A stretch of 64,000 nucleotides of DNA from Planctomycetota bacterium (lineage in GTDB: Bacteria; Planctomycetota; Phycisphaerae; UBA1845; Fen-1342): assembly GCA_045863555.1 (NCBI GenBank), contig BTUU01000003.1, forward strand, positions 34,476 to 98,475. The letters are read 5' to 3'. The notes under the pieces were generated by a model that had not been told where the DNA came from, searched no databases, and saw nothing but the letters and a program-made list of their open reading frames with translations. The translations under genes and the position numbers were made by a program. Of this stretch, positions 1-64,000 are shown one piece after another. Within the stretch, counting starts at the first letter, position 1; each line of letters starts with the position of its first letter.

Positions 1-32
1 CGTCAATTCCTGAACCCTAGATCAGGAGAATC

Positions 33-770
33 TTAGCGGCGACGGAAGGCCGCGAGACCACCCAGGGCGATCAGAGCCAGCGAAGCGGGCTCCGGAATCA
101 CGTACCACACCGCCCAGTCGAGGCCCCCGATCTGCGGGACATCGAAGCTGGCGCTGACGGTGCCGGTATTGGGACCGTCATCCGTCGAGCTCTGGAAGAT
201 GATCGGGTTGCCGCCGGCCGCATCGGGCCGACCGACAAAGATCCCCTGGAAGCCAGGCAGCGCCTGGACATCAGCGACGTTCAGCGCCACGCGGGCGATG
301 TAGCCATCGAAGCTCGGCGAACCCGAATTCTCAGGCGGGCTCGCGAACCACGCGATGTTGATTTCATTCGCGGTCGCCGTGGCAACCGGACCCGTCGGGC
401 TGTACCGGCCAGCGGCAGCCGCGCCAGCGTTCGTGTAGCGGCCGTTGGCGTCGCGGTTACGGGGCTTCGAGAAAAACGTGCCGAAACGGTCGGCCGTGCC
501 CGTGTTGAAGAGAATGGGACCGTTGGGATCCGCAACGTAGCGGAGGCTGACGTTCAGGGCCTGACCAGCCGGTGTCACGACGCCGCGGAGGCCGGCCGCC
601 GTCCACACGTCATCGGCGCTGGCATCGACGAACACGTCGACCGCGATGATGCCGGCCGGGGGCTGCGTGCCGCCGTCCGAAGGATCGAGCAGGTCAACAC
701 TGGTCGTGACGCTGGCGAACGCCGCCGTGGCAGCCATCGCAAACGTCGCAGCAAGGAAGCGCTTGAGCAT
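33..770 (-). CDS. PEP-CTERM sorting domain-containing secreted protein
   Basis: N-terminal signal peptide (MLKRFLAATFAMAATAAFA) and C-terminal VIPEPASLALIALGGLAAFRRR. This is a PEP motif followed by a TM helix and an Arg cluster, the exosortase recognition signal. Confidence 0.8.
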   Translation of the reverse strand: MLKRFLAATFAMAATAAFASVTTSVDLLDPSDGGTQPPAGIIAVDVFVDASADDVWTAAGLRGVVTPAGQALNVSLRYVADPNGPILFNTGTADRFGTFFSKPRNRDANGRYTNAGAAAAGRYSPTGPVATATANEINIAWFASPPENSGSPSFDGYIARVALNVADVQALPGFQGIFVGRPDAAGGNPIIFQSSTDDGPNTGTVSASFDVPQIGGLDWAVWYVIPEPASLALIALGGLAAFRRR

Positions 771-1009
771 TTTGTTCCTCTCCTTATGAAGGATTCAGGC
801 GAGATCAGCGATCGGCCCGCCCGATCAACGAATCTCAGTCCTTGAAGGGCTACACGAATTGGTAGGCAGGCAATCTCGGCCGAATCAAGAAACGGGCGAA
901 GAAAAATCGCGCTTTTCTGCAAGATTCCGGCACCGTTTGCGCCGGTTATTACGGTGAGCTCTCGTAACCACCACGCTGTGAACGGGTTACGAACGGGCGT
1001 TCACCGGGG

Positions 1010-1054
1010 GCAAAAAAAGCAGTTCCGGCGGCCTCCGCAACGCGGAGCCGCCGG
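1010..1054 (-). terminator. Rho-independent terminator downstream of coiled-coil gene (minus strand)
   Basis: Perfect GC-rich inverted repeat CCGGCGGCTCCGCG / CGCGGAGCCGCCGG at 1025-1054, followed on the minus strand by a T7 run (plus-strand A7 at 1012-1018). It lies just 3' of the gene ending at 1091. Confidence 0.6.
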
Positions 1055-1090
1055 AACGCGTAAAGTTATCAGTCAGTTTCGCGGGCCGGA

Positions 1091-2236
1091 TCAGTCCCCG
1101 TTCGCTGTCTCCGCCCCCTCCGAAAGCGCTCCCGCCATCCGATCCGATTCCGCCGAAGCATCTTCAAGCCCGCGCAGACTCGCGGCCACTCGCGGCAGGT
1201 TCTCAATCGACCGCCGACGCGCCCGCGCCTTCGTCTCCGTGAGCGCGATTCGGACCTCCGAGAACGCCTTCTTCATATTGTTAAGCGTCGACTCCGACGT
1301 CCGGTTCAGGTTCCGCAGCGACGCAATCTCCACCTCGTAGAATTGCTGCTGCTCGACCAGCCGCGCGTTTTCGCGCTCCAGCCGCGTCACCTGGGCCTGA
1401 AGACCCTTCCGCTCGGTCCGCGAATCTTCCAGTTTCTGCTCAATCGCGTCGATCGCCTGCCGCAGCTCGAAATTCCGATCCTCAGCCGCCCGAAGGCTCA
1501 GCTCGATCTGGTTGCGCTCGCCACGGGCGTCCTCAAGCTGAATCTGGGCCTCCTGGAGCTTCGTCTGGAGCCCCGTCCGCTCCTCAACCACCTCGCGGTT
1601 CGACCGCTCCGTCGTTTCGAGCCGGCTCCGAAGGTTCTTGAGGTCGGTTCGAAGGCCGTCACGCTCCTTCCGCACCGCCCACAGCTCTTCATTCTGCTTC
1701 GTCGCGGTCTTCAGCTCCTCGGTCAGCCGCGCCGCCTCTTTCTCGGACCTGGCGAGCTGTTCCGCCACGCGCTGCGCCCGTGCGTTCGCATCCGCCAGCT
1801 CTTCCTCGATCAGCGAGTTTTCCTGCCGCACCTGCGTCAGCGTGTCCACGTTCGTCTGGAGCGTGACCGTCTGCCATTCCAGTTCCTGGATCCGCTGCGC
1901 CGACGTCTGCGACTGCTCATTCAGCCGCGCGATTTCACGCTCCAGCGTCTCCCGAATCTGCTCATTCCGGTCAAGCTGATCTTCCAGCTCGTTGATCACC
2001 GCCAGCACGTCATCACGCTCGTCCGTGAATGCATCCGTGAGCGCCCGCGGCTGCGTCGGCGCGTTCTGTCCACGGCCGTTCCGCGTCACGTCGAGGTCGG
2101 TGGTGGCCGGAACGGATCCAGCGGTCGGGCGGGAGGTCGTCGTACCGTTTGTCGCGTCTTTCCGCGGGCTGCTCATCGCGGTCTCCATCTGTTTGCACGT
2201 CCGGGCGACGCCTGCGCCCGAGTCCCGAGATTCCAT
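1091..2236 (-). CDS. Coiled-coil protein (hypothetical; heptad-rich, SMC/chromosome-partition-like low-complexity)
   Basis: 381-aa ORF dominated by E/R/L/Q heptad repeats (ELEDQLDRNEQIRETLEREIARLNEQ...). No catalytic motif seen. True start may be an internal Met (METAMSS or MSSPRK). Confidence 0.5.
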   Translation of the reverse strand: MESRDSGAGVARTCKQMETAMSSPRKDATNGTTTSRPTAGSVPATTDLDVTRNGRGQNAPTQPRALTDAFTDERDDVLAVINELEDQLDRNEQIRETLEREIARLNEQSQTSAQRIQELEWQTVTLQTNVDTLTQVRQENSLIEEELADANARAQRVAEQLARSEKEAARLTEELKTATKQNEELWAVRKERDGLRTDLKNLRSRLETTERSNREVVEERTGLQTKLQEAQIQLEDARGERNQIELSLRAAEDRNFELRQAIDAIEQKLEDSRTERKGLQAQVTRLERENARLVEQQQFYEVEIASLRNLNRTSESTLNNMKKAFSEVRIALTETKARARRRSIENLPRVAASLRGLEDASAESDRMAGALSEGAETANGD

Positions 2237-2455
2237 ACGCGCCGGACGCCGTCCCGAGCGGGCTCCGACGCAGGCTTGTTACGGTTATCGATATCGGCCG
2301 CGGGGCGCGGATTCTTGACGGTGAATTGTGCGCCGCGGGCAACCCTTGCGCGTCTCCGCGGAACATTGGGACGAAATGGAGCACCAGCCGCGCATCGTCT
2401 GGGCAGCGCCGGACGCCGATATACTCGACGGCCGCCGCCCGAAAACCGCTGAACG

Positions 2456-5333
<2,878 letters not shown>

Positions 5334-5487
5334 GATTCACGAACGCCCCCGCGCAGAGGCGCAACCTCCTCGCAGAGCCGCAGCACAACCGCAACCCGCG
5401 AGTTCACGCGGAATTGTAAACGCCGCGTTGGATATGGCACAGCCTCTCGGCGAGTGTGAGCGCGCCGCCTCCGACGTTACAACACGC

Positions 5488-5527
5488 GAAGAATCCGAGC
5501 CCGACGCGCTAGCGAGGGCGAGGTAGA
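5488..5527 (+). repeat. Copy 1 of a roughly 40-bp direct repeat flanking dapA (upstream copy)
   Basis: GAAGAATCCGAGCCCGaCGCGCTAGCgAGGGCGAGGTaGA. Contains the 8-bp palindrome CGCTAGCG. The second copy at 6597-6636 matches 36 of 40 positions. Confidence 0.6.
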
Positions 5528-5693
5528 GGTAGAGGGCGTTGGCGAGGGCCCGGATTGATTGCGCTCCACCGTGGAAGCCTCGCCTCTGAATTTCGCTCTT
5601 CGCTCTTCGCGTTTTCCGTTTCATGTTAAACTCCCCGCAATCGCCTCGCCGCCGCCGGCGATGCACCGGGCCGAAATTTCAGGGAACCCCTCC

Positions 5694-6572
5694 ATGCCGC
5701 ACTTTCACGGAACAATTACCGCTCTCATCACCCCCTTCAAGAACGGCGAAGTCGACTTCCCGACGCTCGAAAAACTCGTCGAACGCCAGATCGACGGCGG
5801 CGTCGACGGCCTTGTCCCCTGCGGTACGACCGGCGAATCCCCCACGCTCTCGAAAGAGGAAGCCGAAAAGGTCATCGCCTGCGTCGTCAGGACCGCCCGC
5901 AAGCGCGTCCCGGTCATCGCCGGCACCGGCAGCTACTCGACCGCCGACGCGATCTACAAGTCGAAGAAGGCCGCCGACCTCGGCGCCGACGCCCTCCTCG
6001 TCGTCAGCCCCTACTACAACAAGCCCACGCAGGCCGGCCTCTTCGCCCATTTCTCGGCGATCGCGAAGGCCGTGCCGCTGCCGATCATGCTCTACAACAT
6101 CCCCGGCCGCTGCGGCGTCGAAATCTCCATCCCGACGATCGCCAAGCTCCACGCCGAGCATTCGAACATCGTCTCGGTCAAGCACGCCACCGGCCGCGTC
6201 GACGACGCCGCGGACCTCGCCCACGCGTCGAAGATCGAGATCGTCTCCGGCGACGACCCGATCACCTGGCCGCTCATGGCGGTGGGGGCCCTCGGCGTCG
6301 TCAGCGTCATCTCCAACCTCGCCCCCCGCGCGGTCAAGCGCCTCACCACGGCCGGCCTCAAGGGCGACTTCGCCGAAGCCCGCTGCGCCCACGACGCCCT
6401 CTACCCGCTCATGCGCCCGCTGCTCGCCTTGGAAACCAACCCCGGCCCGATCAAGGCGGCCATGGCCCTCCGCGGCCTCTGCACCGAAGAATTCCGCCTC
6501 CCCATGTGCCCGATCTCCCCCGAGAACCGCACAAAGCTGGAGTCGCTGCTCAAGCACCACCCGATGGAGTAA
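5694..6572 (+). CDS. dapA: 4-hydroxy-tetrahydrodipicolinate synthase
   Basis: Motifs TALITPF, GLVPCGTTGES, active-site-region YNIPGR and the conserved Lys in VSVKHATG. ATG at 5694 with an AGGGA RBS. The longer ORF extension upstream is not protein-like. Confidence 0.88.
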   Translation: MPHFHGTITALITPFKNGEVDFPTLEKLVERQIDGGVDGLVPCGTTGESPTLSKEEAEKVIACVVRTARKRVPVIAGTGSYSTADAIYKSKKAADLGADALLVVSPYYNKPTQAGLFAHFSAIAKAVPLPIMLYNIPGRCGVEISIPTIAKLHAEHSNIVSVKHATGRVDDAADLAHASKIEIVSGDDPITWPLMAVGALGVVSVISNLAPRAVKRLTTAGLKGDFAEARCAHDALYPLMRPLLALETNPGPIKAAMALRGLCTEEFRLPMCPISPENRTKLESLLKHHPME

Positions 6573-6596
6573 CCACGCCGCCGCGCCGCGGCGTAA

Positions 6597-6636
6597 GAAG
6601 AATCCGAGCCCGCGGCGCTAGCAAGGGCGAGGTTGA
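6597..6636 (+). repeat. Copy 2 of the roughly 40-bp direct repeat flanking dapA (downstream copy)
   Basis: GAAGAATCCGAGCCCGcgGCGCTAGCaAGGGCGAGGTtGA, 25 bp after the dapA stop, in the same orientation as copy 1. Confidence 0.6.
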
Positions 6637-6781
6637 AATGGGAAGTGTAGAACCGGCGAACGGCGACTCTGTACCCAGTGTCAGATGGACACTTGAATCG
6701 GGCGTGTGACTGGACGCCCATCTTGAGAATGGCAGTGGCAGATCAGATCCCGCGTAACCACGTAGCGGAAGCGCCCGCCGA

Positions 6782-9172
6782 CTATTTGTCCCGCCCGCGA
6801 ATCGCCGCCAACCGCGCTCGCACGCTCTCCCATTCCGGCCCTGCATTCGGCCCCTTTGACTTGAGCGCCGCTTCGGCGAATCGCAGGTGCACTTCGGCAT
6901 CTGCATCCTGCTCGGTGCCCGCCAGGAGCGACCCCAGCTCCAGATGGGCCGCCGCAAGGTTTACGTCGTCCGGCCTGACGTGAGGACCGGCCCGTTCCAG
7001 TTCCGATTTCAGCAGCGCTCGGGCCTCGTCGAACCGCTCCGCTTTAAGCAGTAGCGCGGAGAGCATGTCCGCAGTCGCCAGCACATCGCTCCACCGCTGA
7101 CTTTCCGCAAACGCATCGCGCGCGCTCCGAAGCGCGTCACCCGCCTCGTCGTTCCGTTCATTCCCCGACAGAAAACGGGCATACCGCTGCAATAGCTGTC
7201 CGACCCGGAAATGATTGGCCCCATACAGCTGCACGGAAAGCCGATGCGACTCCTGAAACAGAGCCTCTGCATTTTTGTCCGGATCGCCGCGCAGCGCGAG
7301 CACATCGGCCAGGCTCGACATTGCGAGGGCCGTATCCTGATGCGGCGCGCTGCCGTGCAGTTTCTGTGAACGGGCAAGCGCATCGCGGAATTGGTTCTCG
7401 GCATCCGCGAGGCGACCCATCGTCACATACAACGCGCCGAGGTTGTTCCTCGCGTAGGGAACGTTTTCGCTTTCGGGACCGAAGGCCGTAATGTAGCGCG
7501 AAATCGCTTCCAGATACCACTTCTCAGCTTCGTCGAACTTTCGCAATGACCGCTTGACGAGCGCGACACTGTTCGCCGCCTGCGCGAAATACGGATCATT
7601 CGCCGGCACGGTTTTCTGATAAACGGCCCAAGCCTCTTCGATGAGCGACTCCGCCTCCGCCGGCTTCCCCAGCACTCGACAGACACGAGCCAATGCGTCG
7701 AGAGACTGCGCGACCGCGAGCGACTCGTCGCCGTAGACTTCCCGGCGAAGCTTCAGCGCCGCCCGGTAGTGTGGCTCGCTCGCCGCGTCCGAACCGAGCT
7801 CGCGATAGGCGTCGGCGATCATCATACGCAGGCCGGCGACCTCCGCCGGTACGAACGAATAGGCCCCGGCTTCGAGCTTCTCTCCGGCCCGATCGAGCAT
7901 CTCGCGAACGGTCAGTTCCCTGCCGCGCGCCTTGCCGGCGCGGCCCGCGGAAACAAACATGTCCTGCAACAGCGACTTCGCTCCCCGCGCCGTGCCGGCT
8001 TCGGCGTTGGCTTTCACCAGCGCCTCGTCCGCCCGCTCGCGCTGCCCCTCCGCGCGAAAATAGAGGATCGTGCTCGTCACCGCCGCCGTGGTGCTGAGCA
8101 CGAGGAAGCCGCCGATCACGCCGACCGCCAGCCGGTGGCGGCGGATGAACTTGCGCGCTTGATAGGTCGCGCTCGGTGGATGCGCCAGCACCGACTCGCC
8201 GCGGCGCAATCGCAGCAGGTCCGCTTGCAGCGCATCGACGGACTGGTACCGCTGCCCCGGGTCTCCTTGCAGTGCTTTCAACGTGATGGCGCTCAGCTCG
8301 CGACTGATCGCCTTGTTTCGCGTCGCGGGCGGGAGGGGTCCGGAGGTCTCGATTTCGCGCAGCATCTGTGCCGGCGGCAGGCTCGCATCCACCGGCGTCG
8401 CACCGGTCAGGCAGACGTACAGCATCGCCCCGAGCGAATACACATCGCTGCGCACATCCACGACCGAATTGTCCCCGCGGAGCTGCTCCGGCGATGCGTA
8501 TGCCGGAGTGCCGAGGAACGCGCCGGTGCAGGTCAGTCCGGCGTCCGAAGTGTGCTCGCGGCGCCGCGCCAGGCCGAAGTCCAGCACGTGCGGTTCGCCC
8601 GCCGAATCCACCAGCACATTCGACGGCTTCAGGTCGCGGTGGATCACGCCGCGCTGGTGCGCGTGATGGACCGCGTCACAGATCCTCTGGAAAACGTCAA
8701 GGACCTCTTCGACCGGACGGGCCGCTCCGCCCGCCGGCCGCGCCCAGCGATCAAACGGCGCGCCGTCAATCCATTGCAGCGCGACGACAAGCTGACCGTC
8801 GATGTCCTCAACGCCGAACACCCGGACGATGTTCGGATGGTCAAGCGCCGAAACCGCCTCGATCTCGCGTTCGAAACGCGCCCGCATCGACGGCGTGGCG
8901 AACACCCCGGCGGCCAGCCGCTTCAGCGCAACATCTCGGGCGGGGCGCTGCTGCCGCGCGCGATAGACCAGCCCCTGTCCGCCGCGCCCCGCCTCGGCGA
9001 TGAGTTCAAAGGAACCGATGCGGCCGAGGTGCTCAGCTCGCGTCAGTCTCCCGAGATTCGCAAACCAGCTCGATTCGTCGTCGCCGAAGCCGAACGCATG
9101 CCGCAGCGCCTCGTTCAGCCGCGGCCGCGGGGTGGCGATGTCCCGCACGATACCGCTGGAGTCGTCAGGCAT
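6782..9172 (-). CDS. Serine/threonine protein kinase with C-terminal TPR repeats
   Basis: Gly-rich loop GRGGQGLVY, VAIK-like ALKRL, catalytic HRDLKPSNVLV, DFG, APE (ASPEQ), one TM segment, then a long TPR/tetratricopeptide region. Overlaps the upstream sigma factor gene by 8 nt. Confidence 0.85.
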   Translation of the reverse strand: MPDDSSGIVRDIATPRPRLNEALRHAFGFGDDESSWFANLGRLTRAEHLGRIGSFELIAEAGRGGQGLVYRARQQRPARDVALKRLAAGVFATPSMRARFEREIEAVSALDHPNIVRVFGVEDIDGQLVVALQWIDGAPFDRWARPAGGAARPVEEVLDVFQRICDAVHHAHQRGVIHRDLKPSNVLVDSAGEPHVLDFGLARRREHTSDAGLTCTGAFLGTPAYASPEQLRGDNSVVDVRSDVYSLGAMLYVCLTGATPVDASLPPAQMLREIETSGPLPPATRNKAISRELSAITLKALQGDPGQRYQSVDALQADLLRLRRGESVLAHPPSATYQARKFIRRHRLAVGVIGGFLVLSTTAAVTSTILYFRAEGQRERADEALVKANAEAGTARGAKSLLQDMFVSAGRAGKARGRELTVREMLDRAGEKLEAGAYSFVPAEVAGLRMMIADAYRELGSDAASEPHYRAALKLRREVYGDESLAVAQSLDALARVCRVLGKPAEAESLIEEAWAVYQKTVPANDPYFAQAANSVALVKRSLRKFDEAEKWYLEAISRYITAFGPESENVPYARNNLGALYVTMGRLADAENQFRDALARSQKLHGSAPHQDTALAMSSLADVLALRGDPDKNAEALFQESHRLSVQLYGANHFRVGQLLQRYARFLSGNERNDEAGDALRSARDAFAESQRWSDVLATADMLSALLLKAERFDEARALLKSELERAGPHVRPDDVNLAAAHLELGSLLAGTEQDADAEVHLRFAEAALKSKGPNAGPEWESVRARLAAIRGRDK

Positions 9173-9764
9173 CCGTTCGATCCTCTTCCTCGATCTGACC
9201 CGCGATCAGCACTTCCAACCGCTCTCGAATCCGGTGGCGCACTTTGTAGACGGCCGCCTCGTCCATTTCGAATTCGCGCGCCATTTCGGAGACCGGCACG
9301 CCGTTCATGCTGCGCTCCAGGATCGCGATATCACGGTCCGTCGCCATGGTCCGCAGCGCTTCGAGCGCCATGCGGTAATGATGGCTCATCCACTCCCGCT
9401 CCCATTCGAGCGCCTCGGCCGGATCGGGCTCGCCCCCGACGGCTGAATTCAGCGGCCCGTAGTTGGTCAGCGCCTTTCCATTGCGCCCGGGACGAGTGGC
9501 CCACTCCGTAAGCGCATTCTTGGCACAGCGGAACAGATAGTCGCGGAATCGGCCGCGATTCGGATCATAGGTAAACTGCGGCAGGGTAATCACCAGGTTG
9601 GCGAAGACCCGTTGCACGAGATCCTCGGCATCCGGATACGGCACCTGCCGGCGCCGAAAAAAGCGGATCAGCCACTCACGATACCGGCGATCAAAATCGT
9701 CCCATGCGGCCCGGTCAGACGAATCACGCACGCGCATCAGTAGCGACGGAGGCGTTGTGTGCAT
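9165..9764 (-). CDS. RNA polymerase sigma factor, ECF (sigma-70 family region 2/4)
   Basis: Region 2 DLVQRVFANL...RFRDYLFRCAKNALTEW and region 4 HTH (VPVSEMAREFEMDEAAVYKVRHRIRERL). Start set at the MHTTPPSLLMRVRD Met (9764). The 112-codon upstream extension is Arg/Pro-rich. Confidence 0.8.
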   Translation of the reverse strand: MHTTPPSLLMRVRDSSDRAAWDDFDRRYREWLIRFFRRRQVPYPDAEDLVQRVFANLVITLPQFTYDPNRGRFRDYLFRCAKNALTEWATRPGRNGKALTNYGPLNSAVGGEPDPAEALEWEREWMSHHYRMALEALRTMATDRDIAILERSMNGVPVSEMAREFEMDEAAVYKVRHRIRERLEVLIAGQIEEEDRTDA

Positions 9765-10128
9765 AGGGGGATCGAGTGTTTCACGGTCGCCGCGGAGGCT
9801 GCGCGAGGGCGCGGCCATGGCCCGACCACCGACATGCCTGGGCCGGCCGCCACACGGTCGCGCCGCACTTCGCCCGGGAGCACCCCAGCATACCGCGAAC
9901 CCACCGGTAGGCGAAAGGTGTTGTTGAAAGCGAGGTCGGCGAAACGCGGTGCGGCGCAGGCTGACCAGACGGGGCGTGAGAAGCGGTTGGTCCATCGGAG
10001 AGAGGGGCGGTCGTTCGCAGAGGTGCTCCCGCGGCGCGCGGCGACGGCCGACGACGGATGAACGAGCGGCATGGCCGGGAACTTTCGGCCCGACCACGCC
10101 GCATCGGATGTTCGGTCCGTGATATGCG

Positions 10129-10809
10129 TCAGAGCGCGCGACGCCGGAAGCACGCGGTCGCGGCGAGGCCGATGACGCCGAGGAGCGCCGACTCCGGCGT
10201 GGGCACCATTAGGTTTGCCAGTTCTTCGCGCGTCATCCACGGCTGCGTGCCAACCGGACATTCGGTGGAGGACCAGTTTCCGCCGCCAATAAATGGGCCG
10301 CCGCTATTGGGCGTCCACGTCCAGGTACCGCACCACAGGATCCGACTGGCTTCCCCCGGGGGCGCAAAGCGGCTGTTCGTGAAATCTCGGTCCGCCATCA
10401 TGAGGACTTCAAATGTGAACGGGTTGTTCCAGTAGTCCCCCTCGAAGTTGAAGAAGAAATTGAACGTCTCGATTGGCGTGCCCACCGCAACGGCCATCGT
10501 GGCCGTGTTGTAGACGGTAGACCAGCCATTCGGCGTCCCGTGCGATAGAGCCGTAAACCGGTCCATCGCAACGTCCGGCGTGCTCGGGTTCCCGTCCGGT
10601 GTGTGTTCGAACGCGTCCCCCGCAGTCACCATCCGTACCGCGAACAAGTCCATCAGCGCACCGTTATTTGCGCCGGTCGAGTACCCATACCACGCCTGAG
10701 ACCAGCTGTCGTGCGACTCCCCGTCGCCATACGGCACGATGTCGGCGCGTGCTGTGGCGCTGAATAGCCCGCTGAGAAAACAGAACCCGACCAGAGTCGT
10801 CCGACGCAT
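10129..10809 (-). CDS. Secreted protein with PEP-CTERM-like C-terminal anchor (variant VPTPES motif)
   Basis: Signal peptide MRRTTLVGFCFLSGLFSATARA. C-terminus VPTPESALLGVIGLAATACFRRRAL is a PEP-CTERM architecture with TPE in place of PEP. Confidence 0.6.
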   Translation of the reverse strand: MRRTTLVGFCFLSGLFSATARADIVPYGDGESHDSWSQAWYGYSTGANNGALMDLFAVRMVTAGDAFEHTPDGNPSTPDVAMDRFTALSHGTPNGWSTVYNTATMAVAVGTPIETFNFFFNFEGDYWNNPFTFEVLMMADRDFTNSRFAPPGEASRILWCGTWTWTPNSGGPFIGGGNWSSTECPVGTQPWMTREELANLMVPTPESALLGVIGLAATACFRRRAL

Positions 10810-11277
10810 CGATGTACCGCTCCTTCCAAAGGATGGCCCGAAACCGAAGGCGCTGCGCCGATCGTCCGGCCGAGGTGCTCGCCTTCACATCTACATAGCG
10901 AGGCGTTACGCCCGATTGGACAAATTCACCGCGAATCTCTGGGAATCCGTCGGCGAGGAGCCGTGCAGAAGCAACCGGCAGAAAAAACGGGCCGTTTCGA
11001 AATGAGCGCTCCCCGCGCCGCTGGCCACCTCGCGGAGACCCGGCGGATTGCGGCGACATCCCCCGCGTGGCCGCGCCAAAAACCGCTGGCCCCTGCAATA
11101 CCCCGTCAATGCACGCCAGATCGGCTCCGGCCGTCGCGCCCCAACGCCGCCCACTCAATACTCCCTGATATGCACACCGCGCGCTCCCCCATCAGCCCCG
11201 CGGGTCTCCCCCGGGGCTCGACAGCCCGTCGCCGACAGAAGCGCCCACTCCCCGCCTTCCAACGTTCCCACCCGCCC

Positions 11278-11343
11278 AACGTTCTGATTACAAACATGGC
11301 CAACCCGGCACGCGCGCAAAAAACCCTGGCCACCTTCGGCCAG
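11278..11343 (-). repeat. Copy 1 of a roughly 65-nt conserved intergenic module (terminator-like hairpin plus T-run plus conserved box)
   Basis: Minus strand reads CTGGCCgaaggtGGCCAG hairpin, then GGTTTTTTG, then GCGCGCGTGCCGGGTTGGCCATGTTTGTAATCAGAACGTT. About 70% identical to 29493-29558. Confidence 0.5.
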
Positions 11344-11458
11344 TTCACTGGAAAACGGGTGTCGATAGAAACCCTGGACCACCGACCAGCGATTCACGAC
11401 CCCACAGCGTCCAGCTCCGCGGCGCCGCCGGCCCTTTCACCTTTCACATTTCACTCAT

Positions 11459-12376
11459 TCACAAGCATTCCACGCCAAACGCCGCCAGCAGCAGCGAAAG
11501 GTCAGCCAGATTTACCTCGCCGTTCCCATCCAGATCCCCATCCCGATACCCCGCCCCCGTCGCCCCGACGTGCGCCAGCAGCACCGCCAGATCCGCCAGC
11601 CCCACGCCGCCGTCGCAGTCCAGGTCGCCCATGCACTCCGAAATCTCCTCAAACCCCGCCGCCCAGAGGACTCCGCCGAGCACGTGCCGCCGAAACAGCG
11701 GCTCTGAATACGTCTCCACTGTATGTCCACCGGCCGTATAAAACGTCCGCCCCGCATCGATCGTGTCGCACCACGCGATCGGATGATCCGCGCCCATCGT
11801 CCCACCCGAATACGTCGACTCGTCGATCCGGAGCAGTACGCGCACGTCCGGCCGCGGATTCCGCCGGAAGTTGTACCACTCATCAAACCGCGACCACGGC
11901 GAGGGCAGATGCGCCGTCGCCGGGTGCCCGGCATCTTCGACATGAAGATCAGCGCTGGCTTCCGCGGGATGGCTCAGGAAGTACGCCCCGATCAGCTCGC
12001 GATAGAACGGCCACTCATATTCCGTATCCGCGGCCGAGTGAATCCCGACAAACCCACCGCCATTGCGCACGAACCCCTCCATCGCCGCTTCCTGCGCACT
12101 GTCGAGCACGTCGCCCGTCGTATTGAGGAATACGACCACACGGAATCGCGCCAGGTTCGCGGCCGTGAAGCTCGCAGGATCCTCGGTGTGCTCGACGGTA
12201 AAACAGCGCCGCTCGCCGAGTTCGCGCACCATCGCGACGCCCGCGGGAATCGAATCGTGTCGAAAACCGGCCGTTCGCGTGTAGACCAGTGCCGAGAAAG
12301 CCTCAGGCTGACCAAACGCACGCTCGAAAGGAAAAACCCAGCCGACACAAACGACGACGAGGGCGATGTTTCGCAT
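11459..12376 (-). CDS. ThuA-like (trehalose-utilization / class-I glutamine amidotransferase-like) secreted protein with C-terminal dockerin-like repeats
   Basis: Signal peptide MRNIALVVVCVGWVFP, ThuA-like core (FRVVVFLNTTGDVL...GGGFVGIHSAADT), and two C-terminal DxDxDG..N/DLxDL repeats (DLDCDGGVGLADLAVLL, DLDGNGEVNLADLSLLL) typical of dockerin type I. Confidence 0.7.
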   Translation of the reverse strand: MRNIALVVVCVGWVFPFERAFGQPEAFSALVYTRTAGFRHDSIPAGVAMVRELGERRCFTVEHTEDPASFTAANLARFRVVVFLNTTGDVLDSAQEAAMEGFVRNGGGFVGIHSAADTEYEWPFYRELIGAYFLSHPAEASADLHVEDAGHPATAHLPSPWSRFDEWYNFRRNPRPDVRVLLRIDESTYSGGTMGADHPIAWCDTIDAGRTFYTAGGHTVETYSEPLFRRHVLGGVLWAAGFEEISECMGDLDCDGGVGLADLAVLLAHVGATGAGYRDGDLDGNGEVNLADLSLLLAAFGVECL

Positions 12377-12497
12377 GAGAGCCTCCCGAATCGCCCAGCG
12401 CCGGACAACCCGCGGGATTCTATCGCGCTTGATCCTCGCGACCGCCGCCCCGCACGCCAACTTCGGCGATTGCGGACCCGTCCTCTGCCCTTCGCCC

Positions 12498-13124
12498 TTA
12501 CCCCTTCCGCCCCAGCCAGTGCACCCGCATCGCCCCGAAATCGCGCCGGTCCACCGCATCCAGTCGCTCCAGCATGTCCGCTGGAAAACTGGTCATCAGC
12601 TCGTGCCGGAACACAATCAGCCCGTCGTCCGCGAGCCCCTCGGCCAGTTGGTCGAGCCGCTTGAGCATGCGCAGCGTGTCTTCAACGTCACGGTAGGGGG
12701 GGTCGACGAACATGAGACCAAAGCGGGATGCGTCCCCGGCCGGCGCGTCAGCAATCGAACCCGGATTACGTCCGGACGCGGCCGTGCCGTATGAGACGGA
12801 CCACGCGTCGCCGGTCGAGATCGCCGCCTCTTCCCGCGAAAGCCCCAGCCGCCTGATGTTGTCGCGCAGTGTCGGCAGCGCCTGCCGGCCGCGCTCGACG
12901 AACAGGCAGAACCGCGCCCCACGCGAAAGCGCCTCCAGCCCGAAGGAACCCGCGCCGGCAAAAAGGTCCAGCACCCGCACGTCCGGTAAGGTCCCGAGTG
13001 TGCCCAGCCGGCTGCCCAGGATGTTGAAGATGCTCTCTTTTACGCGATCCGTGATCGGCCGCGTGCCCATCCCCGGAGGCGCGGAAAGCGGACGGCCCCG
13101 AAATCGCCCCGCGATAATTCGCAT
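12498..13124 (-). CDS. rsmD: 16S rRNA (guanine966-N2)-methyltransferase
   Basis: RsmD family: RIIAGRFRGR, LDLFAGAGSFGLEALSRGA, and the MFVDPPY (DPPY) motif. Confidence 0.85.
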   Translation of the reverse strand: MRIIAGRFRGRPLSAPPGMGTRPITDRVKESIFNILGSRLGTLGTLPDVRVLDLFAGAGSFGLEALSRGARFCLFVERGRQALPTLRDNIRRLGLSREEAAISTGDAWSVSYGTAASGRNPGSIADAPAGDASRFGLMFVDPPYRDVEDTLRMLKRLDQLAEGLADDGLIVFRHELMTSFPADMLERLDAVDRRDFGAMRVHWLGRKG

Positions 13125-13198
13125 GATCCTGTCGACGGCTGCGCATCATCCCCGGACAACTGAACGGACCGCGGCGGGCAACCGATATTCGCTGTGGC

Positions 13199-13963
13199 AT
13201 GATACTCGACCTGCGAAACATCCTCGAAGGCTGGGAATACGAGCCGGGCAAGATCTCGGTTCGCAAGATCATCGGTCAGGACGGCCGCGAGAAGATCCAG
13301 ACCCGCGTCGACCTCGGCGTCCTTCAGTTCGAGGTCAGCGGCCGGCCCGACGGCGTCCGTCCGCACGGCTTCGACACAAGCCTGAACTGGCTCGAGTCGC
13401 GCCTCCGCGAACACGTCGCCCGCTGCGGCAGCGAAGCCGGCTTCCAGCTTTCCGCTGACGAATGCAAGGAACTGCGCCACGAAAGCCACCTGTACTACCA
13501 GCGCTTCCTCTCGAACTTCGTGCTTGAGGAGTTCGCAGCCGTCGAGGCCGACACGGCGCGGAATCTGCGCCTGCTCGACTTCTGCAACCGCTACGCCGAA
13601 TCGGAGAGCGACCGCGACGCGCTGGAGGGGCAGCGGGCCTACATCCTGATGATGAACACGCGCGCCCGCGTCTACCTCGCGATCGCCCGCGACGACTACG
13701 CGGCCGCGATGGCCCTGATCGACGACGGCATCGAGGAGATCCGCGAGCTGACGCTCCTCGACCCGATCGCTGCCGACGGCGAAGACCCGCCCGAATTACA
13801 GGTCCTCGGCTCGCTTCGCGAGGAAATCCTCGGCAACATGCCCGAAGACGCGATTCCCCGGCTCGAAAAGGACCTCCGCGAAGCCGTCGCCGCCGAGGAA
13901 TACGAGCGCGCGGCCAGTCTGCGCGACCGCCTGGAGCAGCGCCGCCGCGAGAACGCGGCATAG
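13199..13963 (+). CDS. Conserved hypothetical protein with C-terminal UVR (UvrB/UvrC) motif
   Basis: The C-terminal EEYERAASLRDRLEQ matches the UVR domain consensus (EEYE.AA.LRD.l). The rest is an acidic, helical body. Confidence 0.6.
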   Translation: MILDLRNILEGWEYEPGKISVRKIIGQDGREKIQTRVDLGVLQFEVSGRPDGVRPHGFDTSLNWLESRLREHVARCGSEAGFQLSADECKELRHESHLYYQRFLSNFVLEEFAAVEADTARNLRLLDFCNRYAESESDRDALEGQRAYILMMNTRARVYLAIARDDYAAAMALIDDGIEEIRELTLLDPIAADGEDPPELQVLGSLREEILGNMPEDAIPRLEKDLREAVAAEEYERAASLRDRLEQRRRENAA

Positions 13964-13978
13964 ACCTGCGTTGCTTCG

Positions 13979-15316
13979 CTATTCCCTTGCCGCTGCGCCC
14001 GCCACCCGATCGAAGTAGTTCAAAATCAGGCTGTAGTACCAGTCCCGCGCATACGGCGCGAATCCGACGTGCCCGCCGCCTTCGAGCATGATGAATGCGA
14101 CGTTCGGGTTGTCCGTCGTCGCCGCCAGCGCCGCCACGTCCTGCGCCGGCCCCAGCGGATCGTTCGACGCCTGCACGATCAGCACCGGCACTCGCGCCGA
14201 CTCAAGTTTGTCACCCGCGTCCCGATCCCGGTACGGGAGGAACCGAAGGTAGTCGAGCCCGTCGGCGACCGCACCGGGATAGCGAATCGCCGACCGCTCG
14301 AACTCCGCTGAGATCAGCGTCCGCAGGTTCCCGTCGCAAGGCGAGTGGCCCTTGGCCGCCTTCCGCTCGCACAGACCGCCCTGCAGCGACGCCTGCACCG
14401 GATCAACCCAGGCGGAGATCGGGTTCTCGCATCGATCGATGATGTTCTCGAACGACAGCACCGGCGAGAACGCGATGATCCCCGCTTCGTAATGCCGCTG
14501 TTCGTTCCGCGGCCGCAGGTAGGGCTTCAGCCGCGGCCGCACGCTCGGATGGTCCGCGGCGCGCCCGTCGTCCCACGCGGCCAGCAGCGCGTGATTCGCG
14601 CCCCAGCAGAAGCCGATCAGCCCGGTCCGGCGCACTTCGGGCTTCGCCTGAAGCCACTCCGCGACCGCGAGCAGATCCCCCGTTTCCGCCACGCCGAAGT
14701 TGTAGTACACATCGGGAAACCGCGCGTCCGTCCGCCCGAATCCGCGCAGTTCGATCGCAATCGCATGCAGCCCCGCGTCCCGCAGCGCCAGTGCCAGCGT
14801 ACGCGTTCGTTCAACGGACAGATCTCCGAGCAATCCCGGCAGGATCACAACGCAGTCGCTCTGGATCGGCTGCCCGTCGCGCGTCGCGAAGCCCAGCCGC
14901 CCGAAGATCTCGATCCCGTCGGCCACCGGAATCCACACATCCTCAAAACCCGGCCACGGCGGCGGATCGCGATCGGGCACGGTCGTGTGCGACGCTTGGG
15001 CCGTATGCAGCAGACCGAAGAAATTCGTAAAGATCCCGCTGAGCGTCTTCGGGTTCGTATTGAAGTACCGGTAGACGTCGACCGCGAATCCGCCGGGACC
15101 GATCAGCTCCTCGTTGATCAGCGGGCGCTTGTGCCGCTTGGGCAGGAGCGGCATCAGGCGCTCCCGCGCGGCCGCCAGCCACTGCCGCGTCGTTGCGGCG
15201 TCCGGCCGTTCCATCCGGACGACCGCGCTCGGTTCGATCGGGATCGTCTGCTCGCGAAAGCAGCCGGTGAGGAAGGTCATAAGCAGGAGGCCCGGAAACG
15301 CAGCCCTGGCGGCCAT
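13979..15316 (-). CDS. Alpha/beta-hydrolase-fold lipoprotein (Cys-nucleophile GxCxG type, dienelactone-hydrolase/YheT-like)
   Basis: Lipobox LTGC after the MAARAAFPGLLLMTF signal. Nucleophile elbow GFCWG, later HPSVRP...GGGHVGF. Upstream 78 codons trimmed as Arg/Cys-rich and non-protein-like. Confidence 0.6.
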   Translation of the reverse strand: MAARAAFPGLLLMTFLTGCFREQTIPIEPSAVVRMERPDAATTRQWLAAARERLMPLLPKRHKRPLINEELIGPGGFAVDVYRYFNTNPKTLSGIFTNFFGLLHTAQASHTTVPDRDPPPWPGFEDVWIPVADGIEIFGRLGFATRDGQPIQSDCVVILPGLLGDLSVERTRTLALALRDAGLHAIAIELRGFGRTDARFPDVYYNFGVAETGDLLAVAEWLQAKPEVRRTGLIGFCWGANHALLAAWDDGRAADHPSVRPRLKPYLRPRNEQRHYEAGIIAFSPVLSFENIIDRCENPISAWVDPVQASLQGGLCERKAAKGHSPCDGNLRTLISAEFERSAIRYPGAVADGLDYLRFLPYRDRDAGDKLESARVPVLIVQASNDPLGPAQDVAALAATTDNPNVAFIMLEGGGHVGFAPYARDWYYSLILNYFDRVAGAAARE

Positions 15317-15425
15317 GGTGATGGGACGCCGCGCGGAAAAACGGCAGAATCTCCCGTCGCGCGCGGCCATCGGTGGATCATCCGGATTTCGAACTTCGCC
15401 CTTCGTTTGTCGCCCATGCCCCGAG

Positions 15426-15689
15426 TCACATGTCTTCATACAGCTCGGCCCACTCCTCGGTCGGGTGCCGCACCAGCATGTGCGCCACCTGGTTCGGCTC
15501 GCCCGTCTCCGCCGTGTGCAGGCGGACGATGATCTCGGCCCCGGGCACAAGCAGCTCCGCCACGCCCCGCGCGAGCAGTTCGGGGACGATACCGCCGAAG
15601 ACCCGGCCCGAGTAGCGGATCACGATCGCGTCCGCTTCCCGGCGCACGGTGTCGATGCGGTGGCACTGGTATTCGGGAGGAATCGACAT
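15426..15689 (-). CDS. Hypothetical small protein (87 aa)
   Basis: Balanced composition and acidic C-terminus. It sits between the arylsulfotransferase-like gene and the hydrolase gene on the same strand. No recognisable domain. Confidence 0.4.
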   Translation of the reverse strand: MSIPPEYQCHRIDTVRREADAIVIRYSGRVFGGIVPELLARGVAELLVPGAEIIVRLHTAETGEPNQVAHMLVRHPTEEWAELYEDM

Positions 15690-15752
15690 TGCGAGATCCT
15701 GATCAGTTTCCCGTGGCGCGGCCGCACCGCGCCCGGAATCGCCGCGGCGCTG

Positions 15753-16994
15753 TCACTCCCCGCCGCCCGCGTTCGTCGCCTGCGCCTTCTCGACGTACGC
15801 ACGCGAGTAGCGCACCGCCCGGACGATCGTATACCGCTGCCCCCGTGAATTCGTCAGCGGCGTGAAGTATTGCCACACGGGCCTTCCGCCGCGCGTCACT
15901 TCGAACACCTCGCCATGATCCGAATTCGTAATGAGGTAGTTTCCGTTCGATAGCCGCTGCACGCCGCCGCGCGATCGCGAGTAGAAATCCGTCTTCCGCG
16001 GCCGCTGATATTCCCAGGCGATCTCGCCGCTGAGCGGATCGAGTTCAACGATCCGCGACCAGCCGCGGACGAGACCGTTGTCGAAGACAACGATGCTCCC
16101 GTCATCCAGCACCTGTGCATCATGGGGGCCGTCCAGTTGCCGGTCGCCCCATGCCCAGACTACGCGCTGCTCCTTCCAGTTGAAGATCGCGACGCGGTTC
16201 TGATGCCGGAAGCAGACCAGCACATTGTCCGGCGAGTAAAGCGGAGACTTCGCCGCGAGCGCCGGGCGATCGATCCACTCGACTGAATTCGCGTGAAACA
16301 GGTCGACGACGACGCGCCCGTCGATCTTCGCGGGCTTCACCGTCAGGAGCGGAAACACGGAGCTGTTTGCCCGTATCGCCTGAAGAATGGAGAGCGAGTC
16401 GAGCGTCTCGCCGTCGGGCCCCAGGAGCCCGATCCGATCGTCGCGCACGTCGATCTCGGCGTGGATTTCACTGTCATGCTGCTGGCTGAATGTGAGCACG
16501 ACCAGGTTCCCGCCCGGCGCGGGGCCGATGTCGAATCGCGCCGGTATGTGCGTCTTCCAGCGAACCTCCCCGGACCAGCTCATCCGCAGCGCATAGCGCC
16601 GCTCATCCGCTACCCCGCCCCCCGGCGGCGCAGGACCGTCCGCTCCGACGGTTACGATGTCGCCGTCCGGCAGGAGCGTGACGTGCGACCACTGGTGGCC
16701 GGGGTGCTTCCACTCGTGGACGAGCGCGCCTTTTTCATCCACGAGCTGCGCCGTCGACGCCGTCGCGATGCTCACGAGCGTCAGGCCCGGCGACATCGAC
16801 GCCTCATCCGCCTGGACTACGCCGCTCTCACCCTCGGCCACCTCCTCAGCGTGCCCCGCGTAGGGCAGCGAGCGCAAGGCATTGACGTCAGGGGGGGACG
16901 AGCCCGACACGTGTTTTTCGGCCTGATTTTGCGCGGGCCTATCGCAGGCGGAGAAGGCCAGGGTTGAAAGAAGAAGCAACGCCGATCCGCGCAC
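15753..16994 (-). CDS. Arylsulfotransferase (ASST)-family beta-propeller lipoprotein
   Basis: Lipoprotein signal MRGSALLLLSTLAFSAC. ASST-like segments HANSVEWI, VLVCFRHQNRVAIFNW and LDGPHDAQVLDDGSIVVFDNG. Confidence 0.55.
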   Translation of the reverse strand: MRGSALLLLSTLAFSACDRPAQNQAEKHVSGSSPPDVNALRSLPYAGHAEEVAEGESGVVQADEASMSPGLTLVSIATASTAQLVDEKGALVHEWKHPGHQWSHVTLLPDGDIVTVGADGPAPPGGGVADERRYALRMSWSGEVRWKTHIPARFDIGPAPGGNLVVLTFSQQHDSEIHAEIDVRDDRIGLLGPDGETLDSLSILQAIRANSSVFPLLTVKPAKIDGRVVVDLFHANSVEWIDRPALAAKSPLYSPDNVLVCFRHQNRVAIFNWKEQRVVWAWGDRQLDGPHDAQVLDDGSIVVFDNGLVRGWSRIVELDPLSGEIAWEYQRPRKTDFYSRSRGGVQRLSNGNYLITNSDHGEVFEVTRGGRPVWQYFTPLTNSRGQRYTIVRAVRYSRAYVEKAQATNAGGGE

Positions 16995-17120
16995 GTCGAT
17001 CTCCGCGGTCAGAGGGCGGCGATCGCCGCCTGCCGACAGTGACGATCACCAGTATAATGCGAATCGCGTCGCCTTCCGTCGCTGGCGACCGCGTGGTTGC
17101 CGATTGCGAGTCTCCTCGAG

Positions 17121-18566
17121 ATGATCCCGATTTTCAGTTCACGGTGCCTGCAGATACCGCTGCTCGTCGCTTCTACACTGATAGGATGCGCGCTCGCTGG
17201 GTGCGACAGGCCGCCCAGCGGCAGGGTAACGTCGCAGCCGACCTTCGAGGGTGCAAATCTGGTCATCGTGACCATCGACACGCTCCGCGCCGATCATCTC
17301 GGCTGCTACGGCTACTTCCGCGACACTTCGCCCCGGATCGACGCATTTGCGACCGAGTGTGTCGTGTTTGATCAGGCCGTCGCGCCGATGGCCACGACGC
17401 TCCCGTCACATATGACGCTGTTTACCGGGCTCGAACCGCTTGAACACGGGATCACGGCCAACGTGGGCGACGGTGGGGCGATCTTCGGAGTGAAGGCGGG
17501 CGTGCATCCCGTCTCATCTCTGGCAGACAGGGCCGGTTTCAAGACGGCCGCGTTCGTGAGCGCTACACCGTTGAAAAAATCCTGCGGGCTCGGGGCTGCG
17601 TTCACTTACTACAACGAACCCGAGTCCGCCGTGCGGCGCGGCGCCGATACGATCGACGCGGCCATTACATGGTTGCACGCGAATCGTTCCGGACGATTCG
17701 TCCTATTTGTTCACATATATGATCCGCATTATCCATACGATCCACCGGCGCCTCATCATCTAGCATATGAAACCGATGCCCAACTCGAGCAGTGGATCGC
17801 GGACCGGCGGATGACGCCGCTGATTCAACCCGGCCCCTGCAGAAACCCGGTCCCAACCCCCGCAATCGCATCGCACAATCTCTACGACGGTGAGGTGCGC
17901 TACTCGGATGAGCAGGTCGGCCGGCTATTCGACACGCTCCGTGAACTCGAACTCTGGGATGCATCCACCGTTGTCTTCGCTTCTGACCACGGCGAGGGCT
18001 TGAATCAGCATGATTGGCCGCAGCACGGCCGAGTCTGGTTCGAACAGGTCCACGTCCCACTGATGATCAAATTTCCGAAGGGATCGAGCCAGGTCCCGCG
18101 CCGGATCCCGTTGCTCGTTGGGCTCGTTGATGTGATGCCCACACTGATTGAAGAACTGGATCTCAATTGGGCGCGCGATCTGGCGGTTGCTGCCAGCGGC
18201 AAGAACGTCCTCGACGCCGGGTTTCGTGAGCGGCCGCTGCTGTCGAAGCGCTCGGATCGAGACTGCCCTATCGACCCCGGTGGACGTTTTGCCCTGACCA
18301 CCTCGGCATGGCGGTTTCATCTGGGCGCTGAGGCCGGCGACCTGCTGTTCGATCGGCGCTCCGATCCGTTTGAACTCGCCGGCGTTCAGAACCTGAAACC
18401 GAACATCGCAGGGGACCTGCTTCGACAGACCCGTGCACTCATCGAATTCTATGAAGCGCGCGGCCGTGACCTGGACAGCGGGCCGCCGCGCCCGATCGAG
18501 AAAATGGATCCCAAACTGGTTCGAGAACTGGAGTCGCTCGGGTACGGCGGCGAGTCCGTTCGCTGA
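17121..18566 (+). CDS. Sulfatase-like hydrolase/transferase (alkaline-phosphatase superfamily) lipoprotein
   Basis: NLVIVTIDTLRADHLGCYGY metal-binding N-terminus, and DHGE/DHGEGL near aa 280. The position of the canonical C/S-x-P-x-R formylglycine motif is occupied by T-T-L-P-S-H. Lipobox LAGC. Start at the ATG MIPIF, since the tool used an upstream TTG. Confidence 0.75.
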   Translation: MIPIFSSRCLQIPLLVASTLIGCALAGCDRPPSGRVTSQPTFEGANLVIVTIDTLRADHLGCYGYFRDTSPRIDAFATECVVFDQAVAPMATTLPSHMTLFTGLEPLEHGITANVGDGGAIFGVKAGVHPVSSLADRAGFKTAAFVSATPLKKSCGLGAAFTYYNEPESAVRRGADTIDAAITWLHANRSGRFVLFVHIYDPHYPYDPPAPHHLAYETDAQLEQWIADRRMTPLIQPGPCRNPVPTPAIASHNLYDGEVRYSDEQVGRLFDTLRELELWDASTVVFASDHGEGLNQHDWPQHGRVWFEQVHVPLMIKFPKGSSQVPRRIPLLVGLVDVMPTLIEELDLNWARDLAVAASGKNVLDAGFRERPLLSKRSDRDCPIDPGGRFALTTSAWRFHLGAEAGDLLFDRRSDPFELAGVQNLKPNIAGDLLRQTRALIEFYEARGRDLDSGPPRPIEKMDPKLVRELESLGYGGESVR

Positions 18567-19065
18567 AGACCGGCCGTCGGTACCCGGACCTGCGCAAGCG
18601 ACCGTGGCTGTGCAGGTGGTCTCGCCATCGGGTGTCTTCATGCTCTGCGCCGACTGCTCGTCAGTTCCAGTCCGGGTGAACACCCGAGGCGACCTTTCGG
18701 ACCCATGGTGCCCCGCGTTCAGCCGGTGGCGGCGAATGAGTCGCTGGAAGTCCGATCTTCCGTAGGGAAATCAACGGTCACGATTTCGAATGCTCCGAAC
18801 ACGCGGGCCCCCGATCCTCAATGGAGAACCCGGCGATCCACTGGGTTGTTGCCCCGCACTTTCACGGGTAGACGTTGGGTCTCGGGGCGCGACGAGGTTG
18901 TGGACGACGACCTCCGAGGACAAACCGGCCCTGCGCACGGATCGCGGTTCGATCTGCGCATGTGCACCGCCCGGACGCCCCTCACCGCGCCCTGAACGAA
19001 CGCGCTGGCTCGATGGTGAGGCTCCTCGGGAGATGCGAAACCGTAGCCGGGCCGATTTCGATGAA

Positions 19066-19095
19066 CTCGGGCTGCGTGCGGTTTTCGCCTATAAT
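19066..19095 (+). promoter_or_regulatory. Candidate promoter for typA (perfect TATAAT -10 box)
   Basis: TATAAT at 19090-19095, 62 nt upstream of the typA GTG start. No convincing -35 hexamer. Confidence 0.25.
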
Positions 19096-19156
19096 GCCGG
19101 ATTCGCCGGAGGCACGTTCTCCGGGCCATGCACCAGATATTCTCTCGGGGAAGCGT

Positions 19157-20977
<1,821 letters not shown>

Positions 20978-20990
20978 AGTGTTGACGGCG

Positions 20991-21740
20991 ATGCTTGATC
21001 AGATCCGCATCGTGCTCGTCCGGACGATCCGCGCCGGAAATATCGGTTCCTCCGTTCGCGCGATGATGAACATGGGGCTCTCGGACATCGTTCTCGTGGC
21101 CCCCGCGGCGCATCGCTTCGAAACGCAGGCCCTCGGCTTCGCCGCCCGCGCCAAGCCACTCCTCGACACCGCCCGCGACGTTCCAACGATCGCCGACGCA
21201 CTCGAAGGCTGCGTCGCCACGTTCGCCACCTCCGGAAAAGGCGGCCCGCACCGCCGCGAGGCCGCCGTGCCCCCGGCGCTCGCCGGCGACCTTGCGATCG
21301 AGGCGATCGCGGCCGGGGGGCGCGTCGCCATCGCGTTCGGGCCCGAGGATCGCGGCCTGTTGCAGGAGGAGATTCTACAGTTCGATCGGATCATCGAGAT
21401 TCCCTCTAATCCGGATTACCCGGCCCTCAATCTCGCCGCGGCCGTCACCGTCGTCTCCTACGAAATGAGGCAGGCATGGCTGCGTCACCAGGCGCTGCCG
21501 CCGCTCCCCGCACAGGACCCGCGTGCCGAGGACGGCCACAAACGCATCGTCTGCGAAAAACTCTTCGACGCGCTGGAGCTGATCGGCTTCTTCCGCCAGC
21601 AGCAGGACCCGAATCACCTGCGCTACGCCATCCGTCGCGTTCTCGGGCGGGCCGACCTGAGCGTCAACGAGGCGGACATCTTCATCGGAATGGCGCAGCA
21701 GATCATGTGGCACGCGCGGAACCGGCGGCCCGAGCCGTGA
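20991..21740 (+). CDS. tRNA/rRNA 2'-O-methyltransferase, SpoU/TrmH family (TrmJ-like)
   Basis: IVLVRTIRAGNIGSSVRAMMNMGL, SPOUT-fold C-terminal knot motifs (IAFGPEDRGL, IEIPSNPDYPALNLAAAVTVVSYE). ATG at 20991, 14 nt after the typA stop. Confidence 0.8.
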   Translation: MLDQIRIVLVRTIRAGNIGSSVRAMMNMGLSDIVLVAPAAHRFETQALGFAARAKPLLDTARDVPTIADALEGCVATFATSGKGGPHRREAAVPPALAGDLAIEAIAAGGRVAIAFGPEDRGLLQEEILQFDRIIEIPSNPDYPALNLAAAVTVVSYEMRQAWLRHQALPPLPAQDPRAEDGHKRIVCEKLFDALELIGFFRQQQDPNHLRYAIRRVLGRADLSVNEADIFIGMAQQIMWHARNRRPEP

Positions 21741-22513
21741 GCGTCGAACCGCCGTCCCTTTATCGCGACGCGGAACTCTACGACGCCGTCATGCGCGACG
21801 ATCTCGGCGACGTCGCGTTCATCCGCGACCTCGTCCTGCGTTCCCCCGGCCCCGCCCTCGAACTCGCCTGCGGAACCGGTCGCCTCATCATTCCCTGGGC
21901 GCTCGCCGGCCGGGATGCGGTCGGCGTCGACTCGGCGCCGGCGCTGCTTGCCCGCGCTCGCGAGAAAGCGGCGCTGGCGGGTGTCGCGGTACGGTTCGTC
22001 GAGGCGGATATTCGCCGCTTCGAACTCGCGACCCGGTTCGGTGCGATCGTCCTCGCGGGCGACGCGCTGGGGCACATCCACTCCGCGGAAGACCTTTCCG
22101 CCTGCCTCGAGTGCGCGCAGGCTCACCTCGCGCCGGGCGGGTCTTTCATCCTCGACACGCCGATTCCGGAGCTGCACCTCCTCGAAGCCGACCCCGAAAC
22201 CCGACATCTCTGGGGCAGCTTTCCTTCGCGAGGCGTCCGTCCGGGCGGCGTGCTCCTCTTCCGCGCACAGTTCAACGCGGTAACCAGTCTCCTCACTCTG
22301 CGAATGGAGATTCTCCACGACGGCGGCGCACGAGCAGACGCGGGCACGCTCTCGCTCCGGATGTGGCGCGTCACCGAGATGCTGCAAGCGCTCTCATCCG
22401 CGCGATGGCAGCCCGTCGCGCACTACGGCAACTACCATGGTGCGGCGCCGAGCCGGCGGTCTCCGCGCTGCCTGCTGGTCTGCCGATCCGGCGCGGAACC
22501 CCGGCCCGCTTGA
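21737..22513 (+). CDS. Class I SAM-dependent methyltransferase
   Basis: Motif I LELACGTGRL, motif post-I VGVDSAPALL and motif II FGAIVLAGDAL. GTG start overlaps the TrmJ-like stop (GTGA). Confidence 0.75.
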   Translation: MSVEPPSLYRDAELYDAVMRDDLGDVAFIRDLVLRSPGPALELACGTGRLIIPWALAGRDAVGVDSAPALLARAREKAALAGVAVRFVEADIRRFELATRFGAIVLAGDALGHIHSAEDLSACLECAQAHLAPGGSFILDTPIPELHLLEADPETRHLWGSFPSRGVRPGGVLLFRAQFNAVTSLLTLRMEILHDGGARADAGTLSLRMWRVTEMLQALSSARWQPVAHYGNYHGAAPSRRSPRCLLVCRSGAEPRPA

Positions 22514-22586
22514 CAGATGCCCGGGATGAAATTATCATCTTATTTTTGCACCAGAATCACAGGAAATCTGTCAAATCGGAGGTTTA

Positions 22587-23465
22587 GTGGAATCGTGGCT
22601 CGTGACCGGCGCTACAGGGCAGCTCGGAAGCGAACTGCTTCTTCTGCTCGGGCGCGATTCGCAGCCCAAGCGGATCTGTGCTGTCTCCCGCGGCCGCCCG
22701 ACCGCTCCGCCCGCCGCCGACGCCCGGTCCATTAACCTCGAAGATCACGCCGCCCTCGAAGCCTGCGTTCGCGAAATCCGCCCCACGCATCTGGTTCATG
22801 TCGGCGCGATGACTTCCGTCAATGACTGCTTCGCCGATCCCGATCGCGCCGCCGCCGTCAACACCGTGGCCACCGCGCGCCTCGCCCGCGCCGCGCTCGA
22901 TTGCAGCGCGCGGTTCGTCTTCACCTCCACCGATATGGTCTTCGATGGCGACGGCGCTCCCTACCGCGAGCACGATCCCACCGCTCCCCGAAGCGTCTAC
23001 GGCCGCACCAAAGTCGCCGCCGAGCACGAGGTTCTCGCCCACGACGGCACTCTCGTCGTGCGCCTGCCGCTCATGTACGGATTCCCCGCGAATAACCGCG
23101 AGACCACCTTCGTAAAGCAGGTGAAGGCGCTTCGCGAGCACGCCCAGCTCGATCTCTTCGTCGATGAGTTCCGCACGCCCATCGCCCTCCGGGATGCCGC
23201 CGCGGCTCTCATCGCACTCGCGCGCGGCGGCGACGTCGGCGTCATCCACGTGGCCGGCCCCGAGCGTCTCTCGCGGCTCCAGATGGTCGAGCGATTCGCG
23301 ATCGCCCTCGGCGTTTCCGCCGTCCACGCAAACCCGATCTCGAGACTCGCCGCCGCCGCGCCCGAGCCGCGCCCTGCCGATCTTTCGCTCGACGGCCGCC
23401 GTTTCGTCGAGCGCTATCCCGCGCTCGCACCCCGGCCGGTCATTGCCGCGCTGCTCGCCAGGTAG
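22587..23465 (+). CDS. rmlD: dTDP-4-dehydrorhamnose reductase (RmlD/RfbD-type short-chain reductase)
   Basis: LVTGATGQLG Rossmann motif and SVYGRTK (YxxxK) catalytic motif. Length and order of motifs are as in RmlD. GGAGG RBS 5 nt before the GTG. Confidence 0.8.
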   Translation: MESWLVTGATGQLGSELLLLLGRDSQPKRICAVSRGRPTAPPAADARSINLEDHAALEACVREIRPTHLVHVGAMTSVNDCFADPDRAAAVNTVATARLARAALDCSARFVFTSTDMVFDGDGAPYREHDPTAPRSVYGRTKVAAEHEVLAHDGTLVVRLPLMYGFPANNRETTFVKQVKALREHAQLDLFVDEFRTPIALRDAAAALIALARGGDVGVIHVAGPERLSRLQMVERFAIALGVSAVHANPISRLAAAAPEPRPADLSLDGRRFVERYPALAPRPVIAALLAR

Positions 23466-25792
23466 TCTGCGTGAAACTGGAGAAATCGCCGCGTGACGGC
23501 CGGATAGGAGTATCGTTCGATCACGCGCGCGCGCATCGCCTCGCGAATCCGCTTCCGCGCGGCCGCGTCACCCAGAAATCGCTCCGCCGCCGCGATGAAC
23601 GAGGGGCGGTCGTCGAAGACGATTTCGTCGAACCCGTCGAAGACTTCGGTCGGATAGTCCCAGGCCGGATTCGCTCGCAGGAATTCGTACGTTACCTGCG
23701 CCTCGGCCTCCGTTCGCCCGATCAGGCGTCCCACGTCGAGGAACCGCTCCCGCAGCGGCGCGACGCCGCGCGCCAGTACATCGGGCCCATTTTCCAGTCC
23801 CGCCGCGCGGATCTCCTGCCACAGCGGCCCGAGCCGCGCGTCGCGCCGGTCCGCGCGCGTCCGCCGCGTCAGGAAGAAGCCGCCGGCGCAGAGGCCATCC
23901 AGCGCACGCTGGTGGATAAATCCGCCCGGCATCAGTTGCAGGTTGATCGCCGACGCCCGGTAAATCGCCACGAGCGGCCGTCCGTTCTCCGCCGGTCCGG
24001 CCGCGAACCGGCTGAGCGTCGGGTGTCGGTCCCATCCATTTCCATAAATCCGCAGCGTTCGCCCCGTCGACTCCGCCCATTCCGCCGCCCAGCGCAGAGC
24101 TTCGTGTCGAAACGTCCGATCGCACAGCCGCCATACGTACCATCCGCGTATTCGATCCCGCACGCATGCATCGACGATCGTGACCCCGCAGCGCCGCTCG
24201 GCCGCCGAAAGAACGTCGTTCAGCATGCCGCCATCGGGCGCCGGCGCCGAGGGACGGCGCATCACCACTTCGAATACCGCGTCCATGACCCGGCCGAGCC
24301 CCGCATCACCGCAGCGCGCCCGTTCTTCCGCATGCAGTTCCGCGGGCGTCTGCGAGGCGTGACTCACAAATGACACGTCGCAGCGGTAGGGGGCCAGTTC
24401 CGCCTCCGTGATATCCTCCAGGCCGAATTCCTCCGGGTTCGTGGCGATCTGCGACCCGAGAAACTGCTCCGGCCGTCCCGCCCCCCGCGCGATCGGAAGC
24501 AGGTGCAGAATCCCCGTCACAACGTCAAGCGGCGACATCCGCCGGATGTTCTCGTCGCGAAAAATGTGCGGAAGGTCATCCTGGTCCCACGTCATTACCG
24601 GCAGGTGTGCCGGGACCGCCTCGCCAAAGCTCGTCCGCAGGTGATCGATCACGAAGAACAGATCCGGCCGGAATTCTCGAATCGCGTCGACGTACATCAT
24701 CGCGCCGATGCGATCATGGTCGGCGCGCTCCGTCAGCAGCCGCGTCGTGCAGCCGAGCTTTTCAAACGCGCCCAGCGCATCCCGCATCGAGTATTTCAGA
24801 AACGTCGTATGCCGGCTCACCGACGCGAGGATGCGCAGCGGCGGCCCTTTGCCCGCCAGCGCATCCGCAAAGCGCCGCGCCCACCATGACGCATCGCGCC
24901 CTGCATAGATCGCCTCGGCCGCCTCCCTGGCCGCGCAGAATTCCGTCCGCCGTCGCGACTCGATTCGCGAGATCAGCGCCTCCACCCCTTCGCCCAGGCC
25001 GCCCGGCCGACCCGGCAGCAGTCGCCGCGGAACGCCGAGCGACCAGTCGGTGGCGATCCGCTCTTCAAACCGCTGCCCGGCGTCGCGACCCACAAACAGG
25101 ACCACCGCCGGATCGCCGAGGCACGCCGACCAGTCGTGCAGGTGCAGCGCCAGCCCGATCCACTCCGGCGCGACTTCCACGATGTATAGCGCCGCGGAAA
25201 ACGAGTGAAACGTCCGCCGTGTCTCGCGCCATACGCGAAGCAGCAGGTGCCCCGATCCGATCCCCTCGAAGAGAAACGGCCCCGGCATCGTCTCCCGAAA
25301 ATCCTCCGGCAGTGCCGCCCTCGCCGCGGCCGCGCGGTGATCCTCGAAACGCCGGCCAAGCCAGGTGCCTCCGCCGTCCCGCCCCCGGATCCGCACATGT
25401 TCGACGCCGTGCGCGTCCACGAACAACTCGAATCGGTCCCGCGACTCGCGCCAGGCGCGGCGGATTGTCTCAATATCGACGCCACGCTCGCTCAGAACGC
25501 GCAGATTCGCCTCGAAGAGGCTGGCCCGCTTGCCCCACACCTGCCGACCCGACAGCCGCCGCGCGGCCGCCCGGAGAGAATCAGCTTCCGGCAGACCACC
25601 CGCTTCCCCGAGAAGGTCCGCCGCCGGTCCCCCGAGACCGAGCCGCAGATACGCCCGGACCGCATCGATTCGCACCCCAAAGTCGTTAGGTCGCAGCGAC
25701 AGCGCATCGAGTGCCTGGTTCAGGGCGTCATAGTCCGCAGAGCAGCGTTGCGGCGGCTTCGGTGGCGGGGGGGCGGTCGATGTCATGGTCAT
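23414..25792 (-). CDS. Large glycosyltransferase-like protein with CgeB/DUF3880-type C-terminal domain
   Basis: The C-terminal third (RIYGNGW...AINLQLMPGGFIHQRALDGLCAGGFFLTRRT...) resembles the CgeB/Glyco_trans_1_2 family. The N-terminal 450 aa have no assignable domain. Confidence 0.5.
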   Translation of the reverse strand: MTMTSTAPPPPKPPQRCSADYDALNQALDALSLRPNDFGVRIDAVRAYLRLGLGGPAADLLGEAGGLPEADSLRAAARRLSGRQVWGKRASLFEANLRVLSERGVDIETIRRAWRESRDRFELFVDAHGVEHVRIRGRDGGGTWLGRRFEDHRAAAARAALPEDFRETMPGPFLFEGIGSGHLLLRVWRETRRTFHSFSAALYIVEVAPEWIGLALHLHDWSACLGDPAVVLFVGRDAGQRFEERIATDWSLGVPRRLLPGRPGGLGEGVEALISRIESRRRTEFCAAREAAEAIYAGRDASWWARRFADALAGKGPPLRILASVSRHTTFLKYSMRDALGAFEKLGCTTRLLTERADHDRIGAMMYVDAIREFRPDLFFVIDHLRTSFGEAVPAHLPVMTWDQDDLPHIFRDENIRRMSPLDVVTGILHLLPIARGAGRPEQFLGSQIATNPEEFGLEDITEAELAPYRCDVSFVSHASQTPAELHAEERARCGDAGLGRVMDAVFEVVMRRPSAPAPDGGMLNDVLSAAERRCGVTIVDACVRDRIRGWYVWRLCDRTFRHEALRWAAEWAESTGRTLRIYGNGWDRHPTLSRFAAGPAENGRPLVAIYRASAINLQLMPGGFIHQRALDGLCAGGFFLTRRTRADRRDARLGPLWQEIRAAGLENGPDVLARGVAPLRERFLDVGRLIGRTEAEAQVTYEFLRANPAWDYPTEVFDGFDEIVFDDRPSFIAAAERFLGDAAARKRIREAMRARVIERYSYPAVTRRFLQFHADYLASSAAMTGRGASAG

Positions 25793-25916
25793 CAGCGCGC
25801 GAGTCTCCGGAGCAGGGTTCCCCTGAACTCGTTTCTATCGGCCATCCGGGCCGATAGAACGAAGGGGGCCGCTGCCTCGGCCGCACCGCCGCCGCGCGCC
25901 TGGACCGGAGACCTTC

Positions 25917-26732
25917 GTGCCGTCCACAGCCTCTCAGTCCGTCGTGAGCATCGTGATCGCCACCCACAATCGCCTCGCCCGCCTTCAGCGCTGCATCGCC
26001 AGGGTGCGCGAAAACGTCTCTCTCCCGGCCGAAATCATCATCGTCGGCGGAAGCGCGCCCGATGGCACCGCAGAATGGGTCCTGTCCCAGCCCGACCTGC
26101 GCCTCATTCGAGAAACGACGCGCGAAGGCGCGACCCGCGCCTACAACAAGGGCTTCCGCGCCGCGACCGCCGAATTCGTCATGTGGCTCAACGATGACAG
26201 CTATCCGCTGCCAGGCGCGGTCGAGGCCGCCATCGAGATGATTCGCGACCCCGCGCTCCCCGATCTCGGAATGGTCGCCTTCTATCACAACTTCGATCGA
26301 CGCTGGAATCGGCTGCACTCGGTCGAGCACGCCGGCGAAACCTACAGCATCTTCAACGTCCGCGGAGTCCCCTACGCGAATTTCGGCCTCCTCCGCCGCT
26401 CACTGCTTGCATCGCTCGGCCTTCTCGACGAACGCTACTACTTCTCCGCGTGGGATCCCGACCTGTCGCTGAAGGTGCAGCGCGAAGCCGGCCTCGCCGT
26501 CCTCGGCTGCCCCCGCGCGCTCGTCTATCACGAGGAACTCATCGACGACCGCAAGCAGGCCGATCTCCCCGCCCTCGCCCGCGATAATGACCTGCTGTTT
26601 GCGAAATGGAATCTGCCTGAGAAATTCACCTACGCAGATCCCGCGCCGGAGTATCAGCGAATGCTGCTCCGGCGCGGGATTTGCGCGATCCCGTCAGATT
26701 TGACGACCGATCACGCCCCCGCGATCGCCTGA
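25917..26732 (+). CDS. Glycosyltransferase family 2
   Basis: VSIVIATHNR, DxD-containing region LNDDSYP. Typical 270-aa GT2 A-fold. Confidence 0.8.
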   Translation: MPSTASQSVVSIVIATHNRLARLQRCIARVRENVSLPAEIIIVGGSAPDGTAEWVLSQPDLRLIRETTREGATRAYNKGFRAATAEFVMWLNDDSYPLPGAVEAAIEMIRDPALPDLGMVAFYHNFDRRWNRLHSVEHAGETYSIFNVRGVPYANFGLLRRSLLASLGLLDERYYFSAWDPDLSLKVQREAGLAVLGCPRALVYHEELIDDRKQADLPALARDNDLLFAKWNLPEKFTYADPAPEYQRMLLRRGICAIPSDLTTDHAPAIA

Positions 26733-27463
26733 TGTTCGACCGCTCCCGCGTCTTCGACCCGCCGCACCGGCCGGAGCTTCAACGCCTCCATCGGCGGCAG
26801 GTCGTCGAGATCGGCCAGCCCGAACAGGTCGAGGAACTTCTTCGTCGTGCCGTAGAGCATCGGCCGGCCGACCACGTCCGCGCGCCCGATGATCCGCACC
26901 AGCCCCAGGTCGCGCAGCTTGTTGAGCGAGTCGCCGCACGCGACGCCGCGGATCGATTCGATGTCCGCCCGGATGATCGGCTGCTTGTATGCAACGATCG
27001 CCAGCGTCTCCAGCGCCGCGTCGCTCAGCCGCGTCTCGCTTCGCTGTCGGTTGAGCTTCGCCAGCCACGGCCGATACTCGGGCAGCGTCATCATCTGGTA
27101 GCCCTTCGCGATCTCCTCGATCCGGAACGACATGCCCAGATCGCGATACTGGTCGTTCAGCGACGCGATCGCGAGCCGCACCTCCGTCTGTGTGCCGGCC
27201 CCGACCAGTTCCGCGAGTTTCGCCGCGCTCAGCGGCGCGTCAGCCGCGAACAGCAGCGCCTCGACCACGCGCATCGGGACACGCGAAGCCTCGCACGCGC
27301 CGCCCGTCGGCTCCTCGGCGACGCACAGCTCCACGGCGTCGAGCGCGGCCGGCGCTTCCTCGCAGCCATGCGGCACATCGCTCGTCGGGCAGTCCTCCGC
27401 GGGTGCTGCGTCGACCTCGGGCGCGGAGAGTTCGTAGCGGTCATCGGTGTGGAAGTCGTCCAT
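26711..27463 (-). CDS. scpB: Segregation and condensation protein B
   Basis: Two winged-helix repeats: VVEALLFAADAPLSAAKLAEL...  and ALETLAIVAYKQPIIRADIESIRGVACGDSLNKLRDLGLV. Confidence 0.85.
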   Translation of the reverse strand: MDDFHTDDRYELSAPEVDAAPAEDCPTSDVPHGCEEAPAALDAVELCVAEEPTGGACEASRVPMRVVEALLFAADAPLSAAKLAELVGAGTQTEVRLAIASLNDQYRDLGMSFRIEEIAKGYQMMTLPEYRPWLAKLNRQRSETRLSDAALETLAIVAYKQPIIRADIESIRGVACGDSLNKLRDLGLVRIIGRADVVGRPMLYGTTKKFLDLFGLADLDDLPPMEALKLRPVRRVEDAGAVEHQAIAGA

Positions 27464-27744
27464 GACTTGTGCTCCTGAATGTCGAAACCCACGCGCACCA
27501 TAGTCGCCTGACGGTCCGGCGTCCAGTCTTTTTTTCCATCCGGTGCCACAATCTGTTGGGCCCGCCTACACCCCGCCGACGAGATGGACCCTGTCAATCC
27601 CGCAGACGACATTCCGTCGGCTCCCGCCCGCCCGCCCGCACCAGCCCGCTTGCGACCGCGGCCGAATCGCGCAAGAATGCACGAACGAAAGCGACTCCCG
27701 CCCGCCGGTGCGGGACCACTCCTCACATTCAAGGTGAAATCGCC

Positions 27745-29157
27745 ATGCTCGAATTCGACAGCGCAAGCCGTCGCGCGTTCCTGAAATCGGCCGCCACGAC
27801 CGGCCTCGGCATGCTCGCCGCCTCCACGATCGCCGGCTGTGCCGCGGATGGTTCAGGCGCCGGCGCCGGCGACGAGAAGCAGCCCAAGCAGACGCCCGTC
27901 CCCGCGAAACGCGACAATTACTCCGATCTCCGCGTCGCCTACATCGGCACCGGCGGCATCGGCGGCTATCACCTCGACGAATCGACCGCCCTCGGCGTGA
28001 GCTGTCTCTGCTACTGCGATGTCGACACCACCCGCTTCAAGAAGGCCGCCGAGAAATTCCCGAACGCCAAGGGCTACCAGGACTACCGCGAGATGTTCGA
28101 CAAGGAGCACAAGAACATCGATGCCGTCATGGTCGGCACGCCTGATCATCACCACTACCCCGCGACTGTCATCGCCATGCTCCACGGCAAGCACGTCTAC
28201 ACCCAGAAGCCCCTGACCCACACGCCCTGGGAAGCCATGCAGCTCGCCAAGGCCGCGAGCAAGTACAAGCTCGCGACGCAGATGGGCAACCAGGGCCACG
28301 CCGGCGAGGGCATCCGCCTCGTGTACGAATGGGTCCGCTCCGGCGTCCTCGGCGACATCCTCGAAGCCCACACCTGGACCGACCGCCCGATCTGGCCGCA
28401 GGGCATCGACCGGCCGAAGGAGCAGGATGAGGTCCCGTCCAGCCTGAACTGGGACGCCTGGCTCGGCCCCGCTCCGGTGCGCCCCTATAAAAAGGACGTT
28501 TATCACGCCTTCGCCTGGCGCGGCTGGTGGGATTTCGGCGCGGGCGCACTCGGCGACATGGCCTGCCACACGATGGACTGCGTCTTCTGGGCGCTCGATC
28601 CCGGCCATCCGACGGCCGTCGAGCCGATTGCCGCCACGCCCGTGAACAACGAAACCTTCCCGAAGGCGTCGATCGTCAAGTGGGAGTTCCCGAAGAAGGG
28701 CAAGCGCAAGCCCTTCGTCGCCTACTGGTACGACGGCGGCCTGCTTCCGCGTCTGCCCTCGGGTCTCGAGATGGGCCGCGGCCTGCCCTCCACCGGCAAT
28801 CTCATCGTCGGCACGAAGGCCACGCTGCTCGTCTCCGGCGACTACGCCAACAGCCCGCGCATCATCCCCGAGACGGCCATGAAGCAGATCGGCAAGCCGC
28901 CGCAGCTCCTCGACCGTTCGCCCGGCCACGTGCTCGAATGGGTGATGGCCTGCGTCGGCGATGCCCCGGTCGACTTCCCGAAGTCGAATTTCCACTACGC
29001 CGGCCCGATGAGTTCAACCATCCTGCTCGGCAACGTCGCGCTCCGCCTCGGCCGCCGCCTCGAGTGGGACGGCGACGCGATGCGCGTGACGAACGTGGAC
29101 GAAGCGAACCAGTTCGTGAACAAGCCGTACCGCGAAGGCTGGAAGTTCGACATCTAG
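27745..29157 (+). CDS. Gfo/Idh/MocA-family oxidoreductase with twin-arginine (Tat) signal
   Basis: SRRAFLKSAATTGLGMLAA Tat motif. Rossmann LRVAYIGTGGIGGYH. The EKP-like conserved block TQKPLTHT. AAGGTGA RBS before the ATG at 27745. Confidence 0.8.
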   Translation: MLEFDSASRRAFLKSAATTGLGMLAASTIAGCAADGSGAGAGDEKQPKQTPVPAKRDNYSDLRVAYIGTGGIGGYHLDESTALGVSCLCYCDVDTTRFKKAAEKFPNAKGYQDYREMFDKEHKNIDAVMVGTPDHHHYPATVIAMLHGKHVYTQKPLTHTPWEAMQLAKAASKYKLATQMGNQGHAGEGIRLVYEWVRSGVLGDILEAHTWTDRPIWPQGIDRPKEQDEVPSSLNWDAWLGPAPVRPYKKDVYHAFAWRGWWDFGAGALGDMACHTMDCVFWALDPGHPTAVEPIAATPVNNETFPKASIVKWEFPKKGKRKPFVAYWYDGGLLPRLPSGLEMGRGLPSTGNLIVGTKATLLVSGDYANSPRIIPETAMKQIGKPPQLLDRSPGHVLEWVMACVGDAPVDFPKSNFHYAGPMSSTILLGNVALRLGRRLEWDGDAMRVTNVDEANQFVNKPYREGWKFDI

Positions 29158-29290
29158 CCGCCGTTTCTCCCTGACCTTTCCCCGGCGACCTCCGCAAGGG
29201 GGTCGCCGGCGTTCTTCGGCCGCGGCAATGGGCGCGAGCGTCCCAGGGGAAGGTGCGCAGCGGGCGTATACATTTGTGGTGCGCATCTTC

Positions 29291-29352
29291 CGGCTCGTGC
29301 GAGAATCCGGCTGCTGCGAGAATCCTGCTGGTGCGAGATTCCCATCTCGCAC
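29291..29352. repeat. Three tandem repeats (about 18 bp, core TGCGAGAATCC), the last embedded in an 8-4-8 palindrome TGCGAGATtcccATCTCGCA
   Basis: GtGCGAGAATCCGGCT / GCTGCGAGAATCCTGCT / GGTGCGAGATTCCCATCTCGCACC, read directly in the convergent intergenic region 29158-29667. Confidence 0.55.
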
Positions 29353-29465
29353 CTCCTCCCGCGGGAATCCCTTCCCGCCTCCCCAAGCCCCCGTTCCGAG
29401 CCCACCACGCCAGTGGTGGAGCAGGTCGCGCAGCGACCGGCCGAGGGCCCGCCGCCCGACATTGT

Positions 29466-29494
29466 CTTATACTTATTACCACATCAAATTGCAA
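29466..29494 (-). promoter_or_regulatory. Near-consensus sigma70-like promoter on the minus strand inside an AT-rich island
   Basis: Minus strand: TTGCAA, a 17-nt spacer, then TATAAG. Lies in an about 80-bp AT-rich stretch (29461-29540), which is exceptional in this GC-rich DNA. Would drive transcription toward 29458 and the repeats at 29291-29352. Confidence 0.3.
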
Positions 29495-29558
29495 CGTACT
29501 GATAAATTATATGAACAACCCGGCACACGAAGAAAAAAAAGTCTGGCCACCTTGGGCG
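29493..29558 (-). repeat. Copy 2 of the roughly 65-nt conserved intergenic module (T8 run plus conserved boxes), downstream of ispH
   Basis: Minus strand reads AAGGTGGCCAGAC, then TTTTTTTT, then CTTCGTGTGCCGGGTTGTTCATATAATTTATCAGTACGTT. Shares the AAGGTGGCCA, GTGCCGGGTTG and TCAGnACGTT boxes with 11278-11343. Confidence 0.5.
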
Positions 29559-29667
29559 CATTCGCTGGAAACGCGGTTCCGCACGCAACCAAAGAACATG
29601 AATCGAGATTCGCGCCAACCCCGCAGCCGTCGGCGGCCCGCCGTTCAGCCGGCGCCCGGCCGACCGC

Positions 29668-30619
29668 CTACCGGCCCGCCGGCCGGCCGGATTGCGTGAG
29701 GGGCGTGAAGCTGGGGAGATTGAAGACCACGTTTTCGTCCGGGGCGTCGATCTGCGACCACTGCGCCACGCCCGCCTTCTGAAGGGCCTCGACGACGCTC
29801 TGCACGACGTCCTCGGGCGCGCTGGCTCCGCTCGTGAGGCCGATGCGCTTGACGCCCGCGATCCACTCGGGGCGGATGTCGCCGGGGCCGTCGATGAGGT
29901 AGCTGGCCACGCCGCGCGAGCGCGCGACCTCGGTCAACCGCTGCGAGTTGGACGAGTTCTTCGACCCGACGACGAGCAGCAGGTCCAGATCGTCAGTCAT
30001 CTCCTTCACCGCGTTCTGCCGGTTCTGCGTCGCGTAGCAGATGTCGTCGCTGGACGGCAGTTCGAGTTGCGGAAAACGCTTCTGAAGCGCCGCGACGAGA
30101 TCGGCCGTGTCGTCCTGGCTGAGCGTCGTCTGCGTGAGGATGACGCCTTTCTCACCGGGCGCGAGCGTCAGCGCGGCGACGTCGGCGAGATCCTCGATGA
30201 GCACGGTGTGCTCCGGCGCTTGCCCCATCGTGCCGATGACCTCGTCATGGCCGGCGTGGCCGATGAAGATGATCCGGTAGCCGCGACCGACAAAGCGCTT
30301 GACCTCGCGGTGGACCTTTGTGACCAGCGGGCAGGTCGCGTCGATAAGCCGGAGGCTGCGCTCGCGGGCGGCGTCGTAGACCTCGGGCGGGGAGCCGTGG
30401 GCCGAGAGGATCGCGATCGCTCCGGGGGGGATCTCGTCGATCTCCTCGACGAATACCGCGCCCTGTTCACGCAGCCGGGCCACGACGTGCGAGTTATGGA
30501 CGATCTCCTTGCGCACGAAGACCGGTGCGCCGTACTCCTCCAGCGCCAGTTCGACGACGCGGATGGCCCGCTCGACGCCGGCACAGAAACCGCGGGGTTT
30601 GGCCAGGATTGCTTCCACT
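29668..30619 (-). CDS. ispH: 4-hydroxy-3-methylbut-2-enyl diphosphate reductase (IspH/LytB)
   Basis: LAKPRGFCAGVERAI (Cys1), IVHNSHVV, ATCPLVTKVH (Cys2), TTLSQDDT, and ATQNRQ...SKNSSNSQRL (Cys3 region). Proposed GTG start at 30619 with an AAGAAAGG RBS gives about 317 aa, typical for IspH. Alternative ATG at 30690. Confidence 0.85.
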
Positions 30620-30896
30620 ACGCAGCCTTTCTTGCGAGGTTGGGCGGGATTCCCGTCCCGCCGCGGCCCATCAGGGGATGATACTGGCATTGGCGACGCC
30701 GCGTTCGGCCGGCGCGGCGAAAAGGGCTGAATCGGGCTCGGGGGGCGGGTTTCGTGGATCGCCACGCGGGTTTGACGCCCGGCAGGGGGCGAGGTCGGCG
30801 GAGTTCGGGCGTTGGGGCCGTTTTGCCGCGCCCGACTTGCCCGCAGACGCCGGACGGGGCTACGCTTTTAAGGGTCCTGGGCTGAAGGAGACGTCC

Positions 30897-31256
30897 ATGC
30901 CGCTCGAAGTTGTGAATACGTCGATGCTCCAATGCACCTGCGGCGATGCGCCGACGCCGCTGACGGTTACGAGCCAGACGGCGTGCAAGATCGACAACCA
31001 GCTCGCCGGCACGATCATGGACCATGTCCCCACGACGAACATCGCGCCGTTCGGAACCTGCAAGACGCTGACCGCGTCCGCCAGCGGCGTTCCGACCCCG
31101 TGTGTGCCCGCGACGGTCGCTCCGTGGGCGCCGGGCTCGGCGACGGTGAAGATCGGCGGGTTCCCGGCCCTGCTGCAGACTGACAAGCTCGCCTGCACGG
31201 TGGGGGGGATGATCAGCGTCCAGCAGCCCGGCGAACAGACCACCCAGGTCGGCTAG
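30897..31256 (+). CDS. DUF4280 (PAAR-like) domain protein
   Basis: 119 aa. MPLEVVNTSMLQCTCGDAPTPLTV...IMDHVPTTNIAPFGTCKT...PCVP...PWAPGS...KIGGFPALLQTDKLACTVGGMISVQQPGE matches the conserved Cys/Pro pattern of DUF4280. GAAGGAG RBS. Confidence 0.8.
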   Translation: MPLEVVNTSMLQCTCGDAPTPLTVTSQTACKIDNQLAGTIMDHVPTTNIAPFGTCKTLTASASGVPTPCVPATVAPWAPGSATVKIGGFPALLQTDKLACTVGGMISVQQPGEQTTQVG

Positions 31257-31325
31257 CTGCCGGAATGCAGTGCAATGTCTCACCGGCGGTCGGCGCGCGC
31301 CGACCCGCGGTGTTCGCGCGGCGAG

Positions 31326-32675
31326 TCAGGATGCCGTCGAATCGGCCCGGGCGGCCGGGCGGCCGTCCGAACTGCCGCGCGAACCGATGTTGGCCGCGAC
31401 GTCCTGTGTCACCTGTCGCAGGTCAACGCCCAGCACGCCGCTCAGCGTCGCAAGCGTCTCCGAGACCATCCGGGCCTTGGTAAGCGCCGCGCCGGCCACT
31501 GCGCGACCATCCCCGCCGTCGACGACCGTGACGTTTCCGAGATCGATGTTCTTCACGGTCTCGGTGATCTTGCCCACAACCGCGGGCATCATTTCGACCA
31601 GCATGACCCGAAGGGCGTCCGGATTCTTCTGGATCGCCGCGCCGATGAGCTCGATGGCGCTGGCCCGCGCCCGTCCGTCTTCGAGCGTCCGCGCGGCGTC
31701 GCCTTCCGCCTTCGCCCGCGCGACATCTCGCGCGGCGACCGCCTGCGCGACCTCCGTCGCGGCGAGGCGGGCCTGTTCGGCCTTCGCCGCCGCTTCCTGC
31801 TGCTCGGCTTCCTTCAGCGCGGCCTCCCGGGCGAGCTCGGCGCGGCGGATGCGCAGCTCGTTTTCCGCTTCGGCGATCGACTTCTCGGCGACAAGCCGAG
31901 CCTGTTCCGATCGCTGGTGCGCCCCCGCCTCGGCGGCCTTGGCTTCGGCGTCGCGCTCGGCCTTCGCCTGGCGGGCGGCCGCATTGGCCTGGGCTTCCTT
32001 GATGACCGCTTCAGACGCACGTTCGGCCTCGGCCTTGCGCGCGGCCGCGATGACCTCGGCACGGGCCTTGCGGGCGATGGACTCGAGATACTGCTGCTCG
32101 TCGTGGATGTTCTGGATGTTGACGCTGTCGATGACGAGGCCGAGCTTGCGGAAGTCGTCGGAGACTTCGCGCATGACCGTCATGACGAACTTGTCGCGGT
32201 CCTGAACCATGTCCTCGGGCGTCATCTTGCCGATGACGGCCCGCAGCCCGCCCTCAAGCGTCTCGCGCGCGACGCGCTGCAGCTCGCTGCTGGGCTGGCC
32301 GAGGAAGCGCTCAATTGCGTTTGATCGCTCGGCCGGATCGGACGAGACCTTCACGTTCGCCACGCCGGTGACGACGATCGGCATCATCGTGCCGCCGCCG
32401 GACTGGGCCTTGACTTCGAGCGTCACCTGCATGTTCCGCAGGCTGATGCGCTCGACCTTTTCGATGATCGGGATGACGATCGTCCGGCCGCCGATCAGCA
32501 CGCGATAGCCCATGCCGTCGCGCTGCCGGGCGCCGCTGATGATCAGCATCTCGCTCGGATTTCCGACAACGACGAGCCGGGCGATGATGATGATGATCGC
32601 CAGGATCACGAGCAGCGCGACCCCGCCGAGCATCGCGCCGTACGGGATCTCCGCCGCGAGAAGCAGCGTATTCAT
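31326..32675 (-). CDS. Flotillin / SPFH (band-7) domain protein (YqiK-like)
   Basis: N-terminal TM helix, SPFH domain, then a long Ala/Glu/Arg/Lys coiled-coil (AEAERASEAVIKEAQANAAARQAKAERDAEAKAAEA...) typical of flotillins. Confidence 0.85.
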   Translation of the reverse strand: MNTLLLAAEIPYGAMLGGVALLVILAIIIIIARLVVVGNPSEMLIISGARQRDGMGYRVLIGGRTIVIPIIEKVERISLRNMQVTLEVKAQSGGGTMMPIVVTGVANVKVSSDPAERSNAIERFLGQPSSELQRVARETLEGGLRAVIGKMTPEDMVQDRDKFVMTVMREVSDDFRKLGLVIDSVNIQNIHDEQQYLESIARKARAEVIAAARKAEAERASEAVIKEAQANAAARQAKAERDAEAKAAEAGAHQRSEQARLVAEKSIAEAENELRIRRAELAREAALKEAEQQEAAAKAEQARLAATEVAQAVAARDVARAKAEGDAARTLEDGRARASAIELIGAAIQKNPDALRVMLVEMMPAVVGKITETVKNIDLGNVTVVDGGDGRAVAGAALTKARMVSETLATLSGVLGVDLRQVTQDVAANIGSRGSSDGRPAARADSTAS

Positions 32676-33364
32676 GCGAGTCCTCCTGCCGATGTGCGAG
32701 CCGCGTAGGCCGCCCGTGAGACTACCTCCGCCACACCGCCGCGATACGCGACGACCACGACCTGCTGCCCCGCCTCGAACGGTCCGTCGCCGGCCGCGGG
32801 GATGCGCCGCTCGGAACTCCGCACCTGCACGGCGATCTCGCCGCGATGAGGCGGTTCAATCGGAATCGTCACGCGCGCCAGGCGGTTCACGTATTCCTGC
32901 GCCGACGGCGCGCTGTTGCCCGAGGTTCGCAGGATCGTTCGCAAGGTCACCTGGACGGTCTGGCCGACCGCAATGCCCGACAAGGCAGAGACGAGGAGCA
33001 CAACGCCGGTCGAGAGGCCGGAGAAGTTGGTCAGAATCACGCCAACCGCGCCGAACACGCCCGCGAAGTAGACCAGGAAGCGCAGCGAAAGCCACTGCGA
33101 GAGCGCCGTCCCGCCGCTGTGTCCGGCCTCGACGGCGTGCGAGGTGTCGAGAGCATCGTGCGGCGCGTCGAGCGCGAGATCCTGCGGGACGTCGACGTCC
33201 GGCGCGCCATCCACGCCGGCCGGCATGCCGGGATCCGCGCTAAAACCATGCGCTCCGGCGAGCATTGATATGAGAATCAGGCCGCCGCCGGCAACCAGGC
33301 ACGCCCAGTAGACTGTGGAGAGCGTGTCCGCGTCAAGCATGTCGAAAATCGAGGCCAGAATCAT
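32672..33364 (-). CDS. NfeD-like membrane protein (YqiJ-like partner of flotillin)
   Basis: Multi-TM N-terminal half, then a C-terminal OB-fold-like segment (RVTIPIEPPHRGEIAVQVRSSERRIPAAG...QQVVVVAYRGGVAEV). 4-nt overlap with the flotillin gene. Confidence 0.7.
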   Translation of the reverse strand: MILASIFDMLDADTLSTVYWACLVAGGGLILISMLAGAHGFSADPGMPAGVDGAPDVDVPQDLALDAPHDALDTSHAVEAGHSGGTALSQWLSLRFLVYFAGVFGAVGVILTNFSGLSTGVVLLVSALSGIAVGQTVQVTLRTILRTSGNSAPSAQEYVNRLARVTIPIEPPHRGEIAVQVRSSERRIPAAGDGPFEAGQQVVVVAYRGGVAEVVSRAAYAARTSAGGLA

Positions 33365-33596
33365 GGCATTTGCCTCCCGATCCGACGCCCGGGCCCGGTC
33401 GCGAGCCTCCTACTCGGAAACATAGACGAAATACCGGCCGCGTCCAGTTGGAATCCGCGCGATATTTGGACCCGGGCTCGCCGCGCATGCACTCCGCCGT
33501 CGGTTGGTCATCCGTTCATGCGGGCTCTACACTGCGTTTCCTGAGCGATGACCGGCTCCGGTGCGACCGGAGCCCCTCCGTGAGGTGAGCCGCGCA

Positions 33597-36500
33597 ATGC
33601 CGTATCAGCCCCGACGTTCGTGGATCGAGTCACTTGCCGAGCGATTCGGCTGGATCGAGAACCTCTCGCAGCGCGGCGGTTCGACGCAACTCCCGCAGCA
33701 TCCGCCGCTGTCGCGATTTCCCCGGCCGGAGGAGTGGGGCGACTTCGTCGAGCACGATGCGCGTGCCTGGCCGCGCCGCGCCGTGCAGCGGCGCTATCGC
33801 CTCGTGCCGACGACGTGCTTCAACTGCGAATCGGCGTGTGGCCTGCTCGCGTATGTGGATCGCGAATCGGGCGTCATTCGCAAGTTCGAGGGCAATCCGG
33901 TCCACCCCGGCAGTCGCGGAAAGAACTGCGCCAAGGGACCGGCGACAATCAACCAGGTCAACGATCCCGACCGAATCCTCAAACCGCTCAAACGCGTCGG
34001 CAGGCGCGGCGATGGCGAGTGGCGCGAAGTCTCGTGGGACGAGGCCCTCAAGGACATCGGTGCCCGCATCCGCAAAGCCCTCGTCGAAAACCGCCGCGAC
34101 GAGATCGTCTACCACGTCGGTCGTCCGGGCGCGGAAGGCTCCGTCGACCGCGTCCTCCGCGCCTGGGGCGTCGACGGTCACAACAGCCACACCAACATCT
34201 GCTCCTCCGGCGCGCGGCTCGGATACGCGCTCTGGAGCGGATACGACCGGCCGACGCCGGACTACGCGAACGCCCGCTTCATCCTTGCGCTGAACGCGCA
34301 CCTCGAAAGCGGCCACTATTTCAATCCGCACGCCCAGCGGATCATCGAAGGATTGTCTCGCGGCGCGGCGATGGCCGTCGTCGATCCACGGCTTTCGAAC
34401 ACGTCGTCGCACGCGAAATACTGGCTGCCGATCCGGCCTGGCACGGAAGCGGCGCTCATTCTCGCGTTCGCGAAGATTCTACTCGACGAAGACTTGGTCG
34501 ACCGCGCATACATCGAGAAGTGGGTGAATTGGCGCGAGACGCTGGAGGCCGTGGGAGAGTGGGAACGTGGGAACGTGGGAAGGGACGAGACGGCCGGCGC
34601 CATTCCCACCTTCCCACCTTCTCACCTTTCCACCATCTCCGTCGACGACTTCCTCGCGAAGCTCAAGGAGATCTACCGCGACTTCACCCCCGAATTCGCC
34701 GAACGAGAGTGCGGCATCCCCGCGAAGACCATCCTCGAAGTAGCCCGCCAGATCGGCCAGGCCGGCTCGCGCTTCTGTTCCCACACCTGGCGCGGCGCGG
34801 CCAGCGCCCACCTCGGCGGCTGGCAGGTTTCACGCTGCCTCATGCTCCTGCACGCGCTCACCGGCAGCTACGGCACGGAGGGCGGCTGCCTCCCATCGGC
34901 CTGGAGTAAGTACAAGGCGAACCTGATCAACGTCCCGCCGCCGCAGAGCCACTGGAACGAGCTGCACTGGCCGCGCGAGTACCCGCTGACGCACTACGAG
35001 ATGAGCCAGCTCCTGCCGCATTTCCTCAAGGATGGCCGCGGCAGGATCGACGTCTACTTCACGCGCGTCTTCAACCCGGTGTGGACCTATCCGGATGGAT
35101 TCACGTGGATCGAGGCGCTGCGTGATGAGTCGAAGGTCGGGCTGCATGTCGCACTGACGCCGACGTGGAACGAGACGGCCTTCTTCGCCGATTACGTGCT
35201 GCCGATGGGCCACGGCCCCGAGCGCCACGACCTGAACACCTACGAGACGCACAGCGGGACGTGGATCGCGTTTCGCCAGCCGGTGAAAAAGGCGGTGGCC
35301 GTCGCGGAGGGCCGCACGGTCCGCGACTCGCGCGACGTAAACCCCGGCGAGGTCTGGGAGGAGGACGAGTTCTGGATTGCGCTGACGTGGGCCGTTGATC
35401 CCGATGGGTCGCTCGGGATGCGCAAATGGATGGAGAGCCTGCGATCGCCGGGCCAGATGCTCACGACGGATGAGTATTACGCGCATGCGTTCGAGCGCGT
35501 GCCGGGATTGCCCGAGGCGGCGGCGAAGGAGAACCTGACGCCGCTGGAATACATGCGGAAATTCGGCGCATTCGAGGTGAAAAAACGCGAATACCGGCGA
35601 TTTGAGCGGAGACTCACGGATGCGGAACTCGACGGCACGACGATTGACGGCCTGACCGGCCTCGTTCGGAAGGGTTCGACCCCGGTTGGACTGGCGATTG
35701 CGGATGCGAAGTCGCCGGGCGGCGTCGCGGCGGTCGAGGGCTTCGCGACACCGAGCCGAAAGCTGGAGTTCTTCAGTCAGACGATGGTCGAGTGGGGCTG
35801 GGCGGAGTACGCGATCCCGTGGTACATTCCGAGTCATTTGTATGAGACGCCGGGAGTGCCGGGGGCGGTGCCGCGAAGCGGCGTGGGAAAGTGGGAATGT
35901 GGGAATGTGGGAAGGGGAGAGACCGCCGCCTCCGTTCCCACCTTCCCACCTTTCCACCTTCCCACCGCGCCTTCGGCGGCGTCGCTTCCCGAGGGCGAAT
36001 TCGTCCTGCTTCCGACGTTCCGCCTGCCGACGCTCATCCATACACGCAGCGGCGCAGCCAAATGGCTCAACGAGATTTCGCAGCAGAATCCGATCTGGAT
36101 GCATACCAGCGACGCCCGCGCGCTCGGCGTGAAGACGGGTGACCTCGTTCGCGTCTCCACGCGGATCGGGCATTTCGTCGACAAGGTGTGGGTGACAGAG
36201 GGTGTCCGCCCCGGCGTCGTGGCCTGTTCGCACCATCTCGGCCGCGGGCGGCGGCCGAACGATCCGCCGGCGAGCCGCTGGAGCGGGAACGTGGTGAAGA
36301 TTGAAGAGGCCGGCGGCGTCTGGACGATGCGGCGCATCGAAGGGCCGGGCCCGTTCGACAGCTCCGACCCCGACAGCCGCCGCGTCTGGTGGCGCGAGGG
36401 CGGCGTACACCAGAACATCACGTTCCCCGTGCAGCCCGACCCCGTGAGCGGCATGCACTGCTGGCACCAGCGCGTCCGCGTCGGGCGGGCTCACGCGGGC

Positions 36501-36683
36501 GACGCGCTCGGCGACGTTGCGGTCGACACGAACAAATCGATGGCGGTCTATCGCGAATGGCTGCGGCGCACGCGCTGGCCGGTGGGGCCGGCGACGGAGA
36601 GCGGGAAGCGTCTGCGGCGACCGATGTGGCTGAACCGGCCGCTGAGGCCGACGGATGCGGCGTACTGGATCAATGCAGAATGA
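33597..36683 (+). CDS. Molybdopterin-dependent oxidoreductase (MopB superfamily, 4Fe-4S N-terminal domain) carrying two in-frame 28-codon repeat insertions
   Basis: CFNCESACGL...C Cx2Cx3C cluster motif, molybdopterin-binding core and a C-terminal MoCo dinucleotide-binding beta-barrel (GDLVRVSTRIGHFVDKVWVTEGVRPGVVACSHH). 1,028 codons with no internal stop. GAGGTGA RBS before the ATG at 33597. Confidence 0.8.
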   Translation: MPYQPRRSWIESLAERFGWIENLSQRGGSTQLPQHPPLSRFPRPEEWGDFVEHDARAWPRRAVQRRYRLVPTTCFNCESACGLLAYVDRESGVIRKFEGNPVHPGSRGKNCAKGPATINQVNDPDRILKPLKRVGRRGDGEWREVSWDEALKDIGARIRKALVENRRDEIVYHVGRPGAEGSVDRVLRAWGVDGHNSHTNICSSGARLGYALWSGYDRPTPDYANARFILALNAHLESGHYFNPHAQRIIEGLSRGAAMAVVDPRLSNTSSHAKYWLPIRPGTEAALILAFAKILLDEDLVDRAYIEKWVNWRETLEAVGEWERGNVGRDETAGAIPTFPPSHLSTISVDDFLAKLKEIYRDFTPEFAERECGIPAKTILEVARQIGQAGSRFCSHTWRGAASAHLGGWQVSRCLMLLHALTGSYGTEGGCLPSAWSKYKANLINVPPPQSHWNELHWPREYPLTHYEMSQLLPHFLKDGRGRIDVYFTRVFNPVWTYPDGFTWIEALRDESKVGLHVALTPTWNETAFFADYVLPMGHGPERHDLNTYETHSGTWIAFRQPVKKAVAVAEGRTVRDSRDVNPGEVWEEDEFWIALTWAVDPDGSLGMRKWMESLRSPGQMLTTDEYYAHAFERVPGLPEAAAKENLTPLEYMRKFGAFEVKKREYRRFERRLTDAELDGTTIDGLTGLVRKGSTPVGLAIADAKSPGGVAAVEGFATPSRKLEFFSQTMVEWGWAEYAIPWYIPSHLYETPGVPGAVPRSGVGKWECGNVGRGETAASVPTFPPFHLPTAPSAASLPEGEFVLLPTFRLPTLIHTRSGAAKWLNEISQQNPIWMHTSDARALGVKTGDLVRVSTRIGHFVDKVWVTEGVRPGVVACSHHLGRGRRPNDPPASRWSGNVVKIEEAGGVWTMRRIEGPGPFDSSDPDSRRVWWREGGVHQNITFPVQPDPVSGMHCWHQRVRVGRAHAGDALGDVAVDTNKSMAVYREWLRRTRWPVGPATESGKRLRRPMWLNRPLRPTDAAYWINAE
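34551..34634. repeat. 84-nt structured palindromic element, copy A, in frame inside the Mo-oxidoreductase gene
   Basis: GTGGGAGA-GTGGGAAC-GTGGGAAC-GTGGGAAG-G, then 19-nt loop GACGAGACGGCCGGCGCCA, then TTCCCACC-TTCCCACC-TTCTCACC-TTTCCACC. Encodes VGEWERGNVGRDETAGAIPTFPPSHLST. Confidence 0.8.
35883..35966. repeat. 84-nt structured palindromic element, copy B, in frame inside the Mo-oxidoreductase gene
   Basis: GTGGGAAA-GTGGGAAT-GTGGGAAT-GTGGGAAG-G, then 19-nt loop GGAGAGACCGCCGCCTCCG, then TTCCCACC-TTCCCACC-TTTCCACC-TTCCCACC. Encodes VGKWECGNVGRGETAASVPTFPPFHLPT. Confidence 0.8.
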
Positions 36684-36700
36684 AGAATGCAGAGAGCCAT

Positions 36701-38410
36701 CTACCCCGCAGATCGGTTCCATTGTTCGAGCGATCGGAAAAGGCGCTGACAGTCGGCCGCGCTGACTGCGCCCATTGTTGCGATCTGGACGAGGCCGCGC
36801 GCGGGAAGGTACGGGCTCTTCGCGTTCACCTCAAAACCGTACGCGCGGCACAGCAGCGCAAAATGCTCGGGCGAGTAGCCCATCGGCGGAGCGAACGTCG
36901 TGACGGCCGGGCTGGCGCTGCCATCGTCTGTTAGCGGCGCAACGCCGAGTCGTCGCAAGCCGCCGCGAACCACCGAAGAGAGTTCGCGAAGTTCGCCATA
37001 GACCCGCTCCCGCTTGAGCGGTGTGTCATAGCGACGTAGCGCCGCGTGCAGCGAAGACAGCAAGTTGGACGAGAGCGTGAAGCGCGGACCGGATGCTCTG
37101 AACCCGGCCAGCGGATCGAGGTAGTAGGGCAGCGGGCAGTCGAGCGCGGCGCAAAGAGCATCCGCGTCGCCCAGCAGGATCGCGATTCCCGCCGGCGCGC
37201 CAAGGCACTTGCCGCTGACGCCGCTCGCAAGGAACACACCCCGCAAATCCAGTGGCACGCTACCGAGGCTGCTCACGCAGTCCAGGCAGACTCGCACTCC
37301 ACGCCCGCCGGCCAGTTCGATCAATTCCGCGATCGGGTTCAGCACACCCGTGCTCGTCTCGCAATGCACGCCCCAGACCCAGTCGCCGGGGCTCAGGCGC
37401 TTCAGCGCATCGGCCACCTCCGTCAGCCGCCAGGCCTGGCCCCAAGGCCACGCCAGGGTTTCAAAATCCAGCCGCCAGCCGTGCGCCTGTTCGACGAGCC
37501 GTGCGCCGAATTCGCCGTTCGTCAGAATGACGCCCCGGCCGCGCCGCGAGAGGTGCCCAAGCGCCGCGGCGATGCACTCGTTGGCGAGCGTGCCGCTGCC
37601 CGCGGTCATCGAGACGGCGACGCCACCGGTCATCTCGCTGATGACCTGACGCGCTTCGTCGAACCGCCGAACGAAGCGGTCTTCGCGATGCGACACCGGG
37701 CGGGCCTGAAGCGCGCGACGGACGCCGGCGGAATACTCAGGCGGACCGGGCAGCAGCGAGATGCACCCCGGCCGGCTCGCGAGCGGCTCCAGCCCGGCCA
37801 GACGCTCCATGCGCGCTGCTATCTTTCGCATCGCCAGCGGCATGCGGCGCACCGGCAGCGCCAGCGCCGTGAACCACGCCGAACCGCACTGCATCTCCGG
37901 CCCGAGCGGCTCGAACCCGATGCGGCGATACATCTGCACCTGCTGTCGAACGCCGGACGCGAGAAGGTGCGAGTACCCGGCCGCGAGAGCCAGCCGATAG
38001 ACGGACCAGAGCAGACCCGCCAGAACGACCGTGCCGCGTTCCTCGGGCCGGACGGCGAGGAGCCGCACTTCGAGCGGCCGGGGGCAGTGAACCTCGATCC
38101 AACCGGGTTCGGCAATCCGTGAGGACACCGAAAACGGCGGCGTATCGTGCACCGCGACCATGGCGACGACCGCTTCATCGCGCTTGGCGACGAGGTAGAG
38201 ATTCTTCTCGTGGTACTTGTCGATGAGCATCGGCCGGCCGGGGTCCGGGTGCTGGCCGATTTCGCGGACGAAGGTCTGGTAGTTCAGCTCGTGGACCTGG
38301 CGGATTTCGTCCGCGGTTTCGGCCTTTTTGAAGAGCAGGTCGTCGATCCGGACGGCGAGCGCCCGGTGCCCGGGGGTCGCGGGAATCAGCCGAAGGGGAC
38401 CAGCGGCCAT
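36701..38410 (-). CDS. Bifunctional GNAT N-acetyltransferase / class-V (PLP-dependent) aminotransferase fusion protein
   Basis: N-terminal about 200 aa GNAT fold (LLAVRPEERGTVVLAGLL...QMYRRIGFEP). C-terminal about 360 aa aminotransferase class V (GSGTLANEC..., HCETSTGVLNP, PLP-lysine region SGVSGKCLGAPAGIA). Confidence 0.75.
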   Translation of the reverse strand: MAAGPLRLIPATPGHRALAVRIDDLLFKKAETADEIRQVHELNYQTFVREIGQHPDPGRPMLIDKYHEKNLYLVAKRDEAVVAMVAVHDTPPFSVSSRIAEPGWIEVHCPRPLEVRLLAVRPEERGTVVLAGLLWSVYRLALAAGYSHLLASGVRQQVQMYRRIGFEPLGPEMQCGSAWFTALALPVRRMPLAMRKIAARMERLAGLEPLASRPGCISLLPGPPEYSAGVRRALQARPVSHREDRFVRRFDEARQVISEMTGGVAVSMTAGSGTLANECIAAALGHLSRRGRGVILTNGEFGARLVEQAHGWRLDFETLAWPWGQAWRLTEVADALKRLSPGDWVWGVHCETSTGVLNPIAELIELAGGRGVRVCLDCVSSLGSVPLDLRGVFLASGVSGKCLGAPAGIAILLGDADALCAALDCPLPYYLDPLAGFRASGPRFTLSSNLLSSLHAALRRYDTPLKRERVYGELRELSSVVRGGLRRLGVAPLTDDGSASPAVTTFAPPMGYSPEHFALLCRAYGFEVNAKSPYLPARGLVQIATMGAVSAADCQRLFRSLEQWNRSAG

Positions 38411-38492
38411 GACGGGCTCCTGGTGACGCCTTCGAATGATAGCCGCGACGGAGCGACTTGCGGGTGGAGATCGTACTCAGGCGGCCCGGCGA

Positions 38493-39863
38493 CTACCCGA
38501 ACGAGCGTACCTCGCCCGCTCCGGCCGCTTCTGAAACGAAATAGCGACGCTTGCCGGACGGATCCGGCGGAATCGCGGCAACCCGGTGACATTCGGCGTG
38601 GACGCGCTCGCCGAACAGCCGGCGATAGCGTTCGCCGATGGTGGCCAGGCTCTCGTCGGCGAAGCGATCGTCCGTCACGAGCAATACGTCGAATTTCTCC
38701 AGCGAGCGCTGAATCGTCTTGAAATGCACGATGCCCGGCAGGTCGCGGAGGATGTGCGAGACGATCGCCCCGTGGCAGAGCCGGCCGTCGGGCAGGGCCA
38801 GGAAACCGGTTATCTTCCCGCCGTCCAGACGCATCCGCGGGAGCGCAAGGCCGCACCGGCACTCGCCCTCCAGCCGCGCGCCCGCATCGCCGACGCGGTA
38901 GCGGATGAACGGCTGGGCCCGCGTATTGAGCGTCGTGCAGAGGATTTCACCCGTCTCGCCAGGCCGCGCGGGTCGTGCGCCGGCCAGTGTTTCCAGCAAT
39001 ATGTGCGGCGTGAGGACATGGAGGCTGCCCGCGAGACATCCGTGGGCGATCAGGCCGACTTCGCGATTGCCGTACTCTTCAACGACCGGACACGCACAGA
39101 TGTCGGTGATCGCGGCCCGCTCCTCCGACCCCGTCTCCTCGCCGGTCAACACGACGGCTTTGAGGGATGTGAACGCGGCCGTGCTGTTCGTACGCTGCGC
39201 CCGCCGCACGAGCGCCGCCGCCGCCGATGGGTACGCGTACAGCAGCGCCGGCCGGAAGCGTGCAATCCTCGCGAGGTGCCGGTCCAGCGACTCGGCCGAC
39301 AACTCGAACGCATCGAGGAGGATTTCGTTGAGCGCGCGGTCGCGCCACCGTCTTAGGCGCGACCCGCGGCGTTCGATCGGCGATCCCCAGAAATACGCGC
39401 GCCGGTCGCCGCAGCGAACTCCGAGGCGCTCCTGCATGAACAGCCGTGCCGCGAGGGTCTGCGCCTGACGGACGCGGTCGATGACGAAGTGGAGCGTGTC
39501 CCCGGTCGTGCCCCCGCTGGAGTGGGTAATCGGGCCGCCGGGCACGCCCGTCCAGACCATTTCGGCCGCGTGTGCGCGCACGTCTACCTTGCTGAGCGGG
39601 GCGAGTTTTGCGATCTCGCGACTCGCAGCGACGGCGTGGATATCTACGCCCGCCGCTGCGAATCGCCGCGCGTGAAAGGTCATCGTCGCCTGCGCGAATC
39701 GTAGCAGGGCGCCGGTCCGTCGCTCGACTTCCGCCTCAAGGCCATCGACCGATCCGGTTGCGACGGTTCGCAGGTCCCGCAATTCGGCCAGCGTCCGTCG
39801 CCCGCAGAGCCACTCGTGCAGCGGATAGGTGATCGCGCGGACGGCATGCGCGTCGAACGTCAC
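38493..39863 (-). CDS. CapK/PaaK-like adenylate-forming enzyme (phenylacetate-CoA-ligase-like, F390-synthetase family)
   Basis: SSGGTTGDTLHF AMP-binding P-loop analogue and YGNREVG. Size about 456 aa once the Arg-rich 183-codon upstream extension is removed. GTG start at 39863 with GGAGGGGG RBS; it overlaps the upstream stop (GTGA). Confidence 0.75.
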   Translation of the reverse strand: MTFDAHAVRAITYPLHEWLCGRRTLAELRDLRTVATGSVDGLEAEVERRTGALLRFAQATMTFHARRFAAAGVDIHAVAASREIAKLAPLSKVDVRAHAAEMVWTGVPGGPITHSSGGTTGDTLHFVIDRVRQAQTLAARLFMQERLGVRCGDRRAYFWGSPIERRGSRLRRWRDRALNEILLDAFELSAESLDRHLARIARFRPALLYAYPSAAAALVRRAQRTNSTAAFTSLKAVVLTGEETGSEERAAITDICACPVVEEYGNREVGLIAHGCLAGSLHVLTPHILLETLAGARPARPGETGEILCTTLNTRAQPFIRYRVGDAGARLEGECRCGLALPRMRLDGGKITGFLALPDGRLCHGAIVSHILRDLPGIVHFKTIQRSLEKFDVLLVTDDRFADESLATIGERYRRLFGERVHAECHRVAAIPPDPSGKRRYFVSEAAGAGEVRSFG

Positions 39864-42252
39864 GATCCCCCTCCGATCGGCTGCACTCGCATGGGGGCGT
39901 CGGTTCGCGTCGGCGGCGGACCGGATATCGCGGACGGGGAGCCGCCGAGCAGATCCGCGTAGATCCGCGTCAATCGCTGTGCCAGACGGGAATCGGAGTA
40001 TTCCTCCTCGATCCGCCTTCGCAGGGCCTGCCCGATCGCGCGCCGCCGGCCAGCATCGCGCGCGAGGGTCAGCATCGCATCGGCCAGTGCGGCGGCGTCT
40101 CCGGAAGAGACGAGCGGCGCGAGCCCATCCCAGCACACCTGTCCACGCCGCGGCATCGACCGCGCCTGGAGAATCTCGGCCACGCAGCCGACTGCGGTGG
40201 CGATCAGCGGCACCCCGGCCGCGCCGGCTTCGAGGATCACATTCGGCATGGCCTCGCTGCGGCTGGGATGGACGAGGCAGTCGATCGAGCGCAGCGCCTC
40301 GTCGCGCTGCCGCGCGTCGATGATGCCGAGACATCTCACTCGGGAGCGCAGTTTTGCGCCGGCGATGCGGGCGAGGAGGTCCGTTCGACTCGAGGGCGGG
40401 CCTGCCAGCCACAGTTCAAATTCAGCGTTCGCGTCGCCGAGCCGTTCCGCGGCATCGAGAAGATCATCAATGCCTTTCGCCGGCGACAATTCGCCGACGA
40501 AGAGGAACCGGCAAGGCCGCCGCGGCGGATTCGGAACCGCTTCATCCGCAGGAATCGGCGCAGGCGCCGGAATTCTGACACCGTTGGGGATAATCTCGAT
40601 TCGGGCATTGCCGAACCTGGGCCGCAGCTCGGTCGCGACCGCCTCGCCCAGGAGAATCACACGGTCTGCCGACTCGGCGGCCCGCCGAATCACCCATCGT
40701 CCCAGCGGACCGCAGGATGCACAGAATTCCGCGAATCGGCCGCCGCGCACGTGCAGCACCGTTCGACATCGCAGAAGCCGCGCGACCGCCAGGTCGGCCA
40801 GCGTGCGGTAGAACGTCCCGAAACTGCACGTATGGATATGCACGATGTCGATTCGGCGCAGGGCGATGTGCGCTGCGAGGCTCAGCAGCGCAAATCCGTG
40901 TCGAACGGCCGCGAGCGGCGTACGGGCTGCGTCGCAGGCGGCCGCGAATATTCGCGCAGCCGCGTTCGTCGTCGGCCGGCGGCGCGGTCGCGGGACGACG
41001 GTGGCGAATCGGTGGAGATGAAACGTGTTTGTGAGCGGACTCCGCATCAGAGTATCGATCGAGGTCACCATGCCCCCGATCTGGGGCGCGGCGGGCCCGA
41101 CCATCAGCACGCGCGGCCTGCGCGCGTGGTGCGCCAGCCCGGTGAGGCACTCGGTGTACAACCGTTCATAGCGATCGACCATCTGGCTCAGTGAATACAT
41201 GTTTTTGTATCGCTCGAACGCATGCTGCGCCCGCTCGACCGCCGATTCTCGCTGCGTGATCGCGTCGAGCAGACCGGCCGCGAGCCCGTCCGCGTCCCGG
41301 GGCTCGGCAAGGAGAGCGGTCCGGCGATGTTCGAGCATGTGCCCGGCCTCGCCCGGTCCGATGCGCCCCACGTCCCCGACCGCGGTCGCGACGATCGGAA
41401 CGCACTGCGCTATCGCCTCGAGGATCACGTTCGGCATGGACTCGGTGCAGCTCGACAGGCACAGCACGTCCGCGCCGGGCATCAATCGTGCGGCATTCGC
41501 CTGCGGTCCGAGGAAGACGGCGGCGTTCTGGAGGCCGAGTCGATCGCGTTCGGCCAGAACCTGACGCTGGTAGATGTCATTCGAGCAGCCGCCGATGCAC
41601 ACGAGCGTCGCGTCGGGAACGCGCTTGCGCAGCTGCGCAAGCGCCCGCAGGAGCGTGAGCGTGTCCTTCTCCGGTCGGATATTCGCTACGCAGAGCACGA
41701 TCGGCCCCGGCAGCGGTCGCCTGCAATGCGACTCGAGTTCGCGTCGCGCCTCGCCCGGGTCCGCGGGTGCGACAGCGATCCCGTTCGGGATGTGCACCGC
41801 CGCGTGCCGAACAGCGTGCGGCAGCCGCGCTCGTCCGGAGACCGAGTTGACGACGACGCGCGAGACGAATGGTGCGAGCCGGTCTGCCAGCCACGAGTAG
41901 CGGCTTTGCCGGCCGACCGTCCAGCCGTGTCGGACATGCACGATGGGCAGCCGCAGCCAGCGCGCCGCGGGCCAACTCGCGCAGAGCGCGGCGCAGGTGT
42001 GGGCGTGGACGAGCTGAATGCCGTCGCCGCGAAGCCGACGCGCGAGCCGGACCGGCAGCAGCAGGTCGCGCCGCCCTCCGCCGTGCGAGCTCACGAAAAT
42101 CCGCGGATGAACCGGAACTTCGCGTCCGACGTGTTTCAGGCAATGGACGAAAACGTCGTGCCCCCGGGCCGCGAGCCCCGAGGCAAGTCGATGGACGACG
42201 CCCTCCGAGCCGCCGCCGGTCAACGAGTCGACGAGCAGGGCGAGCTTCATGG
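39860..42252 (-). CDS. Tandem glycosyltransferase family 4 fusion (two complete GT4 modules in one polypeptide)
   Basis: Module 1: MKLALLVDSLTGGGSEGVV...CTESMPNVILEAIAQCVPIVATAVG. Module 2: PRVLMVGPAAPQIGGMVTS...SRSEAMPNVILEAGAAGVPLIATAVG. Each module has the E-x7-E donor-binding motif. About 797 aa from the MKLALL Met. Confidence 0.75.
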
Positions 42253-43632
42253 CGTCACCAGTGCGGGCTGCATTTCCGCCGCGACCCGGGGGCCGCGACC
42301 TGCCTGCCCGGCGCCGGTTGCGGGATTGGCGTCGGTGACCTCGTGCTCGCCGGCCTCCCGCGCGACGCGATCCAGACACGCGGCCAGCCCGATGAGCATC
42401 CACAGGTCAGCCGCCCAGATGCGCGTCGTGAAGAGCCCGCACGCGAGGTATCCGGCGAGCGCGGTCCGAAGCGCCATCGCATGCCACCCGAAGTGGAAAC
42501 CCGCCTGCCAGCGACCGATTTCGACAATCTCCAGGTCCGTTCCGCGCCGAATCACGCGTCCCATGCGCCGCATCGTCAGCCCGATGATCGTCAGCAGCAG
42601 CAGCAGCCCGGGTCCTCCCAGTTCGGCCAGGCACGTCATGAACGTGCTGTGGGCGCTGCGTTCAATCGACAGACCGTCGACGTACTCCATCACCAGTTGG
42701 TGGAATTTGCCGATCCCGATCCCCAGCGGATAGTCGGCGGCCATCGCGACCGCCGCAGCCCAGTATTCGAGTCGCGCGTTGGTCGAGGCATCGCCCTGGA
42801 GATCGGTCATCGTTTCCATTCGCCGCCACCAGCCCGGGTCTGCGAGCTGCAGAGCCAGCACGGCTCCAGCCACGATCGCCCCGAAACCGACGAGGCGATA
42901 GCGCCGCGGCAGGGAGATCACGCCGACGACCAGCAGCGCGGCGATGCCGATCAGGGCGTTTCGCGTGCGCGTGAGGATGATCGTGTTTACGATCAACGCA
43001 CCGATCAGGAGACCGGCTCCGCGGGTCCACCACCGCCGGGCCATGAACACCATCGCGCCGGCCAGCGGGAGCGAGGCGACCATGTGCACGGCCAGGCCGC
43101 TCGATTCGGCGAAGTCGGATCCGCCGAGCCCGCCGGTGAGACGCCCCCCGGCGTACACGCCGACGCCGCCGCCGGCCTGGTATCCGATGTACGCCACTCC
43201 GGCCAGCCACGACGCGATGACCATCTGAAAATGAGCCGGCGTCCGAACGCACGTCACCAGAAGCAGCACGAAGAAGATGACCTTGGCGAATTTCTCGACC
43301 TGCACGATGCTGCGATCTGTCGTCGTGGGCCCCCAGGCAAGACTCGCGGTCGCCAGCAGTGCGAACGCGAGCGTCAGTTGCACGGGTAGCGTGATCTGTC
43401 TGCCAGAGAATGCGAACCGCGGCTCGCGAACCAGAATTCCCAGGACTGTGACCGCCGCCGCAACGAACGACGTGCGAAGTCCGATCGCGCGGACGCTCTC
43501 ACCCCACCACTGGTCTTCCGGGTTCAGGTGATAGACGAGGATGTACAGCACGACGCCCGCAATCGGGCGGTGCAGCGCGGCGATCAGTCCGCCGGCGTAG
43601 ACGAGCCAGAATGCGACGGCCGTCAGCGCCAT
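42247..43632 (-). CDS. O-antigen ligase / Wzy-like polymerase family membrane protein
   Basis: About 12 predicted TM helices with a large periplasmic loop (Wzy_C-like: ...TRNALIGIAALLVVGVISL...HSTFMTCLAELGGPGLLLLL). Start at the MALTAVAFWLVY Met (43632). Confidence 0.7.
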   Translation of the reverse strand: MALTAVAFWLVYAGGLIAALHRPIAGVVLYILVYHLNPEDQWWGESVRAIGLRTSFVAAAVTVLGILVREPRFAFSGRQITLPVQLTLAFALLATASLAWGPTTTDRSIVQVEKFAKVIFFVLLLVTCVRTPAHFQMVIASWLAGVAYIGYQAGGGVGVYAGGRLTGGLGGSDFAESSGLAVHMVASLPLAGAMVFMARRWWTRGAGLLIGALIVNTIILTRTRNALIGIAALLVVGVISLPRRYRLVGFGAIVAGAVLALQLADPGWWRRMETMTDLQGDASTNARLEYWAAAVAMAADYPLGIGIGKFHQLVMEYVDGLSIERSAHSTFMTCLAELGGPGLLLLLTIIGLTMRRMGRVIRRGTDLEIVEIGRWQAGFHFGWHAMALRTALAGYLACGLFTTRIWAADLWMLIGLAACLDRVAREAGEHEVTDANPATGAGQAGRGPRVAAEMQPALVTP

Positions 43633-44891
43633 TGCGACTCCGCGAGCATTGGCTCGTGACTGTTGAGCGGTTCGCGCCACCCGACCGAGAACGTGCCAGT
43701 TTCGCGGATCGCCGCCCGAATGATGTCGAGCATGCGTCCGCCGACGTCCGGCCAGTTGTGCTCGCGATGCACCCAGGTTCGTCCGGCCGCGCCGATCGTG
43801 TCGGTCCGCGCCGGATCGCGGAGCAGCGCTTCTACGGAGTCGGCCCATTCCGCCGGTGAGCGGGCGACGAGGAGTTCGCGCCCGGCGTGAGCGGAGAGTC
43901 CGGCGGCGGCGACGGGCGATGCCACGACGGCCCGTCCCGCGGCGCAGGCCTCCAGAATCTTGTTCTTGACGCCGCCGCCTTTCCGCGTGGGGACGACGGC
44001 GACGGTCGCGCGCTGGAGATAGGGCCGCACGTCCGGGACATCGGCGGCGATTTCGATCCCCGGCAGCGTCGCAAGTTCACGAACGTCAGACCCGGGCTGT
44101 TTGCCGACCAGGACAAACCGCCGCGCCGCGTCCCGTTGATAAAGGCGTGGCCAGACGCGCGCTGCGAACCACCGCACGGCGTCGCTGTTGGGGGGGAACG
44201 AAAGGGAGCCGATGAACACGATCGTCGAGCGATCTCCCGGTCCGACGATTCCGGCGAAGGCTTCCGCGTCGACTCCGTTCGAAACCGCGGTGACGGGGGC
44301 GCCGCCGGCGTACCATCGCATCCACTGTGCATCGATGGTCGAGGCGACGACGATCGCGTTGACGTGCTTCGAACACGCGCGCAGCGCCATCGCGACGCCC
44401 GCGGCGCTGCGCAGTCCGGGCAGCCAGCGCGTCGGGTGGGGCCGAACGTCCCGCAGGATATGAAGCACGGGATCATCCACGATGTCCCAGATGCATGGCA
44501 GTGCTGCGTCTGCCGCATAGACGCCGCGGCTCAGGCCGCTGAGCAGCACGGCATCGAACCGGGCCCGGGTCGCGTTCGCCCGCAGCCACTCGCCCATCGC
44601 GTGGGAATACCCCAGAAACCGCTTCGCGACCGACGCATTTCCGAATCTGCCCGGCGTGCGGTCCGCTTCATCATCCGGGCCGACGATCTCCAAGTTCACT
44701 CCCGCCGGAAGGTGAGGTGCTTCGCCCGCGTCGCCGTCGCGACGCGCCGGCACGGCCAGCGTCACCGCACAGCCCTGCGCCGCGAGCACGCGAAGCATGT
44801 GGAAAAGCCGCAGCCGGCCGCCGTGGCAGAGCGGCCACGGCTCGCGAGCCGCGACCGCAAGCACCCGCGGAGGTGAGTTCATGGGCTTCAT
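43623..44891 (-). CDS. Glycosyltransferase family 4
   Basis: RVLAVAAREPWPLCHGGRLRLFHML N-terminal GT4 domain. C-terminal GT1 domain with GGGVKNKILEACAAGRAVVASPVAAAG. ATGA start/stop overlap with the downstream GT9 gene. Confidence 0.75.
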   Translation of the reverse strand: MKPMNSPPRVLAVAAREPWPLCHGGRLRLFHMLRVLAAQGCAVTLAVPARRDGDAGEAPHLPAGVNLEIVGPDDEADRTPGRFGNASVAKRFLGYSHAMGEWLRANATRARFDAVLLSGLSRGVYAADAALPCIWDIVDDPVLHILRDVRPHPTRWLPGLRSAAGVAMALRACSKHVNAIVVASTIDAQWMRWYAGGAPVTAVSNGVDAEAFAGIVGPGDRSTIVFIGSLSFPPNSDAVRWFAARVWPRLYQRDAARRFVLVGKQPGSDVRELATLPGIEIAADVPDVRPYLQRATVAVVPTRKGGGVKNKILEACAAGRAVVASPVAAAGLSAHAGRELLVARSPAEWADSVEALLRDPARTDTIGAAGRTWVHREHNWPDVGGRMLDIIRAAIRETGTFSVGWREPLNSHEPMLAESQWR

Positions 44892-46099
44892 CGGGCCGCC
44901 TCGACGAGCGGCAGGGTCACACGCGCGGCCCGTCGGGCCGGCAGCCACCGTTCAACCGCTTCGGCGACGCGCGTCAGCGAGATGTCATCCATGCAGGTCG
45001 GCGAGAGGTTGCACTCGCGCCGGTAGCAGGGCGCGCACGCGACCGACGTGACAATCTTCTCCCCGCGCCCGAAAAGATCGATTTCCTGCTCGCACGTCGG
45101 GCCGAAAATTGCGACGACCGGGACTTCCATCGCGACGCCGACGTGCAGGGCCATCGTGTCGCCTGTCACGAGCACGGCGCAGCGCGAGACGAGCGATGCA
45201 AACGTCGGTTCATCGTGGTCGCAGCCGAGGTCGATCGCGCCGGGAGCGCACGCGGCGATCTCGCGGTTCAGCGCGGCCTCGCGCGGTCCGCCGAGCAGGC
45301 CGACCGCGACGCCGTCGCGCTGCCGGAGCGACCGCGCGAGCTGAATGAACTTGTCCGGCGGCCATGTCTTGTTTGCGAAGACGCCGCCCGCCCCCGTATT
45401 GAGCCCGACGATGCGCGTTCCCGGCTCGAGGCGGGCGCGCGCGACGATTCGCTCTGCCGCCCGGTGAGCCGCCGCCGGCGGGTGAAGGGTATAGCGCTGG
45501 CCGCGGTAGGGGAGGCCGACCGCGGCGTAGATCAGTTCCGGATACGTCCAGCGATTTCCGCGGAATTTCAGCGCATCGTCGAGGCCCAGCGTGAAGTACG
45601 GCTCGCACTCCGGATTGAGCGGAATCGGCGTGCCGAAGCGCGTCAGACCGATCCCCCGGCGCTCGGCCGCCCGCACCCGCATCGCCAGACCGGCCGGCCC
45701 CGGCTCCTTGTCGAGGCTGAGGCAGAGGTCGAATTCCTCATGCAGGAGGTGCGCCATCGTCTCCACGGTCAGCGGCAGGACGCGCTCGATGAGCGGATGG
45801 CCCGAGAGCATCCGCGCGCCTTCGCTGCGCGTGACCCACGTGATCTGGCAGGGCGAATAGGCGTCGCGGATGCCCGGTAGCAGCGCGGCCGTGCGGATCA
45901 CGTCGCCCAGCGCGCCGAGCTTGATGACGAGCACGCGACGACCCATCGCCGCGAAATCGGAACACGCATTCGCACACAATCCCTGCTTTCCGGCCGCACA
46001 CGGGCGGTCGCCCCGAAAGTGCGTGCAGTTCACGGCGACCACGCCGCCCGCGACATTGTGGAAGACCGGATCGATCGGGCCGGGGAGGCGATGCATCAT
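44888..46099 (-). CDS. Glycosyltransferase family 9 (LPS heptosyltransferase-like) with Cys-rich N-terminal extension
   Basis: RRVLVIKLGALGDVIRTAALLPGIR GT9 hallmark, VGLLGGPREAALN..., AVLVTGDTMALHVGVAMEVPVVAIFGPT. Preceded by about 50 aa containing C-x8-C-x6-C-x3-C. GGAGAGG RBS before the ATGATG at 46099. Confidence 0.8.
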   Translation of the reverse strand: MMHRLPGPIDPVFHNVAGGVVAVNCTHFRGDRPCAAGKQGLCANACSDFAAMGRRVLVIKLGALGDVIRTAALLPGIRDAYSPCQITWVTRSEGARMLSGHPLIERVLPLTVETMAHLLHEEFDLCLSLDKEPGPAGLAMRVRAAERRGIGLTRFGTPIPLNPECEPYFTLGLDDALKFRGNRWTYPELIYAAVGLPYRGQRYTLHPPAAAHRAAERIVARARLEPGTRIVGLNTGAGGVFANKTWPPDKFIQLARSLRQRDGVAVGLLGGPREAALNREIAACAPGAIDLGCDHDEPTFASLVSRCAVLVTGDTMALHVGVAMEVPVVAIFGPTCEQEIDLFGRGEKIVTSVACAPCYRRECNLSPTCMDDISLTRVAEAVERWLPARRAARVTLPLVEAAR

Positions 46100-47301
46100 C
46101 GCACCTCTCCCCCGATTCTCGCCGCATGAAGCTTGCGCCGAACGGAAACCCGGCGCTGTGCACATCGGTCATAGACGGCGTGCAGGAGAGACGCGGTGCG
46201 CTCCCATGTGAAGCTCGCCGCGCGCGCCAGTCCTCGGTCGATCCGTTCCTCGCGATCCGACGGGTCGAGCAGCCGGACGAGTCCGTCGCGAATGCCGGCG
46301 ACGCACTCCGGATCGACGTAGATGGCCGCATCGCCCGCGACTTCCGGCAGGCTCGTGCATCCCGACGCCAGGACCGGGATGCCGAGCGACATCGCGTCGA
46401 CCAAGGGCAGTCCGAAACCCTCGGCGAGGCTCGGTATCGCCAAACCGGCCGCTCCGCGAAGCAGCGCGGCCGCGTCGTTCTCCTCCTGAAAACCAAGAAT
46501 TCGGCATCGATCCGCGATGCCCTGGGCGTGCGCGAGCGAGACCAACTGCTCCCGCGTCGCCGCCGGTTCACAGCCGGTCAGGACGAGGAGCGTCCGGTCT
46601 CGCTGCTCTTTCGGGAGCTCGGCGAAGGCTGTGATCAGCCGCGTTGCGTTCTTCCGCGCCGAGCGGCCGGAGAAATTGAGGATCCACGGATCCGCCAGGT
46701 CGAACCGGTTCCGGATCGCCGCATCGTCGCGCGCCCGTTCGGCGTGGGTCGTGGGGCGCGTCAGCCGCGTGTCGGGCGCCCAGGGAACGACCGTAATCCG
46801 GGCGGGGTCAATCCCGAACCGTGCAGCAAGCTGACGGCGCGTGAATTCCGAGGGCGTGATGACGCACGCGGCGACGCGCAGCGCGTGGCGAACGCCGCGC
46901 TCGAATCGGCGGGCCTGTCCGGGCGTCGCTCCACAGCGTTCATCGAGCGGAATGAGGTCGTGGATCGTGACGACGATCGGCACGGGGCAGAATGCGGGCG
47001 CTGCATTCGCCGGAGCGTGGAGCACATCCACGCCGTCGGCCCGAGCGGCGATGGGCAGCCGGAGGTTGAACCAGAGGTCAAACCGGTCGCCGGGAAGGTC
47101 GACGCAGCGCGCGGCCATATTCGGCCACACGGCGAGATCATCATCGTCTGCGGGGGCGCGCGTTTTCGACGGTCGGTGGTAGAGCAGGTATGTATCGAGC
47201 GGCGTCGCCGGCGCAAGCGCCCGCAGTACATCGCGGAGATTCCGCCCGGTGCCGCGCGCGTGCTGTGAGTACAGGGTCCGGGCGTCGAGTCCGATGCGCA
47301 T
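46096..47301 (-). CDS. Glycosyltransferase family 4
   Basis: MRIGLDARTLY start, a 270-350 region with SLAEGFGLPLVDAMSLGIPVLASGCTSLPEVAGDAA (E-x7-E). Confidence 0.8.
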   Translation of the reverse strand: MRIGLDARTLYSQHARGTGRNLRDVLRALAPATPLDTYLLYHRPSKTRAPADDDDLAVWPNMAARCVDLPGDRFDLWFNLRLPIAARADGVDVLHAPANAAPAFCPVPIVVTIHDLIPLDERCGATPGQARRFERGVRHALRVAACVITPSEFTRRQLAARFGIDPARITVVPWAPDTRLTRPTTHAERARDDAAIRNRFDLADPWILNFSGRSARKNATRLITAFAELPKEQRDRTLLVLTGCEPAATREQLVSLAHAQGIADRCRILGFQEENDAAALLRGAAGLAIPSLAEGFGLPLVDAMSLGIPVLASGCTSLPEVAGDAAIYVDPECVAGIRDGLVRLLDPSDREERIDRGLARAASFTWERTASLLHAVYDRCAQRRVSVRRKLHAARIGGEVR

Positions 47302-47358
47302 TATGGCAGCCTCGATGGGCGGACCGTGCCGTCGCGCGGGCACGCCGGCTCCAAAGTC

Positions 47359-48642
47359 TCATATCGGCTGCGATGAGGTGATGATCGATCGATCGCCGGT
47401 TGTCGAAACCCGGCTCGCAGCGGGCGCAACATCGGCGCGGCGCGGCAGGAGGCTGCTCCACGTGCGCGCGGCGGAAAACGTGGCGACCGCGGCCAGCAGG
47501 ATGGGGGTCGGCGTCGCCACATGTTCGTAAAGCGTCGCGCGGACCAGTTCGCACGCGGCTGCGCCGGCGGCGAGCGCAAGAAATACGGTCCCGACCGCCA
47601 GCCGGCGCGCGAGTTCGAGGCACGCCAGTGCGAGGACGCCAAGAAACAGCACTGTCCGACAGATGGCGGCCGCCGCAACCGGGAACGGCGCGTGAAACTC
47701 GGCCTGGAACGGAGTCCAGTTCACGCCGATTTTCCCGATCGCGATGGGCGGAGTCACGGCGATCAGCATGCTTCCCGCGATGGCAACGGTCACGATCCCG
47801 ATGGTCGCCGCGATCCGTCGGGCGAAAGGAGCGGCGGCGCCTGCACGGGAGAATACTGCCAAGATGCCCGCCATCGCTCCGAGCGACTCGATCATGAAGT
47901 CCCGGACCGACGCGACGTGATACGCCAGAACGCTCTGCATCGCCTCCAGGGCCGCCGCCGCGAGGATCGCAGTACCGGCCAGAACTGCGAGCTCGTGCAG
48001 CGCCGGCGTGCGTCGCGTGAATCGCCCGGCAGCGAAGAATCCACCCCAGACGGCAAAGAACGCGAACTGCGCCAGATCCCCTGCGCTCGCATCGCCTTCG
48101 AAAGACCAGGTGACGACCGGGGCGGCCGGAATCCACGGCATCGTGTGGGCCACGACGATGGCGCCAAACGTACCGACGGCGAGCACGCCGGACCGGTTTA
48201 CCTGCGCCGCTTCATACATCCGGACATGCAGCCGGCGCAGACCCCCGAGCACGAGCGGCGCGGCGGCCGCTCCGATCCATGCCCCGCCGACGTTGAGCGC
48301 GACATCCGTCAGGCTTGAAGTTCGGCCGGGAATGCACTGCTGGAGTACTTCTGTCGCCCAACTCACGAGCCCGCTCGCCGCAACCGCGAGCGCGAAATCG
48401 ACGAACCAGCGCCGCCCGCGCTGCCGTGCGGCGAATCTGAACAGGGCTCCGATCGCGACGTAGATGAGGACGTTGGTTGCGATGTCGTCTGCATCCGTCG
48501 CTCGGATCGCCGGTACCCATGTCCAGCGAGCGGGCGGCTGAATCCACGCGTTGTCCCACCCCGACAAGGGACCGGACGTGCCGTAGACGATAACACCCAC
48601 GGCGAGGACCAGCAGGCTGCGCTGAAAAGCGCGGCCCAGCAC
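47359..48642 (-). CDS. VanZ-like family membrane protein (duplicated VanZ-type TM domain)
   Basis: Multiple TM helices with VanZ-like signatures (NVLIYVAIGALFRF, LNVGGAWIGAAAA). Start is uncertain. The proposed GTG at 48642 removes an Arg/Pro-rich 104-codon extension. Confidence 0.5.
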   Translation of the reverse strand: MLGRAFQRSLLVLAVGVIVYGTSGPLSGWDNAWIQPPARWTWVPAIRATDADDIATNVLIYVAIGALFRFAARQRGRRWFVDFALAVAASGLVSWATEVLQQCIPGRTSSLTDVALNVGGAWIGAAAAPLVLGGLRRLHVRMYEAAQVNRSGVLAVGTFGAIVVAHTMPWIPAAPVVTWSFEGDASAGDLAQFAFFAVWGGFFAAGRFTRRTPALHELAVLAGTAILAAAALEAMQSVLAYHVASVRDFMIESLGAMAGILAVFSRAGAAAPFARRIAATIGIVTVAIAGSMLIAVTPPIAIGKIGVNWTPFQAEFHAPFPVAAAAICRTVLFLGVLALACLELARRLAVGTVFLALAAGAAACELVRATLYEHVATPTPILLAAVATFSAARTWSSLLPRRADVAPAASRVSTTGDRSIITSSQPI

Positions 48643-48898
48643 GGCCGGCCGGCCGCGAGAATCGGCGCGGCGCGCGTCGGTCGCCCGGTCGTGGTGCGCA
48701 AATCCTGCCACGGCGTCCCCGCCGTCCGGGGGAGGGGAGGGCCCGGTCCGGCAATCGAACTGTGCGAATGCTCCCAGGGGAAAGCCAGCCCGACGAGGAT
48801 GTCGGTACCGGCAGAGACAATGTCGGCCGGGTGGTGCATAATGAGTTCCGGGAAAAAACGTCCACGTGACCGGCGGAAGGCCGGGGAGAGTGCGATAC

Positions 48899-49666
48899 AT
48901 GAAACTTGAAAGCGGACCGGCCCGCACGGACGGCCTCTGGCTCCTCGGCTTCACGGTGCTCTGCGTCGGCTTTGCCGCCTGGTTCTACTACGACGGCAAG
49001 ATCGGCTGGCCGAAGAAAAACCGCGAGCAGGCGCGGAAGCACTTCGCCGGCATGGTTCAGTCGTTGCCCGCCGAATTCGGCTCGCGGCCCTCGAAGGAGA
49101 ATTTCGAATCCGCGATCCGGGCGCGCGTCGCGGATATCACGGCGCTGTACGAACACCTGGGCCAGCCGTTCCATCGCGCCGGCGGCGCAGGCGAGCAGGT
49201 GGAGTACTTCGTCAGCGACTACGGCTATGCCGAGATCAAGGTCGGCGCGGGCGGCCGGGTCGATCTCGCGCCTTCCCAGTGGCATGATTGGGAGCACTCC
49301 AAGAGCCAGATCGAAGGGCAGTTTTACTGGGCGCTCATTCCGGCCGTCTTCGCGGTCATCTGTGCATTTCGGACGTTCCGCGCGTTCACGCTGCGCGTGG
49401 TGATCGACGACGCGGGCATGACCTACCAGGGTCGCAGCATCCCGTTCTCCGCGATGCGCTCGCTCAAGGACTTCAGCCCCAAGGGGTGGGTCGATCTCTA
49501 CTACGACGCCGGGGGCGGTCAGCGGAAGCTGCGCATCGATAACCAGAAGGTCGAGAAGTTCGACGAGATCATCGACGCGCTCTGTGCCGCGAAGGGCTTC
49601 GAAGACCCGCGGCCGGAGCCCGAGGAGGATGAACCGGCCGGCGACCCCGGTGAGGCGAAATCATAG
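48899..49666 (+). CDS. Hypothetical membrane protein
   Basis: Two TM helices (LWLLGFTVLCVGFAAWFYY; FYWALIPAVFAVICAF) and an acidic tail. No recognisable domain. Confidence 0.5.
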   Translation: MKLESGPARTDGLWLLGFTVLCVGFAAWFYYDGKIGWPKKNREQARKHFAGMVQSLPAEFGSRPSKENFESAIRARVADITALYEHLGQPFHRAGGAGEQVEYFVSDYGYAEIKVGAGGRVDLAPSQWHDWEHSKSQIEGQFYWALIPAVFAVICAFRTFRAFTLRVVIDDAGMTYQGRSIPFSAMRSLKDFSPKGWVDLYYDAGGGQRKLRIDNQKVEKFDEIIDALCAAKGFEDPRPEPEEDEPAGDPGEAKS

Positions 49667-49670
49667 GGCG

Positions 49671-51989
49671 TCAGAGCCCTTCCGAGGCTGCGCTGCCCGT
49701 TGACTCGTCGGGCGTTCGAAGTTGCGGTTTCTCTTCCGACTCGCGCCGCTGCCTGTCGCGGGCCTGCTGTGCCGCCTCGGGCGTTGCCAGGCCGCTGAAC
49801 GGCACCTCGAATTCGAGGACTCCCGTGCTGATCAGTGCGATCTTTCGTGCGGGAATCACCCTGACGACGCTGCCGGTCCGATGGAATCGCTTTACGAAGA
49901 CGATTTCCCCGGGACTGAGCGCCGCAGCCTGCTCGTCGGTCAACGACCGGATGAGCGGCCCCCGCGATTCACGGCGTTTTTCCGGACGAGGGGAGGCCGC
50001 CTGCGGCGTCGCTGGCGCGGCGCTCGGCCGCTCTTTTGCCCGCGGCGGAGTCGGCGGCGATGCGGGTCGCGGCGGTGGGGCAGGGGTCGCCGGGGGCAGA
50101 ATCTCGCCGAGCGGCACCTCCACCGAAAAAGTCCCGAGATCGACCTGAGCCCGATGCGCGTCGAGACGAACGCGAACGATCTTTCCGTCGCGGTCGAAGC
50201 TGCGGACCCGGACCGAATCGCCCGGCTGGAGGTGAACGACCCGCTGCACCCACAGCTGAAAATCCGACTGCTGCCGTTCGAAGAGCGCCTTGGCCGCGTC
50301 GGCTTCCGATTGCCGCCGATCCAGATCGAGCCGCGCGTTCTCGGCCGCCGTGCGGGCTTCCTCGGCCTGGCGCTTGGCCTCGATCGTGTCCCGCATCGCC
50401 TTGTGAAACACTGCGTGGCGCTGCGAGACGTTTCGGCGCGCGTTGTGAACCACGCGCCGCGGCATGCCGAGCCGTTCCGCGATCGCGATGGCGTTGCTCA
50501 TCCCCGGTTCGCCGATCAGCAGGTGGTACGTCGGCCGCAGCGACTCGACATCGAACTCCACCGAGCCGTTCTCGACGCGCTGGCGCTGGAGCGGGTAGCT
50601 CTTGAGAGCCCCGAGATGGGTCGTGGCGATGCAGCGTGACTTTCGGCGCAGGAACTCGTCGAGGACCGCCTTGCCGATCGCTGCACCCTCGTCAGGATCC
50701 GTTCCCGCTCCGAGTTCGTCGAGCAGAACCAGCGACCGGCCGCCCGACTTGTGCATCATCTCCATCTGCCGCTTCAGGTGGCCGCTGAATGTGCTCAACG
50801 ACTGCTGCATCGACTGCTCGTCGCCGATGTCGATGAACACGTCGGTGAAGACGCCGAACGTGCTCCCTTCGTCGACCGGCACGGGCATTCCGGCCTGGAC
50901 CATCAGCGAGAGCAGCCCGATCGTCTTGAGCGTCACCGTCTTTCCGCCGGTGTTCGGTCCGGTGATGATCAGCATGTCGAAATCGTCGCCGAGTCGATAG
51001 CTGATCGGCACGATTTCCGGAATCGGCTCGCCGGCGTCCCGCTTCGCACGGACGAGGTCGAGCAGCAGCGGATGCCGCGCCGCCCGCACGTTTACCCGCG
51101 GCTCCTCGACCAGCGGGGGCGTGATCATCCGGAATTCGCGGGCCATGCGCACCTTCGCGATCGTCAGATCGAGAATTGCGAGCGCATCCAGCGTCTTCAG
51201 GATCGCTTCCTCGTTGATATGGATCTCGTGAGCGAGGTCCCAGAGCAACCGGGCGATCTCCTCCGATTCCTGGGCTCGCAGGTTCGTGATCTGGTTGTTC
51301 AGTTCGACGGCGGCCGCCGGCTCGACGTAGATCGTGGCGCCGCTGTCGGAGCTGCGGTGGACGATCCCGGCCAGCCGCCCGCGATATTCCATCTTCAGCG
51401 GCAGCACGAGCCGGTCGTTGAAGAACGTGTGATTGGGAAACTGGAGCAGCCGCCGCACGTTGCCGTCGTGGAGGAGCCGTTCGACGACCAGCTCGATCGC
51501 CGCCATCGCCTCGCCGATCGTCCTGCGGATGCGCAGCAGCTTGGGACTCGCATCGTCGCGCACCTGCATCCGCTCGTCGATGACCGCGGAAATTCGGTCG
51601 CTGACCGTCTTGAAGTCGCCGATACGCCCCGCGATGTGCCGCAATTCCGGGTATGCCTCGGGCAGTTCGGAGAAATAGGCCGTCAGCTCGTGCGTCGCCG
51701 CAAGCGTCTCGCCGATCTGCGCCACATCCTCGAGCGTCACATGCAGCGGGGGGGCGCACTTCCGCACCGCCTCCCGAATGTCATGGACGCCACCGAACGG
51801 CGGCAGGCCCTTGTCCGCCGCGAGCGACCGCAGCTCGGCGACCTGTGCAAGCCACCGCCGGATCAACGCGCCGCGCGTTGTCGGCCGCAGCGCCAGAGCC
51901 ATGCCGCGCCCCAGCGATGTCGCTGCATACCGGGCGACGATCTCGCGCACGCGTGGGAAGTCGAGGCATTCGAGCGAATGCGGGTCCAT
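49671..51989 (-). CDS. mutS2: MutS2-family protein (MutS domain III-V ATPase) lacking a recognisable Smr domain
   Basis: Walker A ITGPNTGGKTVTLKTIGL, ABC signature/Walker B LVLLDELGAGTDPDEGAAIG. C-terminus has a Pro-rich linker and two KOW-like segments instead of the Smr HGxG motif. Start at MDPHSLECL (51989). The 258-codon upstream extension was rejected. Confidence 0.8.
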   Translation of the reverse strand: MDPHSLECLDFPRVREIVARYAATSLGRGMALALRPTTRGALIRRWLAQVAELRSLAADKGLPPFGGVHDIREAVRKCAPPLHVTLEDVAQIGETLAATHELTAYFSELPEAYPELRHIAGRIGDFKTVSDRISAVIDERMQVRDDASPKLLRIRRTIGEAMAAIELVVERLLHDGNVRRLLQFPNHTFFNDRLVLPLKMEYRGRLAGIVHRSSDSGATIYVEPAAAVELNNQITNLRAQESEEIARLLWDLAHEIHINEEAILKTLDALAILDLTIAKVRMAREFRMITPPLVEEPRVNVRAARHPLLLDLVRAKRDAGEPIPEIVPISYRLGDDFDMLIITGPNTGGKTVTLKTIGLLSLMVQAGMPVPVDEGSTFGVFTDVFIDIGDEQSMQQSLSTFSGHLKRQMEMMHKSGGRSLVLLDELGAGTDPDEGAAIGKAVLDEFLRRKSRCIATTHLGALKSYPLQRQRVENGSVEFDVESLRPTYHLLIGEPGMSNAIAIAERLGMPRRVVHNARRNVSQRHAVFHKAMRDTIEAKRQAEEARTAAENARLDLDRRQSEADAAKALFERQQSDFQLWVQRVVHLQPGDSVRVRSFDRDGKIVRVRLDAHRAQVDLGTFSVEVPLGEILPPATPAPPPRPASPPTPPRAKERPSAAPATPQAASPRPEKRRESRGPLIRSLTDEQAAALSPGEIVFVKRFHRTGSVVRVIPARKIALISTGVLEFEVPFSGLATPEAAQQARDRQRRESEEKPQLRTPDESTGSAASEGL

Positions 51990-52101
51990 CCCGCCAATTG
52001 TGCGGAACGGCGTCCAAAGGCACAATGGCGCAGGAATGGAAGGCCGTGCCGAAAAGCGAACCGGAAACCGCGCCGCGCGCGGGGACCGTCGGTCACGCCG
52101 A

Positions 52102-53052
52102 GTGAGCCGACTCGGTTCCGCACCGATCACATTCTTCGCCCGCACCCGGGGGCTGCTCGTGAGCCTCGTCGCCGTGCTCCTTTCCGCGTGTACCCTGCCC
52201 ATTTCCGCCGTCTCGGCCCAGTCTGTCCCCGCAAGCCGCCCGGTCGCATCGAAGCCCGTTTCACCCGAGGCCGCTTTTCTGGGGGAACTCGACGCCGCGA
52301 TCGAAAAACGCCAATTCGCCGTCGTCCTCAGCAAAATCGCGCAGCGGGCGGCGAACTCGCCGATTACCGCGGAAGTACGCCTCCGCGCGGCCCGTGCACA
52401 TCTCGAGCTTGGCGACGCCCTGGGACGCGCCGAGGTCCGGCGCATTGCGGGCGGCGTGCCCGGGCGGTTCATCGGCGAATGGCTGGTCGTCGAACCGGCC
52501 GGACCGGCGGATGAGTTCCTGTGCGCGCCGCCCGCATCGGCCTGCAACCAGGTCCGCCGGGCCATCGACGGCGGCGTGGACACGCCCGCGGCGCATCGGC
52601 TGTTCGCGGAAATCTGGCTCGCGGCCAAGCGCCCGAAGAACGCGATCGCAGTCCTGCGTGCGCATGAGCGGGTGCTGCTGGACGATGACACGGACGCGGC
52701 TCTCCGGCTTTTCGCGCGAGCGCACCTCGCCGCCAACGACCTCGAAGAGTACCTGAGCGTCATGCAGCGGCTGGCGCAGCGGAGCGGTGAGCGAAAAGAC
52801 GCAGTGCTCGCCGATGCCTACTTCGCGGTCGCCGATGTCTACAACCTGCGGGGCGATGAAGCCCTGCATCGTGAGTTCCTCCGGCGGGCGCTCAAGCTGG
52901 CCCCGGAGACGGAAAACCGCATGCTGGAGCTGGCCGATGCGCTCTGGGCGGCAGAAGAAAAGGCCGAGGCGCGGGGCTGGTACCGAAAACTCATTGATCG
53001 GCGTCCGGCGCATCCGGAGCGGCTCCGGATTCTTCAGCGCGTCAGTGAGTAG
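52102..53052 (+). CDS. Secreted tetratricopeptide-like repeat protein
   Basis: Signal peptide (LLVSLVAVLLSACTLPISAVSA), helical repeats (AYFAVADVYNLRGDEALHREFLRRALKLAP; AEARGWYRKLIDRRP). GTG start inferred at 52102. Confidence 0.5.
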   Translation: MSRLGSAPITFFARTRGLLVSLVAVLLSACTLPISAVSAQSVPASRPVASKPVSPEAAFLGELDAAIEKRQFAVVLSKIAQRAANSPITAEVRLRAARAHLELGDALGRAEVRRIAGGVPGRFIGEWLVVEPAGPADEFLCAPPASACNQVRRAIDGGVDTPAAHRLFAEIWLAAKRPKNAIAVLRAHERVLLDDDTDAALRLFARAHLAANDLEEYLSVMQRLAQRSGERKDAVLADAYFAVADVYNLRGDEALHREFLRRALKLAPETENRMLELADALWAAEEKAEARGWYRKLIDRRPAHPERLRILQRVSE

Positions 53053-53159
53053 GGCGAGACGCGCGCCGGGGGCGCCTCCGACCGCTCGCTTGCAGAAGGC
53101 GTCGCAGCGCCGCACAATCCTCCTCCGGTTCGTGATTGCTTTCGGAAGGAAATCTCACC

Positions 53160-55991
53160 ATGTCAGAGCCAGCCGTCATGATCGCCTGTCCGGCGCCCGG
53201 TTGCGGCGCGATGAACCATGCCTCCGCGGTGTACTGTTCACGCTGCGGGGCCGAGCTTCCGCATGGCGATAGCGATTACGAACTGCCCATCAAGGGATTC
53301 GAAGGCACGCCCGATGAGGTGGAGCGGCAGTGGTTTGAGAAGTGCTACAAGGGCCGGGGCGACACGATGCTCCAGCTCACGTGGCGCGCCGTCCTGCTCG
53401 GCTCCCTCCTCGGCGGAATCCTCTCGCTGACCAACATCTACATCGGCCTCAAGGCCGGGTGGGGATTCGGCGTCGCAATCACCGCGTGCATCCTCTCGTA
53501 TGCAATCTGGACCACGCTCTACAAGCTAGGGATCGTCAAGACGCAGATGACGATTCTCGAAAACAACTGCATGCAGTCCACCGCGTCATCCGCGGGCTAC
53601 TCGACCGGCGGGACGCTGATCTCCGCCTTCGCCGCGTACATCATGTTGAACAACGCGACATTACCCCTGCCGCTGATGTTCGGCTGGGTCTTTTTCCTCG
53701 CCGTTCTGGGCGTGACCATGGCGATCCCCATGAAACGCCAGATGATCAACGTCGAGCAATTGCGCTTTCCGAGCGGTGTCGCGGCGGCGGAGACCCTGCG
53801 CGCGCTCCATTCCCACGGTGACAAGGGGCTGAGATCCGCGAAAGCGCTGGGCATCGCGGGTGTGCTCGCAGCGATCAGCAAACTCTGGACGGAGGGGCTC
53901 GCCGTCATCTGGCACGTCCTCGAACCGTTCCAACTGAGCGCCTTCATCGGCAAGATCAACGCCGCGGTGTTCGGGGCGACCTGGATGAGCCGTACCGTGC
54001 TCTTCTCCTGGGAACCCATGTTCATCGCCGCAGGTGCGATCACCGGCGTCCGGGTCTGCGCCAGCATGCTCATCGGCGGAACGCTCTGCTGGATGGTCTT
54101 TGTACCGATCGGTCTCGACGAGAACGTGATTACGCTCACCGTCACCGAGAAATCCGCAAACTCACTCGTCGATCTCGACTTCCGCACGACCGAGCGGCTG
54201 CGCCGGTACGCCGCGTACAACGACACGATCCGCACGCTCAAGTGGGAAGGCATCATGACGACCGAGGACCGCGCTGCGCTCAAGGCGCTGTCCTCGGATC
54301 CGTGGTATCACAGCCTCATTGAACGCCTGTATGTGCGTTCGCAGTTCCAGGCCCGCACTCCCCTGGCGACGATGCCGTCGGTCAATCTCACCGGCGAGCT
54401 CGAAGGCGTCGTGCGGTATGACGCGCGCCACGCGGCCCTGGAGATGCCCGCGGTCGTAGCCCCGGACGTCGTCGAAAAGCTCCGCGCGGCGGGGGGCTCC
54501 CCCGAGTTCCAGGCCGCGGTCACAGCGCTCGCCGAGCGGTCGATCCTGCCGAGCTACGAACCTCTCTGGGCGGCCGTCGATCTCGACGAGCCGAAGCTGA
54601 AGATCCCCGACAACCTGGCTGCCCGGCTTTCGTACGACGCATCCGCGAAAAAGCTCCTGTGGCGCGGCGACCTGACCGATGCCGATCGCGAACGCATCCG
54701 CGCTGTGAGCGCGAGTCCCGCGTTCCTTGCGGCCGTCGATGCACTCCCGGCCGCCGTTTCAAGCCGGAAGATCGAAGTTCCTGAGACACTGGCCGCGGTC
54801 GTGCAATACGACGCGGAGGTCCGGGCCCTGCGGGCGCGCGGGGCACTGCCGGCGGACGCCACGAAGGCCTGGTCCGATCAGGTCAAGGACGATCCGGCCG
54901 CGGCCAAGGCAGTGGCGTCGCTCGTCGCCGCGTCGAAGGCCGGTCGAGCCTCGGAGAACTTCCGTGACATCGTGGCGTGGACCCTCTGGGGCGGCACGGC
55001 CTGCATGGTCACGTCCGGGCTGCTGGCATTCCTTCTCCAGTGGAAGTCGGCCGTCCGGGCCTTCGCGGGCTTTTTCCAGATGTTCGGCGCCACGCGGGAT
55101 TCGAAGCGTGCTGACATCGATGCGATCGAGACGCCGACGTCGTGGTTCATCATCGGTCAGGTCGTATCGCTCATCGCGATTTCCTGGCTCGCCCACTACA
55201 GCTTCGGCATGCCGTACTGGCAGAGCGTCCTCGCGGTCATCCTCACGTTCGCCCTGGCTCTCGTGGCCTGCCGCGTCACGGGTGAGACGGACACCACGCC
55301 GATCGGCGCCATGGGCAAGATCATGCAGCTCACCTTCGGCGTCGTTCACCCTGCGAAGACGGCGGGCGATGTCATGGCCATGAACGTCAACCTCATGGCG
55401 GCGAACATCACCGCCGGCGCGGCCGGATCCTCCGCCGACCTGCTGACGGACCTGAAGAGCGGTTATCTCCTCGGGGCCCATCCGCGGCGGCAGTTCATCG
55501 CCCAGTTCGCCGGCATCTTCGCGGGGACGATCGTGACCGTACTCACGTTCAGCGTTCTCGTCCCCGATGCCTCGGTTCTCGGTACGACGCAGTTCCCCGC
55601 GCCGGCCGCACTGACATGGAAAGGCGTCGCCGAGGCGCTCAGCCAGGGGATCGGCATGCTGGGTCCGGTGAAGACCTGGTCGATCGCCATCGGCGGGGCG
55701 GTCGGCATCATCCTCCCGATCCTCTCGATGACGCTGCCCAAGCGGGCGCAGAAATTCGTCCCGAGCGCCGCCGGCCTTGCGCTCGCGTGGGTGTTCCAAT
55801 GGTATTACGCACTGCTCTTCTTCCTGGGTTCGATTCTCGGCTGGGTCATCGAAAAGCGCTGGCCCAAGGCGGCCCAGGAGTACACGTTCCCGATTGCTGC
55901 CGGCGTCATCGCCGGTGAGAGCCTGATGGGCGTCGCGTTGATCTTCTGGGAGAACGGGCCGGAGATGGTCCGCAAGTTCCTTGGCGGTTGA
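53160..55991 (+). CDS. OPT-family oligopeptide transporter with N-terminal zinc-ribbon and a roughly 280-aa internally repetitive insert
   Basis: OPT signature TM blocks at both ends (LTNIYIGLKAGWGFGVAI...; ...GIFAGTIVTVLTFSVLVPD...WVFQWYYALLFFLG). N-terminal CPAPGC...CSRCG. The central soluble insert shows three repeats of an S/G-x-S/D-P-x-F/Y-x-x-A/L-V motif. Confidence 0.8.
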   Translation: MSEPAVMIACPAPGCGAMNHASAVYCSRCGAELPHGDSDYELPIKGFEGTPDEVERQWFEKCYKGRGDTMLQLTWRAVLLGSLLGGILSLTNIYIGLKAGWGFGVAITACILSYAIWTTLYKLGIVKTQMTILENNCMQSTASSAGYSTGGTLISAFAAYIMLNNATLPLPLMFGWVFFLAVLGVTMAIPMKRQMINVEQLRFPSGVAAAETLRALHSHGDKGLRSAKALGIAGVLAAISKLWTEGLAVIWHVLEPFQLSAFIGKINAAVFGATWMSRTVLFSWEPMFIAAGAITGVRVCASMLIGGTLCWMVFVPIGLDENVITLTVTEKSANSLVDLDFRTTERLRRYAAYNDTIRTLKWEGIMTTEDRAALKALSSDPWYHSLIERLYVRSQFQARTPLATMPSVNLTGELEGVVRYDARHAALEMPAVVAPDVVEKLRAAGGSPEFQAAVTALAERSILPSYEPLWAAVDLDEPKLKIPDNLAARLSYDASAKKLLWRGDLTDADRERIRAVSASPAFLAAVDALPAAVSSRKIEVPETLAAVVQYDAEVRALRARGALPADATKAWSDQVKDDPAAAKAVASLVAASKAGRASENFRDIVAWTLWGGTACMVTSGLLAFLLQWKSAVRAFAGFFQMFGATRDSKRADIDAIETPTSWFIIGQVVSLIAISWLAHYSFGMPYWQSVLAVILTFALALVACRVTGETDTTPIGAMGKIMQLTFGVVHPAKTAGDVMAMNVNLMAANITAGAAGSSADLLTDLKSGYLLGAHPRRQFIAQFAGIFAGTIVTVLTFSVLVPDASVLGTTQFPAPAALTWKGVAEALSQGIGMLGPVKTWSIAIGGAVGIILPILSMTLPKRAQKFVPSAAGLALAWVFQWYYALLFFLGSILGWVIEKRWPKAAQEYTFPIAAGVIAGESLMGVALIFWENGPEMVRKFLGG

Positions 55992-56002
55992 TTGAGGAAG
56001 CC

Positions 56003-56872
56003 ATGCTGTCAAAGAAAAGGTTGGTCAATCGCGGCTTTGCCGCGCTGCTCGCATTGATCGGTACGGGGTGCGCGCCGGCGACGACGCGCTCGGTCGAATC
56101 GACGCAGGAGTCGCGCCCGACGGAGCAGGCAACCGCGACGACGGCCCCCGCGTCGACGCCGGCCGAGGACGAGGCCGCCGAGAAGGAAAAAGCCGAGAAA
56201 GAACGCCGCGATCTCGTCCGCAAGCAGGCCCGCACCGAGCGCGACCTGACGATGGCTCGCGAGCGGATGCGCAAGACGAAGCTCCAGAACGAGTTCAACG
56301 AGCAGCAGGAGAAACTCGCCGACGAAAAGGCGCGCCGCGAGCTCGATCTCGCCGAGCGCAAGTTGCGCACGTTCAAGGAGATCTCGACGCCCGAGCGGCT
56401 GGATCGGGCCGACCTGAGCCTCCAGTACTCGCGCGACAGCGTCGTCGAGGCTCGCCAGGAACTGGAACAGCTCGAAGGCATGTACAAGGACGATCAATTC
56501 GCTGACAAGACGAAGGAAATCGTGCTTGAACGCGGTCGCCGCCGCCTGGAGCGGGCGGAACGCAGCCTCGCGCTCGAAGACCGCGCGATCGCCGCGCTCA
56601 AGGGCGAAACGCTCCCGGTCGAGCTGATCGAGCAGGAAGCCGGGGTTCGAGAGAAGCGCGAGGCGCTCAAGAAACTCGTGTTCGACAATGAGATGGAGGC
56701 GATCGATCGGAAGCTGTCGATTCTCGGCGCCGAGGCGGAGCTGATCCGGCTCGAGGAGGATCTCGAGGACGTCGTCCGCGATCTCAGGGAATTCGATCGC
56801 AAGGCCGCCGAGAAGGCCCGGAAGGCGGCCGGGGTGGCTGCGTCGCAGAGTGCGCCGGAAGGCGGCAAATGA
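56003..56872 (+). CDS. Coiled-coil lipoprotein
   Basis: Lipobox LIGTGC. Ala/Thr/Pro linker, then 200 aa of E/K/R-rich coiled coil. Confidence 0.6.
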   Translation: MLSKKRLVNRGFAALLALIGTGCAPATTRSVESTQESRPTEQATATTAPASTPAEDEAAEKEKAEKERRDLVRKQARTERDLTMARERMRKTKLQNEFNEQQEKLADEKARRELDLAERKLRTFKEISTPERLDRADLSLQYSRDSVVEARQELEQLEGMYKDDQFADKTKEIVLERGRRRLERAERSLALEDRAIAALKGETLPVELIEQEAGVREKREALKKLVFDNEMEAIDRKLSILGAEAELIRLEEDLEDVVRDLREFDRKAAEKARKAAGVAASQSAPEGGK

Positions 56873-57210
56873 TGCGACTTCGCACGTTTTTCCTGCTCGC
56901 GGCCCTCACAGCCTTCGCGGCCACCGGCTGCACGGGCACGCTCGCCGGCCGCTGGCGAATGGTCAAGTGCACGCCGAACCGCGAGACGTTTTCGATCGAC
57001 AACGCCTCGTTTACGTCGAAAGGCGAGTACACGGCGAATTTCTCGCTCGACGGCCGCGCTGAAAAAGAGAAGGGACGCTTCGAGTTCAACGGGTTCAACA
57101 TCACGTTCCGCCCGTCGGCCGGCGGAAGCCGCACGTTCACCGCGGTCCTGCGCCTCAACCGGCTTGAGATCATGGATGGAAAGCGGAATTGCGTTCTTGA
57201 GAAGCAATGA
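56869..57210 (+). CDS. Small lipoprotein (hypothetical)
   Basis: Signal plus lipobox FAATGC. ATGA overlap with the upstream lipoprotein gene, suggesting translational coupling. Beta-rich 90-aa body. Confidence 0.5.
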   Translation: MMRLRTFFLLAALTAFAATGCTGTLAGRWRMVKCTPNRETFSIDNASFTSKGEYTANFSLDGRAEKEKGRFEFNGFNITFRPSAGGSRTFTAVLRLNRLEIMDGKRNCVLEKQ

Positions 57211-57382
57211 CGTGAGCGCCGCTCCCGGCGTTCACGACAACCGATGCCCGGCCGGGACCGGGTCCATGTGCCCCCGCCGGCGTCGCGCCCGCGAGCCGAC
57301 GTGGCAGCCGGTGATGGGTGTGCGGACCGCCGGCGTCAAGATCGGCGGCGCAGGCTGGCAAGGGCGTTCGAGTGAATAGCAG

Positions 57383-57658
57383 ATGGCGACCGAGCGCAGA
57401 CACGTGACGTTCCACGGGCGGGTCCAGGGCGTTTTCTTCCGAGCCACGACCGCCGAGATCGCGGCGGGGCTCGCCGTCACGGGTTTTGTTCGCAATCTGC
57501 CGGACGGAACGGTGGAGCTGGAGGCACAGGGCGAGCCCGGCGAACTCGACCGGCTCATCGAGAGCATCGATCGACGCTATGCGGAGTTCATCCGCGAGAA
57601 GTTCGTCACGCCGCGCCCCACGCTCCCGTCCGAGAAATCGTTCGTCATCCGGCGGTGA
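57383..57658 (+). CDS. acyP: Acylphosphatase
   Basis: VxGxVQGVxFR signature (HGRVQGVFFRAT) and GFVRNLPDGTVEL second motif. 91 aa. Confidence 0.85.
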   Translation: MATERRHVTFHGRVQGVFFRATTAEIAAGLAVTGFVRNLPDGTVELEAQGEPGELDRLIESIDRRYAEFIREKFVTPRPTLPSEKSFVIRR

Positions 57659-57776
57659 AACAGGATTCGCGCGACCGCGCGGCCGCACAACCGGGCAGCC
57701 GCCCAACCGAAGGACGCCGCGGGCGTCCGACCGTCCACTTGTTGATCGTCAATCGTCACGAGCAGTCGCCTCAGCC

Positions 57777-57806
57777 TTGACGCAACCGCGCGGCTGGCGG
57801 TAAATT
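57777..57806 (+). promoter_or_regulatory. Sigma70-like promoter for the tRNA-Leu/tRNA-Arg pair
   Basis: TTGACG at 57777-57782, an 18-nt spacer, then TAAATT at 57801-57806. About 37 nt upstream of tRNA-Leu. Confidence 0.45.
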
Positions 57807-57842
57807 TCCCGATCTGCCTCCGACTCGATCGGACACCGGCTC

Positions 57843-57926
57843 GCCCAGGTGGCGGAATTGGCAGACGCACCAGCTTGAGGGGCTGGCGAGGGCAACCTCG
57901 TGCAGGTTCAAATCCTGTCCTGGGCA
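57843..57926 (+). tRNA. tRNA-Leu (anticodon GAG)
   Basis: 84 nt. Acceptor GCCCAGG/CCTGGGC, anticodon stem CCAGC/GCTGG with loop TTGAGGG giving anticodon GAG, long variable arm CGAGGGCAACCTCGTG, T-arm CAGGTTCAAATCCTG. Confidence 0.9.
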
Positions 57927-57973
57927 GTGGTTAGGTTCTTCGGGACCGAGCCGACAATCTGGCGCAGCGCGCA

Positions 57974-58047
57974 GCACCCGTAGCTCAATTGGACAGAGCG
58001 TCGGCCTACGGAGCCGAAGGTTACAGGTTCGACTCCTGTCGGGTGCG
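57974..58047 (+). tRNA. tRNA-Arg (anticodon ACG)
   Basis: 74 nt. Acceptor GCACCCG/CGGGTGC, D-arm GCTCAATTGGACAGAGC, anticodon stem TCGGC/GCCGA with loop CTACGGA giving anticodon ACG, T-arm ACAGGTTCGACTCCTGT. Confidence 0.9.
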
Positions 58048-59715
58048 ATTTTCCCCTACTCCGTCACTTCCCGCCCCGACCCGCCAAGTATCATCAGAAT
58101 CGCGGGTTACAGATTGTGCCGAATTTCCGTCAACGACAGAGAAACCCAGTTCACGCCCGTTTTCGCCTGATTCCGGACAAGCGATTGACAAGCACGCTTG
58201 TCCGTCGGTTCCTGTTGCGCGTGCTCGCCCGGCGTTCGGCGTCGAGTCGAGCGGCAGCGCCGGGAGCCGGTCCAGTGCCGCGGCGACGTTGACGAGCCGC
58301 TTGTCCGTGTACCGCGCCGTCAGATTCAGCGTGCTATGCCGCATGGCGAATTGGACGGCCCGCGCTTCGACGCCCGCCGCCGCGAGGTGCGACGCGAACG
58401 AATGCCGCAGGCAGTGAAAATCCGCGGAGCGGCCCCGGTCATCGATTTTCGGGATTCCCGCCGCGTCGAGGTCGAGGTCGAATATCCGGATGCCTTGCTT
58501 CGGCATATCGAATAGCGGCGACTCCCCCGACAGTTTCGCCGGGATCGGCTCGCCTGCCGCCCGTGCCGTTTCCCGGAGCGTGTCGAGCCGCTCGGCGAGC
58601 ATCGCCCGCACGTCGGCCGCGAGGTCGGGGCGGAGCACCAATTCCGCCCGCTCGCCGTTCTTCGCGGCGTTGGCATCGACCACGACGTAAGCCGGGGATT
58701 CGTCGAGCACGAGCGAGCGAATGCGGAGCGAGCGCAGCTCATTCCAGCGAAGCCCCGTCAACGCCGCCGCCTTGTAGAGCACGGCCCGTCCCTGGCCCCG
58801 GTGCTCGGCTTCGGCGCGGCGCTTCGCGGAGAGTCGCTCACGTCCCCGGCGTTCGCACTCCGCGAGATTCGCGGGCGTCAACGGCTTTCGCCCGTCGCGG
58901 CCGTGCTCGGCAACGGGTCGGCGTGCGGCCGCGTCAATCAGCCGGGCGAGTTCATCGGCCGTAAACGCCCGGCGCGGGCGACGGCTCTCGGCTTCGCGTT
59001 TCATGCGGGTAAACGGATTCGCGAGCAGTCGATTCTCGGCGACAAGCCAGCCCGCGAACGCCCCGAGCGCTTCGACGTGAGCATTGATGCGCCGCCCCGA
59101 CATTCCGCTCGGATTGCCGTCGGCCGTCGAGGTCGCTTCGGCTTCGCGTGCTTCGGCCCATTTCTCGACGGCTCGGCGCGAGAAATCGCGGAGCTTCGCG
59201 AAACCGCAGTCGGCGAGAATCCGGCGGAGCGCCGCCTCGACGTTGCGGACGTGCGCGGGCGATACCCGCGCCTTGCCGCCCCGGCCGCGTTTATTGCGAA
59301 GGGCGTCGAGGTACTCGTCAACGTGTACGTCGATGGCCGATTTCCGATGGTCCGCCGCCGCCGCTTCCGTCGCCGAGATAGCGCCGCTCGCGACGCGCTC
59401 GACGTGCCGGAGCCGCTCGGCAAGCACAATTCCCGCGCCGTCGAGCGTGCGGCAATTCGTCGGCTCGCGTTTCACGCGGCCCTCGGCGTCGCGGTAGCGG
59501 ATCCAATAACACTCCGCATCGATGAGCACGCCGGCGCCGTCGGCCGTGAGCCGCGCCTCACGCTTGCGGTTCTTGCGATCCGTCCAGCGGGCGAACCGCT
59601 CGCCGCCCTTCGTCACGATTGCCGCGTCCGCCGGGAGTGGCTTCGAGAATGTCGGTTTGAAAACCTTTCCCCTCATGTCGGTCATCTCTTGCCCCTTGTG
59701 CGGCTGCGCGTGCAC
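58021..59715 (-). CDS. Tyrosine-type site-specific integrase (phage integrase family)
   Basis: C-terminal catalytic domain with LRHSFASHLAAAGVEARAVQFAMRHSTLNLTARYT (R..H-x-x-R...Y catalytic tetrad context). The ORF runs antisense into tRNA-Arg with no earlier stop. True start may be MTDMRGKVF or MRGKVF (59685 or 59676). Confidence 0.85.
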   Translation of the reverse strand: MHAQPHKGQEMTDMRGKVFKPTFSKPLPADAAIVTKGGERFARWTDRKNRKREARLTADGAGVLIDAECYWIRYRDAEGRVKREPTNCRTLDGAGIVLAERLRHVERVASGAISATEAAAADHRKSAIDVHVDEYLDALRNKRGRGGKARVSPAHVRNVEAALRRILADCGFAKLRDFSRRAVEKWAEAREAEATSTADGNPSGMSGRRINAHVEALGAFAGWLVAENRLLANPFTRMKREAESRRPRRAFTADELARLIDAAARRPVAEHGRDGRKPLTPANLAECERRGRERLSAKRRAEAEHRGQGRAVLYKAAALTGLRWNELRSLRIRSLVLDESPAYVVVDANAAKNGERAELVLRPDLAADVRAMLAERLDTLRETARAAGEPIPAKLSGESPLFDMPKQGIRIFDLDLDAAGIPKIDDRGRSADFHCLRHSFASHLAAAGVEARAVQFAMRHSTLNLTARYTDKRLVNVAAALDRLPALPLDSTPNAGRARATGTDGQACLSIACPESGENGRELGFSVVDGNSAQSVTRDSDDTWRVGAGSDGVGENRTRQESNL

Positions 59716-59893
59716 TTGATACCTAGGTAGGCTGCCAGTGCATCGGCTTTATCGAGCCGGAGCGAGCGCTCGCCCTTGAGGAACTTCGTCATCGACGCAC
59801 GCTCGACGCCAGTCGCCGCCGCGATCGGATAGAGCGATCCGGCTTCCTTCAGCGCTTCGCGGAGCAGCTCGGTCATTGTTCCGGTTCGTTTCA
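59682..59893 (-). CDS. Small helix-turn-helix DNA-binding protein (excisionase/regulator candidate)
   Basis: MKRTGTMTELLREALKEAGSLYPIAAATGVERASMTKFLKGERSLRLDKADALAAYLGI is an HTH-like alpha-helical 70-aa protein directly upstream of the integrase. Confidence 0.45.
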
Positions 59894-60159
59894 TAGCGAC
59901 AATTGTCTCTCGAAACCGTCCGTTTGTCAATCTCATTTTCTCAAATTCCCTTCTTGAGCCGGTTCGCCGGACAATTCGCGAGCCGACGTGCAACGGCGCG
60001 GAGCCCAACTGTGCTCGCAGCCAGATATCCGCGATCGCGTTGCGGTTCAGCGCCGAACCTGGCTGCCTGAGGCGTCGGTGCATGCTTCGGCGCGCGCCCC
60101 TGTTAAGGGCGCGCCGAAGCACCGATGGGCGCTTGGGCGCCAACGCTGCGCCGAACCTG

Positions 60160-61236
60160 TCAAACCTGGCTGTTGGGGGCATTCACCGCCTCCAAATCGA
60201 GCCGATATACGAGCTTTCCCCGGAGAAGGGTCTCGAATCTCACGAGCCCCTCGGCGAGTGCCTTGTTCATGAGCTGCCTCGTCTCGCGGGTCGTGAAGCC
60301 AGCCGCCTTGGCCCGGTGTTCGACGGCGAGCCGGTCACGCGGCTCAACCGTGTAACATTCGCTCACGAACTTCGGGAGTAGTTCGTCCAGCGATTTCGGT
60401 TGTCGCCGCCCGGGACGAAACAGCTCCGAAGGGTCGAGCCCCTCGTCGAGGTTCCAAACCGGATACTGCCAGCGAATGACGAACCGCTCCGGCGGGGCGA
60501 ACGATCGCACGACAGCGTCGATCGCCGCGCAGCCGTCCTCTGCGTGCGGTCGGATCACAAGATGCGAGTCGCACGCCCTAGACTGCGCCCCGGCCCCAGC
60601 TCCGATATCGGTCGTTGCCTTGTCGGCCTGGTTCCCCTTGCTCGAATGGTGGACCACTCCGAAAGCGCTGTTCATGGAGGCCGCATATGAGTCAATCGCG
60701 TTGTAGACGTTCGCCATGTCGGCATTGTCGTTTTCGTTGCCGCGGAAGAGTCGGTAGAGCGCGTCCAGCACCACGAGCGAGTAGTCTTCGTCCGCCCACT
60801 CTTCGAAGGGCCCACCCAATTCATCGACCGTACAGAGTCGGCCGCGAAGCGAGACCACGTCAAATCGGCCCGCGTAATCCGCCGTGGGGATGCCTCGCGC
60901 ACCGGCAACTCGCCGAATACGGTCTTGGAGCGTCTCGATGTGCAGCTCGTTATCGATGAGCAGTACGCGGCCGCGGTTCGTCTGAAAACCGAGCCACGAC
61001 CGCCCGGTTGCAACCGCAAGCAGCAAGTCCAGGGCGAGCCAGCTCTTGTGCGACTTCGGCCCGCCGACGATGTTGAGCGTCTCTCCGCGCCGGAGTAGCC
61101 CATTGAGGATTGGTGTACGCAATGGGCTGCCCTTCGCAACCAGTTCGGACGCATCTACACGGATGAGCTTCCGATCTCCGGCTATCGCGGCGGCGACGTC
61201 TTCGGCCCGTAGGGTCTCGCCGTACGCCGTTGTCAT
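60160..61236 (-). CDS. AAA_25 / RepA-like RecA-fold ATPase (replicative helicase-loader-like protein of integrative elements)
   Basis: Walker A NIVGGPKSHKSWLALDL, Walker B-like RVLLIDNE and VVHHSSKG. Start at MTTAYGETL (61236). Confidence 0.7.
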   Translation of the reverse strand: MTTAYGETLRAEDVAAAIAGDRKLIRVDASELVAKGSPLRTPILNGLLRRGETLNIVGGPKSHKSWLALDLLLAVATGRSWLGFQTNRGRVLLIDNELHIETLQDRIRRVAGARGIPTADYAGRFDVVSLRGRLCTVDELGGPFEEWADEDYSLVVLDALYRLFRGNENDNADMANVYNAIDSYAASMNSAFGVVHHSSKGNQADKATTDIGAGAGAQSRACDSHLVIRPHAEDGCAAIDAVVRSFAPPERFVIRWQYPVWNLDEGLDPSELFRPGRRQPKSLDELLPKFVSECYTVEPRDRLAVEHRAKAAGFTTRETRQLMNKALAEGLVRFETLLRGKLVYRLDLEAVNAPNSQV

Positions 61237-62276
61237 CGTTGCCCCCGTTTCGCGCGGATCGCCCCGACCGCGCTCGCAAGAACCGTCCGTGCTTCGCGCG
61301 CCGGGAGTCCGCACGCCGCCGCCCCGTCGAGTATGAGCCGCTCCGCGTCCCGCTCGGCGACACCACGCCCCAGCAATGAGCACGCCGCCGCGAACGCCGC
61401 CCGGTTACGTCCACCCTCGCCCGTCCGCCCGTCAAGAAACTCCCGCGTCTGCCCGTCGAGACTCGCGAGCGCCTCAGAGAGTTCCCGCGGGCGAAACTCC
61501 CTCGAAGCCCGTCGTGGCCTCAGCTTCGGGATCCGTGTTCGTGCCTTCGCGACAAGGCGACGCCACGCCGCCGGCTCAGTGAGCGGCACATCGGCCAGCT
61601 CGCGCGGCTCGCCGGTCATCGGGTCGAAGGCTTGCCCGCCGCCCGGCGCCCGAGCCGCGCCCCCAAATGGGAGCGTGAGCGGCCAGCCGAGCCGCGGTCG
61701 GGTCGTGCTCTTCGGGATCAGCTCAACGCACCCGGCCGCCCCGAGTGTCGCCGGCCGTCCGTCGCCGCACGCGAAGCCGTCGCGGTCGAATAGGAGCCCG
61801 CTCGCGACAAGAGCGGCGATTCCGAGCACGCCGTCGGCCAGCGGGGATGGTTCCCCGAGCAAGCACCAAATGTGCACGCCCGAACCCGAGCCGCTCCGCA
61901 CCGCCAGCACGTCGAGCCCGTGCTCGCGGCCGGCCTGGACGATCGCCCGCGCTGCCCGAACTGGGTCAGCGAGTCCGCCCGGCCCGTGCGAAGTGCCGTC
62001 GAGGTCCGCGGCAACCCAGCGGCACAAGCCGTCCGCCGCAGGACAGAACGCCGCTAACAGCGTCGGTGAGACGCGCACCCGCTTCGGCGCGCGGTTGGCG
62101 ATTGACGTCGTCACGGTTGCTGAGAATCCGCCGCCGTGAGCCCCGATGAGGCGCTCAAGTTCGTCGGCATCGATCGGGAGTTCAATCGGGGCCGGATGGC
62201 CTCTCGGCATGATTGCATTGCAGACGCGCGAGCCGGCGATGATATGGCCGATGATGCGTCGCTCGATGGTCGTCAT
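61233..62276 (-). CDS. Bifunctional DNA primase/polymerase (PrimPol N-terminal domain plus PriCT_1 C-terminal domain)
   Basis: LDVLAVRSGSGSGVHIWCLL PrimPol signature. C-terminal GRNRAAFAAACSLLGRGVAERDAERLILDGAAACGLP matches the primase C-terminal-1 motif. Confidence 0.7.
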   Translation of the reverse strand: MTTIERRIIGHIIAGSRVCNAIMPRGHPAPIELPIDADELERLIGAHGGGFSATVTTSIANRAPKRVRVSPTLLAAFCPAADGLCRWVAADLDGTSHGPGGLADPVRAARAIVQAGREHGLDVLAVRSGSGSGVHIWCLLGEPSPLADGVLGIAALVASGLLFDRDGFACGDGRPATLGAAGCVELIPKSTTRPRLGWPLTLPFGGAARAPGGGQAFDPMTGEPRELADVPLTEPAAWRRLVAKARTRIPKLRPRRASREFRPRELSEALASLDGQTREFLDGRTGEGGRNRAAFAAACSLLGRGVAERDAERLILDGAAACGLPAREARTVLASAVGAIRAKRGQR

Positions 62277-62510
62277 CCCCGCACCGGCCGGCCGTCGCCG
62301 CTCCGCGCCCAAGGAAGCGGGGGAGATTGAATTGTCTCGACTGTGGAGTGTACCATCCATCGTGACGATCCTTCGCAAGTCGTCAGTCTTGGTGCCGCGT
62401 CGGAGGGGATCCGACGCGGCACGCTCGTTTCTTGAACCCTGATTCCGCTGGCGTGAGTACCGCTCGCACGCTCCGTGCGAACGCGAGTGGGACCCGCGGC
62501 GCTGCGGCTC

Positions 62511-62726
62511 CTACTCGGCCTCGCACCGACTGGCGAGCCACTTTGAGATGTCCGAGCGGCGCCAGCGAATCAGCCGGGCTGAAAGCCGGACAGGCCGCGG
62601 GGCCTTGCCCGCGTCACAGAGGCGTTCCCACGAGCGCGTTGAGACATTGGCGATCGCCGCCGCCTGGCGCTTGTCGAGCAGTTCGGCCGTCTCGGCGACG
62701 GCCACGGGGGAGGTTTGAACGTGCAT
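62511..62726 (-). CDS. AlpA-family (MerR-like HTH_17) phage transcriptional regulator
   Basis: LLDKRQAAAIANVSTRSWERLCDAGKAPRPVRLSARLIRWRRSDISKWL has the AlpA pattern (L+..EVA...GVS.ST.YR....G.FP.P.+LG.R.V.W...EV..W). Confidence 0.6.
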   Translation of the reverse strand: MHVQTSPVAVAETAELLDKRQAAAIANVSTRSWERLCDAGKAPRPVRLSARLIRWRRSDISKWLASRCEAE

Positions 62727-62819
62727 TGCCTGATACTCCATCTACGGTTCACGGCGAGCCACGTCGGCCCGCGTCAGCCGGAGTATTGCGGCGTTCCCAT
62801 TGAGGAAGTGACGACCGTC

Positions 62820-62858
62820 GTTGATTCTGCGTTGATTCTGCGTTGATTCTGCGTTGAC
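62820..62858. repeat. 3.5 tandem copies of an 11-bp direct repeat GTTGATTCTGC (iteron/operator-like)
   Basis: GTTGATTCTGC x3, then GTTGAC. Lies in the 119-bp spacer immediately upstream of the AlpA-like gene start. 11-bp periodicity means the copies are on the same helical face. Confidence 0.7.
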
Positions 62859-62860
62859 GT

Positions 62861-63784
62861 TCAGTCGGCGAGCCGCCAAAGCCCTTTTCCGGGAGAGACA
62901 ATCAGGGTGCCTAGCGCTGGGTGCTTCCTGAAGATTGTCTGAACGCGAAACGCCTCGGTGGACTTCATTTTTTCGCGCAGCGTCGCAATTGCAACCGTCC
63001 CGGGATAGGCGCCATTTAGGACTCTGACAACCTTGCGCTGCTGCTCGCCCAGGAAGTGGAACTCTGTACCCCGCCACCACCCCGTCGAGTAGTCGCGCGA
63101 AAAGGTCGCCTGTTCGGATTTCGGACTGTCCGCGACCGGCTTTGCGTCTGCCGACTGCGTGGCAGTTTTTGGCGCGAGCATGCCGGCGAGCGTGCGCAAG
63201 GTCGCCGCATCGGTCGGCAGCGTCTTCCGTCTCACGGGAAGGACCCGCGGGCCAAGCGACGTCTTGAGATCCACAGTGACCTCTTCAAGAACCGCGAACA
63301 CGTCACTCTCACGGTCATCCGTTATCAGGTCTTTCTGTGTAACCTGCCTGCACAAGCTGAGATAGGCCGCCATCGGGTTGTCACGCCTGGTGAGATTAGA
63401 TCGGCCCTCGCGATTCGCTCTCGACATCCGCCACGGATTGATCCGGCGGACCTTCTCACCGAGTTCGTCATGAATCGCCGCGAGTCGTGCGTACTTGTCT
63501 GCCAGCGTCAACCGCCGAGTCGGGAAAAAGCCGACTGAGAGGTCAGGCTCTCCGCGATGGCCAGCGTTTGGTCCACGCCGTAGCGTCTCCGCTTTCCAGT
63601 CCCGGAGCATTCGACGAAACCGGTCCATAGCGCCCGGCAGCGCGAGCAGTTCGTCGACGCGAGTAGCAACACGGTGCAGCCACTTCGACGCTGTTGCTTG
63701 ACGATGTTGTTGGAGAAGGGCCCGATGTTCGCGCTGATCGATCTTGCGCTCGTTCACACTCGCCCCTTCGCGTGCGCTCGACAC
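62861..63784 (-). CDS. Hypothetical protein (island cargo)
   Basis: 307-aa ORF with protein-like composition and no recognisable domain. Possible winged-helix-like C-terminus. Confidence 0.45.
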   Translation of the reverse strand: MSSAREGASVNERKIDQREHRALLQQHRQATASKWLHRVATRVDELLALPGAMDRFRRMLRDWKAETLRRGPNAGHRGEPDLSVGFFPTRRLTLADKYARLAAIHDELGEKVRRINPWRMSRANREGRSNLTRRDNPMAAYLSLCRQVTQKDLITDDRESDVFAVLEEVTVDLKTSLGPRVLPVRRKTLPTDAATLRTLAGMLAPKTATQSADAKPVADSPKSEQATFSRDYSTGWWRGTEFHFLGEQQRKVVRVLNGAYPGTVAIATLREKMKSTEAFRVQTIFRKHPALGTLIVSPGKGLWRLAD

Positions 63785-64000
63785 GGGTTATTGGCAGTGA
63801 TCGCCAAATTGCGCGAGAAGTTGCGAGAGATCCGGCAGATCCACGCACCCGCGCCGGTCAATATCCGCCCGCGGCCAGAAATCGGGATCGGAGCTGCAAT
63901 GGCCGAAGTGCGCAAGGAAGACCGCGAGATCGGCGATATCGACGCGCAGGTTGCAGTCCATATCCGCCGGCGTGCAGCACTGCTCGATGTGGAGTAGCCA

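Follow-up and report, generated by a model that had tools for sequence, protein, structure and literature searches.

[quoted passage not shown] The host is a Phycisphaerales (Planctomycetota) MAG, AMXMBFR47. The part of the element beyond the window was read from identical assembly contigs of sequencing runs DRR491768 and DRR491769; contig L001 equals the window at 100% identity over 58014-64000.

The element in the tRNA-Arg(ACG) 3' end is about 20 kb long, contains 18 annotated CDS (locus tags 08220 to 08390, enclosed by flanking genes) and is bounded by a 30-nt direct repeat. An exact copy of the attL core, attR, was found ~20.0 kb away (L023, 10401-10430, approximately window-equivalent 78010-78039). 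The core-to-core length is ~19,987 bp if the two contigs abut, with ~1.6 kb (the bulk of hsdM and the beginning of hsdS) lying outside both. Three contigs from the same lineage or a 98%-identical one (L014, L017 and L018) carry an empty attB, in which tRNA-Arg is followed directly by the right flank; L014 (GCA_020847655.1) is 98.1% identical to the host lineage over 10.7 kb. The match of the window to the empty site stops at 58052 (L017, L018) or 58054 (L014). Besides the window, two Logan assemblies show the occupied site. In tetranucleotide composition, the island differs from the host with z = 4.5-6.2, and the right flank is host-like. The island brings along an identical 3' end, which leaves the tRNA-Arg(ACG) gene intact after insertion. 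The element is a real, recently mobile, site-specific integrative island at tRNA-Arg(ACG). The first-pass annotation had proposed such an island and named a distant tRNA repeat, empty sites in relatives and deviating composition as its tests; all three agree with the proposal.

Islander-type tDNA islands carry an integrase beside a tRNA gene and a displaced 3' tDNA fragment, cross over in the T-stem and, excluding prophages, show a size peak at 13.6 kb (PMC4383910). The present island is a standard member of this class, with no difference in kind and a size near that peak: the integrase ORF, the displaced tDNA repeat, a length within 2-200 kb and presence/absence polymorphism were all found. 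As a defence-carrying tRNA island it is ordinary, though well documented. Its att sites are exactly defined, near-identical lineages carry the site with and without the insert, and one relative is circular; this places it among the few precisely delimited mobile elements of Planctomycetota.

Table 1. Features of the tRNA-Arg(ACG) island within the window (window coordinates)
Feature	Position	Strand	Remarks
tRNA-Arg(ACG), integration target	57974..58047	+	ARAGORN; same tRNA in empty sites L014, L018
attL core, 30 nt, ACAGGTTCGACTCCTGTCGGGTGCGATTTT	58023..58052		T-stem to 5 nt beyond tRNA end
Tyrosine integrase, integrated form, 554 aa (GMU80951.1, AMXMBFR47_08220)	58021..59685	-	Phage_integrase domain
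P' arm direct-repeat pair GCTTGTCAATCGCTTGTCCGGA, 11-nt period	58172..58193	-	within int tail; encodes 'CLSIACP'
Cro/C1-type HTH protein, 64-70 aa	59682..59894	-	end overlaps int start by 4 nt
AAA_25 (RepA/DnaB-like) ATPase, putative replicative helicase, 358 aa (AMXMBFR47_08240)	60160..61236	-	Pfam E = 2e-30
AEP-family primase-polymerase, PriCT-like C-terminal helical domain, 347-375 aa (AMXMBFR47_08250)	61233..62360	-	fold match
Palindrome, 13-bp stem, between alpA and primase gene	62392..62422	.	
AlpA-like HTH_17 (MerR-type, excisionase-family fold) protein, 71-76 aa	62511..62741	-	Pfam HTH_17
Perfect tandem array, 3.5 copies of 11-nt unit CGTTGATTCTG	62819..62857	.	78 nt upstream of alpA
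298-aa protein (AMXMBFR47_08270)	62861..63757	-	34%-identical homologue in related element L020
HAF-repeat protein, 399 aa (AMXMBFR47_08280)	63788..64000 (C-terminal part), on to window-equivalent 64987	-	NCBIfam HAF_rpt 6e-17

As anticipated, the island continues past 64000, and the cargo found there is of the defence type. The cargo genes encode the HAF-repeat protein, a DCD protein, a type I restriction-modification system and an HTH-M78 peptidase; a DUF4268/PDC-S11 gene and a HicA-domain gene lie inside the restriction-modification system. The DUF4268 protein matched PADLOC PDC-S11 (E = 2e-128), and the HTH-M78 peptidase matched RmrA (E = 2e-52). HsdM, HsdS and HsdR are all present: HsdM, judged on its N-terminus, is typical (PF12161 in all close matches), HsdS matched at 3e-81 and HsdR at E = 0 (1156 bits). 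Defence genes make up about half of the island, and the cargo is mainly anti-phage defence; it would benefit the host and keep the island in part of the population. The cargo had been said to begin at 62861. It does continue beyond the window, but the 298-aa protein encoded at 62861, which gave no match in family searches, may belong to the backbone because it has a homologue in a related element.

Between the integrase gene and position 62861 lies the predicted core of HTH, AAA_25, AEP-PriCT and AlpA genes, now supported by Pfam and, for the AEP fold, by AlphaFold and Foldseek. The AAA_25 protein also matched the helicase portion of PHROG primase-helicases (3e-36). The primase scored below the Pfam cutoffs (AEP-TOTE, 24.4 vs 27; PriCT_1, 18.2 vs 21.1), though its initial naming as a PrimPol/PriCT_1 primase was upheld by structure: the AlphaFold model (pLDDT 90.5) matched the CAPP Prim-Pol 7p9j (Foldseek probability 1.0, target-normalised TM 0.72) and also LigD polymerase domains, and D119, D121 and H163, in the DxD and sGxGxH-type motifs of AEPs, are invariant or nearly so. 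The AlpA-like protein, likewise recognized from the start, scored 29 bits with HTH_17 (cutoff 27) and 20.7 with Phage_AlpA (cutoff 21), and it also matched PHROG 66 ('excisionase and transcriptional regulator', 3e-8); its counterparts in relatives share 44-49% identity with it. By these similarities it is a candidate regulator of excision or transcription. The small HTH protein had been called Xis-like; instead, it weakly matched the Cro/C1-type family HTH_26 (Pfam, E = 1e-3), outside the excisionase families, and shares 55-63% identity with the protein encoded upstream of int in relatives. Near the small HTH gene, a promoter-like site is present at 59930-59902.

The palindrome separating alpA from the primase gene could act as terminator or operator, and the iteron-like 11-nt array may serve as an origin or operator. 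Replication of the excised circle would probably rely on the AEP primase and AAA_25 helicase that it encodes, with the 11-nt array as candidate origin, and the Cro-like HTH and AlpA/HTH_17 proteins would probably control expression and/or excision. The replication genes show no detectable similarity to those of the integrase-defined relatives, and a circular replicating form of the island is suggested by analogy only.

The integrase was identified by matches to Pfam Phage_integrase (E = 5e-12) and PHROG_1 (3e-27). The catalytic residues R313, K342, H424, R427, H450 and Y459 do not vary within the family, and all six are intact in the island copy. A lambda-like tyrosine integrase, presumably with an N-terminal arm-binding domain, would recombine the 30-nt core. 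The longest ORF extends over 58021-59715; the publicly annotated start gives the 554-aa protein. Its position on the strand opposite to tRNA-Arg, with the ORF overlapping the tRNA gene, was noted in the first-pass annotation and is borne out (ARAGORN), the shared segment being 27 nt of the tRNA 3' end. The arrangement had been described as a classic attL. The attL does lie at the tRNA 3' end, but the overlap is more than that: reconstruction and comparison showed attP to be inside the int ORF, as in Mx8. The gene thus crosses its own attachment site, so insertion is predicted to change the end of the enzyme.

Beyond Y459, the integrase tail passes through the P' arm and the core. In the integrated form, it terminates after 554 aa at a TAA (58021-58023) that is created at and straddles the core/tRNA junction; in the reconstructed excised form, the circle would read on through the P arm to give 625 aa. 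With this extension the protein recovers a conserved two-helix peptide at its C-terminus (…ARLPLSD..AEAVRRLL), which is also found in the relative L022 and, after reconstruction, in a tRNA-Gly relative. L022 circularizes at 8,705 bp, leaving the primase ORF intact across the junction, and its 670-aa integrase contains a partial-tRNA core. In L020, the integrase is 579 aa integrated and 676 aa in the reconstructed excised form. The reconstructed 625-aa and 676-aa proteins share their terminal peptide with the native 670-aa protein. In pairwise comparisons, 6-9 of the 28 codons of the peptide differ only synonymously, including TCC vs AGC for Ser. In three independent elements, the tails are open in the int frame only, with a probability of being open of 0.005-0.007 per element in shuffles. 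Fourteen of 15 aligned homologues have C-terminal ends that read as antisense-tRNA peptides. The int ORF overlaps a tRNA gene in L020, L021 and L025, and the attP core is within the int ORF in these three and in L022. The more distant relatives L026, L028 and L029 (36-38% identity) end soon after the catalytic domain, so the arrangement is not universal.

The ~125 residues between the catalytic domain and the C-terminal peptide are predicted to be disordered, and the DNA encoding them carries the arm sites and the core. In the AlphaFold model of the related integrase P0149, the linker (510-633) has pLDDT <50 and the C-terminal helices >90, the confidence for the tail resting on very few sequences. 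The P' arm repeat pair has a matching pair, GCTTGTCAAACGCTTGTCCGGA, in the P arm beside attR (~L023 10326-10347), of which the P-arm copy was detected by TRF; the 64 kb contains no other instance of the pattern (0 expected by chance). The pairs are contained in the reading frame and flank the core, at ~130-140 nt on one side and ~56-67 nt on the other. Relatives have repeat pairs at equivalent positions with lineage-specific sequence. We regard the pairs as candidate arm-type Int binding sites.

Could the island be a P4- or PICI-type phage satellite that excises and replicates on helper infection and is packaged in helper capsids? A core of int, AlpA and primase plus helicase is common to P4-like satellites and Gram-negative PICIs. 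The island resembles them in this gene set, in tRNA insertion and in defence cargo; the AlpA-AEP-helicase-int order is seen again in L034, whose helicase is of the DUF3987 type, integrases of the same family are also known from viral contigs in IMG/VR (16-82 kb), and family sizes of 9-20 kb fall within the satellite range. Nevertheless, no PHROG match for capsid, terminase, packaging or capsid-size redirection was found in the island or the 8.7-kb circular relative, nor any in the island for the PICI packaging module (terS, ppi, capsid morphogenesis), although remote homologues may be hidden among the unassigned proteins (298, 271, 227 and 195-324 aa); among the proteins scanned (~1.6 kb of hsdM/hsdS lying outside the scan), none matched psu, delta, sid or the P4 alpha-type primase-helicase in PHROG or Pfam. 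Unlike P4, the island encodes separate AEP and AAA_25 proteins rather than an alpha-type fusion. About half of it is defence cargo, and no helper phage is known. A satellite is therefore unlikely. The alternative label 'mobilisable' found no support either: Pfam scans, which would not reveal an oriT, detected no relaxase or T4SS domains in the island proteins covered, and no transfer machinery was identified among the island genes. Much less probable still is a decayed, immobile prophage or island remnant, whose long int ORF and P-arm peptide would be relics or frames open by chance in GC-rich DNA. Chance ORFs are long in such DNA (by a rough estimate, a 90-codon tail would be open ~10% of the time), and the island's attP junction is absent from assemblies: no excised form of the island itself was found, and its integrase is represented in the 90% cluster by the 554-aa form alone. 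Against decay stand the perfect 30-nt repeats, a site occupied or empty among contigs 98-100% identical in their flanks, the six intact catalytic residues, tails open in the int frame only, a peptide conserved through synonymous changes and a relative existing as a closed circle. We consider it highly probable that the element is a mobile tRNA-Arg island with its own replication genes, defence cargo and an int gene spanning attP.

The P-arm peptide itself could come from its own conserved Met, or not be made at all. If it were a separate small gene starting at the Met of '..AMLARLPLSD..', encoding for instance a recombination directionality factor, its frame continuity with int would be incidental. 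The Met just ahead of ARLPL is conserved in all three elements, and the linker from core to peptide varies in length and sequence. The conserved stretch, however, starts 6 residues before the Met (FAEA(L/V)AM), and the reading frame runs on unbroken from int in two reconstructed elements as well as in the native L022 protein and P0166. In the island and in L020, moreover, attP-attB identity ends precisely where antisense tRNA sequence would first bring in an in-frame stop codon, as is expected only if read-through matters. A separate gene is accordingly improbable.

By analogy with Mx8 IntP/IntX, integration would remodel the integrase and in this way bias or regulate the direction of recombination. 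Going further, we tentatively propose, at somewhat less than even chances, a Planctomycetota integrase family with a built-in topological switch. Full-length Int would be made only from the excised circle, and the chromosomal copy would be truncated by a tRNA-supplied stop; the C-terminal two-helix module would lie beyond attP, on a disordered linker whose DNA carries the core and both arm-site pairs. Integration state, and not only a separate excisionase, would then set the direction or level of recombination, the element's own state feeding into it.

In the Myxococcus phage Mx8, attP lies within int, which acquires a new 3' end when the phage integrates into a tRNA gene (PMC6070905; PMC4383910, citing Tojo 1996). 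As with Mx8 intP/intX, the attP core of the island is inside the int ORF, the C-terminal coding part is replaced on integration and the integrase exceeds 500 aa. The carrier differs, being a 20-kb non-viral island rather than a 49-kb phage, and tblastn against 50,697 phage records revealed no similarity to any Mx8 sequence, the only two matches being Thermus phage sequences at 30% identity in the catalytic domain. The part lost by the island integrase is a conserved two-helix peptide on a disordered linker housing both arm-site pairs. In the literature searched, a bacterial int that spans attP and is remodelled by integration is described essentially for Mx8; the same logic now appears in a separate integrase family with ~80 detectable members. 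This family adds a conserved detachable C-terminal module, a disordered linker doubling as attachment site, and arm sites fixed in position with lineage-specific sequence. It offers a sequence-defined, testable system for integration-state feedback on recombinase activity and for a coding sequence and a recombination site sharing DNA.

SSV-type archaeal integrases also have the recombination site within the ORF, so that integration alters the gene (PMC7253208). The island shares this position of the site, but its family is bacterial, and SSV-type integration splits the gene in two and disrupts the enzyme. We rejected an SSV-type (suicidal) integrase for the island: the split falls 95 codons past the catalytic Tyr459, which leaves the catalytic core of the integrated copy whole, with all six residues.

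The predicted fold of P0149 matches Brujita and lambda Int, with Brujita Int as the top structural match. Integration of Brujita and BPs reportedly alters the C-terminus of a regulatory protein (as Broussard et al. are said to have described in 2013), and the attP of both is in the repressor gene, not in int. The island resembles these phages in that integration is predicted to change a protein C-terminus, but here the protein is the integrase.

The island lies in MAG AMXMBFR47 (on a 407,571-bp contig), whose record is labelled Planctomycetota and whose neighbouring proteins are labelled Phycisphaerales. An assembled contig from DRR491768 (L015) showed 100% identity to the window over 47383-61012, crossing attL uninterrupted, and another from DRR491769 (L001) showed 100% identity to 58014-64000 and reached the window-equivalent position 66014. 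An attR-like repeat of at least 12 nt was absent from this 66-kb extended sequence; attR sits farther out. A further DRR491768 contig (L023) covers the island's rightmost 10.4 kb and continues through attR into 9 kb of flanking sequence. In the related genome GCA_020847655.1 (contig L014), identity to the window is 98.1% over 47383-58054 and the sequences diverge beyond, with a 312-aa gene beginning 19 nt after tRNA-Arg. In the Logan samples that bear the island, the 312-aa gene is preceded by ...GCGGTGCCG-ACAGGTTCGACTCCTGTCGGGTGCGATTTT-TCTTTTCACC. The attR core, ACAGGTTCGACTCCTGTCGGGTGCGATTTT (30 nt), exactly matches the attL copy and spans the T-stem to 5 nt beyond the end of tRNA-Arg. The empty site, attB, consists of tRNA-Arg followed by TCTTTTCACC; in contigs from SRR31809890 (L017) and SRR25730291 (L018) the site is uninterrupted and the flank is exactly as on the attR side. 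Presence of the island at this site is therefore polymorphic. From core to core, attL and attR are ~19,987 bp apart, provided that two contigs abut; the island sequence seen has a gap of ~1.6 kb that takes in most of hsdM and the beginning of hsdS. The L001 contig ends at window 58014, inside the tRNA and 9 nt short of the core. This terminus was not read as an att signal; a k-mer shared with another tRNA-Arg of the metagenome may be its source.

The composition of the island is foreign to its host. GC content is 66.6% in the host and lower, 62.3%, in the cargo half of the island; the tetranucleotide distance to the host reached z = 4.5-6.2 in 5 of 6 island windows of 4 kb and was -1.1 to 0.0 in the right flank. 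The first-pass annotation had proposed an integrative element here, to be recognized by a direct repeat at attR, an empty tRNA-Arg site in related genomes and a composition differing from that of the host. All three were found, and the island is thus real and recently mobile. It is probably still able to excise and replicate.

When the P' arm (the integrase-side flank in attL), the core and the P arm (the flank beside attR) were joined, the int ORF of this island was extended from 554 to 625 aa. The same joining lengthened the int ORF of L020, which holds a complete related element (11,356 bp, bounded by 47-nt repeats), from 579 to 676 aa. A circular relative also exists: the JGI contig L022 has a 131-nt end overlap and, when closed, gives an 8,705-bp circle with an AEP primase ORF restored over the junction. 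Its integrase (670 aa) includes a partial-tRNA core, and the circle contains no complete tRNA. The same C-terminal peptide closes all three long forms, in frame with int in the reconstructed as in the native attP. Between any pair, 6-9 of its 28 codons differ synonymously only, including TCC versus AGC for Ser, suggesting that selection has acted on the protein. The int tails (167-200 codons) have no stops in the int frame and 3-8 in each other sense frame; in shuffles, this frame stayed open in 0.5-0.7% of trials per element.

In both this island and L020, the match between attP and attB breaks off either exactly at the first antisense-tRNA stop codon in the int frame or 1 nt inside it; such an end is expected if attP has to depart from the tRNA sequence there for the frame to stay open. 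Because the identity block ends at the antisense stop in two elements at different tRNAs, the integrated int takes its stop codon from the host tRNA. The 625-aa and 554-aa forms presumably differ in activity. In the AlphaFold model of the 670-aa integrase of L022, the N-terminal beta-rich, core-binding and catalytic domains were confident, the linker (510-633) had pLDDT < 50 and two C-terminal helices had pLDDT > 90; the top structural matches were the Brujita and full-length lambda integrases.

The closest homologues of the island integrase (36-50% identity, 550-710 aa; 84 at E < 1e-10) came mostly from Planctomycetota. Based on an alignment of 15 homologues, conservation runs beyond the catalytic Tyr459 to '..LPALPLD..ATGTDG'. 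The tail has, at a fixed position, a tandem tripeptide repeat (CLSIACP in this island; LVPTLVP, LAPTLAP, FAPGFAP, VALPVAL and others elsewhere), encoded by a direct repeat whose period is 11-12 nt. A variable stretch follows, and then the terminal peptide, which in 14 of the 15 homologues reads as an antisense tRNA T-arm (RTRQESNL here, GFEPxT.. in others). Employing ARAGORN, we found that int overlaps a tRNA across the family: L020 and L021 each have a 47-nt overlap with tRNA-Gly(TCC), and in L025 the overlapped gene is tRNA-Pro.

Paired repeats are present in both arms of this island, L020 and L022. In the 8.7-kb circle, CTTGTAC has 4 sites, all of them arm-repeat sites. In the 64-kb window, this island's P' pattern (22 nt) occurs once, with 0 occurrences expected by chance. 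The P-arm pairs were recovered independently by TRF. We also considered the motif near attR as a remnant of a second integrase, left by a tandem element, but its orientation to the core is wrong for such a remnant, and paired repeats are also found in the circle L022. Conserved in place and lineage-specific in sequence, the repeats are as expected of arm-type sites for the integrase N-terminal domain, and those of this island, including GCTTGTCAAnCGCTTGTCC, and of its relatives probably bind Int.

Other arrangements were seen in the family. In L019, a Phycisphaerae contig, two HTH_17/helicase/int elements lie side by side at tRNA-Gly(TCC) and may form a tandem array; the 3' part of the tRNA is doubled, with copies 64 nt apart, and the tail of the first integrase (P0148, 709 aa) is long and contains no tRNA-like stretch. 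Five predicted viral contigs of 16-82 kb in IMG/VR (L025-L029) have family integrases (36-38% identity) at their ends; those in L025 and L027 read into a tRNA, and those in L026, L028 and L029 end early.

In Myxococcus phage Mx8, attP is described as lying within int, whose 3' end is replaced on integration (PMC6070905); this arrangement is pointed out for both Mx8 and SSV by the Islander authors (PMC4383910). Similarly, the integrase of this island spans attP and gains a different 3' end on integration. No similarity between Mx8 Int and the island integrase was detectable by tblastn, so this is a parallel or very distant case. Unlike the 'suicidal' integrases of the SSV type, the island integrase keeps an intact catalytic core on integration. 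The integrase-across-attP architecture is a variation on the Mx8 principle, marked by a conserved C-terminus that can be detached and by a linker doubling as attachment site, and it is the part of the island worth pursuing; in kind, the island is a standard tRNA-borne defence island. Its AlpA-primase-helicase-int core is similar to that of P4-like satellites and PICIs and was found again in L034, where the helicase is a different one. Among the island proteins scanned, none matched a packaging or capsid family in PHROGs, and Pfam showed no relaxase.

Six successive minus-strand ORFs lie where the first-pass annotation had placed them. The genes it listed (integrase, AAA_25 helicase, PrimPol/PriCT primase and AlpA) were confirmed by Pfam, by PHROGs, which were concordant for integrase, regulators and helicase, and by the modelled AEP fold; the small HTH protein, named there as Xis-like, is instead Cro-like. 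From the locus tags of int up to the first right-flank gene, the island comprises 18 annotated CDS. The 298-, 271- and 227-aa proteins and the C-terminal extension of int had no Pfam match.

In a search of 1.84 billion representatives, the primase had 35 close homologues of ~350 aa (E < 1e-30), and the remoter matches were proteins of 850-1000 aa. Among 26 aligned homologues, PriCT_1 was matched in 11 and AEP-TOTE in 9; an HMM search of the alignment against PDB sequences gave no match. The AlphaFold model (pLDDT 90.5) matched the CAPP Prim-Pol domain (7p9j, probability 1.0, target-normalised TM 0.72) and also LigD polymerase domains, and D119, D121 and H163 are invariant or almost so among homologues. 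As modelled, the primase has an AEP fold. The perfect tandem array between the 298-aa gene and alpA is iteron-like and a candidate origin; no equivalent was found in L020 or L022. The palindrome that separates alpA from the primase gene may serve as a terminator or an operator, and the Cro-like or the HTH_17 protein is a candidate directionality factor. The replication proteins of the island showed no detectable similarity to those of the integrase-defined relatives, indicating that recombination and replication modules are exchangeable.

Features of the island and of related loci (window positions unless a contig is named; arm-repeat positions in int-sense orientation)
Feature	Position	Strand or locus tag	Evidence or sequence
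tRNA-Leu(GAG)	57843-57926	+	ARAGORN
tRNA-Arg(ACG)	57974-58047	+	ARAGORN
att core in attL	58023-58052		ACAGGTTCGACTCCTGTCGGGTGCGATTTT
First in-frame antisense-tRNA stop, this island	58021-58023		TAA
First in-frame antisense-tRNA stop, L020	L020 11738-11740		TGA
Arm repeats, this island	P' -140, -129; P +56, +67		GCTTGTC(A/C)
Arm repeats, L020	P' -145, -133; P +59, +71		CTTGTACC
Arm repeats, L022	P' -145, -133; P +50, +62		CTTGTAC(C/G)
C-terminal peptide of long int, this island			LVDALTMLARLPLSDVERAEAVRRLLAE
C-terminal peptide of long int, L020			FAEAVAMLARLPLTDAERAEAVRRLLAG
C-terminal peptide of long int, L022 (native)			FAEALAMIARLPLSDADKAEAVRRLLLS
int		08220	Pfam Phage_integrase, E = 5e-12
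Small HTH	upstream of int		Pfam, weak Cro/C1-type HTH, HTH_26 1e-3
Helicase		08240	Pfam AAA_25, E = 2e-30
Primase		08250	Pfam AEP-TOTE and PriCT_1, both sub-threshold
Palindrome	62392-62422		13-bp stem with 10 GC pairs
AlpA		08260	Pfam HTH_17, 29 bits (cutoff 27); Phage_AlpA slightly under cutoff
Tandem array	62819-62857		3.5 copies of 11-nt CGTTGATTCTG
298-aa protein		08270	
HAF-repeat protein, 399 aa	continues past window edge	08280	
DCD/EVE-like protein, 162 aa	L001 222-710 (window-equivalent 65305-65793)	08290	Pfam, 1.7e-18
Type I R-M	divergently transcribed		HsdM N-terminus; HsdS, PADLOC 3e-81; HsdR, 1156 bits
271-aa protein	between hsdS and hsdR		
DUF4268 protein	between hsdS and hsdR		PADLOC candidate system PDC-S11, 2e-128
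410-aa protein	between hsdS and hsdR		C-terminal HicA-toxin domain
HTH + M78 peptidase protein		opposite strand	PADLOC RmrA, 2e-52
227-aa protein	by HTH + M78 peptidase gene	opposite strand	
First right-flank gene		08400	
Genes between hsdS and hsdR	L023 3207-4439, 2167-3156		
VipA/VipB gene, right flank	L023 15502-17277		
DCD gene, L003	L003 ~10001-10394		
DCD gene, L007	L007 3787-3966		
Paired elements, L019	L019 6149-12130, 17998-21444		
Doubled tRNA 3' part, L019	L019 21306, 21370		

The first-pass annotation had expected cargo to continue past the window edge, with defence among the possible payloads, and it proved to be mostly defence (type I R-M, DCD, PDC-S11 and an RmrA-like peptidase). 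A homologue search with the HsdM N-terminus (45 aa) returned short fragments only and no exact match. Accessory genes for the 271-aa, DUF4268 and HicA-domain proteins are apparently embedded in the type I R-M operon. Relatives of the DCD protein in genome and metagenome contig scans were 38-53% identical. The DCD/EVE-like gene adjoins a type I R-M operon here and in the two other Planctomycetota loci recovered with it, being divergent from HsdM-HsdS-HsdR in L003 and beside HsdR in L007, which suggests a functional link of this modified-base reader with type I R-M. In the right flank, which belongs to the host, one gene encodes both the VipA and VipB domains of T6SS in 591 aa, a fused sheath protein.
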